Of a stretch of 64,000 nucleotides of DNA, positions 1 through 64,000 are shown in pieces. The stretch is from an uncultured delta proteobacterium. Lineage in GTDB: Bacteria > Desulfobacterota > Binatia > Binatales > Binataceae. The DNA lies in contig CAWEEQ010000004.1 of assembly GCA_963808235.1 (NCBI GenBank), forward strand, positions 2,624,001 through 2,688,000, written 5' to 3'. Position numbers and translations under genes: made by a program. The notes beneath the pieces were generated by a model. That model was not told where the DNA came from and made no database searches. It saw only the letters and a list, made by a program, of their open reading frames with translations. The number at the start of each line of letters is the position of its first letter. Position 1 is the first letter of the stretch.

Positions 1-1561
1 CCTCGTCAGCGTCAAACAACACGGAGCCGGTGCCGAAGTTGAACGAATTGCCGCTGCCAACGAGTGCCGGGGCAAGACCCGCTCCACCGGCGTTACTCAT
101 AACAGCCGGTGGCGCGAGGACCATCGTCGGCATCACGGAACGCCTTCGGCACGGCAGAATCGTCGTCTCCAGCCGCCCCGCGCCTAGCACGTCGGGAAGA
201 TTCGGGTTGCTCGCGCAAGTGTGAAACCACGGCTGCGCGCACACCTGGTAAGACCCGGCAGGGAGACAAACCGGCACTCCCTTCGCGCAAGCGTCGAGGC
301 TCGCCGCGTCGAGAGCCGCATAGGAATCATTGGCGCCGGTAGGATCGGCGCCGTACTTTGGATCGACCGGGTTAACACAATTATTTACATCGAAGCCGGT
401 TAGCGGACTGGAGAGCTGCGAATAGTTAGCTGAGTTGGTAGAGCGCAGAGAAGTTAAGGTCATCGGCTGATCTTGTACCGCGACATTCTCCGGCGCCGAC
501 GCGACCGGCAGAATTGCGATCTGCGCGACTCCCCATGCGCCGCTGCCGATTGCCCTGCCCGTCGCGGTCGCGGGAGCGGTGTTGTACGACCAGCAAAACT
601 CATTGCCCATGTTGGCAATTCCGGTGTTCGAGGCCGGAGCAGTAAGGGCTAGCGGCGGATTTTGCTGGGAGGCACATACGATCATGAGATCTTTGGAGTT
701 CGTCGTGACCGGTGCTGCCTGACTGAAGGTTGTCGATGACGCTATCGTGCTGCCGGAACTTACATCAGGCAGCCCTGCCTGGCCCAAGTCCATCAGAACT
801 CCAAAGCCGAAGGTCGCGACAGAGTAGCCGACCGTGTAAGTCGATGGTTCGCTGGCGGTTGCTACTTTGTAAAAGCAGTTGTGAGTCTGGCCGTTGCCCT
901 GGTCCTGCCGGATTTGCGTGAACGATGCCGGCGGAGTCACCGTCTCCGTCCCGGTTGGCATCCCGGAGCAGAACAGAAGCAAGTCTCCCTGGACTGTGTT
1001 GCTCGGCTTGTTAGCCGTACAACTTGTCGTATTGCCAGTTTGACAAGTAGTCGCGCCGGGCCTGATGAAAGGCTGCAGCCAGGTACCGAGCTGAGCACCA
1101 ACCTGGCCGAACGCTAGCGCATCTCCAAACGAAGTTGCGCTGGCCAGGTTGGTGACTTTGTGCGCGTTGAAGTTCACGTCGGCAATCGGACTCAGGCTGC
1201 CTACTCCGCACGTCCACTGCCCGTTTTGTCCCATCGCCCAGGCGCCGTTTCCGCCAGCCGCGCAGGGAATGGTCTTCGTGCAGTTGTTGCAGTAGATAAG
1301 CGTGCCATCTTGTTCGGCCGGAAAACTCGCAAATGCCACGTTGACGATTGTCGGCGCGATCGGCTGGATGCCGGAGAGGCGGTCGTTGATTGCCTGGCGG
1401 AATTGCAAGCCCGCGCCGACTCCGGTGAAGTTTGGGATCGGCTGGTATGCTCCGGGTGGCGGCAGGTTCTGCGCCTTGACGAGGCTTGCCAGGAGAATCC
1501 AGATTGCGAGCGCCAGAATTGGAGCACCGAACGCGCGCCCGAAGAACCTTCTGAAATCCAT
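1..1561 (-). CDS. Large secreted protein, partial (runs off the left edge); Cys-rich N-terminal domain, fibre/neck-like motif and start of a pectate-lyase-3/GH28-like beta-helix domain
   Basis: Manual translation gives a stop-free frame from ATG 1561 (GGGAGAG upstream) to base 1: MDFRRFFGRAFGAPILALAIWILLASLVKA|QNLPPPGAYQPIPNFTG...YCNNCTKTIPC...HKVTNLASATSFGDA...FYKVATASEPSTYT...YGADPTGANDSYAALDAA...VCLPAGSY. Absent from the ORF track because no stop lies within the window. Confidence 0.8.
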   Translation of the reverse strand, partial: MDFRRFFGRAFGAPILALAIWILLASLVKAQNLPPPGAYQPIPNFTGVGAGLQFRQAINDRLSGIQPIAPTIVNVAFASFPAEQDGTLIYCNNCTKTIPCAAGGNGAWAMGQNGQWTCGVGSLSPIADVNFNAHKVTNLASATSFGDALAFGQVGAQLGTWLQPFIRPGATTCQTGNTTSCTANKPSNTVQGDLLLFCSGMPTGTETVTPPASFTQIRQDQGNGQTHNCFYKVATASEPSTYTVGYSVATFGFGVLMDLGQAGLPDVSSGSTIASSTTFSQAAPVTTNSKDLMIVCASQQNPPLALTAPASNTGIANMGNEFCWSYNTAPATATGRAIGSGAWGVAQIAILPVASAPENVAVQDQPMTLTSLRSTNSANYSQLSSPLTGFDVNNCVNPVDPKYGADPTGANDSYAALDAASLDACAKGVPVCLPAGSYQVCAQPWFHTCASNPNLPDVLGAGRLETTILPCRRRSVMPTMVLAPPAVMSNAGGAGLAPALVGSGNSFNFGTGSVLFDADE

Positions 1562-1686
1562 CCAATCTCTCCCGCGCACGGACGCGCGTTGATATTCGAG
1601 GCACCGCCGGCCCGACCTGGCGGAGATGCTTCTGCCGGTCATTGTGGCTCGGAAAACCGGGGAGCGTAAGGCTGAACAGTTCATCC

Positions 1687-2907
1687 CTAAGGAATTTTGG
1701 CGGAGGCCGACAAAATGTCGAGGAGGCGGGCTAAATGGGAGCTCAATTCGAATTGTGACGCCAATCGGAATGCGCCTTCGCGCAGTTGGCTGAAATGCGG
1801 TTCGTCGCGCACGCATTGGGCTATTGCGCCGGCCAATTTGTCGGGGCGGGCGGGATGCGCGTCGGCAAGATGGCCGTTGACTCCGTCATGAAGCCACTCG
1901 GGGATGCCGCCGACGGCAAATGCCGCGGCCGGAACGCGGTGCAGCCCTGCTTCCGGACCGGTCAGTCCAAACGGTTCCGGCCAGACACTCGGGACGACCA
2001 GCAGATCGGAGTTGTCGAAGGCAGCGGCCAGGTCCGCCGACTCGAGGATGGGGTGAAAAACAATTTTCAGGCTGGAATTCTGCCGCATGATCTCGGTCGC
2101 CAAGATTTGCGACGCCACTTTCGCTTGTCCTTCGCCAACAAGATCCAGTTGGATTGAGCGGCCGCCGACCTGTGACGCTATGATCGGCAATGCACGGAGC
2201 AAGACCTCTGCGCCTTTTTCGAACACCATTCGGCCGGCGAAGAGCAATTTGAGTTGGACGCTGCGATCGGCGGCCGTTCTCGAGGATGGCACGCTCGATT
2301 TGTGCTCGGTAATTGGCAGACGCACGAGATGGACCGAGCCGGCGGAGAGTCCGTGCTTCAGGTACTCGCGACGCATGTGCTCGCTGCCCACAATGATCGC
2401 GCGATAGCGGCCAAGGTTGCGAAGCCTGGTTTCCTGTTGGCGATAATCATTCCACATCGTCACGGGATTCAAGCCGCCGCATCGGCGCGGGTAGTAGTAG
2501 GCCAGGCAAGCCGCGCCGAAGCGCCGGTCGCATGGTTCGAAAGCGGGAATCCGGAAACTCTTACGCCCGCTGATGCAGGTTCCCGAGTAAACGTGTGCGT
2601 AGAAGACCGCGGGAGCAATCGCCAGCAACTGAGTTTCGATAGCAGGATCCTGGATGCCATTGACGTAGATCACATCCGGACGCCAGTCGCGAAGCGCGGC
2701 GAGTGCGGCGGGCGCACCCAGCTCAACAATGCACCAGATGGGCACGTCGTTTGAGGCGATTATCGGCGGGCGCGTGTCGACGCCGCCATTCTCGGAGAAT
2801 AGTGCGACTTCGCAACCGTGCTGGCGCATCTCTGGCGCCAATCGTTGAAGGTAGGTCTCGACGCCGCCGGCCATGCGATAGGAGCAGTTGACAATAGCTA
2901 CTCGCAA
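1687..2907 (-). CDS. Glycosyltransferase family 4
   Basis: GT-B motifs GGVETY, LLFAGR..EKG and PSVWPEPFGL..EA. Confidence 0.9.
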   Translation of the reverse strand: MRVAIVNCSYRMAGGVETYLQRLAPEMRQHGCEVALFSENGGVDTRPPIIASNDVPIWCIVELGAPAALAALRDWRPDVIYVNGIQDPAIETQLLAIAPAVFYAHVYSGTCISGRKSFRIPAFEPCDRRFGAACLAYYYPRRCGGLNPVTMWNDYRQQETRLRNLGRYRAIIVGSEHMRREYLKHGLSAGSVHLVRLPITEHKSSVPSSRTAADRSVQLKLLFAGRMVFEKGAEVLLRALPIIASQVGGRSIQLDLVGEGQAKVASQILATEIMRQNSSLKIVFHPILESADLAAAFDNSDLLVVPSVWPEPFGLTGPEAGLHRVPAAAFAVGGIPEWLHDGVNGHLADAHPARPDKLAGAIAQCVRDEPHFSQLREGAFRLASQFELSSHLARLLDILSASAKIP

Positions 2908-2911
2908 AGGG

Positions 2912-3622
2912 CTACCGATGCTGCTTAGCGACGCTAGCGATATACAGCAGCTGCCAGCCGAAGAGTCCCGGCAAGTAGCTGGTCGCGAAGCGATCCAGGG
3001 CTGCTACCGTCTGTGAAGGAAGGTTCAATTTTCGCGCCAGGGGGAATATGCCTTCTACCGTGGCGGTCGAAACCTGAAAGCCGTTTGACTCCAAAAGCCT
3101 TCTGCCCGAAGCGAAGGTATAGAACCGCACGTGGGTGGTGTCCATGATCCCGCCTTCCTCGTACTCGAATTTTCCGAGCAGGAAACTCAGGCGATAGCGC
3201 CAGCTCACGACGTTCGGCAACGCAACGGCGACGATGCCTCCCGACGCCAGCACGCGATGCAAATCGCCAAGAACTCGAGCTGGATTGCGCAGGTGTTCGA
3301 GCACATGGGAGAGGACCACCAAATCGTAACCGTCGCTGACTGCGGGTGGGAGTCCTGATTCGAGATCCGCGATAATAACTGTCTTACAAGTTCGCGAGGC
3401 TTTGGATTGCTCTTCGGGACTGATCGTTATGCCGTCAACCATCCATCCGCGGCTGGAAAGGATGCGGGCGTTGTCGCCGGCGCCGCAGCCGCAATCGAGC
3501 GCGTGGCCTGCCGGCTTCGACTTGATCAGATCAAGCAGTGCGAGATTGCCGGTGTTCTCATAGATGCGATTTGCGCAGTCTCTGTTTGCGCTAGATCCCG
3601 CGGTCTCATCCGGCCCGCGCAT
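2912..3622 (-). CDS. Class I SAM-dependent methyltransferase
   Basis: LDCGCGAG, SHVLEHL and H-x-R-F-Y-T motifs. Likely start ATG 3622 (MRGPDE); the longer track ORF overlaps the epimerase. Confidence 0.85.
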   Translation of the reverse strand: MRGPDETAGSSANRDCANRIYENTGNLALLDLIKSKPAGHALDCGCGAGDNARILSSRGWMVDGITISPEEQSKASRTCKTVIIADLESGLPPAVSDGYDLVVLSHVLEHLRNPARVLGDLHRVLASGGIVAVALPNVVSWRYRLSFLLGKFEYEEGGIMDTTHVRFYTFASGRRLLESNGFQVSTATVEGIFPLARKLNLPSQTVAALDRFATSYLPGLFGWQLLYIASVAKQHR

Positions 3623-4526
3623 CGGTTCTCCACCATTTGATAGACTCAGCGATGCCGCCTTGCAGCGTCCATCGCGGGTTCCATCCAACTTCTTCGCGCA
3701 CTTTGCGGGTATCGGCACAAACCACAGGAGGATCGCCGGGCGCCGACTCGATGGCACCGAATTCGATCTGAGCGGGCTGGTGGCTTTGCGTCTCGATCTG
3801 CCGCGCGATCTCTTCGACGATGGAGCGAATTGTAATCGCCTCGCCAGATCCAATGTTGATTGCGCCGTTCGACGAGCTATCCAACAGCGCAACGAAAGCT
3901 TCGGCAACATCCGCGACGTAGAGGAAATCGCGCATCTGACGCCCGTGACTGCATCGCGCTTTCTCACCCCGCAGCAAGGAAGTTATTACTGAGGGGACCA
4001 GCCGTTCGCGAGCCTCGCGCGGACCGTAAAGGTAGAAGACCCGGCCCCATGCGGCGCTGACTCCCGCGCGGGCGGAAAATTCCATGACGTTGCGGCGGAG
4101 ACTATCTTTGCAGGTTCCGTAGAGTGTCGAAGGAGCGGTAGGAGTTAGATCCTCAGAGCAGGTACCGCGGCCAAGATCGTATTCGAAGCAGGAGCCCGCA
4201 AAGACCGCACGCTTACCGCCGTTCTCCGCGAATTCCTTGAGCAGGCACATCCCGGCCTCGCACCACCGGAGATTTTCGCGCGACTCGCGATAGTCGCGCG
4301 GCTGCGCGTACCAGGCGAGATGAAGCAGATGAGTCGGGCTCACTTCGCGCACCAGATTGGCGATAGCTGACGGTTCGAGGAGATCGGCGCGATGCCATTC
4401 GACGCCATCGACCTCGCGACGATTTTTGAGCCACGCCGCATGAACCTCGTAACCCTTGCTTTGAAGGACATCCAGGCTGTGGCTTCCGATGAAACCGCTC
4501 GCACCGGTAACCAAGACGCGTCTCAT
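3606..4526 (-). CDS. NAD-dependent epimerase/dehydratase (CDP-sugar 4-reductase-like SDR)
   Basis: VTGASGFIG and YxxxK (YGTCK) motifs; lies in the rfbFGC context. Confidence 0.9.
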   Translation of the reverse strand: MRRVLVTGASGFIGSHSLDVLQSKGYEVHAAWLKNRREVDGVEWHRADLLEPSAIANLVREVSPTHLLHLAWYAQPRDYRESRENLRWCEAGMCLLKEFAENGGKRAVFAGSCFEYDLGRGTCSEDLTPTAPSTLYGTCKDSLRRNVMEFSARAGVSAAWGRVFYLYGPREARERLVPSVITSLLRGEKARCSHGRQMRDFLYVADVAEAFVALLDSSSNGAINIGSGEAITIRSIVEEIARQIETQSHQPAQIEFGAIESAPGDPPVVCADTRKVREEVGWNPRWTLQGGIAESIKWWRTDARAG

Positions 4527-5053
4527 GAGACAAAATCCGGATGACTGCTATCTTTGGATGAGATCACTTCGGGTCGCATCGGCCACAGAATGTTGAAGGC
4601 CGGATCGTTCCATCGGACGGCGCGCTCGGACTCGGGAGAATAAAATGCCGAGACCTGGTACAAAATCTCACAGTTGTCAGTCAGAGTGAGATAGCCGTGT
4701 GCGAATCCGGCGGGCACATAGAGCATCCGGCGGTTCTCAGCGTCGAGCTGAAGACCTATCCAGTCCCGGTAACTGGGTGAGGCCGTTCTGAGATCGACGA
4801 CCACGTCGTATATAGCACCGCGGACGCATCGCACCAGCTTAGTCTCCTCGTTGGGCCTGACCTGGTAGTGCATACCGCGCAGGGTGCCGCGCTGACTGTT
4901 AAAGGATAGATTGCTTTGCACGAAGTCGGTGGCCAGGCCATGCGCGGCGAATTCATTGCGGCAGAATGCTCGTGCAAAGAATCCACGCTCGTCGTCTTTG
5001 CGCTCGAGGTCAATCAGGTAAGCGTCCTTCAATTTGCACGCGGTGAAAATCAC
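4523..5053 (-). CDS. rfbC: NDP-4-keto-6-deoxyglucose 3,5-epimerase
   Basis: DERGFF, TLRGMHYQ and VPAGFAHG cupin motifs. Confidence 0.93.
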   Translation of the reverse strand: MIFTACKLKDAYLIDLERKDDERGFFARAFCRNEFAAHGLATDFVQSNLSFNSQRGTLRGMHYQVRPNEETKLVRCVRGAIYDVVVDLRTASPSYRDWIGLQLDAENRRMLYVPAGFAHGYLTLTDNCEILYQVSAFYSPESERAVRWNDPAFNILWPMRPEVISSKDSSHPDFVS

Positions 5054-6159
5054 TTAAGTGTCGTGCCAGCGCCGACGCTCGTGTCAGCGGGCGCGTGAAG
5101 TAGCTCCTCATATAGTAGTAGCTGCTGCACGGTAAGTTGGCGCATAGCTGATGCGGGACGGATAGCCGCCTCGCGATACCACTGCACGGTAAGACGAACC
5201 GCGTCGCGAAGCTTCAGCCGAGGCTGCCATGGCAAGCGCGTCCGGGCGCGCTCGGAATCGAGGCCCAAGTATGGCGACTCATGTAAGCCGTCGGACTGGG
5301 GCTCTGCGCGCCAGGATCCATCACCCCATTCATGAATAAGCATCTTGACCAGGTCGGATACGCTGACAGCGTCGCCCTCGTCCGGCCCGAAATTCCAGGC
5401 GCCACTCCATTGCTTACCGTCCACAGATAGCCGCTGCGCAAGGATAAGGTATCCCGAAAGCGGCTCCAGGACGTGCTGCCAGGGCCGGACCGCACCGGGA
5501 TTGCGGACGACCAGCGTCTCTTTGCGACTCAGCGCGCGGATCGCATCGGGAACGATGCGATCAGGCGCCAGGTCGCCACCGCCGATCACGTTTCCCGCTC
5601 GCGCCGTGGCGATAGCGATAACGCGTTCCGCGCTCTCGAAGAAAGATCGCGTATAAGCGTGCGTGACCAGTTCAGCACATGCCTTGCTCGCGCTGTAAGG
5701 GTCCGAGCCTCCCAGGCGATCGTTTTCGCGGTAGCTTTTGGGAGCACTTTGATTCTCGTAGCACTTGTCGCTGGTGACAATCACCGCGGAACGAACAGAC
5801 GGGCATCCGCGAATAGCTTCAAGCACGTTGACCGTACCGATCACGTTCGTTTCGAAGGTGGCGGCAGGCTCGCGATAGGAGCGACGGACGAGCGATTGAG
5901 CAGCAAGGTGAAACACCACTTCGGCTTTGCTCGCTTCCAGCGCGCGTCTTACGACCGACGCATCGCGCACGTCGCCGATGCTCGAATGAATGACTTCCTC
6001 AAGCCCGCATGCATCATAGAAGCTGTTCGGCACTTCAGGGGGCAGCGCCAATCCATACACATCGGCACCCATCTCGCTCAGCCAAAGAGCAAGCCATCCG
6101 CCCTTGAACCCGGTATGGCCGGTGAGTAGTACGCGACGTCCGCGCCAGAAATTAATCAT
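5050..6159 (-). CDS. rfbG: CDP-glucose 4,6-dehydratase
   Basis: TGHTGFKGGWL, TSDKCY, DPYSASK and RPWQHVLEPL motifs. Confidence 0.95.
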   Translation of the reverse strand: MINFWRGRRVLLTGHTGFKGGWLALWLSEMGADVYGLALPPEVPNSFYDACGLEEVIHSSIGDVRDASVVRRALEASKAEVVFHLAAQSLVRRSYREPAATFETNVIGTVNVLEAIRGCPSVRSAVIVTSDKCYENQSAPKSYRENDRLGGSDPYSASKACAELVTHAYTRSFFESAERVIAIATARAGNVIGGGDLAPDRIVPDAIRALSRKETLVVRNPGAVRPWQHVLEPLSGYLILAQRLSVDGKQWSGAWNFGPDEGDAVSVSDLVKMLIHEWGDGSWRAEPQSDGLHESPYLGLDSERARTRLPWQPRLKLRDAVRLTVQWYREAAIRPASAMRQLTVQQLLLYEELLHAPADTSVGAGTTLK

Positions 6160-6206
6160 TACAAAAGGCCAGCGTTTGCATTATATAAGGCCAGCGTTCG
6201 GATGGG

Positions 6207-6981
6207 CTAACGCCAGGTTTTCCAGGGAGCTGCCCCACGTTCCCATAAGTCGTTCAGAAAGAGGGTCTCGCGATAGGTGTCCATGCACTGCCAGAACCCA
6301 TCATGCTGATAGACGGCCAACTCGCCGCGCTCAGACAACCTGCTAAGCAGTCCAGTCTCGAGCACGTCGGCGTCGTCCTCGAATCAGGTCCAGAGCCTCC
6401 GGCTTGAAGACAAAGAACCCTCCATTGATCCATCCCTGCGTTACATTCGCCTTTTCGCGAAACAACACTACCTTGCTGTCCTTGATAGCAAGCTCTCCGT
6501 AGCGCGAAGAAGGGCGAACCGCTGTTACGGTAGCAAGGCGCCCTTCGCGATTGTGGCAAGCTATTAGGGCAGCCAGATCGATATTGGCGACACCGTCTCC
6601 ATAAGTCACCATAAAGGCCGAATCGCCGACGTATCTAGCGATTCGCTTGATACGACCACCAGTCATAGTATGCTTGCCGGTGTCGGAAAGTGTCACGCGC
6701 CAGCCGCTCTCGCCGTGGGCATCGTGAACGTCAACCTGATGCGACCCCAGAACTACCGTGAGGTCGCGATTGCGCATCTCGTAGTTCAGAAAATAGTCTC
6801 TAATCTGATCGCCTTTGTAGCCGAGGCAGATCACGAAATCGGTATGACCTTGAGCGGCGTAGAGCTTCATTATGTGCCACAGGATCGGCCGGTCGCCAAT
6901 CTCGACCATCGGTTTGGGCCGATACTCAGTCTCCTCGCGGAGCCGAGTCCCGAGTCCACCTGCCAGGATTACTACTTTCAT
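6207..6981 (-). pseudogene. rfbF: Glucose-1-phosphate cytidylyltransferase, frameshifted (+1) near 6383; possible assembly error
   Basis: N-terminus MKVVILAGGLGTRL..PKPM. The conserved C-terminus (HDGFWQCMDTYRE...LWERGAAPWKTWR*) continues in another frame after ...LDLI. Span 775 nt = 258 codons + 1. Confidence 0.88.
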
Positions 6982-7066
6982 ACCCGGTATACTTTATATT
7001 CCTATGCAGACTTGCGAGCCAGATGTGAGTCGGCAATCGATCGCATCGAGCTGGAAGCGGGCGCCC

Positions 7067-8104
7067 TCACCCGACGTTCGCGGACTTCGTCGGCCTCTCC
7101 CGATGGGAGAGGCGAATAAGTCTCAGGTGTCCGTAGAGGTTCATCGCGCCGCGCGCAATGCTGGCACCACAATAACTGAGAAGCAGAGCAGACGCGGCGC
7201 GGGCGGTGACGCCGGATTGCATCGCAGCCACCAACTCGCCGCGCGCTTCGATGGCCGATCCTTGTCTCAATAGGGCTATGCCATGAGCGACTTGCGCTTC
7301 CACGTATCGCGCCTGGAAGATGTGGTGGTATTCGCGCAAAGCCGGGTCATCCAGGAAACGGGAGTAGATATACTTGGAAGAGCTGCTGTTCTCGGGCGAT
7401 TGCGAGGCTGTTTGCGCCGTCGCATGCACTCTATAACGCACCATCCGCTCGGGAACATAGAACGCACCCTTTCCTGACCTGGCAGCCAGATAGGTGAGCC
7501 ATAGGTCGTAGTGAGGGCCGACCTCGAGCGGAAAATCGCTGAAGTCGATCAGGTTCGTCTTGATAACAGCCCCCATGACCATCGGGATGCTCTGCTGGAC
7601 CAATCCGATTTTGAAGAACGGCCGATGAGTGCCGGGGCTCAGTGTGTCGCGACTCCACCGTCGAGTATTCAGCTCGGTCTGGTGGGCGTCTATTTTCCCC
7701 TGGCTGTCGATTATGTGGTGATCGCAGAATGCCACCGCTACATCGTCGTCCGCCACTAGTGGAACCATCCGCGTGAGTAAGTCCGCTTCCCACTCGTCAT
7801 CGTCATTCAGGACCGCAAAGAGACTACCGGTCATCTCACGAAAGGCGGCGAGGTGGTTGCCTGCTATGCCGAGATTGGTGTCGTTGCATCGGAAGCGGAT
7901 GCGAGGATCGGCGAAAGAGTCGACCACGGCGCGGGTTGCCGCCGACTTCAGATTGGATGAGACGATGATCTCGACGTTGGCGTAGGTGCCGGCGATCGCG
8001 CTGGCGATCGCCTTGGCCAGGTAATCAGGCCGGTCGTAGGTGCATATGATGACGCTTACTAATGGTGGCTTATCGCTACTGTTTGTTGGGCTGGCTAACG
8101 TCAC
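7067..8104 (-). CDS. Glycosyltransferase family 2
   Basis: VSVIICTYDR, LNDDDEW (DxD) and YRVH motifs. Confidence 0.9.
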   Translation of the reverse strand: MTLASPTNSSDKPPLVSVIICTYDRPDYLAKAIASAIAGTYANVEIIVSSNLKSAATRAVVDSFADPRIRFRCNDTNLGIAGNHLAAFREMTGSLFAVLNDDDEWEADLLTRMVPLVADDDVAVAFCDHHIIDSQGKIDAHQTELNTRRWSRDTLSPGTHRPFFKIGLVQQSIPMVMGAVIKTNLIDFSDFPLEVGPHYDLWLTYLAARSGKGAFYVPERMVRYRVHATAQTASQSPENSSSSKYIYSRFLDDPALREYHHIFQARYVEAQVAHGIALLRQGSAIEARGELVAAMQSGVTARAASALLLSYCGASIARGAMNLYGHLRLIRLSHRERPTKSANVG

Positions 8105-8267
8105 GGCGTTGTTCGGTCTGGAGGCCCTCCGAGCTTCAGGCCAAATGGAATCGAACAGTTGCGAGTTCTGCGGAGAACCCGGACTCGGGGGATTCCATCA
8201 CGGGCGATCGCGATGCTATCTTTGCCAGACTGTTTTTGCAAAGTAGCACTATCCTAAATATTTTTTG

Positions 8268-9509
8268 ATGCTCGAGAGACGCGAAATTAAGCATTTGGAG
8301 ATCCCGGTCCGGGAGACCGCGGGGCACGACTTTAGCCGGGTAAAGCTTCTGCTGGCGGGATGCCTGGCCGCTTTGAGTATCGCTTACCTCGCGAAGGGTT
8401 TTTACTACGGGATGTTCGTTGACGGCAGCGACGTGCTTCGTCGCTGGCTCGAACAGCGATTCGTATTCGGCCAGGAAAATCTGGATCCGCGAATTGTCGC
8501 CTTCGTACGCACGGAATTAATTTATCCTCCGTGGTCATATTTCACGGGCGTGCTTTTCTTTTGGCCGCCATGGCCGCAGGCGCGAATCTGGTTTGGCCTG
8601 GTCAACCTGGCGTCCCTGATATGGATCGTGCGATTCGTAGACGCGTATGCACGTGAGCAATCCAAACTGGATCGGCTGCTACTGGTGCTGTCGGTCACAG
8701 CTATCGCCGCAATCTGCACTACGCTGGGAGTTGGCAACTACCCGGTAATAGTAGTTGCGCTGCTGATCGGAGCGTACCAGGCGGATGAAGCAGACCGTCC
8801 CGTTTTGTCCGGCTTGCTGATCGGCGTGGCGATGCTCAAGCCGCAGATCGCGGGACCATTTTTACTGGTGGCGCTGGTGCGGGGGCGATTTCGCGCGCTG
8901 GCCGCCGCTGCGATCTATCTGATCGTTGCATGCGCCGCGATCTGGATGCTTTCGCCTGTAAACCCGCTCCGGATGCTTTCTCAATCGGCGCAACTGGGGA
9001 GCAACTTTGCCAATACCACTGACGGGCTGCTGGGCGTCGTACTCAACCTCGGCGTGCCCTACCGGCTGGCAGCTCCTATAACGGCGATCACAAGTCTCGC
9101 GATATTTATCCCGGTGCTCTGGTACTGTCGCGAGCGATCGCTGATGGTTCTGTTTGCGATTGCGGCGCTGACGAGCCGGGTGTGGACTTACAATCTCAAT
9201 ACCTCGAACCTGGTGTTTATCTTCCTTCTGCTGGCGCTGTGGAAGCTGGCGATCGAAAAGCGCGACACGCGGGCCGGCGCGCTGTTCATGGCGGTGGGCG
9301 TATCGCTGTGGATTCCGGCCAGCCTCTCCAGGTATCCCCTCCTCCAGATCGTCGAGCACCTGATCTGGCTCGGGGGACTTGCAGGGCTGCTGATTTTGGA
9401 TCGCGGCGCGACCGCCGCTATCCGCCAATCTGGTACATCGAGCGGTCACGCGTCGAGCGGCCTTCGAGCAGGTGGTGCCCGGTTGGCTTCAGCTCGACCG
9501 CGCGCTTGA
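8268..9509 (+). CDS. Glycosyltransferase family 87 (GT-C, DUF2029) membrane protein
   Basis: Multi-TM protein with IYPP, GNY and LKPQ motifs. Confidence 0.8.
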   Translation: MLERREIKHLEIPVRETAGHDFSRVKLLLAGCLAALSIAYLAKGFYYGMFVDGSDVLRRWLEQRFVFGQENLDPRIVAFVRTELIYPPWSYFTGVLFFWPPWPQARIWFGLVNLASLIWIVRFVDAYAREQSKLDRLLLVLSVTAIAAICTTLGVGNYPVIVVALLIGAYQADEADRPVLSGLLIGVAMLKPQIAGPFLLVALVRGRFRALAAAAIYLIVACAAIWMLSPVNPLRMLSQSAQLGSNFANTTDGLLGVVLNLGVPYRLAAPITAITSLAIFIPVLWYCRERSLMVLFAIAALTSRVWTYNLNTSNLVFIFLLLALWKLAIEKRDTRAGALFMAVGVSLWIPASLSRYPLLQIVEHLIWLGGLAGLLILDRGATAAIRQSGTSSGHASSGLRAGGARLASARPRA

Positions 9510-10413
9510 GGATTCGCGCAACCGCGCCGATTCGATCGGTCGATTCAGAGCGCAGTGCGCCGCGCACGTCGAGCTCGTCGTCGTTGAGCAGGCAGAGGTG
9601 AAATTTGCCGTCCGCGGTGAGGCGCATCCGGTTGCAGGTTCCGCAATAAGGCTCGCTGACCGGGCTGATGAAACCGATCACGCCGCGCGCGCCGTGGATG
9701 CGGAAGTTGCGCGATTCGTCGGCCAGGTTTTCCGGCGGGATTTCGATCATGTTGCCGAGCGCCGCTTCGATTCTGCGCCGCGTCTCGATATTCGAAACGT
9801 AGCGCTTGACCGACAGCGTGGCGCATTCGCCGCCGCCGAGCGGCATCAGCTCGATGAATCGCACGTGCCAATCGCGCTCGAGGGTAAGGCGGGCGAGATC
9901 GACAACGTCGGATTCGTTGAAGCCGGCGGTGACGACCGCGTTGAGCTTGATCGGCGTCAGGCCGGCTTCTTCGGCGGCGAGGATTCCGCGCCAAATCTTC
10001 TCGAAGCTGCCCCATCGCATCTGCCGCTCGACGGTTTGCGGGTCGAGGCTGTCCAGATGCACGTTGATTCGATTCAGTCCCGCGCGGCGGAGCGGTCGCG
10101 CGAGATCGCCGAGCAGAAGCGCGTTGGTGGTCAGCGCGAGCGCGTTGACGCCGGGGACGCGGGCGAGGCGCTCACAGATCTCGACGATATCCAGGCGCAG
10201 CGTCGGCTCGCCTCCGGTCAGCCGGAATTTTCGAAAGCCCACGCTAACGGCGGCGCGCGCGACGGTCTCGAATTCGGCCGGCGTCAGCAGCTCGGCGTTG
10301 GGGAGAAAGCGCAAGCCTTCGAGCGGCATGCAGTAGACGCATCGGAGGTTGCAGCGGTCGATTACGGACAGGCGCAGGTAATCGATCTCACGGTTGAAGG
10401 AATCGCGGGGCAC
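9418..10413 (-). CDS. moaA: GTP 3',8-cyclase (molybdenum cofactor biosynthesis)
   Basis: CNLRCVYC, LTGGEP, CGTCNRMR...C motifs and C-terminal IGG. Start GTG 10413 or further upstream. Confidence 0.95.
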   Translation of the reverse strand: MPRDSFNREIDYLRLSVIDRCNLRCVYCMPLEGLRFLPNAELLTPAEFETVARAAVSVGFRKFRLTGGEPTLRLDIVEICERLARVPGVNALALTTNALLLGDLARPLRRAGLNRINVHLDSLDPQTVERQMRWGSFEKIWRGILAAEEAGLTPIKLNAVVTAGFNESDVVDLARLTLERDWHVRFIELMPLGGGECATLSVKRYVSNIETRRRIEAALGNMIEIPPENLADESRNFRIHGARGVIGFISPVSEPYCGTCNRMRLTADGKFHLCLLNDDELDVRGALRSESTDRIGAVARILKRAVELKPTGHHLLEGRSTRDRSMYQIGG

Positions 10414-10535
10414 AACTTCATAGTTATCGGAGCGCCTCCGATGAAACAACGTGGCCTCGGTACGATTGTTTCGCGGCGCGGAGGAATCCTGTTAGGCTGA
10501 GCGCGACAATTTCCGAGGCGTGAGAGTCGATAATC

Positions 10536-11162
10536 GTGACGATTTTTTTCCGATTGCGCAGTCGCATGACGACGGTGGCGATAGCGCTCGCGGGATGTGC
10601 GATGCTGGCGTCTTCGAGCTACGCATCGTCGAGCAACCGTGCGGCTTCCGACGTGATCGTCGGCGATGCTGAAGCTCTCATCAAGCGGGCCGGTCAATCC
10701 GATCCGGCCGACACCAAAAAAATACATGAGGCGATGGACAAACTGCACGAAGCCCTGCGTGTCGATCCCGAAAACGACTCCGCTTATGTGGACTTAGGCT
10801 TCTGTTACGGGGTGCTGCGCGACGGGACCACGGCGACCGACATGTACACCAAGGCGACCCAGCTGAATCCGTCGGGCGCGAATTTTATCGAATTGGCCGA
10901 CATCTATTTGCGCACGGGCGACGCCGAAGATGCGCTGTTGGCGGCCAACGCCGGACTCGCAAAAGATCCGGAAAATGCGCGTCTCTACAATGCCAAAGGC
11001 ATGGCGCTCAACGATTTGCAGCGCTTCGACGAGGCGGAAGAGGCGTGGGAAAAGGCGCTGCGGCTGAAGCCGGACTTCCCGGCCGCGAAGGCAAATCTGC
11101 AAGCGCTGAACGGGGGCGCGACCGGCCGCGGCAGTATCACAAAGCATCCGGCGCAGAACTAG
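10536..11162 (+). CDS. Exported tetratricopeptide-repeat protein
   Basis: Signal-like N-terminus and about four TPR-like repeats (AL..DP.N..AY..LG). Confidence 0.85.
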   Translation: MTIFFRLRSRMTTVAIALAGCAMLASSSYASSSNRAASDVIVGDAEALIKRAGQSDPADTKKIHEAMDKLHEALRVDPENDSAYVDLGFCYGVLRDGTTATDMYTKATQLNPSGANFIELADIYLRTGDAEDALLAANAGLAKDPENARLYNAKGMALNDLQRFDEAEEAWEKALRLKPDFPAAKANLQALNGGATGRGSITKHPAQN

Positions 11163-11178
11163 TCGAATCTCTAGTTTT

Positions 11179-11514
11179 TCACTGGCCGCTGATCGGACGC
11201 TCGGGCTCACCGACGCAGTAAGCGCATCGGCACAGATCTCTCAGCTGGCGCATCGTGTAGATACTCTCGTGACCATCGACCCATCCGATGAAGACTGCCG
11301 CATCGCCGAGGCGCGAAAACTGCGCGAGGCGCTGGCTGGCAGGCGGAATCTCGCCGGTCAATCCGCCCTTGCACGCATCGCAGAGGCATCCGCGGCGCAA
11401 ATTCTCGAGCGGAAAAATACTGTCGTGACCGTCGACCCACTGCACGCCGACGGCGTAGCGCCCGACTTCGTGAAGTTCTTTGATCTTCGGAGTCTTTGAC
11501 TTGATAAGGGCCAT
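11179..11514 (-). CDS. DUF971 / GBBH-like N-terminal domain protein with two tandem repeats
   Basis: Two W-V-D-G-H-x-S-I...L-R-x-x-C-x-C-x-x-C units. Confidence 0.8.
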   Translation of the reverse strand: MALIKSKTPKIKELHEVGRYAVGVQWVDGHDSIFPLENLRRGCLCDACKGGLTGEIPPASQRLAQFSRLGDAAVFIGWVDGHESIYTMRQLRDLCRCAYCVGEPERPISGQ

Positions 11515-11606
11515 GGGTAAAGTCTCGAAAAGAGTATATCCCCTCGATCGACGACGCGGAACAATTTCATGATTCGCATCTTAATCACCCGAAGGAGTTT
11601 TCGATC

Positions 11607-12083
11607 ATGGATGAAAAAGCGAAAAAACAAGCGCTCCTGATGATCCCCTACGGACTCTTCGTGCTTGGCGCCACGCACGGCGGAACGGCCACTGCGGCCA
11701 CCGTCAACTGGGTTACGCAAGCGAGTTTCAACCCGCCGCTGGTGGTGGTGGGAATCAAGAAGGACTCGGGTTCGCATGCGATGGTGAAGGACTCGAAGAA
11801 GTTTGCGCTGTCGGTGCTCGGCGCGGGACAAAAGGCGATCGCGGGGGCATTCTTTCGCCACGTCGAACCCAAGGACGGCAAGTTCGGCGACTTCGCTTTT
11901 CAGAATGGAAAAAACGGCGCGCCGATAATCAGCGACGCGCCCGCGTCGGTGGAGTGCGAGGTGGTCGGCTTCTACGAACTCGGCGATCACAGCGTCGTGG
12001 TCGGCAAAGTGACCGAGGCGCATATCAATCGCGAGGGCGAGGCTCTCACGATGAAAGAGACCGGTTGGAATTACGGTGGATAG
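11607..12083 (+). CDS. Flavin reductase-like protein
   Basis: QASFNPPL and GDHSVVVGKV motifs. Confidence 0.9.
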   Translation: MDEKAKKQALLMIPYGLFVLGATHGGTATAATVNWVTQASFNPPLVVVGIKKDSGSHAMVKDSKKFALSVLGAGQKAIAGAFFRHVEPKDGKFGDFAFQNGKNGAPIISDAPASVECEVVGFYELGDHSVVVGKVTEAHINREGEALTMKETGWNYGG

Positions 12084-12095
12084 AATCGGCTGACG

Positions 12096-13142
12096 ATGGC
12101 TTCCGAAGCGGCGAAGATTTCGAGTGACGAGATGCGCCGCTCACTCGAGCGGCTCGCATCGCATGCGGGAGCAGAGCTAGTCGCCAAGCAGCCGCATTGG
12201 GGCGACGCGATTCTGTGTGACGGGTTGATCTACGCCGCGACGGCGCTTGGAAAAGGTGACCCGATCCAGGCGGCAGAGAAATGGTTCGCACCGAAGCTCG
12301 GGCAGGGTCCCCGGACCGGCGGATGGTTCTGGTTCTGGGCGGCGGAGGCGCTGCCGGCGCTGGACTTGCATCTGAAGACCGGTGACGCGCGCTATCTCGA
12401 ATACGCGCGCACCGTCATCGACTTCATGGAGAACACGGCCGCACGCACTCCCGACGGCGCATTCGTACCGCATCCGCCGGCACTCGAGGTGTGGATCGAC
12501 GTCTGCTACTTCACTGCGCCGGCGATCGCGAGGCTCGGGCGAATCTCGGACGACACCTCGATGATCGAGCGCGCGCTCGATCAGATGATTCTTCACGCTG
12601 ATCATCTTGTCGATTCGCACAGCGGACTTTTCTGGCATGTAGCTTACGTCGAAAAAAAGTCGCATTCCGCGTGCTTGTGGGCTCGCGGCAATAGCTGGTT
12701 TTCGATTGCGGCGCCGCAAGTGCTCGCGGAAGTCGACGCGGCCGCACTAAGCGCGCGTTTCGCCGACAAGACTGAAAAAATTCGCACTGTGCTTGCGCGC
12801 CAGCTGAACGCGATCGCACGGCCTCAGGACGACAGCGGGCTCTGGCATACCGTGATCGATCGCCCCGATTCGTACCTGGAAGCGTCTTCCGCGGCTGGAT
12901 TCGCACTGGCGCTGGGACGCGCGCTCAAGACCGGGCTCGTCGGACTCGATCGCGACCTCTTGAGCCAATCGTACACGCGCGCGCTTCGCGCGATCTGCGC
13001 GAAGATAGACTCGACGGGAGAGTTCACCGGCGTGTCGCAGCAGACTCCGCCCGGAGACTTCGCCTTTTACAACTCGATAGAGACTGGAACAGCGCCGTTC
13101 GCGACCGGCGTCTGCATGATGGCCCTAAGCGAGGCGGTTTAG
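12096..13142 (+). CDS. Glycoside hydrolase family 88/105 (unsaturated uronyl hydrolase-like)
   Basis: WID, GLFWH, WARGNSW, QDDSGLWH and YLEASS motifs. Confidence 0.85.
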   Translation: MASEAAKISSDEMRRSLERLASHAGAELVAKQPHWGDAILCDGLIYAATALGKGDPIQAAEKWFAPKLGQGPRTGGWFWFWAAEALPALDLHLKTGDARYLEYARTVIDFMENTAARTPDGAFVPHPPALEVWIDVCYFTAPAIARLGRISDDTSMIERALDQMILHADHLVDSHSGLFWHVAYVEKKSHSACLWARGNSWFSIAAPQVLAEVDAAALSARFADKTEKIRTVLARQLNAIARPQDDSGLWHTVIDRPDSYLEASSAAGFALALGRALKTGLVGLDRDLLSQSYTRALRAICAKIDSTGEFTGVSQQTPPGDFAFYNSIETGTAPFATGVCMMALSEAV

Positions 13143-13144
13143 AC

Positions 13145-14201
13145 ATGCCAAACAAAAAAGTCGTAGTGCTGCCGGGCGACGATGCGGCGCCGGAAGCGAT
13201 GGCGGCGACGATGGACACGCTGCGCGCGCTCAAACTGGCAATCGATTACGTCGAATTTCCGCCCGGTGACAAGTGGGTCCGCGGCGAGACCGACGCTGCC
13301 GCGCGCAAAGCGATCGACGCATCCGACACCACGCTGTTCGGATCGACCTCGGGCAAGACCACCGCGATCACGTATCTGCGCTGGGGCAAACAGACGTTCG
13401 CCAACGTTCGGCCAATCCGCTACTCGAAGGGTTTCAATAGCCCGCTCGCGCATCCGGAGGGAATCGACTTCGTGATCGTGCGCGAAAATCTGGAGGACTT
13501 GTATCTCGGCCTCGAGGGACCGCTCGAAGCGCTCGCGCCGCTGCGCCTGATGAGCAAGATTTTGCGCGCGCCGCTGGACACCACGGAACGCGGAATCTAC
13601 GCGATAAAAGTGATCACCGAGCGCGCGACGCGCCGGGTCGCCGAGTTCGCATGCCAGCTCGCGATCAAACGCAAACGCGCGGGCGGCAAGGGCAAGCTAA
13701 CCTGCACCTCGAAGTACAACATGCTGCGCGAGTCAGACGGTCTGTTCCGCAGAATCGTCGAGGAGACCGCGGCCACGCATCCGGAAATCAAGTACGAACA
13801 GTTTATCGTGGACGACTTCGCGCGGCGGCTGGTGCAATCTCCGCAGGACCTCGACGTGGTGGTCGCGCCAAATCTCTACGGCGACATCCTGTCCGACGCG
13901 GCGGCGGGAACGATCGGCGGACTCGGACTCGCGCCAAGCGGATGCTACGGCGCGGATTACGCCTACTTCGAATCGGTGCATGGCACCGCGCCCGATATCA
14001 TGGGAATGGGCATCATCAATCCGTCGGCGACGATGCTCTCGGCGGCGCTGATGCTCGAGTACCTCGGCTTCGCCGACGCGGGCGCGCGCTTCGATGCCGC
14101 AGTGCGCAAAGTCTACGCGGAGGGGCGAGTGCTCACACCCGACCAGGGCGGCACCGCGAAGACGTTCAGAGTTCACGCGCGCTGTAATTGGGAATCTGTA
14201 A
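13145..14201 (+). CDS. Isocitrate/isopropylmalate dehydrogenase family; +1 frameshift near 14165 in the last codons
   Basis: VRENLEDLY, PNLYGDILSD and HGTAPDI motifs. The canonical tail GGTAKTSEFTRAVIGNL* is restored by removing one T near 14165; as written the ORF runs to 14248. Confidence 0.88.
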
Positions 14202-14210
14202 GATCCAAAA

Positions 14211-15128
14211 TCACTGAAATGCGGACATTACCGCTTCGTAGTATTTGATCGCGCCCGTCGGATCCGGATGTCCGACTGACGCGCGGCGACAGGTTTGGCA
14301 ATCGAGCCATCCCGGGACGAGGCGGATGCATGCCTCGGTGCGTTGATCGACAACCTCGTCTTCTGCCGCCAAATCCATCCCGACGTTCCATAGCCAGGGA
14401 TCCGACTCGAACAAAGCATTCTGCGCCTGGAACGGCGGGAGTATGTAAGTGATTCTGTTGTCGGCGACGTCCTTTACGGCGGCTTTGAAGCAGAGATCGG
14501 ACTCGGTCCAGAATTGAACCGCGAGGTCGCGCGGATCGTTGGCGCCGGCACTCTGCATCAAAACCTCGACATTGGGAATCCCGCGCGCCTTCAACAGGAA
14601 TGGTATCCCGTGCTCCTCACTGTTCTCGCTGAGGATCGGATAGTAGCCGAGCAGGATAATTCTGCACTGAGGATCCGAGAACTTCGCGCAGACCGCCTGC
14701 AGCAAAAGTTTCATATCGGCATAGCAATGCTGCTTGATCAGGGCGCTGAGCGTTGGTGGCGCGGTGGTCGGATTCAACAAGACGCGGATATCGATGTCGT
14801 TGATTCCGCCATTCATCAGAATCACGCGCACGGCGGATGGTTCGGCGTACTGATTGCACTGATCGAAAATGGTCGGACCCGACGACGGGATCTCGCCCGG
14901 TAACGTGGGCCATTTTGAATTTATTCCGGCTCCGATGACCGCCCCCGAATGCGCGCGCATCGCAGCCTGCAGGCCCGGATACTGCTGCGACAACTGATCG
15001 AACACCAACTGATGGAACTTGTTGCCTTCTTCGAGGCCCTGTCCCCACATGACCGAGTCGCCCATCACCAGCATCACGGGCGGCTGTGCATTGGTTGTCG
15101 GCGGATTGGTACCTGTTGGTGCACTCAC
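14211..15128 (-). CDS. SGNH/GDSL hydrolase
   Basis: GDSVMWGQG, AHSGA, NGGIND and GHP motifs. Confidence 0.85.
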   Translation of the reverse strand: MSAPTGTNPPTTNAQPPVMLVMGDSVMWGQGLEEGNKFHQLVFDQLSQQYPGLQAAMRAHSGAVIGAGINSKWPTLPGEIPSSGPTIFDQCNQYAEPSAVRVILMNGGINDIDIRVLLNPTTAPPTLSALIKQHCYADMKLLLQAVCAKFSDPQCRIILLGYYPILSENSEEHGIPFLLKARGIPNVEVLMQSAGANDPRDLAVQFWTESDLCFKAAVKDVADNRITYILPPFQAQNALFESDPWLWNVGMDLAAEDEVVDQRTEACIRLVPGWLDCQTCRRASVGHPDPTGAIKYYEAVMSAFQ

Positions 15129-15158
15129 GGTTAAGTCCCCTTTGATTCCGGAAACAGA

Positions 15159-15788
15159 CTAGTTCGCGCGCCGAATAGCGGCTACTCCGGCGCCCGCCGC
15201 GATCAGCATCGCGCCCGCCGCGGTGTTGGTCGCTCGCGCAAAGCGCGGACGTGTCGCCAGGTGGGTCAGGCGGCCGGCGGCCGCACCGTAGGCAAACAGG
15301 ACGAAGAATTCAATCGTGATGCTGGTGGCGGCAAGAATCGCGACCTGAATCGCGACGCTCCCGCGCGGATCGATAAATTGCGGCAGCAGCGCGGCAAAGA
15401 AGATTAGCGCTTTGGGGTTCGATGCCTGCAGGATGAATCCGTTGAGCATCATCCGCGCTGACGAAACGGGCGGCGCGTTTGCGCGTGCGGACGAAACTGC
15501 CGATGACCTCTTGAAGATCGTGACGACGCCGAGCCACACCAGGTATCCGGCGCCGATCCATTTGATCATGAAAAAGAGATTGTACGATGCGATCAGAATC
15601 GCGCCGATGCCGGTTGCGGAAATCAGGAAGTAAAATGCGTTGCCGGCGAGAATTCCCAGACTCGACCATAACGCGGCAATTCGTCCCCGCGACAATCCCT
15701 GCGCAACCACCAGCAATACGGCAGGTCCGGGGGTCAGGCAAAGAATCGTCTCGGTGACCGCAAACAATGCCCAGATTTTCCAGCTCAT
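15159..15788 (-). CDS. LysE/RhtB family translocator
   Basis: LTPGP, GAGYLVWLG and NPKA motifs. Confidence 0.92.
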   Translation of the reverse strand: MSWKIWALFAVTETILCLTPGPAVLLVVAQGLSRGRIAALWSSLGILAGNAFYFLISATGIGAILIASYNLFFMIKWIGAGYLVWLGVVTIFKRSSAVSSARANAPPVSSARMMLNGFILQASNPKALIFFAALLPQFIDPRGSVAIQVAILAATSITIEFFVLFAYGAAAGRLTHLATRPRFARATNTAAGAMLIAAGAGVAAIRRAN

Positions 15789-15841
15789 CGAGGAAATACT
15801 AAATCACAGTTTTCGAACCTGGATCGACGCGCTTGTTACAG

Positions 15842-15870
15842 TTGACTCGGGGCACGGAGGCGCGGATATT
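15842..15870 (+). promoter_or_regulatory. Putative sigma70 promoter of the RIO1 leader
   Basis: TTGACT-N17-GATATT upstream of the leader ORF SD. Confidence 0.4.
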
Positions 15871-15903
15871 CTCATCAACTCCCCGGCGGGAGGTGCGCAC
15901 AAA

Positions 15904-15972
15904 ATGAATAGCAACTTGAAAGATCTTGTCGAATTGCGCGTGAGTGCGCCTCCGCTGAGCAGTCGCCGGTAA
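15904..15972 (+). CDS. Putative 22-aa leader peptide (MNSNLKDLVELRVSAPPLSSRR)
   Basis: Strong GGAGG SD at 15889-15893; followed by an intrinsic terminator and alternative pairings. Confidence 0.6.
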   Translation: MNSNLKDLVELRVSAPPLSSRR

Positions 15973-15996
15973 AGAACAGAAATTCCCCGACATCTC

Positions 15997-16028
15997 AGCC
16001 ACGGAGGCATCGCTCCCGTGGTTTTTTT
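15997..16028 (+). terminator. Intrinsic terminator (attenuator) upstream of the RIO1 kinase
   Basis: AGCCACGGAG-GCATCG-CTCCCGTGGTT stem with one bulge, plus a T7 run at 16022-16028. Confidence 0.8.
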
Positions 16029-16183
16029 GCGTCCGCTGCGCGCCGCTACGGTGGCCGACGCGCTCGCGCGCGATTGACGATTTCCACTTTTTCACTTTTC
16101 ACGTTTCGAAAAATCGCAAATGGAGGACGAAGCCATGAGGAAAAATAATTGGCGGCCGAAACCCGTAAGCAACGGAGTACAAG

Positions 16184-16921
16184 ATGTTCGAAAACGATAC
16201 AGAGGACGCATTCGACGCGTTCATCGGCGACGGATTGATAAGTGAAGTTCTTTACGAAGTCCGCAGCGGCAAGGAGGCGACGGTGTATTGCTGCCGCGGC
16301 GCGGAATCGAGTGGAAGAGAGTTCGTGGCGGCGAAAGTTTACCGGCCGCTCGAGCATCGCGGATTTCGCAACGACGCAATCTACCAGACCGGCCGCGACG
16401 CCCCTTTGGACAGCCGCAGCCGGCGCGCGTTGGCGAACAAGACCCGGCATGGGCGCGATGTCCAATTCGGCACCTGGATCAATGCGGAGTTTCAGATCAT
16501 GCGCCTGCTGCATGACGCGGGCGCAGACGTGCCCGAGGTGCTCGCACGATCGGGAAGCGCTCTGCTGATGGAATATTTCGGCGACGAGCGCGGTGCCGCG
16601 CCGATGCTGTTCCGCGCCGCGCTCAATCGCGAAGAGGCCGGCGCGATTCTCCGCAAGATAATCGACAACGTGACCCTATGGCTCGCGAACCATCTGGTGC
16701 ATGGCGACCTGTCGCCGTACAACCTTCTTTACTGGGAGGGGCGAATCGTCGCGATCGATTTTCCGCAGGCGGTCGACGCGCGGGTCAATCCGGCGGCGCG
16801 GTCGTTGCTGATGCGCGATCTGGAAAATGTGTGCGGGTATTTTTCGAAGTATGGAATCCGCGCGGACGCGCATCGGATCGCCAACGGTCTCTGGGTGCAG
16901 TACCAGGCTGGACGGCTCTAG
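16184..16921 (+). CDS. RIO1-family atypical kinase/ATPase
   Basis: SGKEATVY, AKVY, HGDLSPYN and IDFPQAV motifs. Confidence 0.92.
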   Translation: MFENDTEDAFDAFIGDGLISEVLYEVRSGKEATVYCCRGAESSGREFVAAKVYRPLEHRGFRNDAIYQTGRDAPLDSRSRRALANKTRHGRDVQFGTWINAEFQIMRLLHDAGADVPEVLARSGSALLMEYFGDERGAAPMLFRAALNREEAGAILRKIIDNVTLWLANHLVHGDLSPYNLLYWEGRIVAIDFPQAVDARVNPAARSLLMRDLENVCGYFSKYGIRADAHRIANGLWVQYQAGRL

Positions 16922-16940
16922 GAGTCGGAGCGATCGGGGG

Positions 16941-16980
16941 TGCGGCGCGCCCACCAGAAGATGTCGCATAGCGCGCCGCA
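16941..16980. repeat. 10-bp perfect inverted repeat between convergent genes
   Basis: TGCGGCGCGC ... GCGCGCCGCA with a 20 nt loop. Confidence 0.5.
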
Positions 16981-17128
16981 TGCGGGGAGGTAGACTTTTG
17001 GCGGCTCGGCGCGATCGACGGCGGCGTCAATGGGCGAATCTGCCTGCTCGGGCGATGCAGTGTTAGGAAGAGCCGCCCTTTTCCCGCCGCGTTCCATTGT
17101 CACTAATTCTAGTCGAACCCGAGCGCCG

Positions 17129-18049
17129 CTAGTAGAAGCGATGTTCTCCGGGAGGGCGGGTTTTCCAGCGGCGGTGGATCCAGTTCCAGTGGTCGGGATG
17201 CTCGCGGATCATGCCCTCGAGCGTGCTCGTATAGCGCTGGGTGTACTCGCGGACGTCTCTTTCGCGGTCGCGGGTTTTCTCGGCATAGATGGCGGGGAGA
17301 ATAGTGATCTTGTGGTGAACCGTGTCGCCCTGCCGCACCATGAAGACCGGAATCACCGGCGCGCCGGTCGCGATTGCGAGCCGCGCCATCCCGTCGCTGG
17401 TCGATGCGGGCATCCCGAAAAAATCCACGAACACTCCCTTGCGCACGTCGAGGTCGAGCGCGATCGCGATCATCCAGTTCTGCCGGAGCATCCGGAGCAT
17501 CTCGCGGCCGCCGGCCTTGCGCTCGATGACCCGGTTGCCATAGCGGACGCGCGCGCCGCATACGGCCGCATCGATAAGCGGATTGCGCAGCGCGCGATGC
17601 ACGATCGCGAGATGATATCCGTAAATAGAATGGGCGAGCTGCAGAAGTTCGAAATTTCCGTAATGCCCGGTCAGTACGAACAGACCGCGGCCCTTGCTGC
17701 GGCGTTCGGCTTCGTCCCAATGCTCCTTGCCCTCGTAGGTGGCGACGCTCTCGATATTGGCGCGGCTCAGCTCGCCGCAGTGAGTCCACTCGGCGAGCAT
17801 CCGGCCCCAGCTGCGATACATCTTGCGGAGCATCGCGAGCCGCTCCTGCGCGGTCATCTCGGGGAAAGCGATCTCGAGGTTCTTGAGCGCAATCGGCCGG
17901 TTGGGACGATCGAAATTCATCGCCCATCCGCCGAGGCGAGCACCCGCACGCACGGCGCGCTGAAGCGGCATCGCACGCAACGCGGCAGTCACGGCAGAAA
18001 TGCCGGTGTATTCGATTCGAGCTTGAACAGCGCCTATCTGTCGGGCCAT
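17129..18049 (-). CDS. lpxL: Lipid A late acyltransferase (LpxL/HtrB family)
   Basis: GHYGNFE, FFG and WNWIHRRWK motifs. Confidence 0.88.
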   Translation of the reverse strand: MARQIGAVQARIEYTGISAVTAALRAMPLQRAVRAGARLGGWAMNFDRPNRPIALKNLEIAFPEMTAQERLAMLRKMYRSWGRMLAEWTHCGELSRANIESVATYEGKEHWDEAERRSKGRGLFVLTGHYGNFELLQLAHSIYGYHLAIVHRALRNPLIDAAVCGARVRYGNRVIERKAGGREMLRMLRQNWMIAIALDLDVRKGVFVDFFGMPASTSDGMARLAIATGAPVIPVFMVRQGDTVHHKITILPAIYAEKTRDRERDVREYTQRYTSTLEGMIREHPDHWNWIHRRWKTRPPGEHRFY

Positions 18050-18130
18050 TGGAATTTGAGAATGTTCAGACAAAGCAACGGCGCGCAAGCTGAACGCATG
18101 CGCGCCGCCGTGGTGCTCTACACTTTTGAT

Positions 18131-20812
18131 TTACGGAGCGAGCGCCGGGGTAACTCCCTTCGATGATGCGCCAAGCGCGCTCGATGACTCCGAGAGCCCG
18201 TCGCCGGTGGCGGCGGGACTGGCGGAAACGGTGCCCGCACCCGAATCAAGCGGAGCACTCGGAGCACTGGAGGCAATTGGAGCACTCGATGCACTCGGAG
18301 CTCTGGTCGCAATCGAAGCGCTAGCGGCGCCGGGTGTCTTGTTCATCGAGGTCGGCCCGATCTCTTCGGTATTGAACGGAGTCTCGACGTTTCCGCTGCT
18401 GCCCGGAGCCACTTCGCCCGGCGTTGGATTCTCAGGACCCGGTGCGACGGCCGCGCCGCCATAAGGAGCGTTCAGGTCAGCCTCGGGAGAAACGGGAATC
18501 GAGAAGCTCGGCTTGTACAGTTCTCTGATCTGCGAAGCCGGCATGTCGTGAATTTCCTTGCGGCCGATCGAGTTGGCGAACCGCTGGCGTTCGTCGAGAG
18601 CGAGCGAGCGCAGCTCGGTCTTGTTGCGAATGACGTGCGGGGTCAGGAACACGATCAGGTTGTCCTTCTGCTTGTCGTTGCTCTTGTCGCTGAACAGGTT
18701 TCCGAGCACCGGGATACTCGAGATGAACGGGATGCCCTGGTTGGTGATCTGATCCTGGCTTGCGAGCAAGCCGCCGATTACCGCGGTGCGATGGTTCTGG
18801 ATCATCACCGTGGTCGAGGCGGAGCGAATGGTCGTGGTCGGGCCGAGCGGGTTGTTCGCGGTGCCGTTGACGACGTTGGAAACCTCTTCGTAGAGATCCA
18901 GTTTGACGTAGTCGCCTTCTATTCCGGAGACTTGCGGCACGATATCGAGCGTGATGCCGACGTTCTGGCGTTCGACCGAGTTGAAGATCTGCCCGGGCAG
19001 TCCGGCGTTGGCCGCCGACGAGCCGACGAAGGGCAGGTTCTGCCCGACCACAATCATGGCTTCTTCATTGTCGGCGGTCAGCAGGGTCGGCGCGGAGAGC
19101 ACGTTGGCGTGCTGGTCGGTTTCGAGCGCGATGAGGAGTGCCGCGTCGCAAGGAATGTTCACCGTGCCGGTGGTGGAGGTGCCGGTGCCGCCTGTTCCCG
19201 AAGCGGCCGCCGCGAGCGTGCTCGGGACTGCACACATCGTTTTCGAGGCAAGCCCCATCGCGAGGCCGGTCACTCCGAGCGGATTGCCGAGCACATTCTG
19301 AAGCTGGCCGGTGTTAAATGTGCCGACGCCGATCGTACTTCCACTAATGTTCGTGCCGGCGTTGAAGTTGACGCCCAACTCGCGCTGGCGCTCGGCGGAT
19401 ACTTCGACGATGACGGCTTGCACGAAGATCTGGACGCGCGGCTTGTCAAGGTCGTCAACAATTTGCCGGAGCGTCTCCCAATCCTGCGGCAACGCGCTGA
19501 TCACGAGCTGGTTGGTCGCGGGATCGGCAGTTACTTGTACCGGGTAATGGAAATCGACACCCTTGCCGGCGGAACTCGCTGACGACGATCCGCTACCGGC
19601 AGCAGAGGAGCCACTGCTGCTGCGCAGCCCGCCGCCACCCCCAAATCCGCCGCCGCCGCCGAATCCACCGCCGCCGCCAAAGCCGCCGCCGCCACTGGAA
19701 CCGCCAAAGCTTGCGCTGCTCATCAACCCGCCGCCGCCGCCGCCATAGCCGCCGCCGATTCCGCCAAAGCCCGAATTGCCGTAGCCACTGGCGGCGCTGT
19801 TGAAACTCGAGCGACCGAGCGATCCTTTGCCGGTGGTCGGCGAGAGCGTGCTCGGGCTGCTGCCGTTGTTGAGCAGGCTGTTGAGCACCTGGACCATCTC
19901 GATCGCCTCGGCGTTCTTCAGCCGGTAAACATGTATTCGCGAGGTCGCGTTGGTCGGTGAAACGTCAAGCTTGCCGACGATATCCGAGATCTCGCGCATC
20001 TGAAGCGGCGGCGCCAGCACGATCAGCGAGTTGGTGCGCTCGTCGGGGATGACTTTGTAGCCGGTCGCTGATCCAGTGGAGGAAGCGCCTCCGATACCCA
20101 GTTGCGGGCGTCCGGGCACTTGCGCGCCGCCCGAGGACTGCATCCGCGCCGCCATCAACTGATCGATCTCCGGGGCCAACTCGCCCGCGAACGCTATTCT
20201 GAGCGGGATAACCTCGACGGTCGGCTGATCGCCGCGCACGTCGAGGCTGCCGATTACCTGGAGCAATCTTTCGACGTTGTAAGCGTCGTCGGTCACGATG
20301 ACGGTGTTGTCACTGGGAAACGCGGCGACCAGACCGTCGTGCGAGACCATCGGCTGGATAACTCCGACCACCGAGGCCGCGTCGATATTTTTAAGCCGCA
20401 CCATCCGGGTGACGTACTCGTCGCCCCGGGTCTCGGCAGGCGACTGGGATTGGGTCAGCGCAGCCGACGAGCGGATGTTGCGCGCGGGAACGATTTTGAT
20501 CACCTTGCCGGCCTGGACGGTGGTGAAGCCCTTAACCTGTAGGACGGACTGGAAAATCGAATAGGCCTGTTCGGGAGTCACCTTGCTCGGCGAGATGATA
20601 GTAACCTTGCCGCGCACGCTTTCGTCGATGATGAAGTTGCGGCCGGTGATCTCGCTGATGAACTTGGCGAGAACGGGAATATCCACGTTCTGGAAATTCA
20701 TCGTGATCTGATTTTGTGGAGGCAGTCCGACGGGATCCGCCGCAGACGCCCGGAACGCGCAGGCTCCAACAAATAGCGCTGCTGCCAGCGCCCCGGCCAA
20801 TAGACGGTTCAT
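18131..20812 (-). CDS. gspD: Type II secretion secretin
   Basis: Signal peptide, N0 domain (MNFQNVDI...GKVTIISP), N-repeats, secretin domain (SAPTLLT.DNEEA; IPVLGNLF; FLTPHVI). Start ATG 20812 with GGGGAGG SD. Confidence 0.93.
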   Translation of the reverse strand: MNRLLAGALAAALFVGACAFRASAADPVGLPPQNQITMNFQNVDIPVLAKFISEITGRNFIIDESVRGKVTIISPSKVTPEQAYSIFQSVLQVKGFTTVQAGKVIKIVPARNIRSSAALTQSQSPAETRGDEYVTRMVRLKNIDAASVVGVIQPMVSHDGLVAAFPSDNTVIVTDDAYNVERLLQVIGSLDVRGDQPTVEVIPLRIAFAGELAPEIDQLMAARMQSSGGAQVPGRPQLGIGGASSTGSATGYKVIPDERTNSLIVLAPPLQMREISDIVGKLDVSPTNATSRIHVYRLKNAEAIEMVQVLNSLLNNGSSPSTLSPTTGKGSLGRSSFNSAASGYGNSGFGGIGGGYGGGGGGLMSSASFGGSSGGGGFGGGGGFGGGGGFGGGGGLRSSSGSSAAGSGSSSASSAGKGVDFHYPVQVTADPATNQLVISALPQDWETLRQIVDDLDKPRVQIFVQAVIVEVSAERQRELGVNFNAGTNISGSTIGVGTFNTGQLQNVLGNPLGVTGLAMGLASKTMCAVPSTLAAAASGTGGTGTSTTGTVNIPCDAALLIALETDQHANVLSAPTLLTADNEEAMIVVGQNLPFVGSSAANAGLPGQIFNSVERQNVGITLDIVPQVSGIEGDYVKLDLYEEVSNVVNGTANNPLGPTTTIRSASTTVMIQNHRTAVIGGLLASQDQITNQGIPFISSIPVLGNLFSDKSNDKQKDNLIVFLTPHVIRNKTELRSLALDERQRFANSIGRKEIHDMPASQIRELYKPSFSIPVSPEADLNAPYGGAAVAPGPENPTPGEVAPGSSGNVETPFNTEEIGPTSMNKTPGAASASIATRAPSASSAPIASSAPSAPLDSGAGTVSASPAATGDGLSESSSALGASSKGVTPALAP
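19627..19760 (-). repeat. Gly-rich low-complexity repeats (GGGGGF)n inside gspD
   Basis: Translation FGGSSGGGGFGGGGGFGGGGGFGGGGG. Confidence 0.8.
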
Positions 20813-21028
20813 CCGAGCACCCTCCCCGCAATTTCGGGTCAAACGCCGTGAGCTTAATTCACACCCCCGAGGCAGTGCAACCCACAAAGATTGCAAATGC
20901 GCCGAGGCTCGGCGACTATGACGAAGTCTGCGCCCATTTGATTCAATGAACCCCGCGAACCAAAACGCTTTCCGCACGTGCGCAGGTCCGCGCGGGGCCG
21001 CCGCCGGCAGCCGGTAAGGATATCCGGA

Positions 21029-22309
21029 TTGCGCTTCGAATTCCTGATCGGACTGCGATATTTGCGGGCCCGGCGCCGCGAACGATTCGTCTCGCTGATC
21101 GCGATAATTTCTCTTATCGGAGTCACACTCGGGACTTGGGCGCTGACGGTTGCGCTGTCGGTGATGTGCGGATTCCAGGAAGATTTGCGCGGCCGGCTGC
21201 TCGCATTCACTCCGCAAATCACGATCGAACGCAGTGACGGCGGGGTCTGGAATCCAGCCGACCTGGAGAAGAAACTCGCGGCTATTCCCGCCGTGACCGC
21301 GTCTGCGCCATTCGTTACCTCGCAGGTGATGGCGGTATCGAGCACGGATACTGGGGCACCCGGGCTCGTTTCGGGCGGAATTTTGCGCGGCGTTATCGCA
21401 CACGACAACCCGGTCCTGAAAGAATTGCAAAGCACGCTCGAGTCGGGAAGCCTCGCCGGACTGGAGAAGACCTATCCGGTGACTATCTTGGACAAGAGCG
21501 TGAAGCGGGAAGTCGAGCTGCCGGGCGCGATAGTCGGCAGGCAGCTCGCCTTGGACCTCGACGCGAGAGTTGGCGATCCGATCATTCTGATTTCGCCCGC
21601 AAGCCTGGGCTCGGGAATCGGGCCGCCGCGGCTCAAGCGATTCGTGGTCGAGGGCATCTTTCACTCCGGCATGTACGAGTTCGACTCGACGCTGGTTTTC
21701 ACCGCGCTGAAAGACGGACGCGCGCTGCTGGCTGATGATCCGAATCTGGAGAGCGGGCTGGAACTCAGGCTGGTCAACATGTTCGACGCGCCGGCGATGC
21801 GCAACCAGATCGCGGCGATCGCGGGGCCGGACTTCGAGGTTTCCGATTGGACCACGGCCAACGCGCCGCTCTTCTCCGCGCTGCAACTGGAGAAGTTCAC
21901 CTATTTCATGGTGCTGCTGCTGATCGTGCTGGTCGCCGCGTTCAACATTATCGCGACGCTGGTGATGGTGGTGATGGAGCGACGCAAGGAAATCGCTATT
22001 GTGCGCGCGATGGGCGCGCGGGCCGTGTCGGTGGCGGCGATCTTCTTATGCGAAGGGGCGGCGCTCGGGATCGTCGGCACGATGATCGGCGTCGTTGCGG
22101 GCTTTCTGACTTCTTTCGCAATCGGCAGGTACCATCTGATTCGTCTGCCCGCCGACATGTTCATGGTGAGCAACGTGCCGGTGTGCCTGCGTGCGGTTAA
22201 TTTTATCGCGGTGGCGGCGGCGACGATCGTGCTGTGCCTGCTCGCGGCGGTTTACCCGGCATTGCAGGCGATGCGCCTCTCGCCGGTCGAGGTGATTCGT
22301 TATGAGTGA
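21029..22309 (+). CDS. lolC: Lipoprotein-releasing ABC transporter permease LolC/E
   Basis: RYLRARR..FVSLI, FHSGMYEFD and ERRKEIAI motifs. Probable TTG start at 21029. Confidence 0.92.
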   Translation: MRFEFLIGLRYLRARRRERFVSLIAIISLIGVTLGTWALTVALSVMCGFQEDLRGRLLAFTPQITIERSDGGVWNPADLEKKLAAIPAVTASAPFVTSQVMAVSSTDTGAPGLVSGGILRGVIAHDNPVLKELQSTLESGSLAGLEKTYPVTILDKSVKREVELPGAIVGRQLALDLDARVGDPIILISPASLGSGIGPPRLKRFVVEGIFHSGMYEFDSTLVFTALKDGRALLADDPNLESGLELRLVNMFDAPAMRNQIAAIAGPDFEVSDWTTANAPLFSALQLEKFTYFMVLLLIVLVAAFNIIATLVMVVMERRKEIAIVRAMGARAVSVAAIFLCEGAALGIVGTMIGVVAGFLTSFAIGRYHLIRLPADMFMVSNVPVCLRAVNFIAVAAATIVLCLLAAVYPALQAMRLSPVEVIRYE

Positions 22310-23030
22310 ACCGCGCGCGGGCGCAGCGAAACCGAAAGGCGCGGGCGGGCGTCTAATCGAGGTGCGCGGCCTCGACAAGAATTTCTATGACGCCGATCGC
22401 GAGATCCGGGTGCTGCGTGGGCTCGACCTTACGGTAAATGCCGGTGAGGAGGTCGCGATCGTCGGGCAATCGGGAACCGGCAAGTCGACGCTGTTGTACA
22501 TCATCGGCAGCCTGGAGGAGGCGACTGCGGGCAAGGTTTTTTTCGAAGGCGAGGATTTGTTCGCGCTCGATCAGAAAGCGCTCGCCGAGTTCCGCAATCT
22601 GAAGCTGGGCTTCGTGTTCCAGTTCCATTACCTGCTCGCTGATTTCACGGCGCTGGAGAACGTTATGATGCCCGCGTTGATTGGCCGGATGCCCGATGAA
22701 ACCGCGCGCAAGCTCGCGACCGAGGTGCTGGAGATCGTGGGACTCGGCGACAAGCTCGGGCGGCGGCCGGCGGAGCTTTCGGGCGGCGAGCAGCAGCGGG
22801 TAGCGGTCGCGCGCGCGGTGGTGCTGCGGCCGAAGCTGCTGCTTGCGGACGAGCCGACCGGCAACCTGGATCCGCACACCGCCGAGGAAGTTCACGACTT
22901 GTTCCACAAACTGAACCGCGAGTTGGGGATAACGCTGGTGATCGCGACTCACAATGAGCGCCTGACGCGCAGCGTCGGCCGCGCATTGCGCCTTCATGAG
23001 GGAAAATTGCTCGCCGAGCCGAAGAGCTGA
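22302..23030 (+). CDS. lolD: Lipoprotein-releasing ABC transporter ATP-binding protein
   Basis: [27 protein letters not shown] and DEPTGNLD motifs. Confidence 0.95.
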
Positions 23031-23157
23031 CGGCTCTTGAGCGATCGCAGCGTGATGAAAAGCGCCGCGGCGAGTCGGCGAAGTTGCTTGGGCGGATAAG
23101 TCGGTTTACATGGGAAGACCGATTGGCTAGTTTGGTCGCCGTTTTTAGTGTGGTTGA

Positions 23158-25569
23158 GTGACATTAGAAAAATTCAACGCGCGCACGCGTCGCGCGCCGC
23201 TATATCGAGGACTGTCGACCCGTGTCCGCGCGATGCTGATCCTCGCGCTGGGGCTGCTTTTTACGGCGGCCGCCGCACTTGCGCAGGGCCCCGCGCCAAC
23301 AATTTCGCGGATCGAGATCACCGGTAATCAACGCGTCGAAGCCGACGCGATTCGCATCCACATCAGCCAGCAACCCGGCCAACCGCTCGACCATGACGCC
23401 GTCGACGCGGACATCAAGGCAATTTACAAGATGGGTTTTTTCGACAACGTGACGGCCGCGGTCGAGCAACGCGGCGGCGCCAACGTGCTGGTGTACAGGA
23501 TCAGCGAACGCCCGCAGATAAGCGACGTCAAGCTGTACGGGATGAAAAAGATCCGCTCGAACGACGACAAGATCGTCGCGGCGGTCAAGGTTCATCCCGG
23601 CGCGATCCTGGATCCGATCGCGGTCAAGGAGAGCATCAACGGCATCACCCAGGTTTACGCGGAGAAGGGCTATACCGACGCGAAGGTGACTTTCAAAGCG
23701 ATCCCGCAGCCCGACAACACGGCGTTCGCGGAATTCGACGTGGTCGAAGGCGGCACGGTCCAGATCACGAAGATCAACTTCGAGGGCAACAAGGCGTTTT
23801 CCTCGCGGACGCTGGGCTCGGTCATCGAAACCAAAACTTACAGCAAGCTTCTCAGCTGGGTCACGGGATGGGGCGCGCTGGATCAGAAGAAGCTGCAGGA
23901 AGACGTCGATCGGCTGAGCGCATTTTATTACGACAACGGATACCTGAACGTCCAGATAACGCCGCCGCGGGTGGTGCGCACGGGCGACCAGATTGCGCTG
24001 ACCTTCACGATTGACGAGGGCATCCCGTTCCGGGTCGGCAAAATCAATATCGAAGGCAATTTGAAGTTCCCGCGCCGCGAGCTGCGCAAACAAGTGACGA
24101 TGAAGACCGGCGAGCTGTTTCGCGGCTCCGCGCTGCAGCATCAGGTGCTCGCGCTGTCGGACTTCTACTCTAATCGCGGCTACGCATACGTGAACGTCGA
24201 TCCGCGCACGCAACTGATCAACTCGACCAAGAAGGTCAACGTCACCTTCGTTGTCAACCCGGGCCATGAAGTCCTGATCGATCGGATCAATATCAGCGGC
24301 AATACCAAGACTGCCGACAAGGTTATCCGGCGCGAGGTCCAGATCCAGGAACAGGAGCCGTACAGCGCCGAGGAGATTCGCGACTCCAAGGTCCGGCTCG
24401 ATCGGCTGGGTTTCTTCAGCGACACGCGAATCACAACCACGCCCGCGGCGCAGCCGGACAAGATCAATCTCAACGTCAACGTTACCGAGGCCAACACCGC
24501 ATCGTTCCAGGTCGCGGGCGGTTTCGACAGCTATCAATCGCTGTTCGGCAATTTCACGCTGGGCAATACCAACCTGTTCGGCGGCGGCGAATCGTTGATC
24601 CTGAACGCGCAGGTCGGCTTCCTGTTCCAGAACTACAGCATCAGTTATACGGAGCCGTGGTTCCTGGATATTCCGCTCGGCGTGGGCCTGCAGTTGTTCG
24701 ACAACAAGACCTACCTGCTGAGCTTCAACCAGTCGTCGGCCGGATTTACGCTGACGACGACTTATCCGCTGACCGAACTGGGCTTCAAGAAGCTAGGCCC
24801 CCTTTCGCTCAAGGACGTAAGCGCGGGGCTCGGCTACTCGTTCCAGAGCGTCGGAATCACCGGATTGAACCCGCTCACGACTTTCCAGATTGCGCGCTAT
24901 CGCGGCTATACGCAGACCTCGGAGATAACGCCGACGATTCGGCGCTTCACGGTGGACAATCCGACCGACCCGCGCACCGGCACCGTCGAGAGTCTCAGCA
25001 TGCAGTTCGGCGGAATCGGCGGGGGCAACGAATTCATCAAGGGGGTCGCGCACGCGCGCTACTTCTATCCCTTCCTGAAGAGCCAGACGTTTGGAACTTT
25101 TGTGCTTTCGCAGGGCGTCACGTTCGGCATCGGAACCAATCTGAAAAGCGGCACCGGCGGCGAACTTCCACTCTACGAGCGGTTCTTTCCGGGTGGCGTA
25201 GGCGGTCCCGGCGATGTGCGCGGCTACCAGTTGTATTCGCTCGGACCGCAGGTGACGATTTTCAACTCGGGTGGACAGCCGATCAGCGTTCAGGACGTCG
25301 GTGGCAGCAAGGAACTGCTCTTCAGCAACGAAATCACCTTCCCGATACTCTCGGGGCTTGGAATCCGTGGGGTGATATTCAGCGACGCGGGGCAATCGTT
25401 CCGGCTCAAGGATTCGCTGGACATCACAAAATTGCAGGCTTCGTTCGGCTTCGGCGTGCGCTGGAAATCGCCGTTCGGGCCGCTCGCGGTAGATCTCGCA
25501 TTCCCGATAAATCCGCGACCGGCGGATCAGAGTACAGTTTTCGAGGTCGGCGCCGGCTCGCCGCTCTAA
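23158..25569 (+). CDS. bamA: Outer membrane protein assembly factor BamA
   Basis: POTRA repeats, VRGY motif, WKSPFGPL. Confidence 0.95.
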   Translation: MTLEKFNARTRRAPLYRGLSTRVRAMLILALGLLFTAAAALAQGPAPTISRIEITGNQRVEADAIRIHISQQPGQPLDHDAVDADIKAIYKMGFFDNVTAAVEQRGGANVLVYRISERPQISDVKLYGMKKIRSNDDKIVAAVKVHPGAILDPIAVKESINGITQVYAEKGYTDAKVTFKAIPQPDNTAFAEFDVVEGGTVQITKINFEGNKAFSSRTLGSVIETKTYSKLLSWVTGWGALDQKKLQEDVDRLSAFYYDNGYLNVQITPPRVVRTGDQIALTFTIDEGIPFRVGKINIEGNLKFPRRELRKQVTMKTGELFRGSALQHQVLALSDFYSNRGYAYVNVDPRTQLINSTKKVNVTFVVNPGHEVLIDRINISGNTKTADKVIRREVQIQEQEPYSAEEIRDSKVRLDRLGFFSDTRITTTPAAQPDKINLNVNVTEANTASFQVAGGFDSYQSLFGNFTLGNTNLFGGGESLILNAQVGFLFQNYSISYTEPWFLDIPLGVGLQLFDNKTYLLSFNQSSAGFTLTTTYPLTELGFKKLGPLSLKDVSAGLGYSFQSVGITGLNPLTTFQIARYRGYTQTSEITPTIRRFTVDNPTDPRTGTVESLSMQFGGIGGGNEFIKGVAHARYFYPFLKSQTFGTFVLSQGVTFGIGTNLKSGTGGELPLYERFFPGGVGGPGDVRGYQLYSLGPQVTIFNSGGQPISVQDVGGSKELLFSNEITFPILSGLGIRGVIFSDAGQSFRLKDSLDITKLQASFGFGVRWKSPFGPLAVDLAFPINPRPADQSTVFEVGAGSPL

Positions 25570-25749
25570 GCGATGCGTTGAGAGTGCATTTTCTGCGATT
25601 GCCAGATTGGCGGCGCTGGCCGGTCGCTTCGCTTTGGTGTTAACGGACGGAATAACGTGTATATTTCACCCAGCAGCGGCTGACGCATTGCCACTGCCGT
25701 GGAGACTTTTCCCAAAAACCGCAATTAGCAGGGAGGCAGTCCGGGCTGT

Positions 25750-26400
25750 ATGAGGCAACGATTTTTGTTCGGTGCGTTGATGGGCGCGGTGCTTGCGCTG
25801 ATGTCCGCCGCGATTCCCGCGCGCGCCGAAATGAAGTTCGCGTACGTCGACGTGCAGCGTGCGCTCAATGAGTGCGACGCCGGCAAGAAGGCCAAGGCCG
25901 AGTTCCAGGGACGCGTCACCTCGCTCGAAGGGCGCCTGCAGCGGCAGCAAAACGAGGTCCAGGCCCTTAAGGACGAGATCGAGAAAAAGGGCATGCTGAT
26001 GACCGAGACCGAACGGCAGAGCAAGCAGGATCAGTACGTTGCCAAGCTCAAGAACTTCGAGCGTGACTACAAGGATTCGAAGGACGAACTGCAGGCCAAG
26101 GACAACGAGATGACCTCCAAGATCGTGCACGATCTCGCCCAGGTCATTCGAACTATCGGCGAGCGCGACAACTACACGATGGTCATGGAAAAAGGATCGA
26201 TACTGTGGGGCGCCCCCGGGATCGATATCACCGACCAGGTAATTCGCAGTTACAACGCGATGCACGTGCAGGTCGGCATGGTTGGAGAGACCGGTGGAGG
26301 CGGAGTATCGCGCACCAGTGCCAGCTCGGAACAGGCCGGCGCTCCGGTGCCGTCTGAGTTCGGCTCGTCCGCGGCCAAGCGCTCGACTATTTCGAAGTAA
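25750..26400 (+). CDS. skp: OmpH/Skp periplasmic chaperone
   Basis: AYVDVQ, coiled coil and DITDQVI; follows bamA. Confidence 0.9.
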   Translation: MRQRFLFGALMGAVLALMSAAIPARAEMKFAYVDVQRALNECDAGKKAKAEFQGRVTSLEGRLQRQQNEVQALKDEIEKKGMLMTETERQSKQDQYVAKLKNFERDYKDSKDELQAKDNEMTSKIVHDLAQVIRTIGERDNYTMVMEKGSILWGAPGIDITDQVIRSYNAMHVQVGMVGETGGGGVSRTSASSEQAGAPVPSEFGSSAAKRSTISK

Positions 26401-26410
26401 GCTACCCGCC

Positions 26411-26866
26411 ATGTCTGACGACGCAAAGGTCGCCGAGCTTTCGCGGGTGCTGGGGCTGCTGCCCCATCGCTATCCATTTCTGCTGGTCGATCGGATCCTG
26501 GAAATCGGCAAGGGCCGGGTGGTGACTATCAAGAACGTCACCTTCAACGAGCCGTTCTTCGCCGGCCACTTTCCGGAGCGCCCGGTGATGCCGGGGGTGC
26601 TGATCGTCGAGGCGCTGGCGCAGTCGGGCGCAATCCTGGCGCTGAGCGAATTGGGTGCGAGCGCGAGCCGTCTGTTCATGCTTACGGGGCTCGACAAGGT
26701 GCGTTTTCGGCGCCGTGTGATTCCCGGCGATCAGCTTCGGATGGAAGTAAAAATTCTCAAATTTCATCGCCCGCTATGGCGAATGCAGGGCGTGGCGCGG
26801 GTCGGCGACGAGTTGGCGGCGGAGGCGGAGCTGTCCGCGATGGAAGTCCAGGAGCAAGTACCATAG
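26411..26866 (+). CDS. fabZ: 3-hydroxyacyl-ACP dehydratase
   Basis: LPHRYPFLLVD and GHFPERPVMPGVL motifs. Confidence 0.95.
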   Translation: MSDDAKVAELSRVLGLLPHRYPFLLVDRILEIGKGRVVTIKNVTFNEPFFAGHFPERPVMPGVLIVEALAQSGAILALSELGASASRLFMLTGLDKVRFRRRVIPGDQLRMEVKILKFHRPLWRMQGVARVGDELAAEAELSAMEVQEQVP

Positions 26867-27654
26867 CCGGCCGAATCCATCCTTCAGCGATCGTCGACCA
26901 AAGCGCCGAAATCGACACGAGCGTCGAAATCGGCGCCGGCACGGTCGTCGGGCCTGGCGTCAAAATCGGAGCCGGCACGGTAGTCGGCCCAAACGTGGTG
27001 ATCGAATGTCTCACCACTATCGGTAAGCGCAATCGAATCTTCCCGTTCGCCATGGTGGGCGCCGCTACTCCCGATTTAAAATTTCATGGTGAGCCGGCGA
27101 CGCTGGAGATTGGCGACGACAACACGATTCGCGAGTTCACCTCGATTCATCGCGGCACCGAGGTTGGCGGGATGCGCACGACCATCGGCAATCACGTGCT
27201 GATCATGCCGTACGTGCATATCGCCCACGACTGCGAGATCGGCGACAATTGCATCCTGGTCAACTCGACCCAGCTCGGCGGGCACTGCGTGCTGGAGGAA
27301 TTCGTGAATCTCGAAGGCATGAGCGGAGTGCATCAGTTCTGCCGCATCGGAGCTCACGCGTTCGTCGCGGCGGGCGCCAAGGTCGCGCAGGATGTGCCGC
27401 CGTACTCGATGGTGGCTGGCGATCGTGCGCGGCTGGCGGGTATCAACGAGATTGGACTGCAGCGCCGCGGTTTTGGTCCGGAAAAGATCCTTGCGATCAA
27501 AGCCGCGACCCGCACCCTGTTTTTTTCGAAGCTGCTCCGCGAAGAAGCGATCGCGAAAACTCTCGCGGACCACGGCGACCTCTTGGAGGTCCGCCGGCTG
27601 GTCGATTTCATCAACAACTCCAAGCGCGGAGTCGTTGGCCGCGAGCGTGAATAA
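26863..27654 (+). CDS. lpxA: Acyl-ACP:UDP-GlcNAc acyltransferase
   Basis: Hexapeptide repeats, IHP, HIAHDC and HQF motifs. Start uncertain: ATA 26863 behind a GGAG SD, or ATG 26776. Confidence 0.93.
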   Translation: MAGRIHPSAIVDQSAEIDTSVEIGAGTVVGPGVKIGAGTVVGPNVVIECLTTIGKRNRIFPFAMVGAATPDLKFHGEPATLEIGDDNTIREFTSIHRGTEVGGMRTTIGNHVLIMPYVHIAHDCEIGDNCILVNSTQLGGHCVLEEFVNLEGMSGVHQFCRIGAHAFVAAGAKVAQDVPPYSMVAGDRARLAGINEIGLQRRGFGPEKILAIKAATRTLFFSKLLREEAIAKTLADHGDLLEVRRLVDFINNSKRGVVGRERE

Positions 27655-28450
27655 GCTCGGGCTCATCGCGGGCAACGGTGTCTTTCCGCTCGAAGTGGCG
27701 CGCGCGGCGCGCGGCCGCGGACTCAAAGTCATCGCAATCGCGCATCTCAACGAAAGCGATCGCGCGATCGACAAGATCGCCGACGAAGTCACGTGGATCA
27801 AGGTCGGCGAGCTGCAGAAAATTATCGACGTGTTCAAAAAAGCCGGCGTCGCGGAAGCCGCGATGGCGGGCGGCATCTCGCGCGCTCGGCTCAAAGATTC
27901 GTTCGCACCTGACGCGCGCGCGCTCGCGATGCTCGCGAGCATCGGACGCTTCAGCGACGACGCGGTGCTGCGCGGAGTAGCGCGCGAAGTCGAAGCGGAC
28001 GGAATCAGGATGATCGATCCAGTTCCGATGATTCCGCACTGGCTGGCGCCGGCCGGTCTCGCCGCCGGACCGGAGCCGACTCCCGCGCAACTGCGCGATC
28101 TGGATCTGGCATTCGCAGTCGCGCGGCAGTTGGGGCAATTCGACATCGGGCAGACCGTAGCGGTACGTGATGGAGCGGTCGCGGCGGTCGAAGCGCTCGA
28201 GGGCACCGACGCGGCGCTGCGTCGCGCAGCATCGATCGTCGGCGCGGGACTGGTCGTCGCAAAAGCGGCCAAGCCCGGTCAGGACATCCGCTTCGATCGT
28301 CCCGCGATTGGACCTGCGACCATCGAGTTGCTTGCCGAGATCGGCGCGGCGATGCTCGGCGTCGAGGCCGGCATCGCGCTCATCCTCGAGCACGATCGCA
28401 CGCTGGAGCTGGCGCGCTCGAAAAACGTGGGCGTGTACGGCCATGCGTGA
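27647..28450 (+). CDS. lpxI: UDP-2,3-diacylglucosamine diphosphatase LpxI (DUF1009)
   Basis: LGLIAGNG.FP, DIGQTV, EALEGTD and QDIRFD.P.IG motifs. GTG start 27647. Confidence 0.92.
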   Translation: MNKLGLIAGNGVFPLEVARAARGRGLKVIAIAHLNESDRAIDKIADEVTWIKVGELQKIIDVFKKAGVAEAAMAGGISRARLKDSFAPDARALAMLASIGRFSDDAVLRGVAREVEADGIRMIDPVPMIPHWLAPAGLAAGPEPTPAQLRDLDLAFAVARQLGQFDIGQTVAVRDGAVAAVEALEGTDAALRRAASIVGAGLVVAKAAKPGQDIRFDRPAIGPATIELLAEIGAAMLGVEAGIALILEHDRTLELARSKNVGVYGHA

Positions 28451-29393
28451 GCTGCGCGCAGCCGTAGTCGGAGCAGGCCGCCTGGGCACGCTTCACGCGC
28501 GCAAGTACGCCGCGGTTGAGGGCATCAAGCTCACGCACATAGTTGACCTCGACGAAGGACGCGCACAGAGTGTCGCGTCGGAACTCGGGGCGACGCCGCT
28601 CGCCGATTATCGGTTGCTCGCGGGCAAAGTCGATCTTGTTACGGTGGCGTCGCCGGGCGTGACGCATCATGAGATCGCGTCGGCGATGCTGAAATCCGGA
28701 ATCGACGTGCTGCTCGAGAAGCCGATGGCGGAGACGCTGGCGCAGGCCCGCGAACTCGCGAAATTGGCGTCAGCGAGCGGGCGTATTCTTCAAATCGGGC
28801 ATCTCGAACGATTCAATCCGGCAGTCGTTCATCTGCATTCGATCGTGAAAAATCCGCGCTTCGTCGAATGCCATCGGCTGGCGCCGTTCACCGAGCGCGG
28901 CACCGACGTGGATGTCGTGCTCGATCTGATGGTGCACGATCTCGACGTGATCATGTCGGTCGCGCCGTCGGAAGTCGCCTCGCTGGAAGCTATCGGGGTC
29001 GCGATTCTCACCGATCGAATCGATCTCGCCAACGCGCGCATCCGCTTCCAGAGCGGGCTTATCGCCAACCTGGTGACGAGCCGCGTTTCCGCGCGGCGCG
29101 AGCGCAAGATTCGCTTCTTCCAGCCCGACGCGTATATCTCGGTGGATTACGAAGCGCGCAGCATCCAGCTTTATCGCAAGACTCCCGCCGCGCGCGGCGC
29201 GAACTTCCCGACTATTTCCGCGGAGCAGATAGAACTCGGCGAGGGCGATCCGCTCGCCGACGAGGTAAATGCGTTCGTCGATGCGGTGCGGCGCCGCTCC
29301 AAGCCCGCAGTCAGCGCCGAGGACGGGCTGCGGGTGATGGAACTAAGCGAGCGAATCAAGGACGTAATGCTGACCGACGCGATCGCGACTTGA
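28443..29393 (+). CDS. Gfo/Idh/MocA oxidoreductase (GnnA-like UDP-GlcNAc 3-dehydrogenase)
   Basis: VVGAGRLG, EKP, GHLERFNP and DLMVHD motifs; located between lpxI and lpxB. Confidence 0.85.
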   Translation: MRELRAAVVGAGRLGTLHARKYAAVEGIKLTHIVDLDEGRAQSVASELGATPLADYRLLAGKVDLVTVASPGVTHHEIASAMLKSGIDVLLEKPMAETLAQARELAKLASASGRILQIGHLERFNPAVVHLHSIVKNPRFVECHRLAPFTERGTDVDVVLDLMVHDLDVIMSVAPSEVASLEAIGVAILTDRIDLANARIRFQSGLIANLVTSRVSARRERKIRFFQPDAYISVDYEARSIQLYRKTPAARGANFPTISAEQIELGEGDPLADEVNAFVDAVRRRSKPAVSAEDGLRVMELSERIKDVMLTDAIAT

Positions 29394-29442
29394 CGCCTCC
29401 TTCCGGCTGCGCCAGCATTGACGTGGAGCTCCTGTTGAAAAA

Positions 29443-29889
29443 ATGCGTTCGACGAAATTCAAAATACTAGGCGGCGTCGTGCTCGCGGTGGGCGTGGGAT
29501 TCTTAGTCTTCACCTCGAGTTCAAACTGCCGGATGGTGACCGGCCGCGAGGCGGTCGACGTCAACGTATCCGCGATGCGTCCGGGAAGCGCGCAACTGTT
29601 TTGCTACACGGACGACGCGGGCAAAAGACTTCGCTTCGTGCTCGCGCGCGGCACCGACGGCAAAGTGCGCACCGTGTTCGACGCGTGCCGGCAATGCTTC
29701 ACGTTCCATCGCGGGTACCAGGTGGTGGGCGGCGAACTAATCTGCCGGGTATGCGGCAACCACTACCGCATCGATCGAATGGCCGAGGGCAAAGCGTCGT
29801 GCGTGCCGGCAAGCCTGCCGCATGAAGACGGGTCGGGGGTGGTGAGAATCAAGACCTCGGACTTGCAAGCCGGGCACGCGCTCTTCTAA
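29443..29889 (+). CDS. DUF2318-like membrane-anchored Cys-rich (putative Fe-S/metal) protein
   Basis: N-terminal TM; FDACRQC...YQVVGGELICRVCG...C. Confidence 0.8.
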   Translation: MRSTKFKILGGVVLAVGVGFLVFTSSSNCRMVTGREAVDVNVSAMRPGSAQLFCYTDDAGKRLRFVLARGTDGKVRTVFDACRQCFTFHRGYQVVGGELICRVCGNHYRIDRMAEGKASCVPASLPHEDGSGVVRIKTSDLQAGHALF

Positions 29890-29897
29890 GCAAATCC

Positions 29898-30509
29898 ATG
29901 AATCAAGGCCGCACCAGTCGTGTTCGCGGACGAGTCTTCTCGATCGTCGCCGTGGCGTTTCTGGTTGTTTTCTCGGCATGCAATCGGGAGGCGGCCGGCG
30001 ATTATCCGGCGGCGAACGGGAATAATTGCCTGCCCGATGTGAGTCTGATCGATCAGCACGGGAGTACTGTTTCGCTGGCCTCGCTGAAGGGCAAACCGGT
30101 GCTGATCGATTTCATCTACACGTCTTGCGCGTCGACCTGCCCGGTACTGACGGCGAAGATGGTGTCCGTGGCGCGCCAACTCGGCCCCGCTCTGGGAGCC
30201 AACGTGACGATTGTTTCGATTACGCTCGATCCCGAGCACGACGGTCCCGCGCAACTCGCGAGCTATGCGAAATCGCAAGGCGCCGACGCTCGTGGGTGGC
30301 TGTTTCTGACCGGCAAGCCCGCCCAAGTCGACCAGGTGCTCGCGCTGTTCAAGCTGCGGCGGATGCGCGAGAGCGACGGATCGATCACGCATTCGGTGTC
30401 GGCATTCCTGCTCGGTCCCGACGGCCACCAGGTTCGCCAGTACAATGCACTCAACGTCAACGCGAGCGCGGTAGTCGGCGATATCGATCGCTCGCGCGGC
30501 AAGAGTTAA
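29898..30509 (+). CDS. SCO family copper chaperone (lipoprotein)
   Basis: FIYTSCASTC (CxxxC), DPEHD and distal His; lipobox-like VFSAC. Confidence 0.9.
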   Translation: MNQGRTSRVRGRVFSIVAVAFLVVFSACNREAAGDYPAANGNNCLPDVSLIDQHGSTVSLASLKGKPVLIDFIYTSCASTCPVLTAKMVSVARQLGPALGANVTIVSITLDPEHDGPAQLASYAKSQGADARGWLFLTGKPAQVDQVLALFKLRRMRESDGSITHSVSAFLLGPDGHQVRQYNALNVNASAVVGDIDRSRGKS

Positions 30510-30512
30510 CCG

Positions 30513-30833
30513 ATGGCAACCTCGCTGGGAATCGATCGGCTCTCTATTCGTCAACTTGCCGGCGCGATGGCGCTGGTGATGATGATTGCGAGTCTGCCGG
30601 CGATCGGCGTGATCGTCATTGCCGATCGTGCGGGGCCAACTATATCGCTCGACATCTGTCATCCGCTGCAATCGCTCGACGCGTCACCAGGCGCCGTGTC
30701 GATCGCGCGCCCCGCGCAGCCGGAGATTGGCATCCAGATTCTTGCGCATGAGGCATTTGCCCAGTTTGTTCCCATTGCGAAGAGTAAATTCGCCGAGACT
30801 CCCGATCCGCCTCCGCCCAAGTCGCTCTGCTAG
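30513..30833 (+). CDS. Small membrane-targeted leader-like protein with C-terminal polyproline (CutF/CruR-like), copy 1
   Basis: Hydrophobic N-terminus, DICHP and C-terminal TPDPPPPKSLC; paralog of 33227-33541. Confidence 0.7.
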   Translation: MATSLGIDRLSIRQLAGAMALVMMIASLPAIGVIVIADRAGPTISLDICHPLQSLDASPGAVSIARPAQPEIGIQILAHEAFAQFVPIAKSKFAETPDPPPPKSLC

Positions 30834-30870
30834 ACGGACACCCTTACATTTTTTCGCAGATAGACGATTG

Positions 30871-30926
30871 CTCGCGGACCTCGACGGTTCGCGAGAGCAG
30901 GATACGGCCCGAGCTGGCCGCGGTGG
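30871..30926 (+). promoter_or_regulatory. Hairpins in the leader-to-OMP spacer 1
   Basis: Stem 30871-30880/30886-30895 and CGGCC/GGCCG 30905-30920, adjacent to a GGTGG SD. Confidence 0.5.
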
Positions 30927-30932
30927 ATGCTT

Positions 30933-31901
30933 ATGCGGAGGAATTTTGTTTTTGCGTTGATAGCCGTGCTGGTGTTGCGCGCGAGCGCGGCATCCGCGCA
31001 CGGAGTTGTGGGAGACTACGTGTTCCTTGAGCCGCTGGTGGCCGAGGATCCCACTCCCGCCAATGAGCTGGACATCCTGGCGCCATCGTGGGTCAGAAGC
31101 AGCGACGCTAATGACTACTCGATCGGATTCTCGGGCGAGAAAGTTCTTTGGATCGACGACAACTACATGCCGACATTCAGCCTGGCGGCCGGTACGGCGT
31201 GGCATCATGTTTCGCCGTTTAACATCTCTGTGCCGCGATCACGGGTCCTCGGAACGCTCGCCCCACTGCACACACCCAGCCACGAAGGAGTTGATAATCC
31301 GGAGGTAGCCGCAAAATGGGCCTTCTTCTATTCGCTGCCACATGAGTTTCTGACCTCGGTAGCATTGGTAGCCGACTTGCCGGTGGGCAACAGCGCGATC
31401 CGGAATCAGAGCCACACGAGCCTAGGTCCGGAACTGCTTATGGAAAAGGGTCTCGGCGACCTTCCCAATATGCCGGTGCTGAAATATCTTCGGCCGCTGG
31501 GACTCCAGGGCAACGTCGGTTATTTGCCGGCACTAGGCGGGCAGACCAGTCATGACCTGTTTGCCAATGCTGTGATTGAGTATTCGCTCCCGTACCTGAG
31601 CAACAATGTTCAGGATATTGGACTCAAGTGGCCGCTCCGCAACCTCTACCCGTTCGTGGAAATCAACTACGATCAACTGGTCAAAGGACCATCGGGCCAG
31701 ACATTCCCCTCGATCCTGGCGACCCCCGGCATCGCGTACGTCAGCTATCACTTCGAACTGAGCCTTGGCACTCAGTTCGCGCTCAACGACGCAGCCCGAC
31801 CCGGCACCCATGCCGCGGTGCTTGGTCTGCTGGACATTTTTTACGATTCGTTTTTCCCGAAATGGGGCAACTGGACTATCAATCGAGGACCCGGCCAATG
31901 A
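30933..31901 (+). CDS. Putative outer-membrane beta-barrel protein with mature N-terminal His
   Basis: Signal peptide ASA|HGVVGD, amphipathic beta-strand pattern, translationally coupled to copC. Confidence 0.65.
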   Translation: MRRNFVFALIAVLVLRASAASAHGVVGDYVFLEPLVAEDPTPANELDILAPSWVRSSDANDYSIGFSGEKVLWIDDNYMPTFSLAAGTAWHHVSPFNISVPRSRVLGTLAPLHTPSHEGVDNPEVAAKWAFFYSLPHEFLTSVALVADLPVGNSAIRNQSHTSLGPELLMEKGLGDLPNMPVLKYLRPLGLQGNVGYLPALGGQTSHDLFANAVIEYSLPYLSNNVQDIGLKWPLRNLYPFVEINYDQLVKGPSGQTFPSILATPGIAYVSYHFELSLGTQFALNDAARPGTHAAVLGLLDIFYDSFFPKWGNWTINRGPGQ

Positions 31902-32278
31902 AGACTTCGAAAATGTGCGTATCGGGTGCGGCGCTAGTTGCTATTGGGATGAGCTTTGCGATCGTGGCGTGGGCACATTCGTTTCCCGAGTCGGAGACTC
32001 CGTCGGCGGGACAAACGGTCGCATCCGCTCCCGCCGAGATAACGATCAACTTCGACGCTCCGATAGAGAAGCTGTTCGCCAAGCTGGAAGTGACCGGCGC
32101 CGACGGCAAGAACGAAGCGGCCGGCGCTCCGCAGATCAGCGACGACGGACGGCGGATGTCGGTGAAGGTCAACGCGCTCAAACCCGGCGACTACGCGGTC
32201 AAGTGGGCCGTCGTAGGTATCGATACGCATCATACGCAAGGCTCGTACACGTTCGCGATCGCAAGCGGAGGATCGTGA
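31898..32278 (+). CDS. copC: Periplasmic copper-binding protein CopC
   Basis: AWA|HSFP.SETP, YAVKW.VV..DTHH..GSY.F. Confidence 0.9.
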   Translation: MKTSKMCVSGAALVAIGMSFAIVAWAHSFPESETPSAGQTVASAPAEITINFDAPIEKLFAKLEVTGADGKNEAAGAPQISDDGRRMSVKVNALKPGDYAVKWAVVGIDTHHTQGSYTFAIASGGS

Positions 32279-33141
32279 TCGAACCAGCGGTAATTCTGGC
32301 CTGGCCATTGATCACGGCCCAGATCGTGATTTTTGGAACTGCGGCTTTTGCGCTGATGACATCACCTGGCGAGGTCCCGGGCGGCGATGGACCGACCCAC
32401 GCCCTCATCGTGCTATGGCGCGGACTGGCGCTTGCGATTCTTGCAATTTCGCCGGTGAGGTTCCTGGCCGTGGCGGCCGGCATGGCCGACACTACGTTGA
32501 AGGAAGCCATTCCATTTGTGCCGCAGATAATGCGCGAAACATTCGCCGGGCGGGTGTGGGCATGGCGACTCGGCGTCGACGCGATTCTGGCGATTGCGGC
32601 GTGGCTTCCAGCGCGTCGGAAGCTCCCGGTTCTGATCTCCGCGATTTCGTGCGCACTGCTCCTATTCCAGAGCGTCACGAGTCACGCGGTGGATAGCGGC
32701 GCGTACGCGATCGCAATTGTATTCATTCATCAGGTTGCCGCGGGCTTGTGGATCGGAGCGCTGGTAACCTTGCTGGTTGGAGCAACCTTCGGCCGCGCGG
32801 GCGCCGAGTGGCTCAAGTGGGCTTCGGGGCGAGTGTCAACGACTGCGGGATGGTCGGTAGCGGCGCTTGCCATCACCGGCGCGATCAGGGCGTGGTACGC
32901 GCTCGGACTGCGCTACGACCTGCTGGTGTATTCGCTCTACGGCCGCACCCTGCTCTGGAAGCTCGCGACCGCGGCAACGGTGATTCTGATCGGCGGATAC
33001 AACCGCTATCGCCTGGTGCCGGCAGTGGGCGAAGCGTCGGCGCGCACGACGCTGATTCATAATGTCACCCTGGAATGCCTGCTGCTGGCCGCGGTTCTCG
33101 GTTGGTCCGCGCTGCTGGCCAACACGCCGCCGCCGCATTGA
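32275..33141 (+). CDS. copD: Copper uptake membrane protein CopD
   Basis: TSHA, HQVAAGLWIG and YGRTLL.K...GGYNR motifs. GTG start overlaps the copC stop. Confidence 0.88.
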   Translation: MIEPAVILAWPLITAQIVIFGTAAFALMTSPGEVPGGDGPTHALIVLWRGLALAILAISPVRFLAVAAGMADTTLKEAIPFVPQIMRETFAGRVWAWRLGVDAILAIAAWLPARRKLPVLISAISCALLLFQSVTSHAVDSGAYAIAIVFIHQVAAGLWIGALVTLLVGATFGRAGAEWLKWASGRVSTTAGWSVAALAITGAIRAWYALGLRYDLLVYSLYGRTLLWKLATAATVILIGGYNRYRLVPAVGEASARTTLIHNVTLECLLLAAVLGWSALLANTPPPH

Positions 33142-33185
33142 CGAAAGTTTTGCGCCAGGCACCGCGATCGCGATGCCAATGGACA

Positions 33186-33214
33186 TTGAACTCGGGGGAC
33201 GGTTACTTTAGAAC
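33186..33214 (+). promoter_or_regulatory. Possible internal sigma70 promoter for the second module
   Basis: TTGAAC-N17-TAGAAC. Confidence 0.3.
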
Positions 33215-33226
33215 GGTAACTGCGCT

Positions 33227-33541
33227 ATGAGGCAATTCTTTTCAAAGGCGGACTTGCGGGACCTGAGTTTGGTCATGGCCATAGTGATGCTGTTGGCCAG
33301 CATCCCCGTGACTGAGGGGTTCGTCGTCGTCTCGAGGCCGAGCGGACCAGAATTGACCGCCAACATTTGCCAGCCGATTCAAATGTTCGACCGCGCGTCG
33401 AACACGTTGCTCGCGCGCCCCGCGGCCGTCGCGCCGGAGGTCGTTCTCTGCGATCTGGGCCCGGCCGCGATAAAGGAGACGGTGCGATTGGTCGACATCA
33501 AGATCGCTCCCGACACTCCGCCCCCAAAGAGCCTCGTCTAA
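33227..33541 (+). CDS. Small membrane-targeted leader-like protein with C-terminal polyproline, copy 2
   Basis: Hydrophobic N-terminus, NICQP and C-terminal APDTPPPKSLV. Confidence 0.7.
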   Translation: MRQFFSKADLRDLSLVMAIVMLLASIPVTEGFVVVSRPSGPELTANICQPIQMFDRASNTLLARPAAVAPEVVLCDLGPAAIKETVRLVDIKIAPDTPPPKSLV

Positions 33542-33572
33542 GAACTCTCGACAACGTTTCCTCTGATAGCCA

Positions 33573-33643
33573 CGCTGCGAACCTCGCGGCGGAAGGCGTT
33601 TTCTCTGAGGCAAGCGGCGCGCCGCAAGGTGTCCGCTGGGAGA
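33573..33643 (+). promoter_or_regulatory. Hairpins and anti-SD in the leader-to-OMP spacer 2
   Basis: Stem 33573-33591; GCAA-tetraloop hairpin 33613-33637 abutting a GGGAGA SD; TCTCT 33602-33606 is complementary to the SD. Confidence 0.5.
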
Positions 33644-33649
33644 TGTTCT

Positions 33650-34612
33650 ATGCGACGGAGTTATTGGGTTGCCCTGTTGGCAGGAGCGGCCGTTTTTCTG
33701 ATCGGCCTGACGCCCGATCTGAGCTGGGCCTGCGCTTGTGGATGTGGAGTCTACGAAGTCGGTACCGCAGCGTTGTTTCCGACCGACCACGGCGGAACGG
33801 TCTGGTTGGAGTATGACTACCAGGATCAGTACCTGAACTGGCATGCGACCCAAATCGCCTCAGGGGCCAAGAATGGCGACAAGAGAATCCGGACGCACTT
33901 TCTGACTCTCGGTGGTCAGTACATGTTCAACCGGAGTTGGGGAGTGCAGCTGGAGCTCCCGTACGCGTTTCGCTACTTCAAATCGACCAACGACGCCGGC
34001 CAGATTTTCGGGACCAACTTCAACACCATCGGGGACATCCGTATCCAAGGAATGTACACCGGGCTCTCGGAAGACATGTCGACGGGGCTGATGGCCGGCG
34101 CGAAGTTCCCGAGCGGATGGTGGACTTATCCGCATGCCGATCGAGACACCCAGATTGGCTCGGGGAGCACCGATCTACTGCTCTCGGCTTACCATCTCGG
34201 AACGTTTCCAACCCATGTTGGGAAGCTGCCGCTGACGTTCAGGGATCGCCCTTTCAACTGGTTTGTGCAGGCGTACGAGGATTTCCCGGTTTTCACGCAA
34301 GACCACTATACCCCGGGAAGGGAATTCGACTCGGCGCTGGGGGTCTACTACAACTTCGGCACGGTTGGCCCTTTGAAGGAACTCGCGCCGATGCTGACCT
34401 TTCTCGCTTCCGACCGCGCGCGTGACCAAGGCGCCTCTGCCAATCATGAGAACAGCGGCTATACGCGCTTTCTCATTGCTCCTGGAGCCGAGATCAAACT
34501 CGGAATCTTGCGACTATACGGAGACGTCGAGGTCCCGTTTTTTCAAAATATGATTGGTAATCAGATAACCGCGCCGCTCCTGTTCAAGACCATTGTAAGC
34601 TACGACTTCTAG
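33650..34612 (+). CDS. Putative outer-membrane beta-barrel transporter with mature N-terminal CACGC motif
   Basis: SWA|CACGC, GDI/PSG/GSGSTD pattern of MetA-pathway-like barrels, C-terminal YDF. Confidence 0.7.
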   Translation: MRRSYWVALLAGAAVFLIGLTPDLSWACACGCGVYEVGTAALFPTDHGGTVWLEYDYQDQYLNWHATQIASGAKNGDKRIRTHFLTLGGQYMFNRSWGVQLELPYAFRYFKSTNDAGQIFGTNFNTIGDIRIQGMYTGLSEDMSTGLMAGAKFPSGWWTYPHADRDTQIGSGSTDLLLSAYHLGTFPTHVGKLPLTFRDRPFNWFVQAYEDFPVFTQDHYTPGREFDSALGVYYNFGTVGPLKELAPMLTFLASDRARDQGASANHENSGYTRFLIAPGAEIKLGILRLYGDVEVPFFQNMIGNQITAPLLFKTIVSYDF

Positions 34613-34621
34613 GAGCATCAG

Positions 34622-35155
34622 ATGCGCTCAAAAATGTCCTGGTTCGCCGCAGTTGTTGCCGGGATCCTTGCGTTTGCCGGTTCCAGCACTTTCGCGCGCG
34701 CGGCCACCGATGTCGGTCAGCCCGCGCCCGCGCTGGTCGTGCCGGAACTGGACGGCCAGGCGTTTGACCTAAGTGCGATGCGCGGGAAGGTCGTAATCGT
34801 CAATTTCTGGGCCACCTGGTGTCCTCCCTGCCGCGAGGAGATGCCGGCCCTCGACAGTTTCTATCGGCGCTATCATGGTCAGGGGCTTGAAATGATCGGT
34901 CTCAGCTCCGACCGCCCGCACAATCGGTCCGACGTGACCAAGGTCATGCAATCATTCAGCTATCCGGCGGCGATGCTGGATGACGCCAAGGTCAACGAGT
35001 TCGGCACATCCAGCGTTCTGCCGATCACCGTCATCGTGGATAGAAATGGCGTGGTGCGCGCGAAGCTTACCCCCGATCAAACCCCGGTTACCGAGAAGAG
35101 TCTATCCGACGCGGTGCTACCGCTGCTGGCGCAAAGTTCGGCGGCGAATCCTTAG
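34622..35155 (+). CDS. TlpA-family thiol:disulfide oxidoreductase
   Basis: Signal peptide and NFWATWCPPC. Confidence 0.92.
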   Translation: MRSKMSWFAAVVAGILAFAGSSTFARAATDVGQPAPALVVPELDGQAFDLSAMRGKVVIVNFWATWCPPCREEMPALDSFYRRYHGQGLEMIGLSSDRPHNRSDVTKVMQSFSYPAAMLDDAKVNEFGTSSVLPITVIVDRNGVVRAKLTPDQTPVTEKSLSDAVLPLLAQSSAANP

Positions 35156-35162
35156 GCTCCCA

Positions 35163-35492
35163 ATGAAGACCTTCGCCTTACTCGCGATCATTCTGATGGC
35201 TGGATGCTCAGCCGCGAACACTCACACCGGTGATATGGATCCGAGGCTCGCTGACCTGGAAGCACAGAGGCAGACGATCGCCGGGCGCGAGAAAAAGTGC
35301 ATCGACGAAACGCAGGCGCGTAGCCATGATCAAGTGGAGCGCGATCGGGAAGTTTTGGAATGCCACGCGACGGCGCATCACGAAAACGCCGAAATCTCCG
35401 AGCAAGAGCGCAAAGAATATGAGCTTCAGGCGCAGGAGGAGAGGCATCGTGCTTCCCTTATGGCGATTCTTACGACCTCTCAGCCACGCTGA
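35163..35492 (+). CDS. Small helical lipoprotein, unknown function
   Basis: MKTFALLAIILMAG|C lipobox, two further Cys residues, coiled-coil character. Confidence 0.65.
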   Translation: MKTFALLAIILMAGCSAANTHTGDMDPRLADLEAQRQTIAGREKKCIDETQARSHDQVERDREVLECHATAHHENAEISEQERKEYELQAQEERHRASLMAILTTSQPR

Positions 35493-35497
35493 GGACT

Positions 35498-36139
35498 ATG
35501 AATGGAAGTAGAATGGATTCGAGTCGAACTGCAGCCGATCTTGTTCATATGACTTCAACAGTGTCGATCGCCAGTACTGATTCGGCGCGCATCCCACAGG
35601 GAGGGGGTCTCGGAATGCAGGTTCTGCGCGATCTCGGTGGGGTCGCGCTGCTCGCAATCGCGTCGCTCGCGGCTGGACTCGTGATTAACCGGTTTTCACA
35701 CGGCCCGCTTCCAGTCGTGTATCAGACGCCAGAGGAGCGGTTCGATGCCGAGCTGACGACTCTGGTCGCGGCGCCGCCGTTTAAGATCGCGCCCGCGGCA
35801 ACGGTCGGACTCGATGAATTCCGCAAGGCCGTCGAAAGCAAGAGTGCGCTCATCCTGGATGCGCGCCCGTCCGTGTTCTTCGAACAGGGACACGTCCCGG
35901 GGGCGCTCAATCTCGCGCGAGACGACTTCGCGCGCGACTATCGGAACTTGGCTGGCGTGCTGCAGGCCGCCCATGACAAACCGATCGTCGTGTATTGCTC
36001 CGGTGGCGACTGTCATGACAGCCGGCTGGTTGCGAACGCGCTGCTGAGTCTCGGCATCAACAATGTGACGATCTTCACCGGGGGTTGGAATGAGTGGTCG
36101 GCGGCCGGACTGCCGGCATCGACGGGGAGCGGACCATGA
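35498..36139 (+). CDS. Membrane-anchored rhodanese-like domain protein
   Basis: LDAR...F..GHVPGA, YCSGGDCHDS and GGWNEW motifs. A better start may be ATG 35615. Confidence 0.88.
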   Translation: MNGSRMDSSRTAADLVHMTSTVSIASTDSARIPQGGGLGMQVLRDLGGVALLAIASLAAGLVINRFSHGPLPVVYQTPEERFDAELTTLVAAPPFKIAPAATVGLDEFRKAVESKSALILDARPSVFFEQGHVPGALNLARDDFARDYRNLAGVLQAAHDKPIVVYCSGGDCHDSRLVANALLSLGINNVTIFTGGWNEWSAAGLPASTGSGP

Positions 36140-36624
36140 TGACGCTCGACAGCTCGCGCCGCTACGTCGTGTTGGCGATCAGCGCGGTGCTGGCCGGCGT
36201 GTTCATCTACGCGGGCATCGATAAGATTCGCGACCCGCTGCAGTTTGCGGATAGTATCGCGGCATTCGCGATCCTGCCGGTCGTGTTGATCAACCTGCCT
36301 GCGATCGGGTTGCCACCATTCGAGATAGGTTGCGCGCTCCTGTTGCTTCCGCCGGCGACCAGGCGGATCGGTGCGCTCGCCGTGGCTCTTCTGTCCGTCG
36401 TTTTCATGATCGCCCTGTCGTCCGCACTGCGTCGAGGTCTCACGCTCGACTGCGGATGTTTCGGGACCGGCGCGCCGTCGCGGCCGAGAATGTGGTTGGA
36501 GCTGGCGCTGGACGCAGGTTTGTTCGCGGGCGCGGTGTTCGTCTATTTGAGCTCGATCGCCCGCCTCTCCGCGCGGACGCCGTCTCTCTCTTCTTCACCG
36601 CAGCCTCAGGTTACAAACGAGTGA
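36136..36624 (+). CDS. MauE/DoxX-family redox membrane protein
   Basis: GVFIYAG..K and GLTLDCGCFG motifs. Confidence 0.88.
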   Translation: MMTLDSSRRYVVLAISAVLAGVFIYAGIDKIRDPLQFADSIAAFAILPVVLINLPAIGLPPFEIGCALLLLPPATRRIGALAVALLSVVFMIALSSALRRGLTLDCGCFGTGAPSRPRMWLELALDAGLFAGAVFVYLSSIARLSARTPSLSSSPQPQVTNE

Positions 36625-36654
36625 CCGGCGACAACAACAATCCAAATATCAGGA

Positions 36655-37266
36655 ATGGATGCAAATATGAGTATTCATCGTAGTCTCAGATCTCTAGCTA
36701 TCGTCGCAGCAATAACGTCGAGCCTGCTCGCGGTGACTGGATGCCATCGCGGCGCCGCCGCGGATGACGCGGCCGCCTCGAACTGCCTCACGGACACCAG
36801 CCTCATCGATCAGAATGGCGACAAGGTCTCGCTCGCGTCGCTCAAGGGCAAGCCGCTGGTGGTGGATTTCATCTATACGTCGTGTCCGGGGCCGTGCCTG
36901 ATGGAGACGGCGAAGCTGGCCAACGTCGCGCTTCGATTGGGAAGCGATCTCGGTTCAAAGGTCATGATCGTTTCGATCAGCGTCGATCCCGAGCATGACG
37001 GGCCCAAACAATTGCTCGCTTACTCGCGTCAGCAGGGCGCGGACGAGAAGGGCTGGTATTTCCTGACCGGAGGTCCCGGCGACGTCGACAAAGCGCTGGC
37101 GGGTTTCAAGCTCAGCAGGCAAATCGAACCCGATGGCTCGGTCGGGCACCTGGTCGATATGATGCTTATCGGACCCGACGGGCGGCTGGTTCATGAATAC
37201 AACGGCGAAGTCGTAAAAGCTCAGACTATCGTCGATGATGTCAGGAAGACCCTGAACAAGAGTTGA
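36655..37266 (+). CDS. SCO family copper chaperone (lipoprotein), second copy
   Basis: FIYTSCPGPC, DPEHD and GH; lipobox VTGC. Confidence 0.9.
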   Translation: MDANMSIHRSLRSLAIVAAITSSLLAVTGCHRGAAADDAAASNCLTDTSLIDQNGDKVSLASLKGKPLVVDFIYTSCPGPCLMETAKLANVALRLGSDLGSKVMIVSISVDPEHDGPKQLLAYSRQQGADEKGWYFLTGGPGDVDKALAGFKLSRQIEPDGSVGHLVDMMLIGPDGRLVHEYNGEVVKAQTIVDDVRKTLNKS

Positions 37267-37276
37267 AGGGTGCAGC

Positions 37277-37741
37277 ATGAGACGAGCAATCATTTTCGGA
37301 TCTTCGCTCGCGACGATTCTGGCGCTGGCATATTTGTGGCCGATGGTCGCTGGTTCGTCGGCGCAGAGCGGCGGTCCTCGCGGAGCGATGTGCGTCGCGG
37401 GCCATTGCTGCTGCTCGGGACGCGCAGAGGCGCAGACCGTCGCGGCTAACGAATCACAAGGCGCTCCGACGCTCGATCCAAAGCAGTTCGTGGGTCCGGT
37501 AAGAGAGGCGTACACATTTGCGGGGAAGGATCCCGCGCTGCTGGCGCAACTGCATTGCTACTGCGGATGCGACAAGGCGTTCGGTCATCAGAGCCTGCTC
37601 GATTGCTATCGCGGCACCCATGGAGCGACGTGCGAGGTCTGCACTCAGGAGGCGTTGCTGGCGAAGCGCATGTCGGAGCAAGGTTCGCCGGTCGATGAGA
37701 TACGCAACGCGATTCGCAGAAACTTCGCGCCCGACAATTGA
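37277..37741 (+). CDS. PCYCGC-motif (lipo)protein
   Basis: HCYCGC...H.SLLDCY...HGATCEVC; additional CVAGHCCC. Confidence 0.85.
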   Translation: MRRAIIFGSSLATILALAYLWPMVAGSSAQSGGPRGAMCVAGHCCCSGRAEAQTVAANESQGAPTLDPKQFVGPVREAYTFAGKDPALLAQLHCYCGCDKAFGHQSLLDCYRGTHGATCEVCTQEALLAKRMSEQGSPVDEIRNAIRRNFAPDN

Positions 37742-37795
37742 GTTGCGGGGGACAACCTATTTGCGACGTCGTGCTTTTCAATCACAATCGCTTCG

Positions 37796-38983
37796 ATGCG
37801 ATTGAATGCCGAAGCACAGCGACCGCCAGGTGACCGCCTGAAGGAAACCGAACGCCGACGCCGAATCATGATCGTGGCGGGCGAGGCGTCGGGCGACCTT
37901 CATGGCGGCGACCTGGCGCGCGAGATCGCGGCGCGCAATCCGGGCTGCGAACTGTTCGGAATAGCCGGCGAGAAGATGCGCGCGGCGGGAGTGCGAGCGC
38001 TGGTCAGGATGGAGGATATCCACGGGCTCGGACTCTCCGAACTCGCCTCGACGATCGGACGCACGGTTTCCGCGTTTCGCGAGCTGCGGAGGATCATCAA
38101 GCGCGACAAGCCCGACCTCGTGATCCTGATCGATTACGCCGAATTCAACCTGATTCTCTCCGGCACCGCCCGGCGCGCGGGCGTGCCAGTGCTCTATTAC
38201 ATCACGCCGCAGGTGTGGGCGTGGCGGCGCGGGCGCGTCGACAAGCTGGTCGATCGCGCGGACCGTCTCGCGGTGGTGCTGCCATTCGAGAAGGAGCTGT
38301 TTCATCGCGCGGGCGAGCGGGTTTCATTCGTCGGGCATCCTTTGCTTGACCGCGTCGCGAAGGTGTCGAGTCGCGCGGAGACGTTGAAGCTTCACGGATT
38401 TTCACCAGGAGCACGACTGATCGCGATTCTGCCCGGGAGCCGCCGCGCGGAAGTTCGCTACCTGCTGAAGCCGATGGTGGAGGCGGCGCGGATCATTGCG
38501 CGCGACAATAACCTGGAAGTAGCGCTCGCGCTCGCGCCGACGCTGACCCGCGACGAACTTGCCGCGGTCGGGCGCGCAGATCTCGCCGGAGTGCGAATTG
38601 TCGAGAACGATACGTATAGTATTGTCGCCGCGAGCCAGCTTGCGCTGGTGGCGTCGGGGACTGCCACGCTCGAGACGGCGCTGCTCGGATGCCCCGAGGT
38701 GATCGCTTACAAAGTCTCGCCACTTACCTATATTCTAGGGCGGATGCTTGTGACCGGAGTGGATTTTATCGGGATGCCGAACATATTGGCGGGCCAGCAA
38801 ATTGTGCCGGAACTGATCCAGGGCGAGGTGACCGTGGAAAACCTCGTGCGGGCCGCCGAGCCGCTGCTCAGCGATACGATTCGCGCCGAAACAGTAACGG
38901 CGCTCGGCGCGCTGCGTGACAAGCTGGGCGCTCCGGGAGCCGCCGGCCGCGTCGCCGAAATTGCGCTGAGCATGATCGCATGA
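37796..38983 (+). CDS. lpxB: Lipid-A-disaccharide synthase
   Basis: AGEASGDLHG, PQVWAWR, LPFE, VGHP, LPGSR and SGTATLE motifs. Confidence 0.96.
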   Translation: MRLNAEAQRPPGDRLKETERRRRIMIVAGEASGDLHGGDLAREIAARNPGCELFGIAGEKMRAAGVRALVRMEDIHGLGLSELASTIGRTVSAFRELRRIIKRDKPDLVILIDYAEFNLILSGTARRAGVPVLYYITPQVWAWRRGRVDKLVDRADRLAVVLPFEKELFHRAGERVSFVGHPLLDRVAKVSSRAETLKLHGFSPGARLIAILPGSRRAEVRYLLKPMVEAARIIARDNNLEVALALAPTLTRDELAAVGRADLAGVRIVENDTYSIVAASQLALVASGTATLETALLGCPEVIAYKVSPLTYILGRMLVTGVDFIGMPNILAGQQIVPELIQGEVTVENLVRAAEPLLSDTIRAETVTALGALRDKLGAPGAAGRVAEIALSMIA

Positions 38984-40773
38984 AGATGCTCACCCCATTG
39001 CAATTGCGCATGCTCGGATACCTCCGCCGGTACATGTTTCCCTACGTGGTATTGCTTGCAATCGCGATGCTCACGCTGTCAGCGGCTACCGGGGGCGTGC
39101 CGGTGCTGGTACGGATGGTGGTCGATCTCGGGACCAGTCTCGGCGTTTCGCATCGTCTCGATAGGCACGGCGCCTTCATGCTGCGGGAATACTCGCTGGT
39201 GCTGGCGGGACTATTTTTGCTCCGCGCGATCGCCAATTTCTCCGATGACTATTTGAGCGCCTACATCGCCCAGAAGGTCACGATGGATCTTCGCGCCGAT
39301 CTCAACGAAAGCCTGCAACGCCAATCGCTCAGCTTTTTCAATCGCACCCCGACTGGAGTGATGGTTTCACGCGTGATCAATGATGTGAACCTCGTCACGC
39401 AAGCCATCACCAACGGAGTATTTTCCGTCTTCGGCGGCGGCGCGTCGCTGATAGTGCTTCTCGTGGTCGCATTCAAGCTCGATTGGCGGCTGGCGATTGT
39501 CGCCTTTATCGGTTTCCCAATCGTCGTCATTCCGATCGTAAGTCTTTCCAAGAAAGTGCGCCGCGAGACCAAGAATTCACAGAAGCAAATGAGCGGCCTG
39601 CAATCGCTGCTGCACGAAACCTTCCAGGGAAACCGCGTCGTCAAGGCGTTCGGGATGGAAGATTACGAGCGCAAGCGATTCAACCGCGAGCTGAAGCGCC
39701 TGTTTCGAATCTACCTGCGCGTCGCGCGAATCAAAGCGTTTACCGGTCCGCTGATCGAGGCGATGGGGGCGTTCGCGGTCGTGGCGGTCGTATGGTGGGC
39801 GATGGGCTCGCTGCAATCGGGCGCGCGCACGCTCGGTCAATTCGCCGGTTTTTTCACGGTGATGATCCTGGTGTACCCGCCCTTCAAGAGCGTCAGCAAG
39901 ACCAACAACACCATCCAGCAGGGGCTCGCCGCCGCCGAGCGCGTCTTCGAAATGATGGATCATCCGAGCGATGTGCCCGACAATCCCGATGCGACGGAGC
40001 TAGCGCACGGCCCGCATAGCATCGCGTTCGAAAACGTGAGTTTCAGATACGGCGAGGAATGGGTGCTGCGCGATATCAACCTCGAGATTGGCGCGGGCAA
40101 GGTGGTGGCGCTGGTCGGGATGAGCGGTGGCGGCAAATCCACGATCGCGGACCTGATTCCGCGCTTCTATGACGTTCAGAAAGGGCGCGTAACGATCGAC
40201 GGAATCGACGTGCGCAACCTGAAAATTGCATCGCTACGCGCGGAAATCGGCCTGGTCACTCAGCATACGTTTCTCTTCGACGACACGATTCGCGACAACA
40301 TCGCGTACGGCAGCGGCGACCGGAAACTCGATCGGCTGAGCGCGGCCGCCAAGCTCGCCAACGCGCACGACTTCATCTCACGGCTGCCGGCGGGCTACGA
40401 GACGATGGTCGGTGAGCTGGGCGTTCGCATGTCGGGCGGCGAGCGCCAGCGTATCGCGATCGCGCGCGCACTCTTGAAGGACGCACCGATCCTGATTCTC
40501 GACGAAGCGACTTCTTCACTCGACTCGGAGTCAGAACGATCGGTGCAGGAGGCGCTCGAGCATCTGATGGCGAATCGAACCACGCTGGTGATTGCGCATC
40601 GCTTGTCCACCGTGCGCCGCGCGGATCGAATTGTAGTGATCGTCCACGGTCGAATCGTCGAAGAGGGAACTCACGACGAGCTGTTCGCGCGGGGCCGCGA
40701 ATATCGCAAACTTTACGATCTCCAGTTCATGTCGCCCGAGGATCTCGCCGGCAACGGCGGACTCGTCAACTGA
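38980..40773 (+). CDS. msbA: Lipid A flippase ABC transporter
   Basis: TMD plus NBD (GMSGGGKST, SGGERQR); lies in the lpxB-waaA-lpxK context. Confidence 0.9.
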   Translation: MKMLTPLQLRMLGYLRRYMFPYVVLLAIAMLTLSAATGGVPVLVRMVVDLGTSLGVSHRLDRHGAFMLREYSLVLAGLFLLRAIANFSDDYLSAYIAQKVTMDLRADLNESLQRQSLSFFNRTPTGVMVSRVINDVNLVTQAITNGVFSVFGGGASLIVLLVVAFKLDWRLAIVAFIGFPIVVIPIVSLSKKVRRETKNSQKQMSGLQSLLHETFQGNRVVKAFGMEDYERKRFNRELKRLFRIYLRVARIKAFTGPLIEAMGAFAVVAVVWWAMGSLQSGARTLGQFAGFFTVMILVYPPFKSVSKTNNTIQQGLAAAERVFEMMDHPSDVPDNPDATELAHGPHSIAFENVSFRYGEEWVLRDINLEIGAGKVVALVGMSGGGKSTIADLIPRFYDVQKGRVTIDGIDVRNLKIASLRAEIGLVTQHTFLFDDTIRDNIAYGSGDRKLDRLSAAAKLANAHDFISRLPAGYETMVGELGVRMSGGERQRIAIARALLKDAPILILDEATSSLDSESERSVQEALEHLMANRTTLVIAHRLSTVRRADRIVVIVHGRIVEEGTHDELFARGREYRKLYDLQFMSPEDLAGNGGLVN

Positions 40774-40821
40774 GATGCCTTGCTGCGCGCGCCCGAGCTT
40801 GCGCAAATCCATGAGGCTTCG

Positions 40822-42078
40822 ATGTTGAACGCGGCGTACAATTTGCTCTGGTATCCGGCGCTACCCTTCGCGCTGCTCGCGGCGCATCCGGCGAATATGC
40901 GGGATTTTTCCGAGCGCATGGGTCGTGGAGAATTTCCAGAAGCAACCGGCGCTCCGCGAATCTGGATTCATGCGTCCTCGGTCGGCGAAATAGAAGCTAT
41001 CCGGCCAGTCGCGATGGGATTGCTGGAGCATTATCCGAGTGCGGTCCTTGCGATTACCACCATGACCGCAACGGGCCGCGATGCGGCGGAGCGTCGAATA
41101 CCCAAGGCGTCGGCATGGATGCTCGCGCCGTTCGACACGCCGTGGGCGGTTCGATCGTTTCTGGCGCGCTTTCGTCCGAAGGTACTGCTGATCACCGAGA
41201 CCGAAATCTGGCCCAACTACTTTCGCGAGGCGGCGCGATTCGGCGCACGGATTGCAGTTGTCAACGGCCGCATGTCCGAACGATCGATGCGCCGCTATTT
41301 GCTTGCGCGGAGCCTGTTCGAAAACGCACTTGGGCGCGCGAACCTGATCATGACGCAGAGCAGCGACGATGCGTACCGCTATGCCAAGTTCGAGCTCGCG
41401 ACGAAAATCATCGTGACCGGAAATACGAAAATCGCGGAGCAGGTGGATGAAGCCGCGATTCGACCCGAACTGCTCGCGTTTGCGCCCGAACGGCAAATTT
41501 TGGTTGCTGGCTCGACGGCGGCAGGCGAAGAACCCGTCGTCGTCGATGCATATCGAATACTGCGTACGCGTTTTACGAGTCTCGCGCTGGTGCTGGCGCC
41601 GCGTCATCTGGAACGCGTTGGTGAACTCGAAAAGATGCTGCAAGCCGATTCGTTGCGCTACGTGAAGGCGTCGAGCCTGGGTCGCGAAAATTCGATCGGG
41701 AGCGCCAACATTTTGCTGCTCGATACGATGGGCGAACTGCGCGCACTCTATCGCCGCGCAACCGTCGCTTTCGTCGGCGGCAGCCTTGTTCCTGGACGCG
41801 GCGGCCAGAGCCCCGTGGAACCCGCGATGGCGAGCGTCCCGGTCCTCACCGGTCCGCATCACAAGAACCAACGCGAGGTTGTGAACGCCCTGCTCGAGGC
41901 TGGCGGAGCCGCGGTGGTCAAGAATGCTCGCGACATCGCAAACGAATGCACGCGTTGGCTTGCTGACGACGCGGCGCGGCAGGACGCGGGCCGCAGCGCG
42001 CAGATCGCGATCTCCAAACGATCGGGCAGCGCGCGAATCTCCGTTGAACAGATCCAGGCGCTGATCGATCGTGGCTGA
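40822..42078 (+). CDS. waaA: Kdo transferase
   Basis: WIHASSVGE, ETEIWPN, APRHLER, DTMGEL and GGS motifs. Confidence 0.95.
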   Translation: MLNAAYNLLWYPALPFALLAAHPANMRDFSERMGRGEFPEATGAPRIWIHASSVGEIEAIRPVAMGLLEHYPSAVLAITTMTATGRDAAERRIPKASAWMLAPFDTPWAVRSFLARFRPKVLLITETEIWPNYFREAARFGARIAVVNGRMSERSMRRYLLARSLFENALGRANLIMTQSSDDAYRYAKFELATKIIVTGNTKIAEQVDEAAIRPELLAFAPERQILVAGSTAAGEEPVVVDAYRILRTRFTSLALVLAPRHLERVGELEKMLQADSLRYVKASSLGRENSIGSANILLLDTMGELRALYRRATVAFVGGSLVPGRGGQSPVEPAMASVPVLTGPHHKNQREVVNALLEAGGAAVVKNARDIANECTRWLADDAARQDAGRSAQIAISKRSGSARISVEQIQALIDRG

Positions 42079-42081
42079 TTG

Positions 42082-43203
42082 ATGGCGTCTCGCGAGCCAG
42101 GCCGAAATCGCCCGCGAATCGAACGGCTGTGGACGCGGAAGCTTCCCGCGCGCGACTTGCCCGGATGGCTTCCACTCGCCGCCGCGGCCGGACTCTACCG
42201 CTTTGGAATCAGCGTCCGACATCTATATTGGCGGTTGAACAAGCGCCGGGTGGACGTGATGACGATCAGCGTCGGCAACCTGACGGTCGGTGGCAACGGC
42301 AAGACTCCGTTCACGCTGTTTCTCGCCAACCGCTTGCAGAGCCATGGTCTGAAGGTTGCGATAGTGAGTCGCGGCTATAATCGTGCACCGTCGCGAGCGC
42401 TCGCATTGCTGGTTGCCGACGGCGGCACCTTGAAAGTCTCACCGGAAGAAGCGGGCGACGAACCGACGATGCTCGCAAAGTTGTTCAGCGGACCGATCGC
42501 AGTCGCGCGGCGCCGAATAGATGCGATCGAGTTGCTGACGCAACTAGGCCCGCTCGATGCAGTTATCCTCGACGATGGATTTCAGCACGAACGGTTGTAT
42601 CGCGATGTCGATCTGCTGCTGGTGAGCAGCCAGCGGGGATTTGGCAATGGCTGGATGCTTCCGGCCGGCCCGATGCGCGAGCCGATCGGCTCCGTGAGGC
42701 GCGCCGACGCGATCGTGATCGTAAATTTTGGCGATCAAGCATCGTCCTTGCGTCCGTCCGAAATCGCGAAACTCAGCTCGCGAAAGGTTCTCCGCGCTTC
42801 GATTCGTCCGCACTCCTTCCTCGCTATCGAGAACGGAGAATGGCGCGAAATCCCGCTCGGCCTTGCCGGACGGCGGGTGCTCGCGGTCAGCGGCCTCGCC
42901 GACGCGAGCGGTTTTTATGCGATGCTGCGCGATCTCGACGCGGACCTGGTCGGTGTTTTCGAGTATCCTGATCATCATGCCTACACCAGTGCAGATTGGC
43001 AGACTATTGTGAATGCGATGCGCGATGTGGACCTGGTCGTCACCACCGAGAAGGATCTAGTAAAGCTGGAACGGTTTCCGTTCGCGCGCGATTCGCTATA
43101 CGCTCTCAGGCTCGAAGTTACGATGGACCCGGCCGATGCGCTGGCGCTTGATGAATTGATACTGGGCGCCGCGAACAAGCGCGCTGCCGCGTCGCACGCA
43201 TAG
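42082..43203 (+). CDS. lpxK: Tetraacyldisaccharide 4'-kinase
   Basis: [24 protein letters not shown] and TTEKD motifs. Confidence 0.96.
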
Positions 43204-43237
43204 AAACTCCGGAGAAATCGATCGGAGGGTTTCCGCA

Positions 43238-43408
43238 ATGGCGCTGAATCAGGAACTGCTCGACATCCTCGCGTGCCCGAAGTGCAAGGGCGCCCTGCGA
43301 CTGAATCCGAAGCAGGACGGCCTGGTCTGCGATGCCTGCAAACTGGAATATCCGGTGCGCGACGATATTCCGATCATGCTGATCGAGGAAGCTAAGCCGA
43401 TTTCGTGA
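43238..43408 (+). CDS. Trm112/YcaR-family protein (56 aa, below the track cut-off)
   Basis: MALNQELLDILACPKCKG...LVCDAC...YPVRDDIPIML; GGAGG SD. Confidence 0.92.
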   Translation: MALNQELLDILACPKCKGALRLNPKQDGLVCDACKLEYPVRDDIPIMLIEEAKPIS

Positions 43409-43451
43409 GCGCCGTTTCGCCGCTCGTCGCGCAGCCGTTACGCTCCGCCCA

Positions 43452-44696
43452 ATGAGAACCATCGACGAGGAGCGCGCGCGCCGGCTCGCGTGGCTCGCGA
43501 TGGGCCTTTACATCGCAGGACTTGGCATCTCGGCGACGCTGCGCAAGCAGGGCGATTTCAACGTCTACTATCGCACCGGTCATCGCGTGCTTCACGGCCT
43601 CGCGATCTATCCGCCTGACGATTCGGATCGATTTCTCTACGCGCCAATCTTTGCGATCGCTTTCGCGCCGCTGGCCGCGCTGCCGCGCCGTCTTGCGCAG
43701 TTCGTCTTCTTCACGATCAACGCCTACGCCCTGGTCGAGTTCGTACTCGGCGCGGGCGTGATCCTGTTTGGCCGCGTGCGACGATTGCCCGCGGCGCTGA
43801 TTGTGCTTCCCGTGCTTCTCGCATTTGTCTTCATCGACAACAACATCGAGCACGGTCAGATCAACCTGCCCACGCTCGCGCTGATTGTCTGGACGATCGT
43901 AGCCGCCGAGGAATCGCACGACCCATCGGCAGGCGGGATGCTCGCCGCCGCAATACTGATCAAACCATTTGCGGTTCTCGCCGCGCTTTACCTGTTGATC
44001 AGAGGCCGGTTTAAGGCGCTCGGATGGACCGTCGTCGCGGGAATCGCGCTGTTGGTGGCGCCGATCGTGTTTTTCGGGCCGCATCGATGGATCGATCAGA
44101 GCGCCGCCTACGTGACTGCGATGCTATCGATGACGAATCGATATCGAACCATGATCACCAACCAGTCGGCAGTGTCGGCGGTGGCGCGCGTGATGAGCCT
44201 GCAAATCGGCACGGACGCGGAAACATCGTCGATTCCTACGATTGTCGGAATGTCGCTCGAAATGATTCTCATCGCCGCGGTGCTTTTCTGGGACTCGCGC
44301 GCGCGCGAACGCGGGCCTTTGCGCGGCCGTCTCGCGCTGTGCGGACTCTTCTGTTTGATGCCCTCGTTCGCGCCGATTTCATGGAAGAGTTACTACGCCG
44401 CGATGCTGCTGCCATACATGGCACTGATCGCCGCCTTGTGGACGGATCGCGCTGACGGCGACCGCGCGCAACCCGCAGTGTGGACGTTGTTGGGGCTATC
44501 GATCGCACTCAATTACATTCCGGAACTTCATTGGAACCGATTCGCGCTATTTTACTCAGCGCATTTTGTTTCTTCGCTCCTCACGCTAGCCGCGCTGTTT
44601 GTCCTCTGGCTCAGAAGTGGCGAGATTGATCGCATGACCGCTACTATGAATTCCGCGGCCGAAATCGTTACTCATCGGCCCGCAGCCAACAGGTGA
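43452..44696 (+). CDS. Glycosyltransferase family 87 (GT-C) membrane protein
   Basis: DF.VYY, FLYAP, GQIN, IKP and NQS motifs; multi-TM. Confidence 0.85.
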   Translation: MRTIDEERARRLAWLAMGLYIAGLGISATLRKQGDFNVYYRTGHRVLHGLAIYPPDDSDRFLYAPIFAIAFAPLAALPRRLAQFVFFTINAYALVEFVLGAGVILFGRVRRLPAALIVLPVLLAFVFIDNNIEHGQINLPTLALIVWTIVAAEESHDPSAGGMLAAAILIKPFAVLAALYLLIRGRFKALGWTVVAGIALLVAPIVFFGPHRWIDQSAAYVTAMLSMTNRYRTMITNQSAVSAVARVMSLQIGTDAETSSIPTIVGMSLEMILIAAVLFWDSRARERGPLRGRLALCGLFCLMPSFAPISWKSYYAAMLLPYMALIAALWTDRADGDRAQPAVWTLLGLSIALNYIPELHWNRFALFYSAHFVSSLLTLAALFVLWLRSGEIDRMTATMNSAAEIVTHRPAANR

Positions 44697-45437
44697 GACC
44701 TGCATCGCAAATTCAGTGGCGCGCCGATCCGAACTTCACCCGAATCAGGCTCGGACGCCGCGACATAATCTTGCATCGCGACGTTGCAGCGCTCGCGTCC
44801 GCGATTCTTCAGAGCCTCGGCACACTCGGCGCCGCGGGGGCATTGGGGGCGGGCAATCGGCAGAGCGCGTTTCGCATCAATATCGAGGGGGCGCCGGAGA
44901 TGTACGCGCGACGCTCGCGCCGCGGCGGCATCATTGCGTCGATACTCAACGATGTTTACCTGGGCATCAATCCACGTCCGCTGATTGAACTCGCGGTGAC
45001 GGTCGCCGCGATGAATCGCGGAGTTCCGGTCGCGGAGCCGATGGGCGCGATCGTCGAATGGATTGGTCCTGCGCTTTACCGCGGATTTTTTCTGACCCGC
45101 GCGATGCCGGGAATGACGCTCTGGGAATTCATTCAGACCGACGACGATCCGGTGGTGCGAAGTCACGTCCTCGAACAGGCTCGCGCCGCAATCGAAACGA
45201 TGCATCGCAAGGGCCTCTTGCACGCCGACCTCAACCTGCACAACCTGCTCGTGACCCAGGCCGGCGAGAGTTTCACCGTGATGATCCTCGACCTCGATAA
45301 GTCACGGCTATACGATTCTCCGCTGTCGCCTGCGATGCGCCGCACGAACCTCGCGCCTCGCGCGTTCCGCGCGCAAACTCGATCCCGCCCAAAAGTACCT
45401 GGACGCCGCCGCCTTCGCGATTCTGAACCTGGAGTGA
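44693..45437 (+). CDS. Kdo kinase / LPS kinase (KdkA/InaA family); frameshift near 45356
   Basis: RRGG, HADLNLHNLL and LDLDK motifs. The canonical N-L-x-R-L-x-R-S-x-x-K tail is split across frames by an apparent 2-nt loss in a GC repeat. Confidence 0.8.
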
Positions 45438-45642
45438 TCTCGGCTGCCTGGAACGCGTGACTGCCGATCAAAGTCAATGAAAGCGGCTTGCTTTAGACGT
45501 GGTGCGTTTGTATTGTCCGTCGCCTGGAACGATAAGACACTTCTTAACGACCCGCGGCCAGCAGCAGTCACCAAGACCGGAATGGTGATGTGCATCCGAG
45601 GAAAATGTTGGCCGGACTGAGCGAACTCAAATCGGTGAAAAA

Positions 45643-46896
45643 ATGCGCAAGAAAAACACGTCGCGGGCATTGAGGGCAAGCGGTTGGCTTACCTTGGCAC
45701 TTACCCTTGCCGTTGCGCTCGGGGCCGGCACTGTCCAGGCGTTACCCTTGATCAGTTGCAATAATGCGTCGCTCACTCCTCCGTTTGGGCCGATTACGAC
45801 CTACGACTTTAACGGCGGGGCCACCGTCGGCTCCTTCCTTCCAACAGGAGCCGATAACGGCCGGGGTCTCTTGGTCGTCGGCAACCTGGTCTACTATACA
45901 GATCTAGGCGCTCCCTTTGGCTTCGGGCCCCCGGCTTTCATCCACATCGCGCCGCTTAATGGCGGGGCTGGAGGCGCAGACATCGGGACGATACCTAACC
46001 CACGGCCTGCTGATGGCGTTCAGGATATCGCTATCTTCAACGGGGCGCTCTACGTCCTGACAGGCTATCCCAACGATCCGCCAGAAGTGTTCAAACTCAA
46101 TGCAACTACGGGGGCAGTAATTGGCGGTCCGATCTCGATTGCCGCGCCGGCCGCGATAGATTCTGATGGTTTCGCCGTACTAGCGAACGGCAACTTCTTT
46201 CTCAACAGTGGCGATGGGGACTGCAACTACAATCAATACAATCCCACGACGGGCGCCTTGATCGGCGGCACCACGATTGTGGTACCGGGCGCCTCCTTTT
46301 GCACGGGAGTGGATACCGATGGGGTATCGCTGTTCTTTGAAACCGACTTGGACAGCTTCACCCAAACGGATCTGGCCGGGAATCTCATCAGGCGCCAAGC
46401 TGTGGCCGCGAACCAATGTGAAGACATATCGCTAGACTTAGCCGCAACCTGCAACGCGGGCGTCACGATCTCCGGATCAATGGAGGGAAACCTGCCTGTT
46501 CACTCCGGCGACACTCTACGTGCCGGCTTTGATTTCAGTATCCCCGGCAATCATCCCGCCGATACCGTTACATTCTCGAACATAAACGTGTCCATGACGG
46601 TCCAGTGTCCGGATAAAACGTCGGTGACGCTGAATGTCCCCATGCCAAATCAGACCATCACTGACCCAGCTCACGACAACGACTGGCTACCGAGCGGAAA
46701 TCAAAGCAGCAATCTGGTTTACCAGGGTTCGATAACTGTTCCCCCAATTTGCGGCGGCGCAACCGGCCACGTACCCAAAGGCGCAACATTCACCGCCGTC
46801 CTGATGGGGTCTACAAATGACAGCGTCCACGTCCGCTTCCACTATAGCGACGCCACTTCCGGCTCGTGGAGCGGCACGCAGGGATACTGCCACTGA
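45643..46896 (+). CDS. Secreted protein with beta-propeller-like N-terminal region and Cys-containing beta-sandwich C-terminal domain
   Basis: Signal peptide (VQA|L); repeated GL/DI/GF/GV strand motifs; codon usage looks atypical. Confidence 0.7.
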   Translation: MRKKNTSRALRASGWLTLALTLAVALGAGTVQALPLISCNNASLTPPFGPITTYDFNGGATVGSFLPTGADNGRGLLVVGNLVYYTDLGAPFGFGPPAFIHIAPLNGGAGGADIGTIPNPRPADGVQDIAIFNGALYVLTGYPNDPPEVFKLNATTGAVIGGPISIAAPAAIDSDGFAVLANGNFFLNSGDGDCNYNQYNPTTGALIGGTTIVVPGASFCTGVDTDGVSLFFETDLDSFTQTDLAGNLIRRQAVAANQCEDISLDLAATCNAGVTISGSMEGNLPVHSGDTLRAGFDFSIPGNHPADTVTFSNINVSMTVQCPDKTSVTLNVPMPNQTITDPAHDNDWLPSGNQSSNLVYQGSITVPPICGGATGHVPKGATFTAVLMGSTNDSVHVRFHYSDATSGSWSGTQGYCH

Positions 46897-46912
46897 ACCC
46901 GGATGGTCTTTA

Positions 46913-46940
46913 GCGTAGCCGGTCGACGGACCGGCTACGC
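46913..46940. terminator. Perfect 12-bp hairpin between convergent genes (terminator or GTAG-type REP-like)
   Basis: GCGTAGCCGGTC-GACG-GACCGGCTACGC. Confidence 0.7.
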
Positions 46941-46945
46941 GCCGT

Positions 46946-47344
46946 TTACTCAGATACAAGCGACATTCGCTTCGTCGCGATCGCGTCAATCTCGATTCGA
47001 GCCTTGCGCGGCAACGCCGCGACCTGGACCGTCGAGCGCGCCGGATACGGTGGCTCGAAATGCTCGCCGTAGATACGGTTGACCGTCTCGAACTCGCTGA
47101 GATCGACCATGAAGATCGTTGTCCGGATCACATCGACAAAATCCACGCCCGCGGCTGCCAGCACTTCGCCAAGATTCTGGAGCGCACGCCGCGTTTCGAA
47201 TTCGATTCCGCCTTCCACCAACGTCCCCGACAGCGGATCGAAACCAATCTGCCCCGAGCAGAAGATCATTCCGCGCTGTTCGACAGCCTGCGAGTACGGA
47301 CCGAGCGCAGCTGGCGCCTGTTTGGTATGAATCGCTGTCTTCAT
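46946..47344 (-). CDS. ridA: RidA family enamine/imine deaminase
   Basis: APAALGPYSQA, SGQI and PARSTV motifs. Confidence 0.93.
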   Translation of the reverse strand: MKTAIHTKQAPAALGPYSQAVEQRGMIFCSGQIGFDPLSGTLVEGGIEFETRRALQNLGEVLAAAGVDFVDVIRTTIFMVDLSEFETVNRIYGEHFEPPYPARSTVQVAALPRKARIEIDAIATKRMSLVSE

Positions 47345-47362
47345 CGCATTGCGCGCAAACGA

Positions 47363-49576
47363 TCAGAAGCGATGGCCGTTTTGCTGGCCCAGGCGCGACA
47401 CTCTCATCACGCCGTCGATCGCGCCGATCGAGTTCATCAGGTTGTTCAACTGCCGCGCGCTGGTGACGCTGACTTCGAACACCGACAGCGCGCGTCCGTC
47501 CGCGCCTCGGGTCTTTACTTCCGCAGTCGAGATATTGACGCCAGCCGAAGCGATCGCCTTGGTCATCGCGGCGAGCAATCCCGGCTGATCGGCGCACAAG
47601 ACCTCGAGGCGGATCTGCCGTGGCGCTTCCTCCCCGTCTTTCCAAACCACCGGGACGCGTCGTTGCGGATCTGTATTGAGCGCATGCGGGCATCCCGCGA
47701 CATGGACCGTGACGCCGCGTCCGCGAGTAATGAACCCGGTGATCGCCTCACCCGGCAGCGGATTGCAGCATCGCGCGAATCGCACCAGCATGTCGCCGAC
47801 GCCGGACACAACCACCGCGCTGCTGGCCGACTTGCGCGCTTCCTTGGCGGCGCGCTCACGCTGCGCGGGCCCGAAAGCCGTGGGCGGCTTGTCCGGCCGG
47901 TAGATCTTTAATTCTTCCGGGGTCAGAACCTTCGCGAGCAATTGTGCCGGCGTGATTATTCCGTAGCCGATCGCGGCGAGCAGACTCTCGACGTCGCGCT
48001 GCGAAAATTCCGAAAGCACATTTTCGAGTCGTTTGCTCGATCGAAGCTGCCCAACGCTCAGCTTGAGCGGTTCCAGTTCTCGATCGACCAGAGATACCGC
48101 CAGATCGCGCGATCGTTCCGCCTGCTGATTGCGAAGCCACTGGCGGATGCGTGATTTTGCGCGCGCCGTGGCCGCAAAATTGGTCCAGTCCTTGCCCGGC
48201 ACCTGCTTTTCGGAAGTCAGCACTTCAACCGTGTCGCCCGAGCGAAGCCGGTAGCGCAGCGGAACCATCCGCCCGTTCACGCGCGCGCCGGCCAGATGGT
48301 TTCCAACTTCCGAGTGAATTCGATATGCGAAGTCGATCACCGTCGAGCCGAGTGGGAAATCGAAGACGTCGCCCTTGGGCGTGAAGACGAAAACTTCTTC
48401 GGGAAATAAATCGTCCTTGACTGTGGAGAGAAATTCCTGCGGGTCCTTGAGGTTCTGCTGCCACTCGATAAGCCTGCGCAGCCACGCGAACCGCTCCGTA
48501 TCCCTGAGTTCCTTGGAGTTGCCCTCCTTGTAACTCCAGTGCGCCGCGATTCCCTCTTCCGCCACCTTGTGCATTTCGCGGGTGCGGATTTGCACTTCCA
48601 TCCGCTGGCCGCGCGGCCCAATCACCGTGGTATGCAGCGACTGGTACATGTTGGCCTTGGGCAGCGCGATATAATCCTTGAAGCGCCCCGGCACCGGCTT
48701 CCAATTCGCATGCACTACGCCGAGCGCCTCGTAACATTCGCGGACCGTGTCGACGATGATACGGAACGCGACCAAGTCGTAGATTTCCTCGAAGCTGAGC
48801 CCCAGCTCCTGCATCTTGGTGTGGATCGAGTAGAAGTGTTTCGGACGGCCGGTGACTTCCGCCTTCACGCTGCTTTCGTCGAGGCGCCGGGAGAGAATCT
48901 CGATCACGCTCGCGATATATTCCTCGCGCTCCTTGCGTTTCTTCGCGACGAAAGCCTTGAGCGTGCCGTACGCGCTGGTGTTCAGATAGCGAAAAGAAAG
49001 ATCCTCGAGCTCGGACTTGAGCCAGTAGATGCCGAGGCGGTGGGCGATCGGCGCGTAGATTTCCATCGTCTCGCGCGCGATTTCCTGCTGCCGGTCCGCG
49101 TCCAGATGATCGAGAGTGCGCATGTTGTGCAGGCGATCGGCGAGCTTGATCAGCACCACCCGGATGTCATGCGCCATCGCGATGATCATCTTGCGGAAAT
49201 TCTCCGCCTGCTTTTCTTCGCGGCTCTGGAAAGTGATCTTCGAGACCTTGGTCACCCCGTCGACGAGTTGCGCAACCTCGGCGCCGAAGTCCGACTGCAC
49301 TTCGGCGAGCGACGCCTGGGTGTCTTCCACCACGTCGTGGAGCAGGCCGGTAACGATCGACGGTACGTCGAGTTTGAGCTGCGCGATGATCAGCGCGACG
49401 TTGAGCGGATGGATTACATACGGCTCGCCTGACTCGCGCTTCTGATCGACATGCATCCGCGCCGAATATTCGTAAGCGCGGCGAATAAGAGCGACGTCGG
49501 CCTGCGGGCTGTAACTCTGAACCCGCCCGATAAGGTCCGCGAGTTGATCGGGACTACTTTGAGCTAACTCTTCCAC
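47363..49576 (-). CDS. spoT: Bifunctional (p)ppGpp synthetase/hydrolase Rel/SpoT
   Basis: HDVVED (HD), synthetase, TGS, ARCCNP and ACT domains. Confidence 0.95.
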   Translation of the reverse strand: MEELAQSSPDQLADLIGRVQSYSPQADVALIRRAYEYSARMHVDQKRESGEPYVIHPLNVALIIAQLKLDVPSIVTGLLHDVVEDTQASLAEVQSDFGAEVAQLVDGVTKVSKITFQSREEKQAENFRKMIIAMAHDIRVVLIKLADRLHNMRTLDHLDADRQQEIARETMEIYAPIAHRLGIYWLKSELEDLSFRYLNTSAYGTLKAFVAKKRKEREEYIASVIEILSRRLDESSVKAEVTGRPKHFYSIHTKMQELGLSFEEIYDLVAFRIIVDTVRECYEALGVVHANWKPVPGRFKDYIALPKANMYQSLHTTVIGPRGQRMEVQIRTREMHKVAEEGIAAHWSYKEGNSKELRDTERFAWLRRLIEWQQNLKDPQEFLSTVKDDLFPEEVFVFTPKGDVFDFPLGSTVIDFAYRIHSEVGNHLAGARVNGRMVPLRYRLRSGDTVEVLTSEKQVPGKDWTNFAATARAKSRIRQWLRNQQAERSRDLAVSLVDRELEPLKLSVGQLRSSKRLENVLSEFSQRDVESLLAAIGYGIITPAQLLAKVLTPEELKIYRPDKPPTAFGPAQRERAAKEARKSASSAVVVSGVGDMLVRFARCCNPLPGEAITGFITRGRGVTVHVAGCPHALNTDPQRRVPVVWKDGEEAPRQIRLEVLCADQPGLLAAMTKAIASAGVNISTAEVKTRGADGRALSVFEVSVTSARQLNNLMNSIGAIDGVMRVSRLGQQNGHRF

Positions 49577-50193
49577 GGCGCGAAATCGGCCCGCAAGCGG
49601 CCGACCCTGAGCCTCTCCGCGTTCACGATCGCCTGCAGGCGCGCGATCGAATCATTCACTTTGGAGTTGATTATCAGGTAGTCGTATTCCGGAAATGCCT
49701 CCGCTTCGCTGCGCGCCTTCAGAAGGCGATGCTGGATCTTCGATTCTTCCTCAGTGCCGCGCTTACGTAGCCGCCCTTCCAGTTCGGCGAAGCTCGGGGG
49801 AAGAACAAAGACCGCGACGGAGTCGTCGGGATAGATCGCGCGAATCTGGCGAGCGCCCTGGATATCGATATCGAGCAGGATGTCGTGGCCGACCGCAACT
49901 GCGGCGTCGAGCGGAGCGCGCGGGGTGCCATACGAAGACTCAAACACACGCGCCCATTCCGCAAGTTCGCCGGAAGATTGCCTGCGTCTGAACTCGTCTT
50001 CACTCACAAAGCGATAATCGATTCCTTCTGCCTCTCCCTCTCGAGGCGTGCGAGTGGTCAGCGATACCGAGAACTCGAGGTCCGCAATTGCCTTGAGCGC
50101 CTCACGATAAATCGTAGTCTTGCCAGCACCCGAAGGCGCCGAAAGGATGAAGATTATACCGCGTCTCGGCGGCGGGGAGTCATCTGATCTCAA
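49564..50193 (-). CDS. gmk: Guanylate kinase
   Basis: APSGAGKTT, TTR.PR.GE..G.DY and DIDIQG motifs. Confidence 0.95.
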   Translation of the reverse strand: MRSDDSPPPRRGIIFILSAPSGAGKTTIYREALKAIADLEFSVSLTTRTPREGEAEGIDYRFVSEDEFRRRQSSGELAEWARVFESSYGTPRAPLDAAVAVGHDILLDIDIQGARQIRAIYPDDSVAVFVLPPSFAELEGRLRKRGTEEESKIQHRLLKARSEAEAFPEYDYLIINSKVNDSIARLQAIVNAERLRVGRLRADFAPWKS

Positions 50194-50240
50194 GAATATC
50201 TAACCCGTCCCATAGGTGCAAATGACGTTTAATACTATGC

Positions 50241-51116
50241 CTATTCGACGTTTTGCACCTGCTCCCGCATCTTTTCCGCTTCCGCCTTAACTTCAACCGT
50301 TACTTGAGAAAGTGCCGCGTTCTGCGACTTCGAGCCCATCGTGTTCACTTCGCGGTTAATTTCCTGGAGTAGAAACTCGATCGATTTCCCGACCTGCCCT
50401 TTGCGTTTCAACAGCGACTTGAGGCCCTCCAGATGGGTGCGAAGGCGCGTGATCTCCTCGCTGATATCGCCATGCTGCGAGGCCGATGACGCTTCCTCGT
50501 AGAGCTTCTTCTCGTTGACGGGCAGGTCCGCGAGCAGTTCGCGAACGCGTTTGTGAAAGTTCTCCATTATCTCGGCGCGGGACTGTTCGGCGAGCTGCTC
50601 GATCTTCGGCACCATGGTCTCGATACTACGCATCCGGGTCGCAAAGTCGTTGTGCAGGCTGCGGCCCTCACGCTGGCGCTCGGCGTCGAGCGCCTTCAGC
50701 GCGCGAGAGAGCGCTTTTTGGCCGAGCGCAAACGCCGCGCGCGAGTCATGTTCTTCCTCGATCACGTGGAAAATTTCGGGACGGCTCAATATCGAACCGA
50801 TTTCCGGATTGCCATTGAGATGGAGCTGCTTGCCGAGCCGGCGCAGTTCCGCGACGTAGAGGTTTGCGAGCCGATCGTTCACCTCCAGGCGCACCGGCGG
50901 CGGCTTTATCGCAACTGATTTGATAAACACCTCGACGCGGCCACGCGCGACTACGTTCTGCACGGATTTGCGGATCTCCGCTTCGTGCTCGCCCCATCCG
51001 CGCGGCACCGCGAGCTTGAGTTCGAAAAAGCGCTGATTGAGCGCGCGCACTTCGGCGGTCACGCGGGTGCCGTTATGCTCGGCAATCGCTCTGCCGAAGC
51101 CGGTCATGCTTTTCAT
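50241..51116 (-). CDS. YicC/YloC family endoribonuclease
   Basis: MKSMTGFG, DISEE and QEINREVNT...REQVQNVE motifs. Confidence 0.95.
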   Translation of the reverse strand: MKSMTGFGRAIAEHNGTRVTAEVRALNQRFFELKLAVPRGWGEHEAEIRKSVQNVVARGRVEVFIKSVAIKPPPVRLEVNDRLANLYVAELRRLGKQLHLNGNPEIGSILSRPEIFHVIEEEHDSRAAFALGQKALSRALKALDAERQREGRSLHNDFATRMRSIETMVPKIEQLAEQSRAEIMENFHKRVRELLADLPVNEKKLYEEASSASQHGDISEEITRLRTHLEGLKSLLKRKGQVGKSIEFLLQEINREVNTMGSKSQNAALSQVTVEVKAEAEKMREQVQNVE

Positions 51117-52288
51117 TGGTTCGAGTTCCTTACTCCCCGGGTTTTTTTGAGCGCCGCCCGATAGAGCTCAAGCGTCCGTTCAGCCATCGAGTCCATCGAG
51201 TATTTGTTTTCCGCATGCGCACGCGCCGCCGCACCCATGTTTGCTCGGAGCTCGGCGGATTTTGCCAGCCAGGAGATCGCAGATCCGATTTCATCTGCAC
51301 GACCGGGCGCGACCAATATCCCGGTGATGTCGTGCTCGACGACTTCGCGGAGTCCGCCGACAGCGCTCGCGATCGCGGGCAATCCGCTTGCCATGGCTTC
51401 CAGAGCCGCAACGCCGAGACCCTCATTCAGGGAAGGCATCGCGAATATGTCCGACGCCCACAGCAGTTCGCGCGGATGCTCGATTCGGCCAAGCATCGTA
51501 ACATGCTGGGCGCATCCAAGCTCAGCGATCTGGCGCACCAGATCCCGGCGAATCGATCCCTCGCCCGCGATGAAGCACCTGACCGGGAAGGCTGACTCCG
51601 CCAGAGTCGCGATCGCTTCGACCAGATAGCGATGACCCTTGCGAGCTTCGAGCGCGCCGACCGCGGTTATCGCAATCTCGTCTTCTCCTATTCCGAGTGC
51701 CGCTCGCGCGCCGGCGCGTTGATCGGCGGTCGGAGGATGGAAGCGCTCGCAATCGACTCCGCTTGGAACAACCGCGATGCGAGCGCGATCTACATTAGCC
51801 GCCGCCAGAGAATCGGCAACGCCGCCAGAAATCGCGACCACGCAATCGACCGCACGATTGAACAGGTACGGCGCGAAAATACGATTGGGCCGGTAGTCCA
51901 TGCGGCGCGTGACAAACAACGCCGGCGCAAACCCGCGCACCAGCGGCGCCATCGAATGCGCGCGTGAAGTGTGGAAGTGGACGATGTCGTAGTGCTCACG
52001 TTTGAGAATTCCGCGCAGCCGGATCGCGGCGGGAATGTCAACCGCGTTGCGGATTCGCAGAGGATGGCATCGGATACCGGCATTGGCTGCCCGCTCCCAG
52101 AGCCGGGCCGCCGGATCGCAAATCAGTTCAGCGCTGTGGCCGGCCGCGATCAGCGCAAGCGTCAGGCCCATAACCTGGGTCTCGCCACCGCCGAAGCCGA
52201 GTTCGGGATCGACGCCTGCGATGCGCAGCCGTGACATAGGGACAGTGTTCGGTTGCGGGGCCAGCGACTGGGCGGGTGCAGATTTCAT
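51113..52288 (-). CDS. Glycosyltransferase family 4
   Basis: GGGETQ, TRR, KGH and PSLNEGLG...EAMA motifs; start uncertain. Confidence 0.9.
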   Translation of the reverse strand: MKSAPAQSLAPQPNTVPMSRLRIAGVDPELGFGGGETQVMGLTLALIAAGHSAELICDPAARLWERAANAGIRCHPLRIRNAVDIPAAIRLRGILKREHYDIVHFHTSRAHSMAPLVRGFAPALFVTRRMDYRPNRIFAPYLFNRAVDCVVAISGGVADSLAAANVDRARIAVVPSGVDCERFHPPTADQRAGARAALGIGEDEIAITAVGALEARKGHRYLVEAIATLAESAFPVRCFIAGEGSIRRDLVRQIAELGCAQHVTMLGRIEHPRELLWASDIFAMPSLNEGLGVAALEAMASGLPAIASAVGGLREVVEHDITGILVAPGRADEIGSAISWLAKSAELRANMGAAARAHAENKYSMDSMAERTLELYRAALKKTRGVRNSNQ

Positions 52289-52305
52289 ATTATAGTTTGA
52301 TCGCA

Positions 52306-52995
52306 TCAGTCGAAGAATCGGTAATACAAAATTGCGCCCACCGCGCTCAGCGCATCGCGGAATCCGATCTTCTTGCCCTCCTCGTAGGTGCGTCCCGAGT
52401 ACGAGACCGGTACTTCATATATTCGCCATCGCGCGCGCGCCGCCTTGGCCGTTACCTCCGGCTCGAAGGTAAAGCGATTTGCGCTGAGCTTGAGGGTGAC
52501 GAGCTTCTCGCGCACGAAAGCTTTCATGCCGGTTTCCATGTCGGTCAGATTCAAGTCGCTGATCATGTCGGAGAGCAGGGTCACGCTGCGGTTGGCCACG
52601 TAATGCCAGAAGAACATCACACGATGAGGACCGGATAGGAAGCGCGAGCCATAAACCATATCGGCGCGGCCGTCGAGCAAAGGCGGAATCATCGCGGCGT
52701 AATCTTTTGGATCGTATTCGAGGTCGGCGTCCTGCACGAAGAGGTATGGATTTTTCGCGGCGGCAAAACCAAGCCTCAGCGCGGCGCCTTTGCCACGATT
52801 GACGGCGTGATAAAAGCACTGCACGCGTGGATGATTGAACTTTTGTAGAAATTCGCGAGTCCCGTCCGTGGAAGCATCGTCGACCACGATAACTTCAGCG
52901 TCGAATCCGCAGTCGAGTACGCGCTCGATCACGCGGCCGATGGTGTTGGCTTCGTTGTAGACCGGGATCACCACCGAAATCTTCGCCGGAGCCAT
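52306..52995 (-). CDS. Glycosyltransferase family 2 (DPM1-like polyprenyl-phosphate glycosyltransferase)
   Basis: IPVYNE, VDDASTDGT, QDADLEYDP and RTYEEGKKI motifs. Confidence 0.92.
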   Translation of the reverse strand: MAPAKISVVIPVYNEANTIGRVIERVLDCGFDAEVIVVDDASTDGTREFLQKFNHPRVQCFYHAVNRGKGAALRLGFAAAKNPYLFVQDADLEYDPKDYAAMIPPLLDGRADMVYGSRFLSGPHRVMFFWHYVANRSVTLLSDMISDLNLTDMETGMKAFVREKLVTLKLSANRFTFEPEVTAKAARARWRIYEVPVSYSGRTYEEGKKIGFRDALSAVGAILYYRFFD

Positions 52996-53862
52996 CAACC
53001 CTCCCTTGCCTCCCTGCGCTCGGGCCGAATCTCTTCCGCAGCTTGCGCGAGATCCCGGTCACGCGCAATTCGCGCCCGCAGCATCTGCGCAACGCGCCGG
53101 CGCGTCGTGCGCCGGCGCCGGGGCGGCATCGCCGCCGAATAACCGCACCACACCCGCATACGATCGGTATTGCTGATCGTCTTGAGGTCGAGATGGCCGA
53201 GTTGAACGAGATTGCGCATCCGCGGCCGCTCGAAGCGGCTAAGAATCGTGCGCCGGGTGCGATCGTGATCGATAAACACAAACTGCGGCGGATTCACGCC
53301 GGTGACGAAAATATTATACGGGGTGAGATCGCCATGGAGATAACCGGCGCGATGCAGCCGCGCGACCTCCCCGCCGAGTGCGCGCAGGATTCCGCGTTTT
53401 GCCGCAAGCGTCTCGCGCCGCAGGCGCAGGTGCCGCGGAATGTTCCAACCGTCGACGGCCGCGGTCGCCACGATCTCGCGGCCGCCGTGCTGTTCCGCAC
53501 CGAGCAGCAAAATTTCGGGAACGCCAATCCCGTCGCCGCGAAGATGCTCCGATATGCGCGCGACGTGCGCGACCCGCGAGCCCTTGAACATCCGCCGGAT
53601 CGAGAGCGGTCCGCGAGTCGCGTCAATCACCTTGAAGTAGACAAACGGGCCGCTGGCGCCGCCCAGACGCTCGCGCCAGGTCTCCGCGTGACGCGAGCGA
53701 CGCACGCATTTGGCCAGAGTCCCGTCGATGGCCGCGAACGCGGAATCGATCAGAACTTCGCGAAGTTCTTCGGAAAATCGCGCGTCGTAGTCAAGCAGGA
53801 ACAGAACCCATCCCCCCCGCCTGAGCGGTACGCCCTCGAACCCAGAACGTCCACCAGTTCAA
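52995..53862 (-). CDS. LPS kinase InaA/WaaP family; frameshift in a G7 tract at 53812-53818
   Basis: HGDLTPYNI and FIDHD motifs. TTG 53862 (SD, overlapping the upstream stop) joins the kinase frame if the G7 were G6. Confidence 0.78.
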
Positions 53863-54932
53863 TTCGACGCTCCGCGCAGATCGAGCGCGCGCCGTAAGGC
53901 CGCACTGACTTCGCCCGGGGATATTCGCCGCATGCATTCCCGCCCGATCGGGCATTGGCGAAGATAGCAGGGATGACATGGGATCTCGCCGCTGACGGCG
54001 AATTCGGCAAAGCCCCACGGCGCGGAACGTTCGGCCGCGGTCGCGCCCCAGAGCGACACGACGGGACATCCGACGGCCGCCGCGATATGCATCGGGCCTG
54101 AGTCGGGACCGAACGCCGCGGCGCATTCCTGGAAGACCGCGATCAGGTCGCGAAGCGAGGTGCGGCCGGCAAGATTCAGCGCCGGCGTATCGCCAAGATG
54201 ACGCATCACGTCGCCGGCGAGCCCGGTCTCATCGGGACCGCCGAGCAAAACTGGAAACAGTGCTGGAGAATTTGTGCCGGCGCGCACCAGTTCGGTGATT
54301 ACCGCTGCGGTCGATTCGGGGAAGTAGATGCGGCTCGGCCACGACGAACCGAGAATGACGGCGAGTCGCGGCCGCGGCGCATCGGTGAGGATTGCACGCG
54401 CACGATCGCGTTCCTGATCAGACGCGGTCAGTCCAAATTCAATGGGCGCCGGTGGAATTTCGAGCGCGTCGCCGAACGCCTGGTACTGAAGCAGCTTCAG
54501 TCGCATGTTGGGCTGTGGCGCAATGTGATGATTGGAAAAGAGATGGTTGAACTCCTTGGTGTTCACCGCGGAGAAACCAAATCGATCGCAAGCGCCAGAG
54601 ACTCTCGACGCGAGCCCGCTCTTTAGATGGCGCTGAAGGTCGAGGACCAGGTCGAAGCCTCCGCCGCGAATCCGGTTCAGGAAGGGAAGAAAGGTCCACG
54701 GCGCGTGAGCGCGATCGTACATGATCACCTGGTCGAGCCAGGGATGATTCTCGAGCAGTGGAGCCGATTTCGGTTCGACAGCCCACCCGATATGCGCGTC
54801 CGGCCACGCGTGGCGGATGCGTCCGAGCAACGGAAGTGCGCGAACAACGTCGCCAATGGCGCCGAGCAGCACGATCAGCACGCGGCGCGGGCGCGTCATA
54901 ATTTGCGGAGCGATGGCTTCGGCAGCGGACAT
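53859..54932 (-). CDS. Glycosyltransferase family 9 (heptosyltransferase)
   Basis: GAIGDV, DLQ, DSGPMHIAAA and CHPC...C...C motifs. Confidence 0.92.
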   Translation of the reverse strand: MSAAEAIAPQIMTRPRRVLIVLLGAIGDVVRALPLLGRIRHAWPDAHIGWAVEPKSAPLLENHPWLDQVIMYDRAHAPWTFLPFLNRIRGGGFDLVLDLQRHLKSGLASRVSGACDRFGFSAVNTKEFNHLFSNHHIAPQPNMRLKLLQYQAFGDALEIPPAPIEFGLTASDQERDRARAILTDAPRPRLAVILGSSWPSRIYFPESTAAVITELVRAGTNSPALFPVLLGGPDETGLAGDVMRHLGDTPALNLAGRTSLRDLIAVFQECAAAFGPDSGPMHIAAAVGCPVVSLWGATAAERSAPWGFAEFAVSGEIPCHPCYLRQCPIGRECMRRISPGEVSAALRRALDLRGASN

Positions 54933-55092
54933 CCGTAGAGGTGCTCGAGTCTCAGTTCGACTCCGACCGGTCGATCATAACGACCAAGGCGAGCCGGGCA
55001 AAGAGCGGGCGGGTAACCGTTAAGCCCGCAATTGTTCGGAGACGCGCCATCTGCGTATAAGAGGCGCTGGGGGTTGGCGGAGGAGATTCCAC

Positions 55093-57498
55093 TTGACGAC
55101 GGGACTGCGCGATCCGGGCGATCTGACCGGACCGGTAACTTTTCTTTTGTTGTGTCTCATTGCGCTGGTTGTGATCCGCGGCAGCGAGGCGCCATCTATC
55201 GGCGTGACGGAACCGCCCGCGTCGGAATTCTCGCCGGCGCGCGCGATGCGCGACGTGCGGGCAATCGCGGTGCGGCCTCATCCAGTCTCATCCACCGAGC
55301 ACGAACGGGTACTCGAATATATCGTCGGGCGGCTGCAGGAACTCGGCGCGAATCCTGAAGTTCAGACTGCGACCGTCGCGCGGCACATTCCGTTCGGGCC
55401 CGATACGTGGGCCGTGGTGCGCAATATCGTAGGACGGGTCCCGGGCCTGGCAACAGATCCCGCGAAAAAATCTACCGGCGCGGTGATGCTGGTCGCGCAC
55501 TATGACTCTGTGCCAAGCGGGCCGGGCGCGGGCGACGATGCCGCGTCGGTCGCGGCAATCCTGGAGACGATTCGCGCGCTGAAAGCCGGCCGCGCGCTGC
55601 GCAACGATCTCATCGTGCTGTTCACCGATGGCGAGGAACTCGGCTTACTGGGCGCCAAGGCTTTCGTCGAAACGTACCCGACTCTGCGCGAGGTCAAGGT
55701 CGTGCTGAACTTCGAGTTTCGCGGCGACGAAGGGCCGTCGATGATGTTCCAGACCAGTGAGCGCAATCAATGGCTGGTCGATCAGTTCGCAGCCGCGGCG
55801 CCATTTCCGCGCGCGACCTCGGCGGCGGTATCGGTGTATCGGAGAATGCCGAGCGACACGGACCTTACTGTTTTTCTTGCGACCGGAGTCGACGGTATGG
55901 ATTTCGCGCCATCGGGCGGGATTACCCGTTATCACACGGAACTCGACAACGCCGACCAGCTCGACCCGCGCTCGCTTCAGCATCAGGGAATGTACGCGCT
56001 GTCGATGGCGCGGCAGTTTGGATCGATAGCGTTGAGCGATCCTCGATTCGACGACCAGGTCTTTTTTGTCGCCGGCGGCATCCTGATGCATTACACGAAG
56101 CATTTCGCGCTACCGCTTGCCTTGCTGGTGGCGATGCTGGTTGCCGGCGGATTGGGAATCGGAATTTACGACGGACGATTTAACGCCGGAGGTATCGCCG
56201 CGGGAGCTGCGATCTATGCCCTTGCGCTCGTTGTCGCGGTGTTGGAGGCACGCGGCACGTGGGGACTAATGTCCGAGCTGGCGGGCTACCAGATGCTGCC
56301 GTGTGGAACGACCTACGGCGGCGGGTGCTACTCGGTCGCGGCGCTCGCAATCATTTTCTGCACATTGTGGACGACATACGTTTTGATGAGCCGGAGGATT
56401 CGCGCGCAAAACCTCGGTGCGGGTGCGCTGATTGTCTGGACGGTGCTTATGCTCGCCGTCAGCGTCGGATTTCCCGGCGGCAGCTATATGTTCACCTGGC
56501 CGCTGTTGTTTGCGACGCTCGCAATCAGTTATCGCTCGGGCGCGACACTGGAACGCGCATCGATTCGGCCCGCGATTCTTGCGCTCGTCGGGTTGGTGCC
56601 GGGCACCGCGATGATAGCGCCGGCCTTCGTCGCTTCGCCGGATGGAACGCTGCTCTTCCTCGTACTATCGGGACTGACAGCCGCACTTCTGTTTGGCCTA
56701 TTGATCCCTTACATGGACTGGCTGACGAGCGGCTGGCGATGGTTCGTGCCGTCGGTGTCGGGATTTCTCGCGCTTGTCATGATCATCGAGGGTCTCGGGG
56801 CGAGCAGGTTCGACGCGACCCGGCCGCATCCGGACAGTATCTTTTATGTTCTCGACACGGATCGCGGACGAGCGACGTGGGCGAGCCTGGATTCGCAGCC
56901 CGACGTTTTCACCGCGCAATTTTTCCATCGTCACGTGCGCGCGGGATGGCTCGCGCGGCTGACAGGGCTGGCGACAATCGACGCGGCGAACGATACGCTC
57001 AAACGAATTCCGGTCTTGCGCAATTTCGCTTATCTCAATCATGGGCGAACGATCGAAGGCGACGCGCCGGCGATCAAGGCGGCTGCGCCGGAAATCAAGG
57101 TACTCGATGACGCGAGCAAAGACGGCGCGCGCGCGGTTAGGATTCATATCGCGTCGGAGCGCAACGCGCCGATCGTGTGGATGTCGGTGCCGTTCGGCGT
57201 GACGGTTCTGGGCAGTTCGATCGACGGCAAATCGGCGGGCGACCGAATCACCAACGGATGGACCGGGTGGTATTGGAACGCGCCGCCAACTGGTTTCGAC
57301 CTTGAGCTCAAGCTCGCGGCGCAGGGGCCATTCGCGCTGACCGTGATCGATCAGACTGCGGAATTACCGGAGACGCCTGGGTTTTCGTTCGAGCCTCGCG
57401 GAACGGCCATGATGCCGACGCCGTTTCTCTTTTTCGACTCGGCAACCCTTGTCACAAGGACGATCGCAATCGGCGGCGAGGCGTTAACGACGCGGTGA
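55093..57498 (+). CDS. M28 family metallopeptidase with multi-TM C-terminal region
   Basis: AHYDS, GAGDD, DGEE.GL.GA, N.E.RG and YHT..D motifs. Confidence 0.9.
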   Translation: MTTGLRDPGDLTGPVTFLLLCLIALVVIRGSEAPSIGVTEPPASEFSPARAMRDVRAIAVRPHPVSSTEHERVLEYIVGRLQELGANPEVQTATVARHIPFGPDTWAVVRNIVGRVPGLATDPAKKSTGAVMLVAHYDSVPSGPGAGDDAASVAAILETIRALKAGRALRNDLIVLFTDGEELGLLGAKAFVETYPTLREVKVVLNFEFRGDEGPSMMFQTSERNQWLVDQFAAAAPFPRATSAAVSVYRRMPSDTDLTVFLATGVDGMDFAPSGGITRYHTELDNADQLDPRSLQHQGMYALSMARQFGSIALSDPRFDDQVFFVAGGILMHYTKHFALPLALLVAMLVAGGLGIGIYDGRFNAGGIAAGAAIYALALVVAVLEARGTWGLMSELAGYQMLPCGTTYGGGCYSVAALAIIFCTLWTTYVLMSRRIRAQNLGAGALIVWTVLMLAVSVGFPGGSYMFTWPLLFATLAISYRSGATLERASIRPAILALVGLVPGTAMIAPAFVASPDGTLLFLVLSGLTAALLFGLLIPYMDWLTSGWRWFVPSVSGFLALVMIIEGLGASRFDATRPHPDSIFYVLDTDRGRATWASLDSQPDVFTAQFFHRHVRAGWLARLTGLATIDAANDTLKRIPVLRNFAYLNHGRTIEGDAPAIKAAAPEIKVLDDASKDGARAVRIHIASERNAPIVWMSVPFGVTVLGSSIDGKSAGDRITNGWTGWYWNAPPTGFDLELKLAAQGPFALTVIDQTAELPETPGFSFEPRGTAMMPTPFLFFDSATLVTRTIAIGGEALTTR

Positions 57499-57519
57499 GC
57501 AAAGCGCGATGCAGACCGA

Positions 57520-58734
57520 TCACCGATCGCATTCGCCGCCGATCATGTTGACCATCCCGAAGGTCGTGATGATGTCGGGGATCATGTGGCCGATCAGCAT
57601 TTTGTGGAGCACGCCCATCCCGAGAAAACACGGCGGCCTGACTCGCACCCGGTACGGACGCCCGCTGCCGTCGCTCACGACGTAAAATCCCAACTCGCCG
57701 TTGGCGCCCTCGACCGCCTGGTAAATTTCGCCCGCGGGCACGTGGATGCCTTCCATGATGAGCTTGAAATGGTTCATCAGGCCTTCGATCGAGTTGTACA
57801 CTTTCTCTTTTTCGGGCAGCACGATTTTAGGATCGGTGATCGTCACTGGCCCCTCCGGAAGGGACTTAACCGCCTGCTCGATGATTCGCTTTGATTGATA
57901 CATCTCGCGGAAGCGCACGTTGAAGCGGTCGTAGTTGTCGCCTTGCTCGCCGACCGGGACTTCGAAATCCATTCGATCGTAGACGAGATATGGATGCGCC
58001 TTGCGGACGTCGTATGAGACCCCAGTCGCGCGCAGCAGCGGCCCGGTGAGGCCGTAGGAGATCGCGTCCCGCTTCGGCAGAATCCCGACACCCGACATCC
58101 GATCGATGAACACGCGATTGCGGCTCAGCAGTTTGTCGCAGTCGCTCAAGACCTGGTCGATCCTGACGAATGCGGCCTTCATCCGATCCGCAAAGTCGGC
58201 GGGAAGATCGTGAGTCATGCCGCCCACGCGGCACCATGTCACCGTCAGCCGCGCGCCGGTCACCGATTCGATCAAATCGTAAAGGAACTCGCGCGCCTCG
58301 AGCATGAACATAAACACGGTCGCTGCGCCGACCTCGTTGGAAGCCGCCCCAAGGCAGGTCAGATGGTCGGCGATGCGCGAGACCTCGCTCATGATCATGC
58401 GCACGTACTTGCATCGCTCAGTCGTCTCGACTCCGAGCAGGCGCTCGACGGCGAGCGCAAAGCCGACGTTGTTGATGCACGGCGACGCGTAGTTGAGCCG
58501 GTCGGTGTACGGGAAGCATTGGGTCCAGGTGCCCTGCTCGCACATCTTTTCGAATCCGCGATGCAGGTAGCCGACCTCGACGTCGCAATCGACGATCCGC
58601 TCGCCGTCGAGCTTCAGGTTGAACTTGATGGTGCCGTGGGACGCGGGATGCGACGGCCCCATCTGGAGTTCCATTATCTCGTCGGACGGATCCGACGGCA
58701 CGATTTTATCTTCCCAGCGCGCGGGTAGTGCCAT
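57520..58734 (-). CDS. nuoD: NADH-quinone oxidoreductase subunit D
   Basis: GPSHPASHG, GYLHRG.EK, DRLNY and GECDR motifs. Confidence 0.95.
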   Translation of the reverse strand: MALPARWEDKIVPSDPSDEIMELQMGPSHPASHGTIKFNLKLDGERIVDCDVEVGYLHRGFEKMCEQGTWTQCFPYTDRLNYASPCINNVGFALAVERLLGVETTERCKYVRMIMSEVSRIADHLTCLGAASNEVGAATVFMFMLEAREFLYDLIESVTGARLTVTWCRVGGMTHDLPADFADRMKAAFVRIDQVLSDCDKLLSRNRVFIDRMSGVGILPKRDAISYGLTGPLLRATGVSYDVRKAHPYLVYDRMDFEVPVGEQGDNYDRFNVRFREMYQSKRIIEQAVKSLPEGPVTITDPKIVLPEKEKVYNSIEGLMNHFKLIMEGIHVPAGEIYQAVEGANGELGFYVVSDGSGRPYRVRVRPPCFLGMGVLHKMLIGHMIPDIITTFGMVNMIGGECDR

Positions 58735-58756
58735 GATTTTTTTCACGTCTGCGTCT

Positions 58757-59257
58757 TCAGCGCGAGGAGCGGATCGGATGCACGATCGGATCGATCTCCT
58801 CAACGATGGGCTGGCGTTTGTTGTAGAGATAATCCTTGCGCAGCGGATGGCCCTCGAATGAATCGTACATCAGGATGCGGCGCAGGTCGGGATGGCCCTT
58901 GAAATTGATTCCGAACATGTCGAAGCATTCGCGCTCCAGCCAATCGGCCGCGCCCCAGATGCCGACGATGCTGTGCACCCACGGGTCGGCACCATCTACG
59001 CCTATTTTGACCCGGAGGCGATGACCCAGGGTCAGCGAATTCAGTTGGTAGACGACATCGAAGCGCGGATTGCGCTCGAGCCAGTCAACCGCTGTCAAGT
59101 CGGTCAGGAAGTTGAACTCGAAGCCGGGTTCGTCGCGGAGCGCGCGAAAAAAATCGTACCCATGCTCGCGGCCGATGGTGACAGTTTCCTCGCCGCGAGC
59201 GTCTTCGCTATCGAGGATCTCCGCGCCGAAGCGCTGCTTTAATTTTTCGATCAACAT
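58757..59257 (-). CDS. nuoC: NADH-quinone oxidoreductase subunit C
   Basis: W.ERE..DMFGI.F.GHPDLRRIL and GHPLRKD motifs. Confidence 0.95.
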   Translation of the reverse strand: MLIEKLKQRFGAEILDSEDARGEETVTIGREHGYDFFRALRDEPGFEFNFLTDLTAVDWLERNPRFDVVYQLNSLTLGHRLRVKIGVDGADPWVHSIVGIWGAADWLERECFDMFGINFKGHPDLRRILMYDSFEGHPLRKDYLYNKRQPIVEEIDPIVHPIRSSR

Positions 59258-59263
59258 TGAGAA

Positions 59264-59617
59264 TCAATCCCAATCCAGCGCGCCGCGCTGCCACGCGTAA
59301 ACGAGACCCACCACAAGTATCGAGATGAAAATCAGCGCCTCGACGAAACCAAACATCCCAAGATGCCGCAGCTCGACCGCCCACGGATAGAGAAAAATCA
59401 CTTCCACATCGAAGAGCAGGAACAGGATCGCGGTCAGGTAAAATCGCACCGTAAAGCGACCCCATGCCGAACCGCTCGGCGGGTTGCCGCATTCGAACGC
59501 CTCTCCCTTCACCTGGCTCGGTCGAGAGGGGCCGACAAGCATGTTGATGGTGCACATCACGCCGACAATCACGGCGGCGAGGACGATCGTCACAGCGATG
59601 GGGAACCAGGTTGCCAT
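59264..59617 (-). CDS. nuoA: NADH-quinone oxidoreductase subunit A
   Basis: FECG, FDVE..FLYPWA and GALDW motifs. Confidence 0.95.
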   Translation of the reverse strand: MATWFPIAVTIVLAAVIVGVMCTINMLVGPSRPSQVKGEAFECGNPPSGSAWGRFTVRFYLTAILFLLFDVEVIFLYPWAVELRHLGMFGFVEALIFISILVVGLVYAWQRGALDWD

Positions 59618-59728
59618 TCGCCTTCCATCAACAACGGAGAATCATCAAGACGACTTATCTCCATATGAATAGCGGATTAGCGATGCTTTGGGAACGATCG
59701 ACGCGGCGTCGGCGGTCGGTGGCTCTTT

Positions 59729-60802
59729 TCAGGCGATACCGTAGTGCCGGCGTTTGCGCCACAGAGTCGTCACGTTGATGCCCAGCGTCGCCGCGGCCTG
59801 ACCAAGAGTCGGGCTCTCCGCCAGCGCTCGCAGGATGTGCTCGCGTTCGAGGTCTTTCAGCCGAGTGCCGTGCGCAGCGCCGGCGGATATCGCGGACGTG
59901 CGATGACGGACAGAATCCGGCAGGTCATCAAGGGTGACTGTATCGGTTCGAGTAAGATCCGCGGCGCGCTTCAGAGCATTGTGAAGCTCGCGCAGATTTC
60001 CCGGCCATCGATAGCTGACCAGAGCGTCGACCGCCTCGGGCGCCAGGCGGAGACCAGGGCGACCGCTGTCGATCGAAATTCGCTTTAACATCCAATCGGC
60101 AAAGGGAACGATATCCTGAGTGCATTCGCGCAGCGGCGGCAGAGTAAAAGTGATCACGTTCAGCCGATAGTAAAGATCCTCGCGAAAACGTCCTGCCGCG
60201 ACTTCGGCCTCAAGATTTCGATTGGACGCGACGATGACGCGAACGTCAACTCTGAGGGTTTGATCGCTGCCGATGCGCTCAAAGCATCGGTCCTGAACGA
60301 AACGAAGAAATTTCATCTGCACCGAGGTCGGGAGCTCGGCGATTTCGTCGAACAATACGGTGCCGCCGTCGCCGGCTTCTAGGCGCCCGGGCTTGTCGTT
60401 GATCGCGCCAGTAAAACTTCCGCGAACGTGACCGAACAGCTCATCTTCGAGCAGATGCTCCGCCAGCGTGGTGCAATTGATCACGACGAATGGCCCACGG
60501 CGCCGCGGACTCCATCGATGAATCTGGCGCGCAAGCAGGTCCTTGCCGGTACCGCTTTCGCCGGTGAGGAGAATGGTCGAGTCGCCGGCCGCGGCACGTT
60601 CGAGCATCGCCAGCATCGCGGACATTTCAGGCTTCCGTGATTCGAGGAGTAGATCTTCTTCGACCGGTACCAGGCGCGCAGCGTCGTCGGCCTGGAACTC
60701 AGACGCCGGGCTTGCGTAGTGTCTTCGAACATCCATCGCCATCACACTGTGCGGTCTCGGAAAAACGACTCGACCTGCCCTGCCCCCCTCGACTGAAGTC
60801 AC
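59729..60802 (-). CDS. Sigma54-dependent transcriptional activator (AAA+ and HTH, no receiver domain)
   Basis: GESGTGK, GSFTGA, FDEI, FREDLYYRL, WPGNLREL and Fis-type HTH. Confidence 0.9.
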   Translation of the reverse strand: MTSVEGGRAGRVVFPRPHSVMAMDVRRHYASPASEFQADDAARLVPVEEDLLLESRKPEMSAMLAMLERAAAGDSTILLTGESGTGKDLLARQIHRWSPRRRGPFVVINCTTLAEHLLEDELFGHVRGSFTGAINDKPGRLEAGDGGTVLFDEIAELPTSVQMKFLRFVQDRCFERIGSDQTLRVDVRVIVASNRNLEAEVAAGRFREDLYYRLNVITFTLPPLRECTQDIVPFADWMLKRISIDSGRPGLRLAPEAVDALVSYRWPGNLRELHNALKRAADLTRTDTVTLDDLPDSVRHRTSAISAGAAHGTRLKDLEREHILRALAESPTLGQAAATLGINVTTLWRKRRHYGIA

Positions 60803-61821
60803 TACGCCGGCGGCGCACCATAGTGCTTGTTCAATTCAAGGTTGACCTGCAGCACGTTGATCATTTTCTCGCCGACGAAACCGCCCAGCGGAGCGAACGC
60901 ATCTGCTTGCAGAATTTGCTCGATCTCCATGCGCACCTGGGCCGGGTCACGCTTGGTATCGCTCGCCCATTTTGAAGCGACGCGATCGAGCTGGTATTGC
61001 GCGTTTTGCATCGTGATATGCGGGTCAAGCCCGGACGCGGACGCGGTAACCATATCTCCCGGCACATCCTGCAGGTCGGCATCCGCATGGTCCTGGCGCC
61101 ACATGTCGAAGAAGTTCGACTGGATGTCGGATCCGTCCTTGACGGGCTGGATCACAGTCTGGCTCTTCCCACCGGGCAATTGACTGGTAACCGCCGACGG
61201 AAACTTGCCGGGATACTGCTTGGAGAAGTTTTCGAAGAACAACATGGCCAAGTCCGACGGTTGCGGCGTTGGGGTGCCAGGGTTCTGCTTGATCCAATCG
61301 GCGACTTCGGCCTTATGAGCTGCGGCCCAATCCGTAATGTACTTCGCGTGAGACGGATCGGCACTTACCCATCCCTGTGCGGCCGCATTGTGAGCATCCG
61401 CCCACTGCGCCACGATATGCGGCTGTCCGCCGGCGCTGTCCTGCTGGAACCATGCCTCGACGTCCGGCGCCACCAGCTGACCCGCCTTGGGGCCGCTCTT
61501 GTATTTGACGATCGGACCTAGTTGCTGCGCCACGCGATAGCGCAGCATGTAGTTAGAGGCGGCAAGCGCCGATGAGGCCGACGCCGAACCGTCATAGGAC
61601 GCCGCCGAAGGCCGGGGCCAGAAGTACTCATCTTTGGTGAACGGCTGCGCGATCTGCAGCGACCCAACCATCTTACCATCCGGTCCGGTGACCATGCTGC
61701 CATTCGCGGTGAATGGGAACAGCGTCTGTCCGATTGCCCATACGGCCAGTGGGTATATCAGGCAGCAGATGACTACGCTGGAACCCAGCAGCCATAAACT
61801 TTTGACTATGTGATTTTTCAT
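60802..61821 (-). CDS. kdpC: K+-transporting ATPase subunit C, with large internal insertion
   Basis: ANGS, YFWPRPSA, SASGLDPHI and NVL.VNL.L motifs. Confidence 0.9.
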   Translation of the reverse strand: MKNHIVKSLWLLGSSVVICCLIYPLAVWAIGQTLFPFTANGSMVTGPDGKMVGSLQIAQPFTKDEYFWPRPSAASYDGSASASSALAASNYMLRYRVAQQLGPIVKYKSGPKAGQLVAPDVEAWFQQDSAGGQPHIVAQWADAHNAAAQGWVSADPSHAKYITDWAAAHKAEVADWIKQNPGTPTPQPSDLAMLFFENFSKQYPGKFPSAVTSQLPGGKSQTVIQPVKDGSDIQSNFFDMWRQDHADADLQDVPGDMVTASASGLDPHITMQNAQYQLDRVASKWASDTKRDPAQVRMEIEQILQADAFAPLGGFVGEKMINVLQVNLELNKHYGAPPA

Positions 61822-61846
61822 TGTGGTTATCCTCACTCAGCCTTGC

Positions 61847-64000
61847 TCACGCAACCAGGTGCATAGCACTCAACACGACATCGATTAGCTTGATGCCGGC
61901 GAACGGAAGGATGACGCCGCCCAGTCCCCAGACAAGGAGATTTTTTCGCAAGAGCGCGTCGGCACCTAGCGGCCGATACTTAACTCCTTTCAAGGCAACC
62001 GGAATAAGCGCCGGAATGATGATTGCGTTGAAGATGACCGCCGACAGTATCGCCGAAGTCGGCGAGTGAAGATGCATCACGTCCATCGCCGCAAGCCACG
62101 GAAGAGTGCCGGCGAACAGAGCTGGAACGATCGCAAAGTACTTGGCAACGTCGTTGGCGACAGAAAACGTGGTCAACGCACCGCGCGTCATCAGTAGCTG
62201 CTTGCCTACTTCGACCACCTCAATGAGCTTGGTCGGGTCGGAATCAAGATCGACCATGTTGCCGGCTTCCTTGGCGGCCTGGGTGCCGGAGTTCATCGCG
62301 AGGCCCACGTCAGCCTGCGCAAGCGCGGGCGCATCGTTGGTACCATCGCCCATCATCGCGACCAGCTTGCCCTCGGCCTGCTCCTTGCGGATGTAGGCGA
62401 GTTTCGATTCCGGCGTAGCTTGCGCGACGAAGTCATCGACGCCGGCCTGCTTTGCGATCGCCGCGGCGGTGAGAGGATTGTCGCCCGTGATCATGACCGT
62501 GCGCAGACCCATGTTGCGCAGCCGCTCGAAGCGCTCGCTCATTCCGCTTTTCAGGATGTCTTCCAGGGCGACAACGCCGGCAATTTTAGAATTTTCAGCT
62601 ACCACCAGTGGGGTCGCACCTTTCGAGGCAATCGCGTCGACGGCCTCCTGCAGCCCGGTCGGGACCGCGCCGCCTCTTTGCCGGACGAAGGCGATAACCG
62701 CATCCGGCGCGCCCTTACGGATGGCTCTGCCGTCTGAGAGATCAACTCCACTCATCCGGGTCTGCGCGCTGAAGGCGATAAATTTCGCATCGCTCGGAGG
62801 GGTCAACTCGTCTTTGGCGCCAACTCCGGCGGCTTGGGCCGCAACGACGATGCTCTTACCTTCCGGGGTTTCATCGGCGGCCGAAGCGAGCGCCGCCAGC
62901 GATGCTAATTTGATTTTTGTATAGCCGGCGACCGGTTCGAAGTCAGTGGCGTGGCGATTGCCCACCGTAATCGTGCCCGTCTTGTCGAGAAGCACTATGT
63001 CTATATCGCCCGCCGTCTCAACCGCCTTGCCGCTCTTGGCGATGATGTTCGCCTGGAGCGCGCGATCCATCCCGGCGATTCCGATCGCAGCGAGCAGCGC
63101 ACCTATTGTAGTAGGAATGAGACAGACCAGGAGCCCTACAAGGGTGGGAACGTCAGTGCCGAGGCTCTTTAGAGGCTCGGACACTCCGAGATAACCCATC
63201 ATGTACTGTTCCGCATTCCACGCCATAGGCCAGATCGGAATAACAACAATCAGAAAGGCAAGGGTAAGTGCGGAAAGCACCAGGGTCAGCGCGATCTCAT
63301 TCGGGGTCTTCTGGCGAACGGCGCCTTCGACCAGAGCGATCATGCGATCGAGGAAAGTCTGACCCGGAACGCCGGTGATCTTTACCACGATCCGATCGGA
63401 GATAACCCTGGTTCCGCCGGTGACTCCGGAACGATCTCCGCCGCCCTCGCGGATAACCGGAGCCGATTCGCCGGTAATGGCGGATTCATCCACTGACGCG
63501 ATGCCCGAGATCACCTCGCCGTCGCTCGGAATGACCTGTCCAGCGGCTACCACGACGCGGTCACCCGGCCGTAAGTCGGTCGACGAAACCTCTTCGACGA
63601 CATCGCCTGCCTTGAGACGGTAGGCCGGTGTCTCGGTGCGTGTCTTGCGCAGCGAATCGGCCTGCGCCTTGCCGCGTGCCTCCGCAAGCGCGGTCGCGAA
63701 ATTCGCAAACAGCACCGTCACCCAAAGCCAGAAATCCAGCGCAATGAAATAGGTGATCGGAACCTGGCTCACGGAAGTACTTACCAGCGCCTGCAGGATG
63801 AAGAGCAGCGTGAGCGCCGCGCCGATCTCCACCACGAACATCACTGGATTGCTCCATTGAATATCCGGGCGAAGCATTAAGATTGACTGCTTCAGTGCGT
63901 CGCGCACGAGCTCTGGTTCGAAAAGCTTTCGGCTTCTGATCCGTCTCGGCGGACGGGGATGTTGAGGTTGCTCAATAATCCGTATCGGTGTTGCGGCTGC
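61847..64000 (-). CDS. kdpB: K+-transporting ATPase subunit B (start lies beyond the right edge)
   Basis: [17 protein letters not shown] and GDGTND motifs; frame stays open to 64000. Confidence 0.96.

Follow-up and report, generated by a model that had tools for sequence, protein, structure and literature searches.

Upstream of a bacterial RIO1-family kinase/ATPase gene lies a leader that is likely to gate it as a ribosome-dependent (leader-peptide) transcription attenuator. Both lie on the plus strand of the window, by which we mean the whole 64-kb stretch of DNA analysed here. The leader is, as judged from its sequence, a new family of the classical ribosome-dependent type, since no Rfam family matches it and the literature yielded no description of it. 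Rfam 15 gave no match at the gathering score for the window and 14 related loci (the best sub-threshold match, STnc290, reaches 20.7 bits where 60 are required, and covers the terminator only), and our search of published work found no account of a RIO leader.

Ahead of the leader lies the sole promoter-like site in positions 15000–17500, which is of sigma-70 type (TTGACT–17 nt–GATATT, 15842–15870). This is followed by an SD, GGAGGTG (15889–15895), and by uORF1, whose 22 codons run from the ATG at 15904 to the TAA at 15970–15972 and whose translation reads MNSNLKDLVELRVSAPPLSSRR. An intrinsic terminator occupies 15998–16028, formed by a hairpin (15998–16022, −14.9 kcal/mol) and a T7 tract (16022–16028). 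The initial annotation had claimed a 22-residue uORF with an SD and then a T7 terminator, and these elements are read directly in the window. The CCACGG..CCGTGG hairpin of the terminator is the only instance in the 64 kb; it is bulged, and was absent from the output of a simple terminator scan.

Three segments make up the predicted switch. Segment 1 (15884–15898) comprises the SD, GGAGGUG, with its flanks, and would form the 5′ strand of an anti-antiterminator by pairing with 15944–15959. That partner, segment 2 (15944–15959), is the anti-SD-like GUGCGCCUCCG(CUGAG), which has two alternative partners, segment 1 and the terminator 5′ arm. Matching GGAGGTGCGC (15889–15898) to GTGCGCCTCC (15944–15953) gives 10 bp, two of them G–U; helix 1:2 taken alone amounts to −17.3 kcal/mol, and RNAfold lengthens it, the hairpin 15880–15962 as a whole reaching −29.4 kcal/mol. 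Segment 3 (15994–16008), the antiterminator 3′ strand, overlaps the terminator 5′ arm and pairs with segment 2: GCCTCCG-CTGAG (15948–15959) against CTCAG-cca-CGGAGGC (15994–16008) gives −16.6 kcal/mol, and the 7-bp core CGGAGGC:GCCUCCG without its extension −11.3 kcal/mol. Constrained and truncated folds also contain a small 5′ hairpin, CUCCC/GGGAG (15879–15892), a rival of helix 1:2 that is found in Binatia only; its sequence is kept in the five close relatives L001–L005 and missing from the Chloroflexota leaders, and it may act as a competitor of that helix. Past the CCUCC core we know of no likeness between segment 2 and the 3′ end of 16S rRNA. By folding energy the window leader is unexceptional (z = −1.20; 25 of 200 shuffles fold as well or better), so what raises the leader above chance is conservation and covariation over 28 further loci, not the folding energy of one sequence.

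We built a covariance model from the window leader and searched 543,837 bases at a cut-off of E ≤ 0.01, the loci being 80 among the matches listed. It returned 29 plus-strand matches, consisting of the window and 28 of the 80 listed loci (Binatia and Chloroflexota), all upstream of RIO1 and on the same strand. A rule that uses no motif (SD, ATG, 12–40 codons, an SD-complementary stretch near the end of the ORF, and a terminator within 70 nt) was positive in 35 of 76 listed loci; it gave 0 of 76 when applied to the opposite strand and 0 of 134 when applied to control regions. In L001–L005 the leader stays upstream of RIO1 although the genes upstream of it differ; these neighbours vary among LysE, an outer-membrane efflux protein, a histidine kinase, an HTH protein and a multicopper oxidase. 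The weakest covariance-model match (L026, E 0.0093), whose segment-2 alignment is broken, was left out of the helix alignments and of the frame and fold counts, for which n is 28.

Covariation among the RIO1 upstream regions of relatives had been suggested as a check on the pairings, and our alignments reveal compensatory changes in all three predicted helices. The helices were scored on MAFFT alignments of the 28 sequences, fitted to no structure; scoring of helix 2:3 on the covariance-model-fitted alignment was dropped in favour of MAFFT because insert columns break the register. Helix 1:2 is paired in 79.5% of 332 cells, with two-sided changes in 6 of 12 pairs. Helix 2:3 is paired in 85.0% of 240 cells (slid controls, 30–63%), with two-sided changes in 5 of 9 pairs, and the lower stem of helix 3:4 in 96.4% of 224 cells, with two-sided changes in 5 of 8. 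Double-change cells number 24 for helix 1:2 (12.3 ± 2.7 when shuffled), 14 for helix 2:3 (5.3 ± 2.0) and 16 for helix 3:4 (3.6 ± 1.5), and for each helix 0 of 500 shuffles reach the observed count, controls that overstate significance because the sequences are related to each other. Owing to GC repeats, slides of ±2 still pair 57–66% of cells in helices 2:3 and 1:2. The Binatia rows score as partly broken for helix 2:3 because their register is offset by 2 nt, and L002 carries a U–C mismatch inside the 7-bp core.

When the terminator 5′ arm plus loop is matched against its leader, the best duplex falls on segment 2 in 27 of 29 cases; the expectation for a shuffled arm is 15 of 29, and a reversed arm gives 18. 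Base composition alone is thus enough to send roughly half of the shuffled arms there. The extended form of helix 2:3 put forward in the initial annotation survives in part: the 7-bp core stands and belongs to a covarying helix, but the CTGAG:CTCAG extension is confined to the window, occurring in 0 of 5 close relatives (L001–L005). As an architecture, the 1:2 / 2:3 / 3:4 arrangement claimed ahead of RIO1 is backed by the comparative evidence.

The ATG of the uORF stands 3–12 nt past GAGG in 28 of 29 leaders, and the ORF has 11–30 codons (median 22). In all 28 leaders counted, the uORF1 frame runs open across segment 2 and meets a stop ahead of the terminator, as each other frame does in 6 of 28; the stop falls a median of 12 nt past segment 2 and a median of 26 nt ahead of the stem. 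A frame kept open through segment 2 in every one of these leaders, with a positioned stop, points to elongating ribosomes. The leader peptide is unconserved, and variability is flat across codon positions (7, 5 and 6 of 11). Segment 2 is translated in all three frames, depending on lineage, and its conservation is thus at the level of RNA. These three observations, of differing peptides, even variability over codon positions and the use of three frames through segment 2, led us to reject a functional small protein.

Nor does the peptide carry the marks of an amino-acid-sensing attenuator, as there is no codon run in the window peptide, which had been described as having no amino-acid-rich tract and has none, and no residue run is enriched across the 29 peptides. 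The RLR arrest motif, as defined in PMC6310831, does not occur in the window peptide, nor do the 29 peptides have any motif in common; the leader may still sense antibiotics, arrest motifs being diverse.

From these elements we propose the following mechanism. Transcription would begin at the promoter at 15842–15870 and yield a leader with a strong SD and a 22-codon uORF. Segment 1, made up of the SD and the adjoining bases 3′ of it, would pair with segment 2 inside the uORF; alternatively, segment 2 would pair with the terminator 5′ arm, which otherwise closes the hairpin ahead of the T7 tract. With no ribosome on the leader, helix 1:2 would form first and then the terminator, so that the RNA would end at about position 16028. 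A ribosome reaching the end of the uORF would cover segment 2, and the terminator would form again. A ribosome held on the SD, on the start codon or on the first dozen codons would instead occupy segment 1, leaving segment 2 to form helix 2:3 and permitting read-through into RIO1. The anti-antiterminator brings together the SD region and the later portion of the uORF, and so lies within reach of a translating ribosome.

Folding of the window leader under constraint agrees with the earlier claim that an early ribosome frees segment 2: with a ribosome at the start codon helix 2:3 stays, and with a ribosome over segment 2 or the stop the terminator forms. Equilibrium folds alone, however, do not separate the states. 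All 28 leaders retain the terminator in their full-length minimum-free-energy fold, and masking segment 1 removes it from that fold in 9 of 28 only. As equilibrium folding fails in this respect, the decision must be kinetic, and we infer the polarity of the switch. As to its signal, a peptide that is unconserved and has no amino-acid tract makes a general slowing of initiation or early elongation (by translation inhibitors, starvation, cold or defective subunits) most likely, rather than one amino acid. We infer that translation stress would be the signal and that RIO1 would act in ribosome quality control.

The polarity could also run the other way, which we consider unlikely. A naked leader would then fold into helix 2:3 and read through by default, efficient translation of the uORF would cause termination, and RIO1 would rise whenever initiation on the leader fails and not just upon ribosome stalling. 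Truncated transcripts lean towards this arrangement: when leaders are cut so as to have no 3′ arm and folded with no ribosome mask, 27 of 28 show the terminator 5′ arm paired with sequence upstream of it, and the truncated minimum of the window is the 5′ hairpin together with helix 2:3, at −44.0 kcal/mol. Yet the full-length minimum combines helix 1:2 with the terminator, and segment 2 precedes segment 3 in transcription, so helix 1:2 can form first. Helix 1:2 is moreover conserved and covarying, which implies a selected role as anti-antiterminator.

A further reading, to which we give little credence, places control in trans, with the switch set not by a ribosome on the uORF but by an RNA-binding protein (possibly RIO1 itself, by autoregulation) or by a non-translating 30S on the SD; the GCCACGG/CCGUGGC hairpin would be the candidate binding site. 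The lower stem is indeed near-identical in sequence from Binatia to low-GC Chloroflexota. Additional tandem hairpins repeat it in 7 of 29 leaders (in one case within coding sequence), a feature uncommon among plain terminators, and since segment 1 is the SD, 30S binding alone could release segment 2. The compensatory changes in 5 of 8 lower-stem pairs nevertheless indicate that structure is kept and not sequence, and the slow drift in sequence is explicable by pairing with several partners, each segment having to fit two others. That the ORF of all 28 leaders stays open through segment 2 up to a positioned stop also tells against a factor of this kind.

It is highly improbable that the 150-nt unit is an independent gene (for a small RNA or for a 22-residue protein, with its own terminator), with RIO1 read from a separate downstream promoter and the alternative pairings incidental: its terminator is strong and kept in the full-length fold of 28 of 28 leaders, about 155 nt including a conserved block lie between terminator and RIO1, and terminated leader RNAs of known attenuators are reported to be able to act in trans (for example, rnTrpL), but in the loci listed the unit is found only ahead of RIO1 and in its orientation, in two phyla and with changing neighbours, it has a covarying helix 2:3 overlapping the terminator that a free-standing gene would not need, and its peptide is unconserved (7, 5 and 6 of 11) with segment 2 in three frames. 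Promoter-like sequences are distributed accordingly. Of the 29 members, 20 have a TTGAC–17/18–TAnACT pattern scoring at least 9 of 12 upstream of the leader, and the window promoter is invariant in L001–L004. The initial annotation had raised the matter of RIO1 having its own promoter past the terminator; no recurrent sigma-70 promoter lies there, as the terminator–RIO1 interval reaches a score of at least 9 of 12 in 5 of 29 members only, though these stretches are much longer. A non-sigma-70 promoter may lie in the conserved block of this interval.

Two other types of element were set aside: a riboswitch, because the linker from segment 1 to segment 2 is free to vary in sequence and length, and a CsrA-type GGA hairpin, because the arms in Chloroflexota read CACGGGU.

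The leader-peptide attenuator that we favour is close in its logic to the classical ones. In trpL, pheL and hisL, an absent or fast ribosome leads to termination and an early-stalled ribosome to read-through. The RIO1 leader shares their 1:2 / 2:3 / 3:4 scheme but is unlike them in having no regulatory codon run and in preceding a gene that is not biosynthetic. Its segment 1 includes the SD, whereas in the classical leaders segment 1 lies within the coding part.

Leaders that respond to antibiotics offer a second comparison. The rli80 leader of hflXr (lmo0762) in Listeria monocytogenes is a ribosome-dependent transcription attenuator (PMC6310831). It is like the RIO1 leader in that a small ORF overlaps the anti-antiterminator, antiterminator and terminator are mutually exclusive, and the gene regulated is a relative of a ribosome factor and not a biosynthetic enzyme (PMC6310831). 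The rli80 peptide has 14 residues with an RLR macrolide-stalling motif, and experiments have demonstrated that lincomycin and erythromycin induce the system (PMC6310831); the RIO1-leader peptides have 18–30 residues and no conserved motif, and any induction of the RIO1 leader is a prediction. In the RIO1 leader the SD itself is the anti-antiterminator, unlike the arrangement described for rli80, and the two have no sequence kinship.

The bmrB-bmrCD system of Bacillus subtilis likewise has a leader ORF, three alternative stem-loops and an intrinsic terminator (PMC4191407), and translation of the bmrB leader is needed for induction by antibiotics that act on protein synthesis (PMC4191407). The genes downstream of bmrB code for an efflux transporter (PMC4191407), and a transporter of this type also follows in 10 of the 21 RIO1 loci with a leader that we examined. 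The bmrB terminator lies within the leader ORF and rare codons matter (PMC4191407), whereas the RIO1-leader ORF stops a median of 26 nt before its terminator. In vmlR, msrD, whiB7 and topAI-yjhQ too, a short uORF in the 5′ leader ties ribosome stalling to a downstream gene for stress response or resistance; these systems, unlike ours, are experimentally supported, some of them work through Rho or translation attenuation and not an intrinsic terminator, and none is reported ahead of a RIO kinase.

The gene downstream (16184–16921, SD GGAG at 16174–16177) matches Pfam RIO1 at 1e-33 and aligns with the archaeal Rio1 of Archaeoglobus (1ZP9, E 4.5e-21), with HGDLSPYN for HADLSEYN and IDFPQAV for IDMGQAV. 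The positions of the RIO catalytic-loop HxDLSxYN and metal-binding IDxxQ motifs are invariant in 27 relatives. RIO1 relatives number 3951, the closest of which carry the source name Candidatus Binatus. RIO kinases of archaea and eukaryotes are well studied as late factors of small-subunit maturation, and the solved structures that match RIO1 include Rio1 within pre-40S entries. Our search of the literature on the bacterial branch found nothing on function or regulation, and the leader would be the first sign, from regulation, of a response to translation state by this unstudied kinase. A leader predicted to read ribosome progress and kept ahead of the gene in at least two phyla gives a direct, testable hint of when bacteria need RIO1.

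An efflux-type transporter lies 3′ of RIO1 in 10 of the 21 leader-bearing loci examined, compared with 0 of 20 loci with no detected leader; the window has no transporter at this place. The pumps, presumed to be co-transcribed in some lineages, would favour translation inhibitors as what the leader responds to. More speculatively, and with some doubt, the bacterial RIO may be the output of an ancient cross-phylum sensor of translation state and not a housekeeping assembly factor, with the same leader also driving the efflux pump behind RIO1 in many Chloroflexota. RIO1 might then be an inducible factor of ribosome rescue or protection, or a drug-modifying kinase (its fold is common with antibiotic kinases), and the tandem terminators with identical stems might in some Chloroflexota form a relay, in which a freed 3′ arm disarms the next. 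As an RNA, the leader would be a clean natural three-helix switch with the SD itself as anti-antiterminator, and its natural covariation is sufficient to define a family missing from Rfam 15.

The region between terminator and RIO1 yielded no conserved structure in RNAalifold (−0.48 kcal/mol, with no covarying pair). It holds the start of a second plus-strand uORF (16123–16245; SD GGAGGA at 16123–16128, ATG at 16135, stop at 16243–16245), which overlaps the RIO1 start out of frame. The SD and ATG block of this second uORF is invariant in L001–L005, and the ORF is retained among them through in-frame 6-nt indels.

The leader that the initial annotation had observed upstream of the window's RIO1 gene is confirmed, and it belongs to a leader family that is widespread and undescribed. 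It lies in a divergent control region, an intergenic stretch bounded by a LysE-type exporter gene (15159–15788, minus strand; Pfam LysE, 2.2e-32) and the RIO1-family gene (16184–16921, plus strand; Pfam RIO1, 1e-33), whose product retains the RIO catalytic motifs. The plus strand presents a promoter-like TTGACT-17-GATATT (15842–15870; the sole such site within 15000–17500), an SD GGAGGTG (15889–15895), a 22-codon uORF (ATG 15904 to TAA 15972; MNSNLKDLVELRVSAPPLSSRR) and a terminator hairpin (15998–16022, −14.9 kcal/mol) with a seven-T tract (16022–16028) directly 3′. Each pairing listed previously is literally found in the sequence: the anti-antiterminator 1:2 joins the SD region (segment 1, 15889–15898) to segment 2 inside the uORF (15944–15953; 10 bp including two G-U, −17.3 kcal/mol), and the antiterminator 2:3 joins 15948–15959 to 15994–16008 (7+5 bp interrupted by a bulge of 3 nt, −16.6 kcal/mol, or −11.3 kcal/mol for the 7-bp core by itself), segment 3 overlapping the 5′ arm of the terminator, 3:4. 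The minimum-free-energy fold of 15877–16030 combines 1:2 with the terminator, at an energy unremarkable for its composition (z = −1.20; 25 of 200 shuffles equal or better), and the window sequence alone therefore proves nothing. A small 5′ hairpin, CUCCC/GGGAG (15879–15892), sequesters half the SD, in competition with helix 1:2; the six Binatia leaders keep it, and it is missing from Chloroflexota. GUCG (15962–15965) and CGAC (15988–15991) can pair around the uORF stop codon, a helix that RNAalifold predicts for the six Binatia leaders with one pair varying GC/GU/AU, and in relatives an inner CCGG/CCGG stem within it places the UAA in a loop.

In the protein collection, RIO1 has 3951 relatives, the nearest named ones coming from Candidatus Binatus and Binataceae; a scan of species-representative genomes with 27 aligned RIO1 proteins yielded at least 80 loci (numbered with an L). 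The five close Binatia relatives (L001–L005; RIO1 77–79% identical) have the same leader as the window, conserving promoter hexamers, SD, ATG, segment 2 and terminator, with DNA farther upstream unalignable. Their upstream genes vary (outer-membrane efflux protein, PAS histidine kinase, family-less ORF, HTH protein, multicopper oxidase) while the leader is kept, and the leader therefore travels with RIO1. All six Binatia sequences retain the uORF through indels: L003 gains 24 nt, L005 gains 3 nt and L004 stops earlier. The CTGAG:CTCAG extension of the antiterminator, part of the original proposal, is missing from all five relatives. A covariance model of six leaders, rebuilt from its 12 best matches and run against the window plus 80 listed loci (543,837 bases), returned 31 matches at E ≤ 0.01; 29 are plus-strand and every one of these is upstream of RIO1 (the window and 28 of the 80 loci), the other two lying on the minus strand of the palindromic terminator. 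The leader occurs in Binatia and in Chloroflexota (Anaerolineae, Promineifilaceae and others); RIO1 proteins of the latter are extended N-terminally by ~65–70 residues, which makes the spacing between terminator and start codon similar to that of Binatia. A motif-free rule (SD; ATG 8–18 nt after; ORF of 12–40 codons; a stretch near the ORF end forming a duplex of −12 kcal/mol or lower with the SD region; terminator hairpin no more than 70 nt from the stop) identified such a layout ahead of RIO1 in 35 of the 76 listed loci having at least 300 nt of upstream sequence, and in 0/76 opposite strands of the same regions and 0/134 control regions. By eye, Ktedonobacteria loci (L010–L016, L019) show a variant with other segment 1 and segment 2 sequences and two terminators (for example L013:2590–2790; SD region GGAGCGUGC, segment 2 GCAUCACGUCUCC within a short ORF), the second terminator's conserved loop region GCGUGAUGC being complementary to segment 2; the motif-free rule detected L012 and L019.

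Covariation among RIO1 upstream regions, proposed at the outset as a check, is seen for all three helices in 28 leaders aligned with MAFFT without structure fitting (L026, the weakest covariance-model match, omitted), pairs being counted for structures named by the analyst. Helix 1:2 is paired in 79.5% of 332 cells (slid controls 29–66%), 2:3 in 85.0% of 240 (30–63%; the Binatia register is shifted two bases) and the 3:4 lower stem in 96.4% of 224 (38–46%), slides of ±2 being still fairly well paired because of GC repeats. Both sides change in 6/12, 5/9 and 5/8 pairs, respectively, and double-change cells number 24 against 12.3±2.7 in shuffles, 14 against 5.3±2.0 and 16 against 3.6±1.5; for each helix 0/500 shuffles were as high, a significance overstated because the sequences are related. 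Segment examples are GGAGGUGCGC / GUGCGCCUCCG / CGGAGGC in the window, GGAGGUACGCA / UGCGUACACCUG / CAGGUGUACG in L076 and GGUACCCACA / UGUGGGUACACCUG / CGGGUGUAC in L071. In a test needing no alignment, the terminator 5′ arm plus loop finds its best upstream-leader duplex partner at a site overlapping segment 2 in 27/29 leaders (shuffled arm, 15/29 expected; reversed arm, 18/29; 0/100,000 simulated draws reach 27), an effect about half explained by composition. Covariation supports the structural interpretation of the leader.

The uORF begins with an ATG 3–12 nt past GAGG in 28 of 29 leaders (GTG in L026), spans 11–30 codons (median 22) and stops 3–35 nt (median 12) after the segment 2 CCU and 6–41 nt (median 26) before the terminator stem. 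In the SD–ATG frame, 28/28 leaders have their first stop between segment 2 and terminator; the other two frames place it there in 6/28 each and earlier in 19–20/28, with a small bias from choosing the fitting ATG in leaders with two. The peptides are unlike each other, variable columns over codons 2–12 of the six Binatia sequences number 7, 5 and 6 of 11 over the three codon positions, and segment 2 encodes Ala-Pro in most leaders but Arg-Leu in L006, L007, L029 and L065, with L078 using the third frame. It follows that the conserved thing is the act of translating over segment 2 and stopping just past it, not a protein. The leader peptides have no codon tract or common arrest motif, in keeping with the initial annotation's remark that no amino-acid-rich tract is present; because both are absent, the likely signal is a general slowing of initiation or early elongation. 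The translation-stress signal and the ribosome quality-control role put forward initially are hypotheses.

Constrained folds of the window indicate how this could work. A ribosome footprint on SD and start codon leads to 2:3, which persists at full length with no terminator (−39.8 kcal/mol); a footprint on segment 2 or at the stop codon lets the terminator form; and without a ribosome the full-length minimum combines 1:2 with the terminator. A ribosome held early would thus favour 2:3 and read-through, one over segment 2 or at the stop codon would give termination, and its absence would leave 1:2 with the terminator. The claim that only an early-held ribosome permits read-through fits these window folds and their classical logic, but equilibrium folds across the family are less clean: the full-length fold retains the terminator in 28/28 leaders, masking segment 1 abolishes it in only 9/28, and in 27/28, even unmasked, the 5′ arm is already paired upstream prior to synthesis of the 3′ arm. 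On this folding model the switch decision must hence be kinetic, set by synthesis order and ribosome position as the 3′ arm emerges. In several Chloroflexota leaders, terminator-like hairpins stand in tandem, two or three to a leader, and share the lower stem GCCACGG/CCGUGGC (L029:1911–1976, L035:717–745, L039:2514–2542, L058:2549–2654, L065:1447–1470, L070:2645–2669), and 7/29 leaders have an extra hairpin no more than 200 nt away, its 7-nt 5′ arm at most one base off that of the first terminator (one in coding sequence). With identical stems, the freed 3′ arm of one terminator could pair with the next 5′ arm, which would make a putative relay.

Transcription of RIO1 from its own promoter downstream of the terminator was named initially as one finding that would overturn the attenuator reading. 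In a scan for sigma-70-type promoters, just 5/29 of the much longer terminator-to-RIO1 stretches reach a score of at least 9/12, and these lack a common form; promoters of another type may lie there. Within 70 nt upstream of the SD, 20/29 leaders reach that score, with a recurring TTGAC-17/18-TAnACT.

Downstream, 46 loci have an ORF in the same direction that is 150 aa or longer and begins −40 to +250 nt from the RIO1 stop; Pfam was run on 41 of these, plus two more separately, leaving out L001–L003. Among the 41, an efflux-type transporter directly follows RIO1 in 10 of 21 leader-bearing loci, as MFS_1 (L035, L039:3742–5007, L040, L044:3744–4247, L047) or as an ABC exporter or part thereof (L036:3743–5023, L066:3739–5604, L071:3738–5591, L075, L076:3802–5634; coordinates for examples), its start lying within 4 nt of the RIO1 stop or overlapping it in L039, L044, L066 and L071. 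None follows in the 20 loci without a detected leader, of which four have a Ktedonobacteria-type leader by eye and three have no upstream sequence. This arrangement suggests RIO1–efflux operons under leader control, and circumstantially the transporter context fits a response to translation inhibitors. At one locus only, L029, the next gene (L029:3095–4261, same strand, 140 nt downstream) encodes the GTPase RsgA, a small-subunit assembly factor. The window has no same-direction gene after RIO1, on which a lipid A acyltransferase gene converges; farther on, a very long minus-strand ORF (18131–21886, 1251 aa) contains a glycine-rich low-complexity stretch.

Rfam 15 gave no family match in the window or 14 related loci, and full-text literature searches found no paper on the leader of a bacterial RIO gene. 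We class the RIO1 leader as a new family within a known kind of switch. It is closest in logic to Listeria rli80-hflXr, where a small ORF over an anti-anti-terminator controls a homologue of a ribosome factor (PMC6310831), and to Bacillus subtilis bmrB-bmrCD, where three alternative stem-loops operate and induction by protein-synthesis inhibitors needs leader translation (PMC4191407). It carries no known arrest motif and lacks the defining feature of amino-acid attenuators.

Between terminator and RIO1 the window holds a second uORF (16123–16245; strong SD GGAGGA, ATG 16135, 36 codons) that spans the RIO1 SD and start codon out of frame. No conserved RNA structure was found in this region. Its SD and ATG block is invariant in L001–L005, the ORF is retained through in-frame 6-nt indels, and similar second uORFs are seen by eye in L006, L007, L017 and the Ktedonobacteria loci; it may be a second, translational control layer.

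Follow-up and report, generated by a model that had tools for sequence, protein, structure and literature searches.

The window analysed here is a stretch of 64,000 nucleotides. Within it, 14 co-oriented and tightly packed ORFs occupy positions 29443-37741 on the + strand, between a gnnA-like gene and lpxB, with intergenic gaps of -4 to +108 nt. LpxA and LpxI are encoded 5' of the gnnA-like gene, and LpxB is followed in order by MsbA, KdtA, and LpxK. An earlier note on this DNA had described such a block; all 14 ORFs were found where it placed them, and its family names agree with Pfam and NCBIfam. The features are as follows.

28167..29393, + strand: Gfo/Idh/MocA oxidoreductase ('gnnA-like'), upstream flank (PF01408, 93 bits)
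29443..29889, + strand: FtrD-like/DUF2318 single-TM protein (PF10080, 66 bits, E 3.5e-18)
29898..30509, + strand: SCO1/SenC-type copper chaperone/thiol-disulfide protein a (PF02630, 99 bits)
30513..30833, + strand: SPa, 106 aa, candidate arrest-peptide uORF, paralog of SPb; no family
30834..30932: SPa/His-OMP spacer, 99 nt, one hairpin
30933..31901, + strand: 'His-OMP', exported, beta-rich; no Pfam domain
31898..32278, + strand: CopC (PF04234, 77 bits, E 2.5e-21)
32275..33141, + strand: CopD inner-membrane protein (PF05425, 50 bits, cut-off 32)
33227..33541, + strand: SPb, 104 aa, candidate arrest-peptide uORF; no family
33542..33649: SPb/Cys-OMP spacer, 108 nt, two hairpins
33650..34612, + strand: 'Cys-OMP', predicted 12-strand COG4313/FapF-like barrel; no Pfam domain
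34622..35155, + strand: exported TlpA/ResA-like thioredoxin, WCPPC (AhpC-TSA 82 bits, Redoxin 76 bits)
35163..35492, + strand: small lipoprotein (LMAGC); no family
35498..36139, + strand: membrane-anchored rhodanese (PF00581, 74 bits)
36136..36624, + strand: MauE/DoxX-type polytopic membrane protein (PF07291, 99 bits)
36655..37266, + strand: SCO1/SenC-type protein b (PF02630, 82 bits)
37277..37741, + strand: exported PCYCGC/CYCXC-family protein (NF041379, 114 bits, cut-off 90; PF13798, 47 bits)
37796..38983, + strand: LpxB, downstream flank (TIGR00215, 303 bits)

The curated family cut-off (Pfam, NCBIfam) was reached by nine of the 14 ORFs: the DUF2318/FtrD-like protein, both SCO proteins, CopC, CopD, the TlpA-like thioredoxin, the rhodanese, MauE, and the PCYCGC/CYCXC protein. 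SPa, SPb, His-OMP, Cys-OMP, and the lipoprotein matched no family even at E <= 10. The proposed export of nearly all products is supported by the translations, each of which has a hydrophobic N-terminal segment, a lipobox, or multiple TM segments. The stated lack of an efflux ATPase or multicopper oxidase was also borne out. The Pfam scan detected no P-type Cu ATPase and no multicopper oxidase in the block, nor in a scan of 46 further window ORFs, where the sole P-type ATPase adjoins KdpC. The name 'gnnA-like' is appropriate as far as Gfo/Idh/MocA membership goes, but the UDP-GlcNAc 3-dehydrogenase model NF040723 reached 181 of the 450 bits set as its cut-off; the true start of this gene is probably near 28452. 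The 'complete envelope-spanning pipeline' of the earlier note is an interpretation that goes beyond the window, in which neither PCuAC nor a cuproenzyme was found.

Related loci were collected by a genome scan seeded with Cys-OMP. A co-oriented version of the block lies at the same gnnA/lpxB site in 18 of the 65 loci (L001-L065), these 18 being from Binataceae. Because so many are co-oriented between the same two flanking genes, the arrangement is not due to chance. The versions at this site comprise 4 to 15 genes, and the smallest, L038, consists of DUF2318, SP, Cys-OMP, and TlpA. The conserved core of the module is the small protein, Cys-OMP, and TlpA; gene content otherwise differs between loci, and the gene order of the window is a rearranged variant. 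An inserted island, as formerly suggested, does not fit these data: the G+C content of the block equals that of its flanks, and the position is kept in relatives whose flanking genes are just 65-70% identical. The block version between the gnnA-like gene and lpxB is old within the family and no recent island. Across the 65 loci, TlpA is present in 63 (directly 3' of Cys-OMP in 46), an SP-like ORF in 58, SCO in 54, DUF2318 in 41, the small lipoprotein in 38, and CYCXC in 31. The rhodanese and MauE are found jointly in 43 loci and separately in one; His-OMP, CopC, and CopD form a set in 13 loci and are never separated.

Several products carry Cys motifs. The Cys-rich domain of the DUF2318 protein has two CxxC motifs and one Cys. 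The two SCO proteins (52% identity) both have a lipobox, a CxxxC motif, and a His. The TlpA-like protein is below the cut-offs of the ResA subfamily (95 bits against 170) and of the TlpA equivalog (74 bits against 230); TlpA, Sco1, and CuA assembly are among the subjects treated in PMC7558416. The small lipoprotein is charged and probably helical. The active-site loop of the rhodanese is CSGGDC, and this protein weakly matches the rhodanese/DsbD-fusion selenoprotein TsoB (E 1.9e-11). The CYCXC protein contains HCYCGCD and an N-terminal HCCC; its family, the CYCXC (seleno)protein family NF041379, is described as including Sec-containing (UxxC) members.

The predicted mature N-terminus of His-OMP is the invariant HGVVGDY, and the AxA|HGVVGDY junction is shared by the window copy and 13 of 13 related loci. 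None of its 391 homologs has a Pfam domain. The gene likely starts at ATG 30933, consistent with a database entry of 322 aa at 100% identity, and the segment 30906-30947 can be aligned with each of the two OMP gene starts in L001. The AF2 model is poor (pLDDT 43.5), and in the nearest named Atlas cluster (score 0.95) PF13557 is found in 21% of members. The C-terminal residue of His-OMP is not aromatic. CopC has a predicted mature N-terminal His and a D-T-H-H motif near the C-terminus, without a Met-rich loop. The NCBIfam models NF033814 for CopC (77 bits, cut-off 95) and NF033808 for CopD (111 bits, cut-off 195) were not reached. CopC/CopD homologs have been linked to copper uptake in the reports PMC8689200 and PMC11923076, and the uptake role of CopD is presented as debated in PMC7558416.

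Cys-OMP has 2603 homologs, likewise with a Pfam domain in none. Straight behind a signal-peptide-like segment it carries an invariant ACACGC (window: CACGCG); A34, C35, A36, C37, G38, and C39 are invariant in 25 of 25 aligned sequences. The C-terminal end is SYDF. The likely start, ATG 33650, is a conserved ATG in an alignment of 29 intergenic regions, with GGGAG 7 nt 5' of it in the 108-nt spacer; the OMP gene starts given before were corrected to this ATG and ATG 30933. The AF2 model (pLDDT 75.1, pTM 0.72) has as its closest structures by Foldseek 5o67, FapF, and 4rl8, a COG4313 channel (E ~1e-8, TM 0.56-0.70). FapF is an amyloid-secretion channel, and COG4313 channels are described as implicated in the uptake of hydrophobic molecules, not ions. 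The outer-membrane status proposed for both proteins is supported for Cys-OMP by its predicted fold, whereas there are weak leads for His-OMP.

SPa and SPb are paralogs (37% identity, E 6e-17). SPa is hydrophobic in an N-terminal segment and contains ICHPLQ as well as PPPPK 5 residues before the stop; SPb has Cys48, PPP at 98-100, K101, and a stop after residue 104. A profile search gave 193 representative clusters at E <= 1e-3. One Cys and PPP are invariant across 57 sequences, and their spacing is 50 residues in most of the 58 SP-carrying loci. The PPP lies 5-11 residues from the C-terminus, with PPP(P)K just ahead of the stop, and about 100 nt separate the SP stop from the OMP start. An SP precedes His-OMP in two of 14 cases, the window and L034. 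The label 'leader' given to these ORFs was apt in spirit, but they are conserved ORFs of 104-106 aa, not short leader peptides.

Copper families recur beside relatives of Cys-OMP. Outside Binataceae, 137 ORFs from 16 loci were scanned. A DUF2946 ORF (E 2e-9) occupies the SP slot 5' of the Cys-OMP gene in L067, a cupredoxin lies 5' of Cys-OMP in L071, CusF-SCO fusions are found in L073 and L075, and SCO in L077. In Verrucomicrobia, an unrelated CPLC...PPxPPPR ORF is in the SP slot 5' of Cys-OMP genes. Among 110 ORFs from 20 Binataceae modules outside the lpx cluster, COX2-domain proteins were detected in six modules and YHS-domain proteins in three; COX1 and COX3 adjoin L058, and a multicopper oxidase adjoins L028. 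This recurrence in unrelated phyla gives the copper reading of the earlier note partial support, by association.

We give about an even chance to the view that the block represents a variant of a copper-handling envelope operon conserved in Binataceae, with CutF/CruR-like SP sensors, where we infer both specificity and regulation. The direction, as we infer it, is most likely uptake and not tolerance. The two exported beta-rich proteins would be outer-membrane entry points: the N-terminal His of His-OMP seems suited to Cu(II), and the Cys3 tail (CxCxC) of Cys-OMP to Cu(I). From His-OMP, copper might pass via CopC to CopD, the putative inner-membrane importer. The gene directly behind that of Cys-OMP encodes its supposed partner, the TlpA-like thioredoxin, which might keep Cys ligands reduced in Cys-OMP, the two SCO proteins, and the CYCXC and DUF2318 proteins. 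Because the block encodes no CcdA/DsbD, the rhodanese/MauE membrane pair might be the source of reducing power. The SCO proteins would deliver copper to cuproproteins, CuA-type or other, whose genes lie elsewhere.

It seems unlikely that the block instead serves copper tolerance or buffering, with the Cys/His-rich exported proteins sequestering or re-routing periplasmic copper and the SPs inducing at high copper. The first descriptions of CopC and CopD came from resistance operons, according to PMC7558416, but in the window block an efflux ATPase, an RND pump, a CopA-type oxidase, and CopB are all lacking. Transposase, recombinase, or conjugation genes, common for resistance determinants, adjoin L003, L005, L006, and L008, whereas the lpx-site copy is stable across the family with no mobile genes adjoining. 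Tolerance would agree with the several module copies per genome, the multicopper oxidase beside L028, the CusF-SCO fusions and an HlyD/CusB-type gene near Cys-OMP homologs (L067, L073, L075), and the induction of a detoxifying enzyme, the oxidase CutO, by CutF-type sensors as described in 10.1101/2022.11.11.516240; however, the COX2-domain and cytochrome oxidase genes by related modules point to cofactor supply.

The SPs might also be ordinary stable envelope proteins, for example OMP partners anchored in the inner membrane and acting via the proline-rich end, an explanation that we likewise consider doubtful. An N-terminal anchor and a proline-rich stretch are also the layout of TonB-type proteins, and conservation of the SPs at the protein level extends over the whole length; yet the best-kept features are the PPP by the stop codon and the fixed 50-residue distance from the Cys, as matter for arrest peptides, and the sequence in between varies. 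The SPs have no C-terminal domain. Homology to DUF2946, which would speak for a sensor, was not found: Pfam gave no match for the window SPs, 0 of 38 family representatives matched, and hhalign probabilities were 0.5%, 0.1%, and 7%. Nevertheless, the same slot holds the true DUF2946 in L067 and the unrelated proline-rich ORF in Verrucomicrobia. A conserved RNA switch was not detected either. RNAalifold predicted 0 pairs in the SP-OMP spacer, folding z-scores were -1.06 (SPa/His-OMP spacer, not significant) and -1.10, and no C-rich rut-like tract was found behind the SP stop. The Shine-Dalgarno region paired no better with the 3' end of the SP gene and the 14 nt that follow its stop (0.22) than with a shuffled spacer (0.21; n=59, p 0.6).

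That the core (here Cys-OMP, TlpA, rhodanese, MauE/DoxX, CYCXC, and DUF2318) is not copper-specific but handles other thiophilic species (sulfane sulfur, thiosulfate, a soft metal or metalloid) or serves general envelope thiol-redox defence, with CopCD and SCO as add-ons, is quite improbable, since SCO is found in 54 of 65 loci and the metal-annotated neighbours found in any phylum are all copper families (SCO, CusF, cupredoxin, DUF2946, COX2, MCO, YHS, CopCD) except one NicO and one ZIP gene, although SCO, CopC, and CopD are absent from the minimal locus L038, no copper role is established for rhodanese or MauE/DoxX, the rhodanese and CYCXC match NCBIfam selenoprotein-family models described as having redox-active Sec/Cys motifs, the only studied DUF2318 protein, FetA, belongs to an iron-uptake cluster with thioredoxins, the single SP Cys would suit redox sensing, and CutF-like sensors are not all copper-specific as described in 10.1101/2022.11.11.516240.

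In the copper-uptake operon that we favor, the 104-106 aa ORF ahead of each OMP gene would be a cis-acting sensor like CutF/CruR. The nascent SP chain would be exported, so that in the periplasm the one invariant Cys can encounter copper or an oxidant while the ribosome is on the invariant PPP(P)K, 50 residues behind the Cys; the length of the pause there might set the expression of the downstream channel gene. CruR/DUF2946 combines CXXC, 45 residues, and RAPP, and mutating any of these breaks Cu control, as described in PMC9426467. CutF ends in ...GPPPRL; its signal peptide, CxxxC, and PPP are needed, and its stalling frees the downstream RBS, according to the accounts in 10.1101/2022.11.11.516240 and 10.1101/2025.02.05.636593. 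The window SPs pass four of four filters described for CutF-like ORFs in the former (<150 aa, PP within the final 15 residues, a signal at the N-terminus, and a neighbour on the same strand at <1000 nt). Judged by these features, SPa and SPb appear to be ribosome-stalling sensors of a new kind, ahead of two new putative outer-membrane channels. Their architecture is that of CutF and CruR, arrest peptides that sense copper, without detectable sequence homology, and they differ from these in the invariant Cys: one in the SPs, in place of CxxxC in CutF and CxxC in CruR.

The block of 14 co-oriented ORFs that the earlier note described between the gnnA-like gene and lpxB is present as claimed; both the ORFs and their families were checked. 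On the + strand, the order in the window is LolC/D-like ABC genes, BamA, Skp, FabZ, LpxA, LpxI, Gfo/Idh/MocA (the gnnA-like gene), the 14 ORFs, LpxB, MsbA, KdtA, and LpxK. The intergenic distances inside the block range from -4 to +108 nt. A scan for promoters and terminators gave no higher number of sites than shuffled sequences.

Parts of the block referred to by name (window positions)
29443-37741, + strand: the block of 14 ORFs
30513-30833, + strand: SPa, small protein of 106 aa ("leader")
30933-31901, + strand: His-OMP, "OMP" with the N-terminal sequence HGVVGDY
33227-33541, + strand: SPb, small protein of 104 aa ("leader")
33650-34612, + strand: Cys-OMP, "OMP" with a CACGC tail

Nine of the 14 products scored above the curated cut-offs of Pfam and NCBIfam, which bears out the families named in the earlier note: a DUF2318/FtrD-like protein, two SCO1/SenC proteins, CopC, CopD, a TlpA/ResA-like thioredoxin, a rhodanese, MauE, and a PCYCGC protein. 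The other five, namely both "leaders," both "OMPs," and the small lipoprotein, gave no Pfam family at E ≤ 10. As judged from the translations, all 14 products have a signal-like segment, a lipobox, or a polytopic hydrophobic pattern, in line with the export that had been proposed. The reported lack of a copper ATPase and a multicopper oxidase also holds for the block and for the 46 other window ORFs scanned. The marks of a copABCD/pco operon, CopA/PcoA and CopB/PcoB, were searched for in the 14 block proteins and the same 46 ORFs, and neither domain was found.

The two SCO proteins share 52% identity. They gave PF02630-type SCO1/SenC scores of 99 and 82 bits and possess the CxxxC motif and distal His of this family (CASTC/THS and CPGPC/GHL in the translations). 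The PCYCGC (CYCXC) protein matched NF041379, the NCBIfam model for a CYCXC (seleno)protein family, with 114 bits (cut-off 90) as well as PF13798, and contains the motif HCYCGCD. The MauE HMM gave 99 bits. A true methylamine-utilisation mau cluster is ruled out, as there are no mauA/mauB structural genes within the window, and the thioredoxin matched the MauD model with an E value of only 4e-4. The rhodanese and MauE/DoxX-type genes form an overlapping pair (35498-36624). This overlap, their co-occurrence in 43/65 related loci, and a weak match of the rhodanese to the NCBIfam model of a rhodanese/DsbD-fusion selenoprotein hint at a transmembrane thiol-electron module.

Elsewhere in the window, skp is directly followed by fabZ (25750-26866). 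The usual place of lpxD is between these two genes; it is not there, nor among the 46 ORFs scanned outside the block. NADH dehydrogenase subunit genes (57520-59617) and KdpB- and KdpC-like genes adjoining a sigma-54 activator (59729-63907) are unrelated to the block.

A profile scan of species-representative genomes with the Cys-OMP alignment gave at least 599 candidate stretches, at least 581 of which were confirmed. The scan was seeded with Cys-OMP, so that it covers only loci carrying this gene. The best 80 of the at least 581 confirmed loci were kept, and the window proteins were mapped onto them by tblastn. The counts below are for 65 of these loci (L001-L065).

Genes of the module in loci L001-L065 (n = 65; the SP count comes from a feature filter)
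TlpA: 63/65 loci; directly behind Cys-OMP in 46
SP-like ORF, just upstream of the Cys-OMP gene: 58/65 loci
An SCO: 54/65 loci
Rhodanese and MauE together: 43/65 loci; apart in 1
DUF2318: 41/65 loci
Lipoprotein: 38/65 loci
CYCXC: 31/65 loci
His-OMP, CopC, and CopD: 13/65 loci, always as a trio

The earlier note had regarded the block as an island inserted into the lipid A operon, and this part of it did not stand. Eighteen of the 65 loci possess a co-oriented version flanked by the gnnA-like gene and lpxB; the identity of their flanking genes to those of the window is as low as 65-70%, and the G+C content of the block equals that of its flanks. A recent horizontal island is ruled out by this composition and by the conserved position. 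Therefore, the block is an old, plastic part of the operon. The versions at the lpx site comprise 4 to 15 mapped genes, with a distance of 2.6-12.2 kb from the gnnA-like gene to lpxB; the smallest (L038) consists of DUF2318, SP, Cys-OMP, and TlpA.

The gene order in the window is a rearranged form of the commonest order. His-OMP, CopC, and CopD lie behind SPa in the window, whereas they lie behind MauE in the closest relatives (L001 and L024). SPa in front of His-OMP is an unusual arrangement, observed only in the window and in L034, out of 14. A stretch of about 40 nt at the His-OMP start (30906-30947) can be aligned with the start of either OMP gene of L001. This suggests a recombination joint at this position, with 30513-33541 as the putative rearranged region. 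Two modules per genome were present in at least two genomes (L003 and L021 on the same contig; L005 and L006 in the same assembly).

The Cys-OMP family comprises at least 2603 proteins at E ≤ 1e-3. None has a Pfam domain, and all source names given for the homologues are "hypothetical protein." The sequence ACACGC directly follows the signal-like segment in 25/25 aligned members, and the window protein ends in SYDF, which is typical of OMPs. The AlphaFold (AF2) model had a pLDDT of 75.1 and a pTM of 0.72, with low confidence for the N-terminal segment. The best Foldseek matches of this model were FapF and the COG4313 channel Pput2725 (E about 1e-8, TM 0.56-0.70); the match to 4rl8_C had an E value of 3.7e-8 and a TMt of 0.69. 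As far as the model goes, Cys-OMP has the fold of the COG4313/PF13557 channels, a predicted 12-strand barrel. The Pfam HMM of PF13557 matched neither of the window OMPs, and the Cys-OMP homologues of L076, L078, and L080 gave weak matches (E 7e-5 to 3e-4). Searches of PDB sequences with the Cys-OMP and His-OMP profiles yielded nothing meaningful. No homology between Cys-OMP and His-OMP was detected (BLASTP E 0.69; hhalign probability 0.7%).

The gene preceding the channel encodes the small protein. SPb is a paralog of SPa, with 37% identity (E 6e-17). In an alignment of 57 SPs, the residues that never vary are the start Met, a single Cys, and a run of three Pro. The Cys occurs in the context xIC[HQ]PxQ; the PPP reads (T/P)PPP(K/R/E) and is followed by the stop after 5-11 residues. 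Between the Cys and the PPP the sequence varies. The spacing is fixed: the PPP begins 50 residues behind the Cys at most of the 58 loci carrying SP, and in the remaining rows the value is 49-52 or the script picked a nearer, non-homologous Cys. The window SPs have PPPP or PPP 5-8 residues from the end and, as judged by eye, a hydrophobic N-terminal segment after basic residues. A profile search of 1.84 billion representatives gave only 193 clusters, nearly all of 95-110 aa and matched to the very end. It should be mentioned that A-R-P is near-invariant about 15 residues after the Cys (residues 63-65 of SPb); it lies mid-protein and recalls the RAPP/RAGP arrest motifs.

SPa and SPb pass the four CutF-like filters of Ozturk et al. 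as that source describes them (10.1101/2022.11.11.516240), and the SPs show a fixed spacing from sensing to arrest site. The name "leaders" used in the earlier note is apt for an arrest-peptide-like architecture; membership of DUF2946 did not hold. PF11162 matched neither SPa nor SPb at E ≤ 10 and none of 38 SP-family representatives at E ≤ 0.1, and hhalign of the SP profile with the DUF2946 ORF of L067 gave a probability of 0.1%. The nearest named Atlas clusters, "DUF2946 domain-containing" (PF20558) and CzcI, share few features with SP (84 and 74) and are a weak lead. A metal-binding CxxC/CxxxC is absent from the SPs, in which a single Cys is invariant.

The spacers from SPa and SPb to the next gene are 99 and 108 nt long. 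Their hairpins were not above those of shuffled sequences (fold z-scores of -1.06 and -1.10), and RNAalifold on 29 spacers gave 0 pairs, although indels in the MAFFT alignment may hide a structure. The Shine-Dalgarno region frequently pairs with the proline codons. An anti-Shine-Dalgarno role of this pairing was rejected, as the mean pairing of 0.22 compares with 0.21 for the shuffled spacer (Wilcoxon p 0.6, n = 59); the pairing is the built-in complementarity of CCN codons. No Rut-like C-rich tract was found in the spacer: an excess of C over G occurs only from -40 to +20 relative to the stop, a region to which the proline codons belong, and the 60-nt value of 0.06 falls inside the background.

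In loci mostly of other phyla, the position upstream of Cys-OMP is occupied differently. In L067 it is a true DUF2946 gene (E 2e-9), and in L071 a cupredoxin gene. A different ORF of about 126 aa precedes Cys-OMP at nine further loci; most are titled Verrucomicrobia, one Candidatus Acidiferrales, and two Bifidobacteriaceae.

ORF of about 126 aa before Cys-OMP
L069:6162-6542
L072:5094-5477
L073:9455-9835
L074:1997-2377
L075:3079-3507
L076:9490-9870
L077:9339-9755
L078:9465-9845
L079:9475-9855

This ORF belongs to no Pfam family and has the motifs HW..LQTVAWTTML, FDGxHxCPLC, KKSEKK, and KPPxPPPR, the last of them close to the C-terminus. Homology of the SPs to DUF2946 or to these Verrucomicrobial ORFs was rejected, since family searches and hhalign comparisons were negative. 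The Binataceae SP, the Verrucomicrobial CPLC...PPxPPPR ORF, and DUF2946 are three kinds of protein without demonstrable sequence homology.

The link to copper rests on neighbouring genes. A Pfam scan of 137 ORFs from 16 loci, mostly of other phyla, showed CusF-SCO fusions in L073 and L075 and an SCO in L077, in addition to the genes described for L067 and L071. TlpA-like genes lie directly downstream of Cys-OMP in L068, L070, and L071. A second scan dealt with 20 Binataceae modules that lie outside the lpx cluster and covered 110 of their 149 candidate neighbours. COX1 and COX3 adjoin L058, a multicopper oxidase adjoins L028, and YHS-domain proteins occur at three of these loci. A COX2-domain protein of roughly 195 aa was found in 6 of the 20 modules. 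Other metal families were represented in the scans by only one NicO and one ZIP gene.

COX2-domain proteins at modules outside the lpx cluster
L008:12649-13251
L011:13510-14112
L052:12225-12806
L058:14143-14724
L059:13782-14381
L062:13467-14072

These COX2-like proteins have an invariant Cys-rich loop, C-D-x-G-C-G-C-x3-C-M (also read as C-D-S-G-C-G-C-x3-C-M), at the position expected for a CuA site, in place of the normal CuA motif. No COX2-like gene with such a loop is present in the window. CxC motifs recur in Cys-OMP (CACGC), the CYCXC protein (CYCGC), and the COX2-like loop. Genes for transposases, recombinases, or conjugation adjoin some extra copies of the module outside the lpx cluster, as follows; the module may therefore be mobile, inside one genome or from one genome to another.

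Extra module copies and adjoining genes
L003:19106-20929: TrwB-type coupling protein
L005:6747-9018: IstB plus Mu-type transposase
L006:4530-6218: resolvase/recombinase
L008:5952-9114: integrase plus DDE transposase

The His-OMP family, with 391 proteins, is smaller than the Cys-OMP family. The predicted mature protein begins with HGVVGDY in the window and in 13/13 related loci. Its model was poor (pLDDT 43.5), and the nearest named Atlas cluster (score 0.95), in which 21% of the members have PF13557, is a lead only. CopC matched PF04234 with 77 bits and the NCBIfam equivalog with 77 bits, below the cut-off of 95. Its predicted cleavage site is AWA|HSFP, which leaves His as the first mature residue, and it has no Met-rich loop. 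By the published CopC classification, it is presumably of the Cu(II)-only type, which is usually paired with CopD. The polytopic CopD matched PF05425 with 50 bits (cut-off 32) and aligned to NF033808 over 9-294 of 295 positions with 111 bits, below the cut-off of 195.

The data show the gene families, their conserved linkage, the barrel fold predicted for Cys-OMP, and the motifs and spacing kept by the SPs. In the scheme that we infer for the module, copper would be the substrate and would be taken up, the TlpA-like thioredoxin would act on the Cys tail of the channel, the rhodanese/MauE pair would be the electron source, and copper might be handed on to CuA-type proteins. The SP nascent chains would regulate via ribosome arrest.

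A further possible reading, which we put forward tentatively and regard as doubtful, is that the core trio of SP, Cys-OMP, and TlpA forms a hitherto undescribed, redox-gated outer-membrane gate for Cu(I). The CxCxC tail of the channel would be kept reduced by the thioredoxin. Synthesis of the channel would be metered by a new family of polyproline arrest peptides that are unrelated to DUF2946 in sequence and read periplasmic Cu or thiol oxidation via the single Cys exactly 50 residues from the stall site. If the reading of a Cu(I) gate is true, three unrelated families of small ORFs would have converged on the same job before the same channel family.

Only in a few bacteria has the route of copper through the outer membrane been described. 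Should the reading be right, it would add a large channel family: at least 2603 proteins, and at least 581 loci when species-representative genomes are counted, all without annotation. Working hypotheses would become available for DUF2318, PCYCGC/CYCXC, MauE with rhodanese, and the small proteins. Metal sensing by stalled, exported nascent chains would extend to a lineage and a sequence family that homology searches missed. In soil, the uncultured Binataceae are abundant, and CuMMO genes were reported in 9/48 Binatales genomes (PMC8262859), so that the way they obtain copper matters ecologically. No description of the module, of the Cys-tailed and His-headed proteins, or of the SP family was found in the literature searched, and the SP family may already be among the 29 clusters of the CutF paper.

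Among known systems, the COG4313/PF13557 channels (Pput2725, SphA, and TcpY) and FapF have a barrel of the same size as the 12-strand barrel predicted for Cys-OMP. In Pput2725, the lumen of the 12-strand barrel is occluded by the N-terminal segment (PMC4493636). The role proposed here is different: COG4313 members are implicated in the uptake of hydrophobic molecules (PMC4493636), and FapF secretes amyloid subunits. The invariant CxCxC right after the signal peptide and the copper neighbourhood are particular to the Cys-OMP family.

The SPs are best read as working like CutF and CruR, by analogy. CruR (Bordetella pertussis bp2923, DUF2946) has a CXXC, then 45 residues, then an RAPP that lies three residues from the C-terminus. 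A TonB-dependent transporter gene follows, and Rho-dependent termination in front of it is controlled by the nascent CruR chain; changes to the Cys, the RAPP, or the spacing abolish the response to Cu (PMC9426467). CutF (Rhodobacter capsulatus cutFOG) has a signal peptide, C69xxxC73, and a C-terminal ...GPPPRL, and when ribosomes stall at its PPP in a Cu-dependent manner, a stem-loop that covers the RBS of the next gene is melted (10.1101/2022.11.11.516240; 10.1101/2025.02.05.636593). Like these, the SP ORFs are shorter than 150 aa, have an N-terminal export signal, and precede a copper-related gene with a spacer of roughly 100 nt. A Cys-based motif 41-50 residues before a proline motif is common to CutF, CruR, and the SPs (in SPb: C48, 49 residues, PPPK). 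Unlike CutF and CruR, the SPs have one conserved Cys instead of two and no detectable sequence homology to either, the gene behind them encodes a COG4313-like barrel instead of a TonB-dependent transporter or an oxidase, and their spacers have no demonstrable RBS-shielding stem-loop or rut site.

The TlpA-ScoI-CoxB line for CuA assembly in Bradyrhizobium also combines a periplasmic TlpA-like thioredoxin with SCO, and COX2-domain genes occur in related modules. TlpA reduces the cysteines of cytochrome oxidase subunit II before Sco1 and PCuAC deliver copper (PMC7558416) and, according to a reference title cited there, also reduces ScoI. In contrast to that line, the window block lacks a PCuAC gene, the thioredoxin (WCPPC) reaches 74 bits with the TlpA equivalog NF047696 and misses its cut-off of 230, and the COX2-like proteins of related modules have the Cys-rich loop in place of the normal CuA site. 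Moreover, the thioredoxin gene goes with the Cys-OMP gene rather than with SCO, since TlpA is present in 63/65 loci and SCO in 54/65.

In the Campylobacter metal-uptake cluster fetMP-fetABCDEF, a DUF2318 Cys-rich periplasmic domain is likewise encoded with periplasmic thioredoxins. That system takes up iron. Its FetA is predicted to span the membrane with 8 TM segments and includes a YHS domain, in contrast to the single TM segment here; neither FTR1/P19 nor an ABC transporter is encoded in the block.

CopC and CopD resemble YobA-YebZ (E. coli AZY operon) and YcnJ in the predicted N-terminal His, the lack of a Met-rich loop, and the overlapping stop and start at CopD. In E. coli, copper uptake has been linked with CopC/CopD homologues (PMC8689200, PMC11923076), and the role of CopD is debated (PMC7558416). 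Unlike in YobA-YebZ/YcnJ, CopCD here always lies behind its own exported, beta-rich protein, the N-terminal His of which is invariant (13/13 loci), and YebY/DUF2511, CopA, and CopB are absent. Copper homeostasis operons that combine CopCD, SCO, and TlpA with a sensor of the nascent-chain type are a known kind of system, of which the channels, the sensor family, and the wiring described here are novel variants.

Follow-up and report, generated by a model that had tools for sequence, protein, structure and literature searches.

An uncultured soil bacterium carries two small ORFs in its copper gene island, each with an outer-membrane gene behind it, and we consider it probable that they belong to a new, possibly convergent family of cis-acting nascent-chain sensors of the CutF/CruR type. 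The regulatory trick is already known; the protein family is new. Each small ORF would act as a sensor, exported co-translationally, and govern how the next gene is expressed. The initial annotation had proposed such a leader family, and all comparative tests favoured it, although SD masking is not general, the two cargo genes are unrelated to each other in sequence, and the ORFs lie inside operons. The island is part of the window, i.e., the whole stretch of 64,000 nucleotides that was analysed (Table 1).

Table 1. Features of the copper gene island.
Feature	Position	Strand	Description
FtrD-like PF10080 protein gene	29443-29889	+	Upstream of cassette A
SCO1/SenC gene	29898-30509	+	Stop 3 nt before the start of small ORF A
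Small ORF A, 106 aa	30513-30833	+	D-I-C-H-P; P-D-P-P-P-P-K; TAG stop
Cys49 codon, small ORF A	30657-30659		
PPPP codons, small ORF A	30807-30818		In P-D-P-P-P-P-K, then three codons and the stop
Spacer A, 99 nt	30834-30932	+	Two hairpins, SD-like site
Hairpin 1, spacer A	30871-30895		
Hairpin 2, spacer A	30905-30920		
SD-like site, spacer A	30922-30927		GGTGGA
Outer-membrane gene OMA, 322 aa	30933-31901	+	Signal peptide; mature H-G-V-V-G-D-Y
CopC-like gene	31901-32278	+	Between cassettes A and B
CopD gene	32275-33141	+	Between cassettes A and B
Small ORF B, 104 aa	33227-33541	+	N-I-C-Q-P; P-D-T-P-P-P-K; TAA stop
Cys48 codon, small ORF B	33368-33370		
PPP codons, small ORF B	33518-33526		In P-D-T-P-P-P-K, then three codons and the stop
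Spacer B, 108 nt	33542-33649	+	Two hairpins, SD
Post-stop element, spacer B	33542-33549		Predicted to be able to pair with 33640-33648
Hairpin 1, spacer B	33573-33591		
Hairpin 2, spacer B	33613-33637		
SD, spacer B	33638-33643		GGGAGA
Outer-membrane gene OMB, 320 aa	33650-34612	+	Signal peptide; C-A-C-G-C N-terminus
Island remainder	34622-37741	+	TlpA-like thioredoxin, 109-aa protein, rhodanese, MauE/DoxX-like, second SCO1, CYCXC/PCYCGC protein

The two small ORFs and their locus

The two small ORFs are paralogous, as had been claimed (37% identity over 100 residues in BLASTP, E 6e-17), and their alignment contains all the motifs listed for them: R-x-L...MA-x-VM-x-x-AS-x-P, GP...IC-x-P-x-Q-x-x-D, ARPA and a PD-x-PPPKSL ending before the stop. 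They are the only two copies of the family in their own genome. The pair is not a product of chance, since searches of public protein sets with each of them recovered 198 and 218 relatives at E ≤ 0.01. Small ORF B figures in the genome's gene call as a protein of 88 residues starting at M17 (P0122). Its first 16 residues are conserved in homologues, which supports the 104-residue form as the likely product.

Both proteins start with a basic N-region, after which about 23 residues are hydrophobic, with a helix at residues 9-26 in the AF2 model. In the model of small ORF A this helix is followed by a beta-hairpin (residues 33-46), and residues 47-106, which include the Cys and all that follows it, lack secondary structure. 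The model is an extended chain of moderate pLDDT (62-80) and a pTM of 0.34.

Other genes of the island had been described as much more closely spaced. This is true of most of the other intergenic gaps (≤30 nt), but an 85-nt gap precedes small ORF B. The genome encodes both EF-P and Rho, machinery that we counted in favour of leaders. Since EF-P is present, the prolines alone need not stall the ribosome, and we counted this against the small ORFs being leaders.

Conserved anatomy of the family

The family turned up almost exclusively in the Binataceae. It has no match in Pfam or NCBIfam, and neither small ORF has a Pfam family at E ≤ 1. The PF11162 (DUF2946) profile matched none of 98 family members even at E ≤ 10, and found no match in the own genome or in the 201 genomes of the phylum sample. 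The small ORFs are thus distinct from DUF2946, as anticipated. Among the 140 representatives listed, the PPP lies no more than 10 residues from the C-terminus in 120, and four have an interrupted version of it (P-R-P-P, P-Q-P-P, P-T-P). The tail is absent from 13, apparently truncated or diverged at the C-terminus, and three are long unrelated proteins. The anatomy was counted in 118 full-length representatives, one per cluster at 50% identity.

The alignment of 98 sequences has no invariant positions other than Cys49 and P100-102. The Cys usually lies in the context D-I-C-H-P: the following residue is His in 86 of the 118 representatives, Gln in 15 and another one in 17, and the second is Pro in 105. 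Neither the alignment nor the representatives show a conserved CXXC or CxxxC motif, and the linker lacks any further Cys in 72 of the 118. Hence, a single conserved Cys takes the place of these motifs, as the initial annotation had it. Because only one Cys is conserved and its neighbour varies, copper binding is not evident, which we counted against leaders.

The distance between the Cys and the PPP is 49-53 residues in all 118 representatives (50 in 56 of them, 51 in 47), with a standard deviation of 0.73, against 11.4 for the distance between the Met and the Cys. The middle 30 residues of this linker are only 13% identical. Exactly four residues separate the PPP from the stop in 99 of the 118, which bears out the idea of a conserved PPPK-type tail. 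Of these four, K, E or R comes first and two variable residues follow; among 101 tails, 65 end in Ala or Val.

Some of these traits could be expected from stable membrane-anchored or periplasmic proteins acting directly in copper trafficking, an explanation that we regard as unlikely. The helix would hold an extended chain of about 65 residues at the inner membrane and keep the Cys close to it; the chain would serve as a tether or hand-over peptide and offer the P-D-x-P-P-P-K tail to a partner, e.g., the outer-membrane barrel, SCO1 or the FtrD-like protein. The fixed length would then correspond to a physical distance and not to a ribosome-translocon ruler. Identity across the whole protein reaches about 70% inside each orthologous group, which also fits a working mature protein and which we counted against a leader. 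The extended chain and moderate pLDDT are like those of partner-binding peptides, and the Ala or Val at the end of many tails may point to a protein that recognises the free C-terminus. Yet the residue count after the PPP is fixed even though the residues vary, which is hard to obtain through protein contacts alone, and the linker is almost unconstrained in sequence and lacks a predicted fold.

Gene linkage and spacers

An outer-membrane barrel gene follows 76 of the 84 copies of the family within the search reach of 260 nt (OMA in 34 cases, OMB in 42). It lies at a distance of 60-190 nt, and the spacer measures 89-138 nt in 72 of the 76. Location ahead of an exported gene of the copper island, which had been predicted, is therefore conserved. 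Small ORFs also precede a YHS-like gene in three loci and SCO1 in one, and the genes around the family copies have a copper context (SCO1, CopC, CopD, TlpA-like, YHS-like). The small ORFs are not the first genes of their operons. They are internal, and the nearest recognised upstream gene is SCO1 (35), FtrD-like (28) or CopD (one) in 64 of the 84 copies. We counted this position against leaders, since CutF and CruR head operons, and it would suit stable proteins. So would the tight gene order and the frequent 4-nt overlap of the FtrD-like gene with the small ORF start (9 of 26 metagenome copies), which suggest stoichiometric co-expression. A second OMA gene without such a leader occurs in four loci (L015, L016, L018, L020), and this was also counted against leaders.

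The initial annotation spoke of duplicated cassettes. This term applies to the leader and the architecture but not to the cargo genes, because OMA and OMB are not detectable paralogues (BLASTP E 0.69; hhalign probability 1.3%). The same leader type is found before OMA in 12 loci and before OMB in 15, and well-supported branches force at least three switches between barrel types. The conserved cassette reaches into the cargo gene and takes in its first codons. Proteins acting directly in copper trafficking would not be expected to behave in this way: one leader type precedes two barrels without detectable similarity, and also YHS-like or SCO1 genes, the leader is inherited together with its spacer and the opening codons of the cargo, and a spacer of some 100-120 nt with conserved hairpins always lies behind the small ORF.

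The spacers have the lengths given previously when the downstream starts are taken as ATG 30933 and ATG 33650 (the longest frames reach 30927 and 33629). Both genes then open with an MRR... signal peptide, and the SD-like sites are 5-6 nt before the ATG. Folding gave two GC-rich hairpins in each spacer, as had been noticed, the second one ending 1 nt before the SD-like site. The folding z-scores of spacers A and B alone are modest (-1.2 and -2.3); the mean z of the spacers against dinucleotide shuffles is -0.86, and that of coding controls +0.10. Both hairpins are conserved. In the 22 type-B spacers, standard pairs occupy 76% (hairpin 1) and 84% (hairpin 2) of the cells, with three and five pairs, respectively, changed on both sides. 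The whole type-B structure, which has 25-26 pairs including the candidate anti-SD helix, pairs in 77.5% of the cells, compared with 32-53% in slid controls. We found no compensatory pairs in the type-A hairpins among 25 close sequences, and covariation is scarce in both candidate anti-SD helices; we counted both results against leaders.

Masking of the SD by the hairpins was not supported as a general rule by the folding predictions, which we likewise counted against leaders: the probability that the SD is unpaired is 0.33 in native spacers and 0.35 in shuffled ones (p 0.13). In the window it is 0.02 in cassette B (strong masking) and 0.51 in cassette A (none).

The small protein and the spacer might also be functionally unrelated, the polyproline tail having no part in gene control. 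The hairpins would then be ordinary elements of mRNA processing or stability between cistrons, or sites of transcription pausing or attenuation, and would fix how much upstream product is made relative to downstream product. This would agree with conserved hairpins that themselves exclude an SD that is not generally predicted to be masked, with the T-rich run, loosely like an intrinsic terminator, that follows hairpin 1 in many type-B spacers, and with the lack of an Rfam match for the spacers. We nevertheless find it improbable, as a terminator scan flagged neither hairpin of the window and no T run follows hairpin 1 of type A. It would also leave unexplained the PPP four codons before the stop, the fixed Cys-PPP spacing, and the joint movement of leader, spacer and initiation region. 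A C>G bias surrounds the small ORF stop in all 76 copies, but it is largely forced by the Pro codons, which we counted against leaders. Spacer A has a conserved G-poor stretch past the stop.

Proposed mechanism and known arrest leaders

What we observed is the anatomy and the degree to which it is conserved, the fixed spacing, the linkage of the genes and the hairpins kept in the spacers. From this we infer export, stalling, a ligand, and a route and sign of control. The N-terminal hydrophobic helix would bring the nascent chain to the membrane, and elongation would slow at the invariant PPP, when four codons remain to the stop. By then the Cys of D-I-C-H-P or N-I-C-Q-P, likewise invariant, would be about 50 residues from the peptidyl-transferase centre. 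This is close to the distance spanned by exit tunnel and translocon together and would place the Cys at the periplasmic mouth. Its state, i.e., free, bound to Cu(I), or interacting with the island's SCO1, TlpA or CopC, could set the dwell time of the ribosome, and the structured spacer of about 100-120 nt would relay this time to the outer-membrane channel gene. The ribosome might cover the C-rich, G-poor stop region and block Rho, following the logic of CruR or TnaC. Alternatively, the spacer and the translation-initiation region might be remodelled, following that of CutF or SecM.

The Cys motif, the fixed spacing and the Pro motif near the stop appear to match the anatomy of both CutF and CruR. 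The tail of our family is similar to the PEGPPPRL of CutF, the cutFOG leader of Rhodobacter capsulatus. CutF ends in P-E-P-E-G-P-P-P-R-L, and changing PPP to PAP abolishes control (10.1101/2025.02.05.636593), which depends on PPP and EF-P (10.1101/2025.02.05.636593, PMC9973294). As described there, the ORF of CutF is small, its product is exported and bears a Cys sensor motif, and a structured spacer precedes a copper gene; our small ORFs, with their proposed export, are similar. Its P-E-x-P-P-P-R stands two residues before the stop, whereas three residues follow P-[DE]-x-P-P-P-[KER] here. Unlike our family, CutF has a CxxxC and further Cys residues, matches DUF2946, carries an anti-SD in its stem-loop, heads its operon and has a multicopper oxidase as cargo.

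CruR (Bp2923, the bfrG uORF of Bordetella pertussis) has a CXXC and a RAPP, instead of C-H-P and PPP, separated by 45 residues, a spacing that varies by no more than 1-2 residues and is important for regulation (PMC9426467). The fixed interval between Cys and Pro motifs is thus a common trait. From the length of 145, C93 and the 45 intervening residues, the arrest motif of CruR would stand about three residues before the stop. The published account also describes an outer-membrane transporter as cargo, a long intergenic region, a C>G stretch at the end of the ORF and a protein predicted to be poorly structured, all of which resemble the present cassettes (PMC9426467). As a difference, CruR is described as needing neither signal peptide nor EF-P (PMC9426467). 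Rho termination was demonstrated for CruR and is only conceivable here, and the cargo of CruR is a TonB-dependent transporter, against a predicted 12-strand COG4313/FapF-like barrel here.

SecM, VemP, MifM and ApdA/ApdP (RAPP) also combine an N-terminal export or insertion signal with a C-terminal arrest motif (PMC9973294, PMC10987492). In these peptides, what happens across the membrane modulates the arrest, with output via downstream mRNA structure (PMC9973294). Such leaders monitor the export machinery and precede sec or yidC genes, whereas the neighbours here are copper and thiol-redox genes, and the conserved Cys suggests a chemical signal. In the tna operon, the ribosome held at the end of the short ORF TnaC covers a Rho-loading site beside the stop codon, and such a cover is what we propose as a possibility for the small ORFs. 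TnaC differs in being a cytoplasmic peptide that responds to tryptophan within the tunnel and causes stalling on the stop codon itself.

The mature N-termini of the cargo proteins, H-G-V-V-G-D-Y in OMA and C-A-C-G-C in OMB, are invariant. Neither protein matched PF13557 in Pfam at E ≤ 1, their sole Pfam hits being far below the cut-off (Stealth_CR4, E 0.18, for OMA; OMP_b-brl, E 0.056, for OMB), and we found no sequence relatives in the PDB. The nearest named Atlas clusters carry PF13557 on 21% (OMA) and 13% (OMB) of their members, and are leads only. The AF2 model of OMB is a beta-barrel (pLDDT 75.6, pTM 0.74), for which Foldseek retrieved FapF (5o68, E 1.5e-8) and the COG4313 channel (4rl8, E 5.5e-8, TM 0.59/0.69). 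This fold, modelled for OMB, and the invariant N-terminal His or C-A-C-G-C motifs suggest that the cargo genes may encode metal importers.

The small ORFs and their island

The two putative leader ORFs of the window, small ORF A and small ORF B, could be aligned with 37% identity over 100 residues (E 6e-17, pairwise alignment). In both, a basic N-terminus leads into a hydrophobic stretch; a short G-P...I-C-x-P-x-Q block, an A-R-P-A motif and the tail P-D-x-P-P-P-K-S-L-x-stop are likewise shared, which bears out the initial annotation's description of them as paralogues sharing these motifs. The annotated small ORF B of this genome (P0122) has 88 aa and starts at Met17. This looks too short, because the first 16 residues (window 33227-33274) are conserved in homologues. 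We saw no clear SD before the ATG at 33227, which comes after an 85-nt gap behind copD.

According to Pfam and NCBIfam, the small ORFs sit in an island of copper and thiol-redox genes. Its 5' part encodes, in order, an FtrD-like protein (PF10080), SCO1, small ORF A, the outer-membrane protein OMA, a CopC-like protein and CopD. It continues with small ORF B, the outer-membrane protein OMB, a TlpA-like thioredoxin, a 109-aa protein and a rhodanese, and ends with a MauE/DoxX-like protein, a second SCO1 and a CYCXC/PCYCGC protein. The product of this final gene (37277-37741) matches the NCBIfam CYCXC family (seleno)protein with 114 bits (cut-off 90) and has a Cys at the motif. The island is flanked upstream by lpxA, lpxI and a GFO/IDH/MocA oxidoreductase gene, and downstream by lpxB and an MsbA-like ABC transporter gene; it seems to have been inserted into an lpx cluster. 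We rejected the idea that the small ORFs are RiPP or metallophore precursors, as scanning 14 island ORFs with Pfam and NCBIfam revealed no modifying enzyme.

We took the starts of the two cargo genes, OMA and OMB, as the ATGs at 30933 and 33650, since each has an SD-like site 5-6 nt upstream and opens an MRR signal peptide. With these starts the spacers between small ORF and cargo are 99 nt (A) and 108 nt (B). Each folds into two GC-rich hairpins, the second of which ends 1 nt before the SD-like site, in agreement with the annotation. The other island genes were also said to be more closely spaced: their intergenic gaps are indeed 30 nt or less, except for the 85-nt gap before small ORF B.

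Coordinates of the small ORFs, their cargo genes and related features
Feature	Sequence	Coordinates	Strand	Remark
Small ORF A, 106 aa	Window	30513-30833	+	ORF listing
Small ORF B, 104 aa	Window	33227-33541	+	ORF listing
OMA gene	Window	30933-31901		Outer-membrane gene after small ORF A
OMB gene	Window	33650-34612		Outer-membrane gene after small ORF B
Copper island	Window	29443-37741		Between lipid A genes
Island flanks, lpx side	Window	26776-29393 and 37796-40773		
YHS-like exported protein gene	L024	5457-5807		Behind leader and spacer
YHS-like exported protein gene	L038	5411-5782		Behind leader and spacer
YHS-like exported protein gene	L042	5436-5840		Behind leader and spacer

A Binataceae family compared with CutF and CruR

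Neither small ORF matched a Pfam or NCBIfam family. Word-indexed protein searches returned 198 relatives of ORF A and 218 of ORF B, nearly all of exactly 106 or 104 aa; where sources were named, they were Candidatus Binatus or Binataceae, a family of abundant uncultured soil and peat bacteria. A profile combining the two groups matched 140 of 1.84 billion cluster representatives (E<=0.001). Within a 301-genome sample of the phylum it matched four genomes, all of the window's own family, and none of the remaining 297. The scan of one genome per species gave 53 loci, titled Binatus, Binataceae or uncultured (delta)proteobacterium, with the sole exception of a 2.4-kb contig binned as Acidiferrales. 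The metagenome scan was run with an alignment (A5) narrower than the broad one (A2). The window's own genome encodes only the two copies. Our literature searches returned no description of the family; the similarity-network clusters and family tables in the supplements on CutF and CruR may bear on whether relatives outside Pfam had been noticed before.

The polyproline tail proved to be conserved: PPP lies within 10 residues of the C-terminus in 120 of the 140 representatives, and four more have an interrupted form at the same position. The tail is absent from 13, which look truncated or diverged at the C-terminus, and the last three are long proteins matched in many short stretches. Among the 118 representatives with an assignable Cys, the distance from this residue to PPP was 50 (56 cases), 51 (47), 52 (10), 49 (4) or 53 (1), with a standard deviation of 0.73; that of the distance from the initial Met to the Cys was 11.4. 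Exactly four residues follow PPP in 99 of the 118, and the tail logo reads A-P-[DE]-[PTS]-P-P-P-[KER]-x-x-[AV]. Mean identity is 13% over the central 30 residues of the linker, in which Ala, Pro and Leu are abundant. The alignment of 98 sequences has no invariant positions other than the Cys and the three Pro. The Cys is followed by His (86), Gln (15) or another residue (17 of 118), then by Pro in 105 of 118; the proposed single Cys in I-C-x-P, instead of a paired-Cys motif, stands. The AF2 model built from the same alignment (pLDDT 76, pTM 0.34) places a helix at 9-26 and a beta-hairpin at 33-46; from residue 47 onwards it predicts no secondary structure. Together, the counts and the model therefore point to a sensor-like N-terminal part, a Pro motif at a set distance from the stop codon and, between the two, a linker of which the length, not the sequence, is under selection as judged from the alignments. 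A PEP-CTERM-like sorting signal was rejected, as no helix follows the Pro motif. Of 101 tails, 65 end in Ala (40) or Val (25), and the two preceding residues vary. Tail-specific proteases recognise a non-polar C-terminus, and this ending would fit rapid removal of the released peptide.

The closest comparison is with two copper-sensing arrest upstream ORFs of the Pfam family DUF2946 (PF11162), CutF of Rhodobacter capsulatus and CruR of Bordetella pertussis. CutF is reported to be exported by Sec and to have a CxxxC motif and the C-terminal sequence P-E-P-E-G-P-P-P-R-L; when copper binds its nascent chain, the ribosome is kept on PPP in spite of EF-P, and the stem-loop that hides the cutO SD then melts (PMC9973294; 10.1101/2025.02.05.636593). 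The CruR report describes a poorly structured protein whose cargo is an outer-membrane transporter, and Rho blocked by the stalled ribosome (PMC9426467). Both an EF-P and a Rho gene were found in the genome studied here. The small-ORF family resembles CutF and CruR in its geometry, in having a Pro motif within a few codons of the stop, in the copper context and in the long structured spacer. Unlike DUF2946, it lacks the paired-Cys motif and fails the Pfam profile (0/98 members at E<=10), which confirms that these leaders are distinct by profile search; we found no DUF2946 sequence in 201 genomes of the phylum. Also unlike CutF and CruR, the small ORFs do not head their operon. Given the shared geometry and the failed DUF2946 tests, we therefore file the family as CutF/CruR-like in its putative way of working, and apart from DUF2946 by Pfam profile, Cys motif and operon position.

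The best-supported reading is that the small ORFs are probably cis-acting nascent-chain sensors. The main rival is that they encode a stable tether or hand-over protein. Their position inside operons, their overlap with the upstream gene and their conservation within orthologous groups would suit such a protein, which we nevertheless consider unlikely. So far, copper-sensing arrest upstream ORFs are represented by two studied proteins, both from a single Pfam family, whose reported modes of action are opposite. If the nascent-chain reading is true, a second family that fails the DUF2946 sequence test would have the same three-part geometry (a Cys as sensor, a linker constrained in length but free in sequence and, within a few codons of the stop, a Pro motif), making this geometry the functional principle. 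The family would also provide a large set of natural mutants with which to dissect how a ribosome is held or freed by an event outside the membrane: the Cys is followed by His, Gln or Glu and PPP by K, E or R, and there are more than 100 unrelated linkers of one length.

Gene linkage and outer-membrane cargo

We surveyed 84 family copies, from the window and 80 fetched loci; these loci are from related genomes, and the linkage counts are therefore not independent events. As had been proposed, the position upstream of an outer-membrane gene is conserved: 76 copies precede, within 260 nt, a gene of OMA type (34) or OMB type (42), and 72 of these 76 spacers are 89-138 nt long. Two copies are too close to a contig end to judge, one precedes an unrelated FMN-binding protein gene and one precedes SCO1. 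In the last four, the next recognised gene is FtrD-like; in three of them (L024, L038 and L042), a 116-134 aa YHS-like protein intervenes (YHS domain E 2e-5 to 3e-4, below the Pfam cut-off). It has the motif C-x-x-C-G-M...Y-Y-F-C, and the FtrD-like gene and a second leader come after it. The nearest recognised gene upstream of the 84 copies was SCO1 (35), FtrD-like (28) or CopD (1). The FtrD-like gene overlaps the small ORF start by 4 nt in nine of 26 metagenome copies.

The cassettes had been described as duplicated. This holds for the paralogous small ORFs but not for OMA and OMB, which show no similarity to each other (BLASTP E 0.69; hhalign probability 1.3%). Among the 27 type-A small ORFs (the group of small ORF A) placed on a tree, 12 precede OMA and 15 OMB. 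Well-supported branches force at least three switches between the two, e.g., between the sister loci L010 (OMA) and L013 (OMB; support 100/96). In the alignment, type-A conservation extends across leader and spacer and into the first cargo codons, whichever barrel comes next. It is improbable, in our view, that spacer and peptide are functionally unrelated. Four loci (L015, L016, L018 and L020, at about 9200-10300) have a second OMA gene behind a MauE-like gene, with no leader before it, so a barrel gene can also do without one.

A more specific version of the nascent-chain reading, which we hold only tentatively, is a lineage-specific, translocon-coupled sensor that converged on this geometry without relation to DUF2946, and that has a single Cys and is a portable module inside operons. 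The Cys, held by a 50-residue ruler at the translocon mouth, would read the periplasmic state while the ribosome is on PPP. Rather than by simple chelation, the Cys could sense through its thiol-redox state or through a Cu(I) bridge to SCO1 or TlpA proteins of the island. On at least three occasions the module would have changed from one outer-membrane channel gene to another, unrelated one; it would also have come to stand before YHS-like and SCO1 genes.

The AF2 model of OMB (29 orthologues; pLDDT 75.6, pTM 0.74) is a predicted beta-barrel. In Foldseek it came closest to FapF (5o68; E 1.5e-8) and to the Pseudomonas putida COG4313 channel (4rl8; E 5.5e-8, TM 0.59/0.69), which supports the barrel-like nature ascribed to the second cargo. 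In the Atlas, OMA falls near unnamed clusters; the nearest named one has PF13557 on 21% of its members, a kinship that we treat as a lead only. The OMA and OMB profiles found no sequence relatives in the PDB below E 0.5. Of 30 OMA orthologues, 29 have H-G-V-V-G-D directly behind the predicted signal peptide and one has H-G-I-V; all 38 OMB orthologues have C-A-C-G-C there. Judging from these residues, the N-terminal His and C-A-C-G-C are possible metal sites, and the first Cys of OMB could be lipidated, as the preceding residues loosely resemble a lipobox. The family also points to two unstudied barrels as candidate copper channels of Binataceae. In most OMB orthologues behind type-B leaders, the group of small ORF B (e.g., in L051 and L048), C-A-C-G-C is preceded by a longer pre-sequence of about 45 residues (M-R-R-I-S-E-L...), of which about 17 residues are absent, in frame, from the OMB of the window (33650-33730). 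A complex prediction of small ORF A (30-106) with OMA (23-322) scored 0.00, which weighs neither for nor against contact.

Spacers and RNA signals

We analysed the structure of 22 type-B spacers with RNAalifold. Standard pairs occur in 76% of the cells of hairpin 1 and 84% of those of hairpin 2, with three and five pairs, respectively, changed on both sides. The whole structure, including a candidate anti-SD helix, pairs in 77.5% of cells, and in 32-53% when partners are slid by 1-3 columns. At most 1 in 500 shuffles reached the pairing/covariation score, a result that relatedness alone can yield. There are two candidate anti-SD helices, in which GGGAGA pairs with the post-stop CUUUC or with UUUCCC 15-25 nt after the stop (64-88% of cells pair, with little covariation). 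The type-A hairpins are conserved in 25 spacers with no compensatory pairs, the sequences being too close to judge. RNAalifold also paired the type-A Pro codons with the cargo start region; we dropped this as uninformative, since the four pairs show no variation and wobble changes next to them disrupt the longer helix.

The folding z-score over 72 spacers averaged -0.86 (43% below -1), against +0.10 (13%) in coding controls of equal length. General masking of the SD was not detected: its unpaired probability was 0.33 in native spacers and 0.35 with the upstream part shuffled (p 0.13), and rose to 0.41 with the first 30 nt after the stop masked. In cassette B of the window, the post-stop element is predicted to pair with the SD, whose unpaired probability rises from 0.02 to 0.29 or 0.44 when 13 or 30 nt are masked, as the sensor model would require; unlike cassette B, cassette A has a value of 0.51. 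Structure hiding the SD is thus not generally borne out as a feature.

The output of nascent-chain sensors could go through Rho blocking or through opening of the initiation region. In 76 of 76 copies, C exceeds G over the final ~40 nt of the ORF together with the stop codon. This stretch is similar to the region of cruR described as loading Rho, but the Pro codons largely impose it. An intrinsic terminator at hairpin 1 was rejected, as the terminator scan flagged no terminator-like site at either window hairpin. Rfam gave no match at E<=1 in window 29000-38000. The type-A stop (columns 33-37 of the type-A alignment A3) is TAG followed by C in 23 of 25 sequences, TAG followed by A in the window and TAA in L004; the type-B stop is TAA in 18 of 22.
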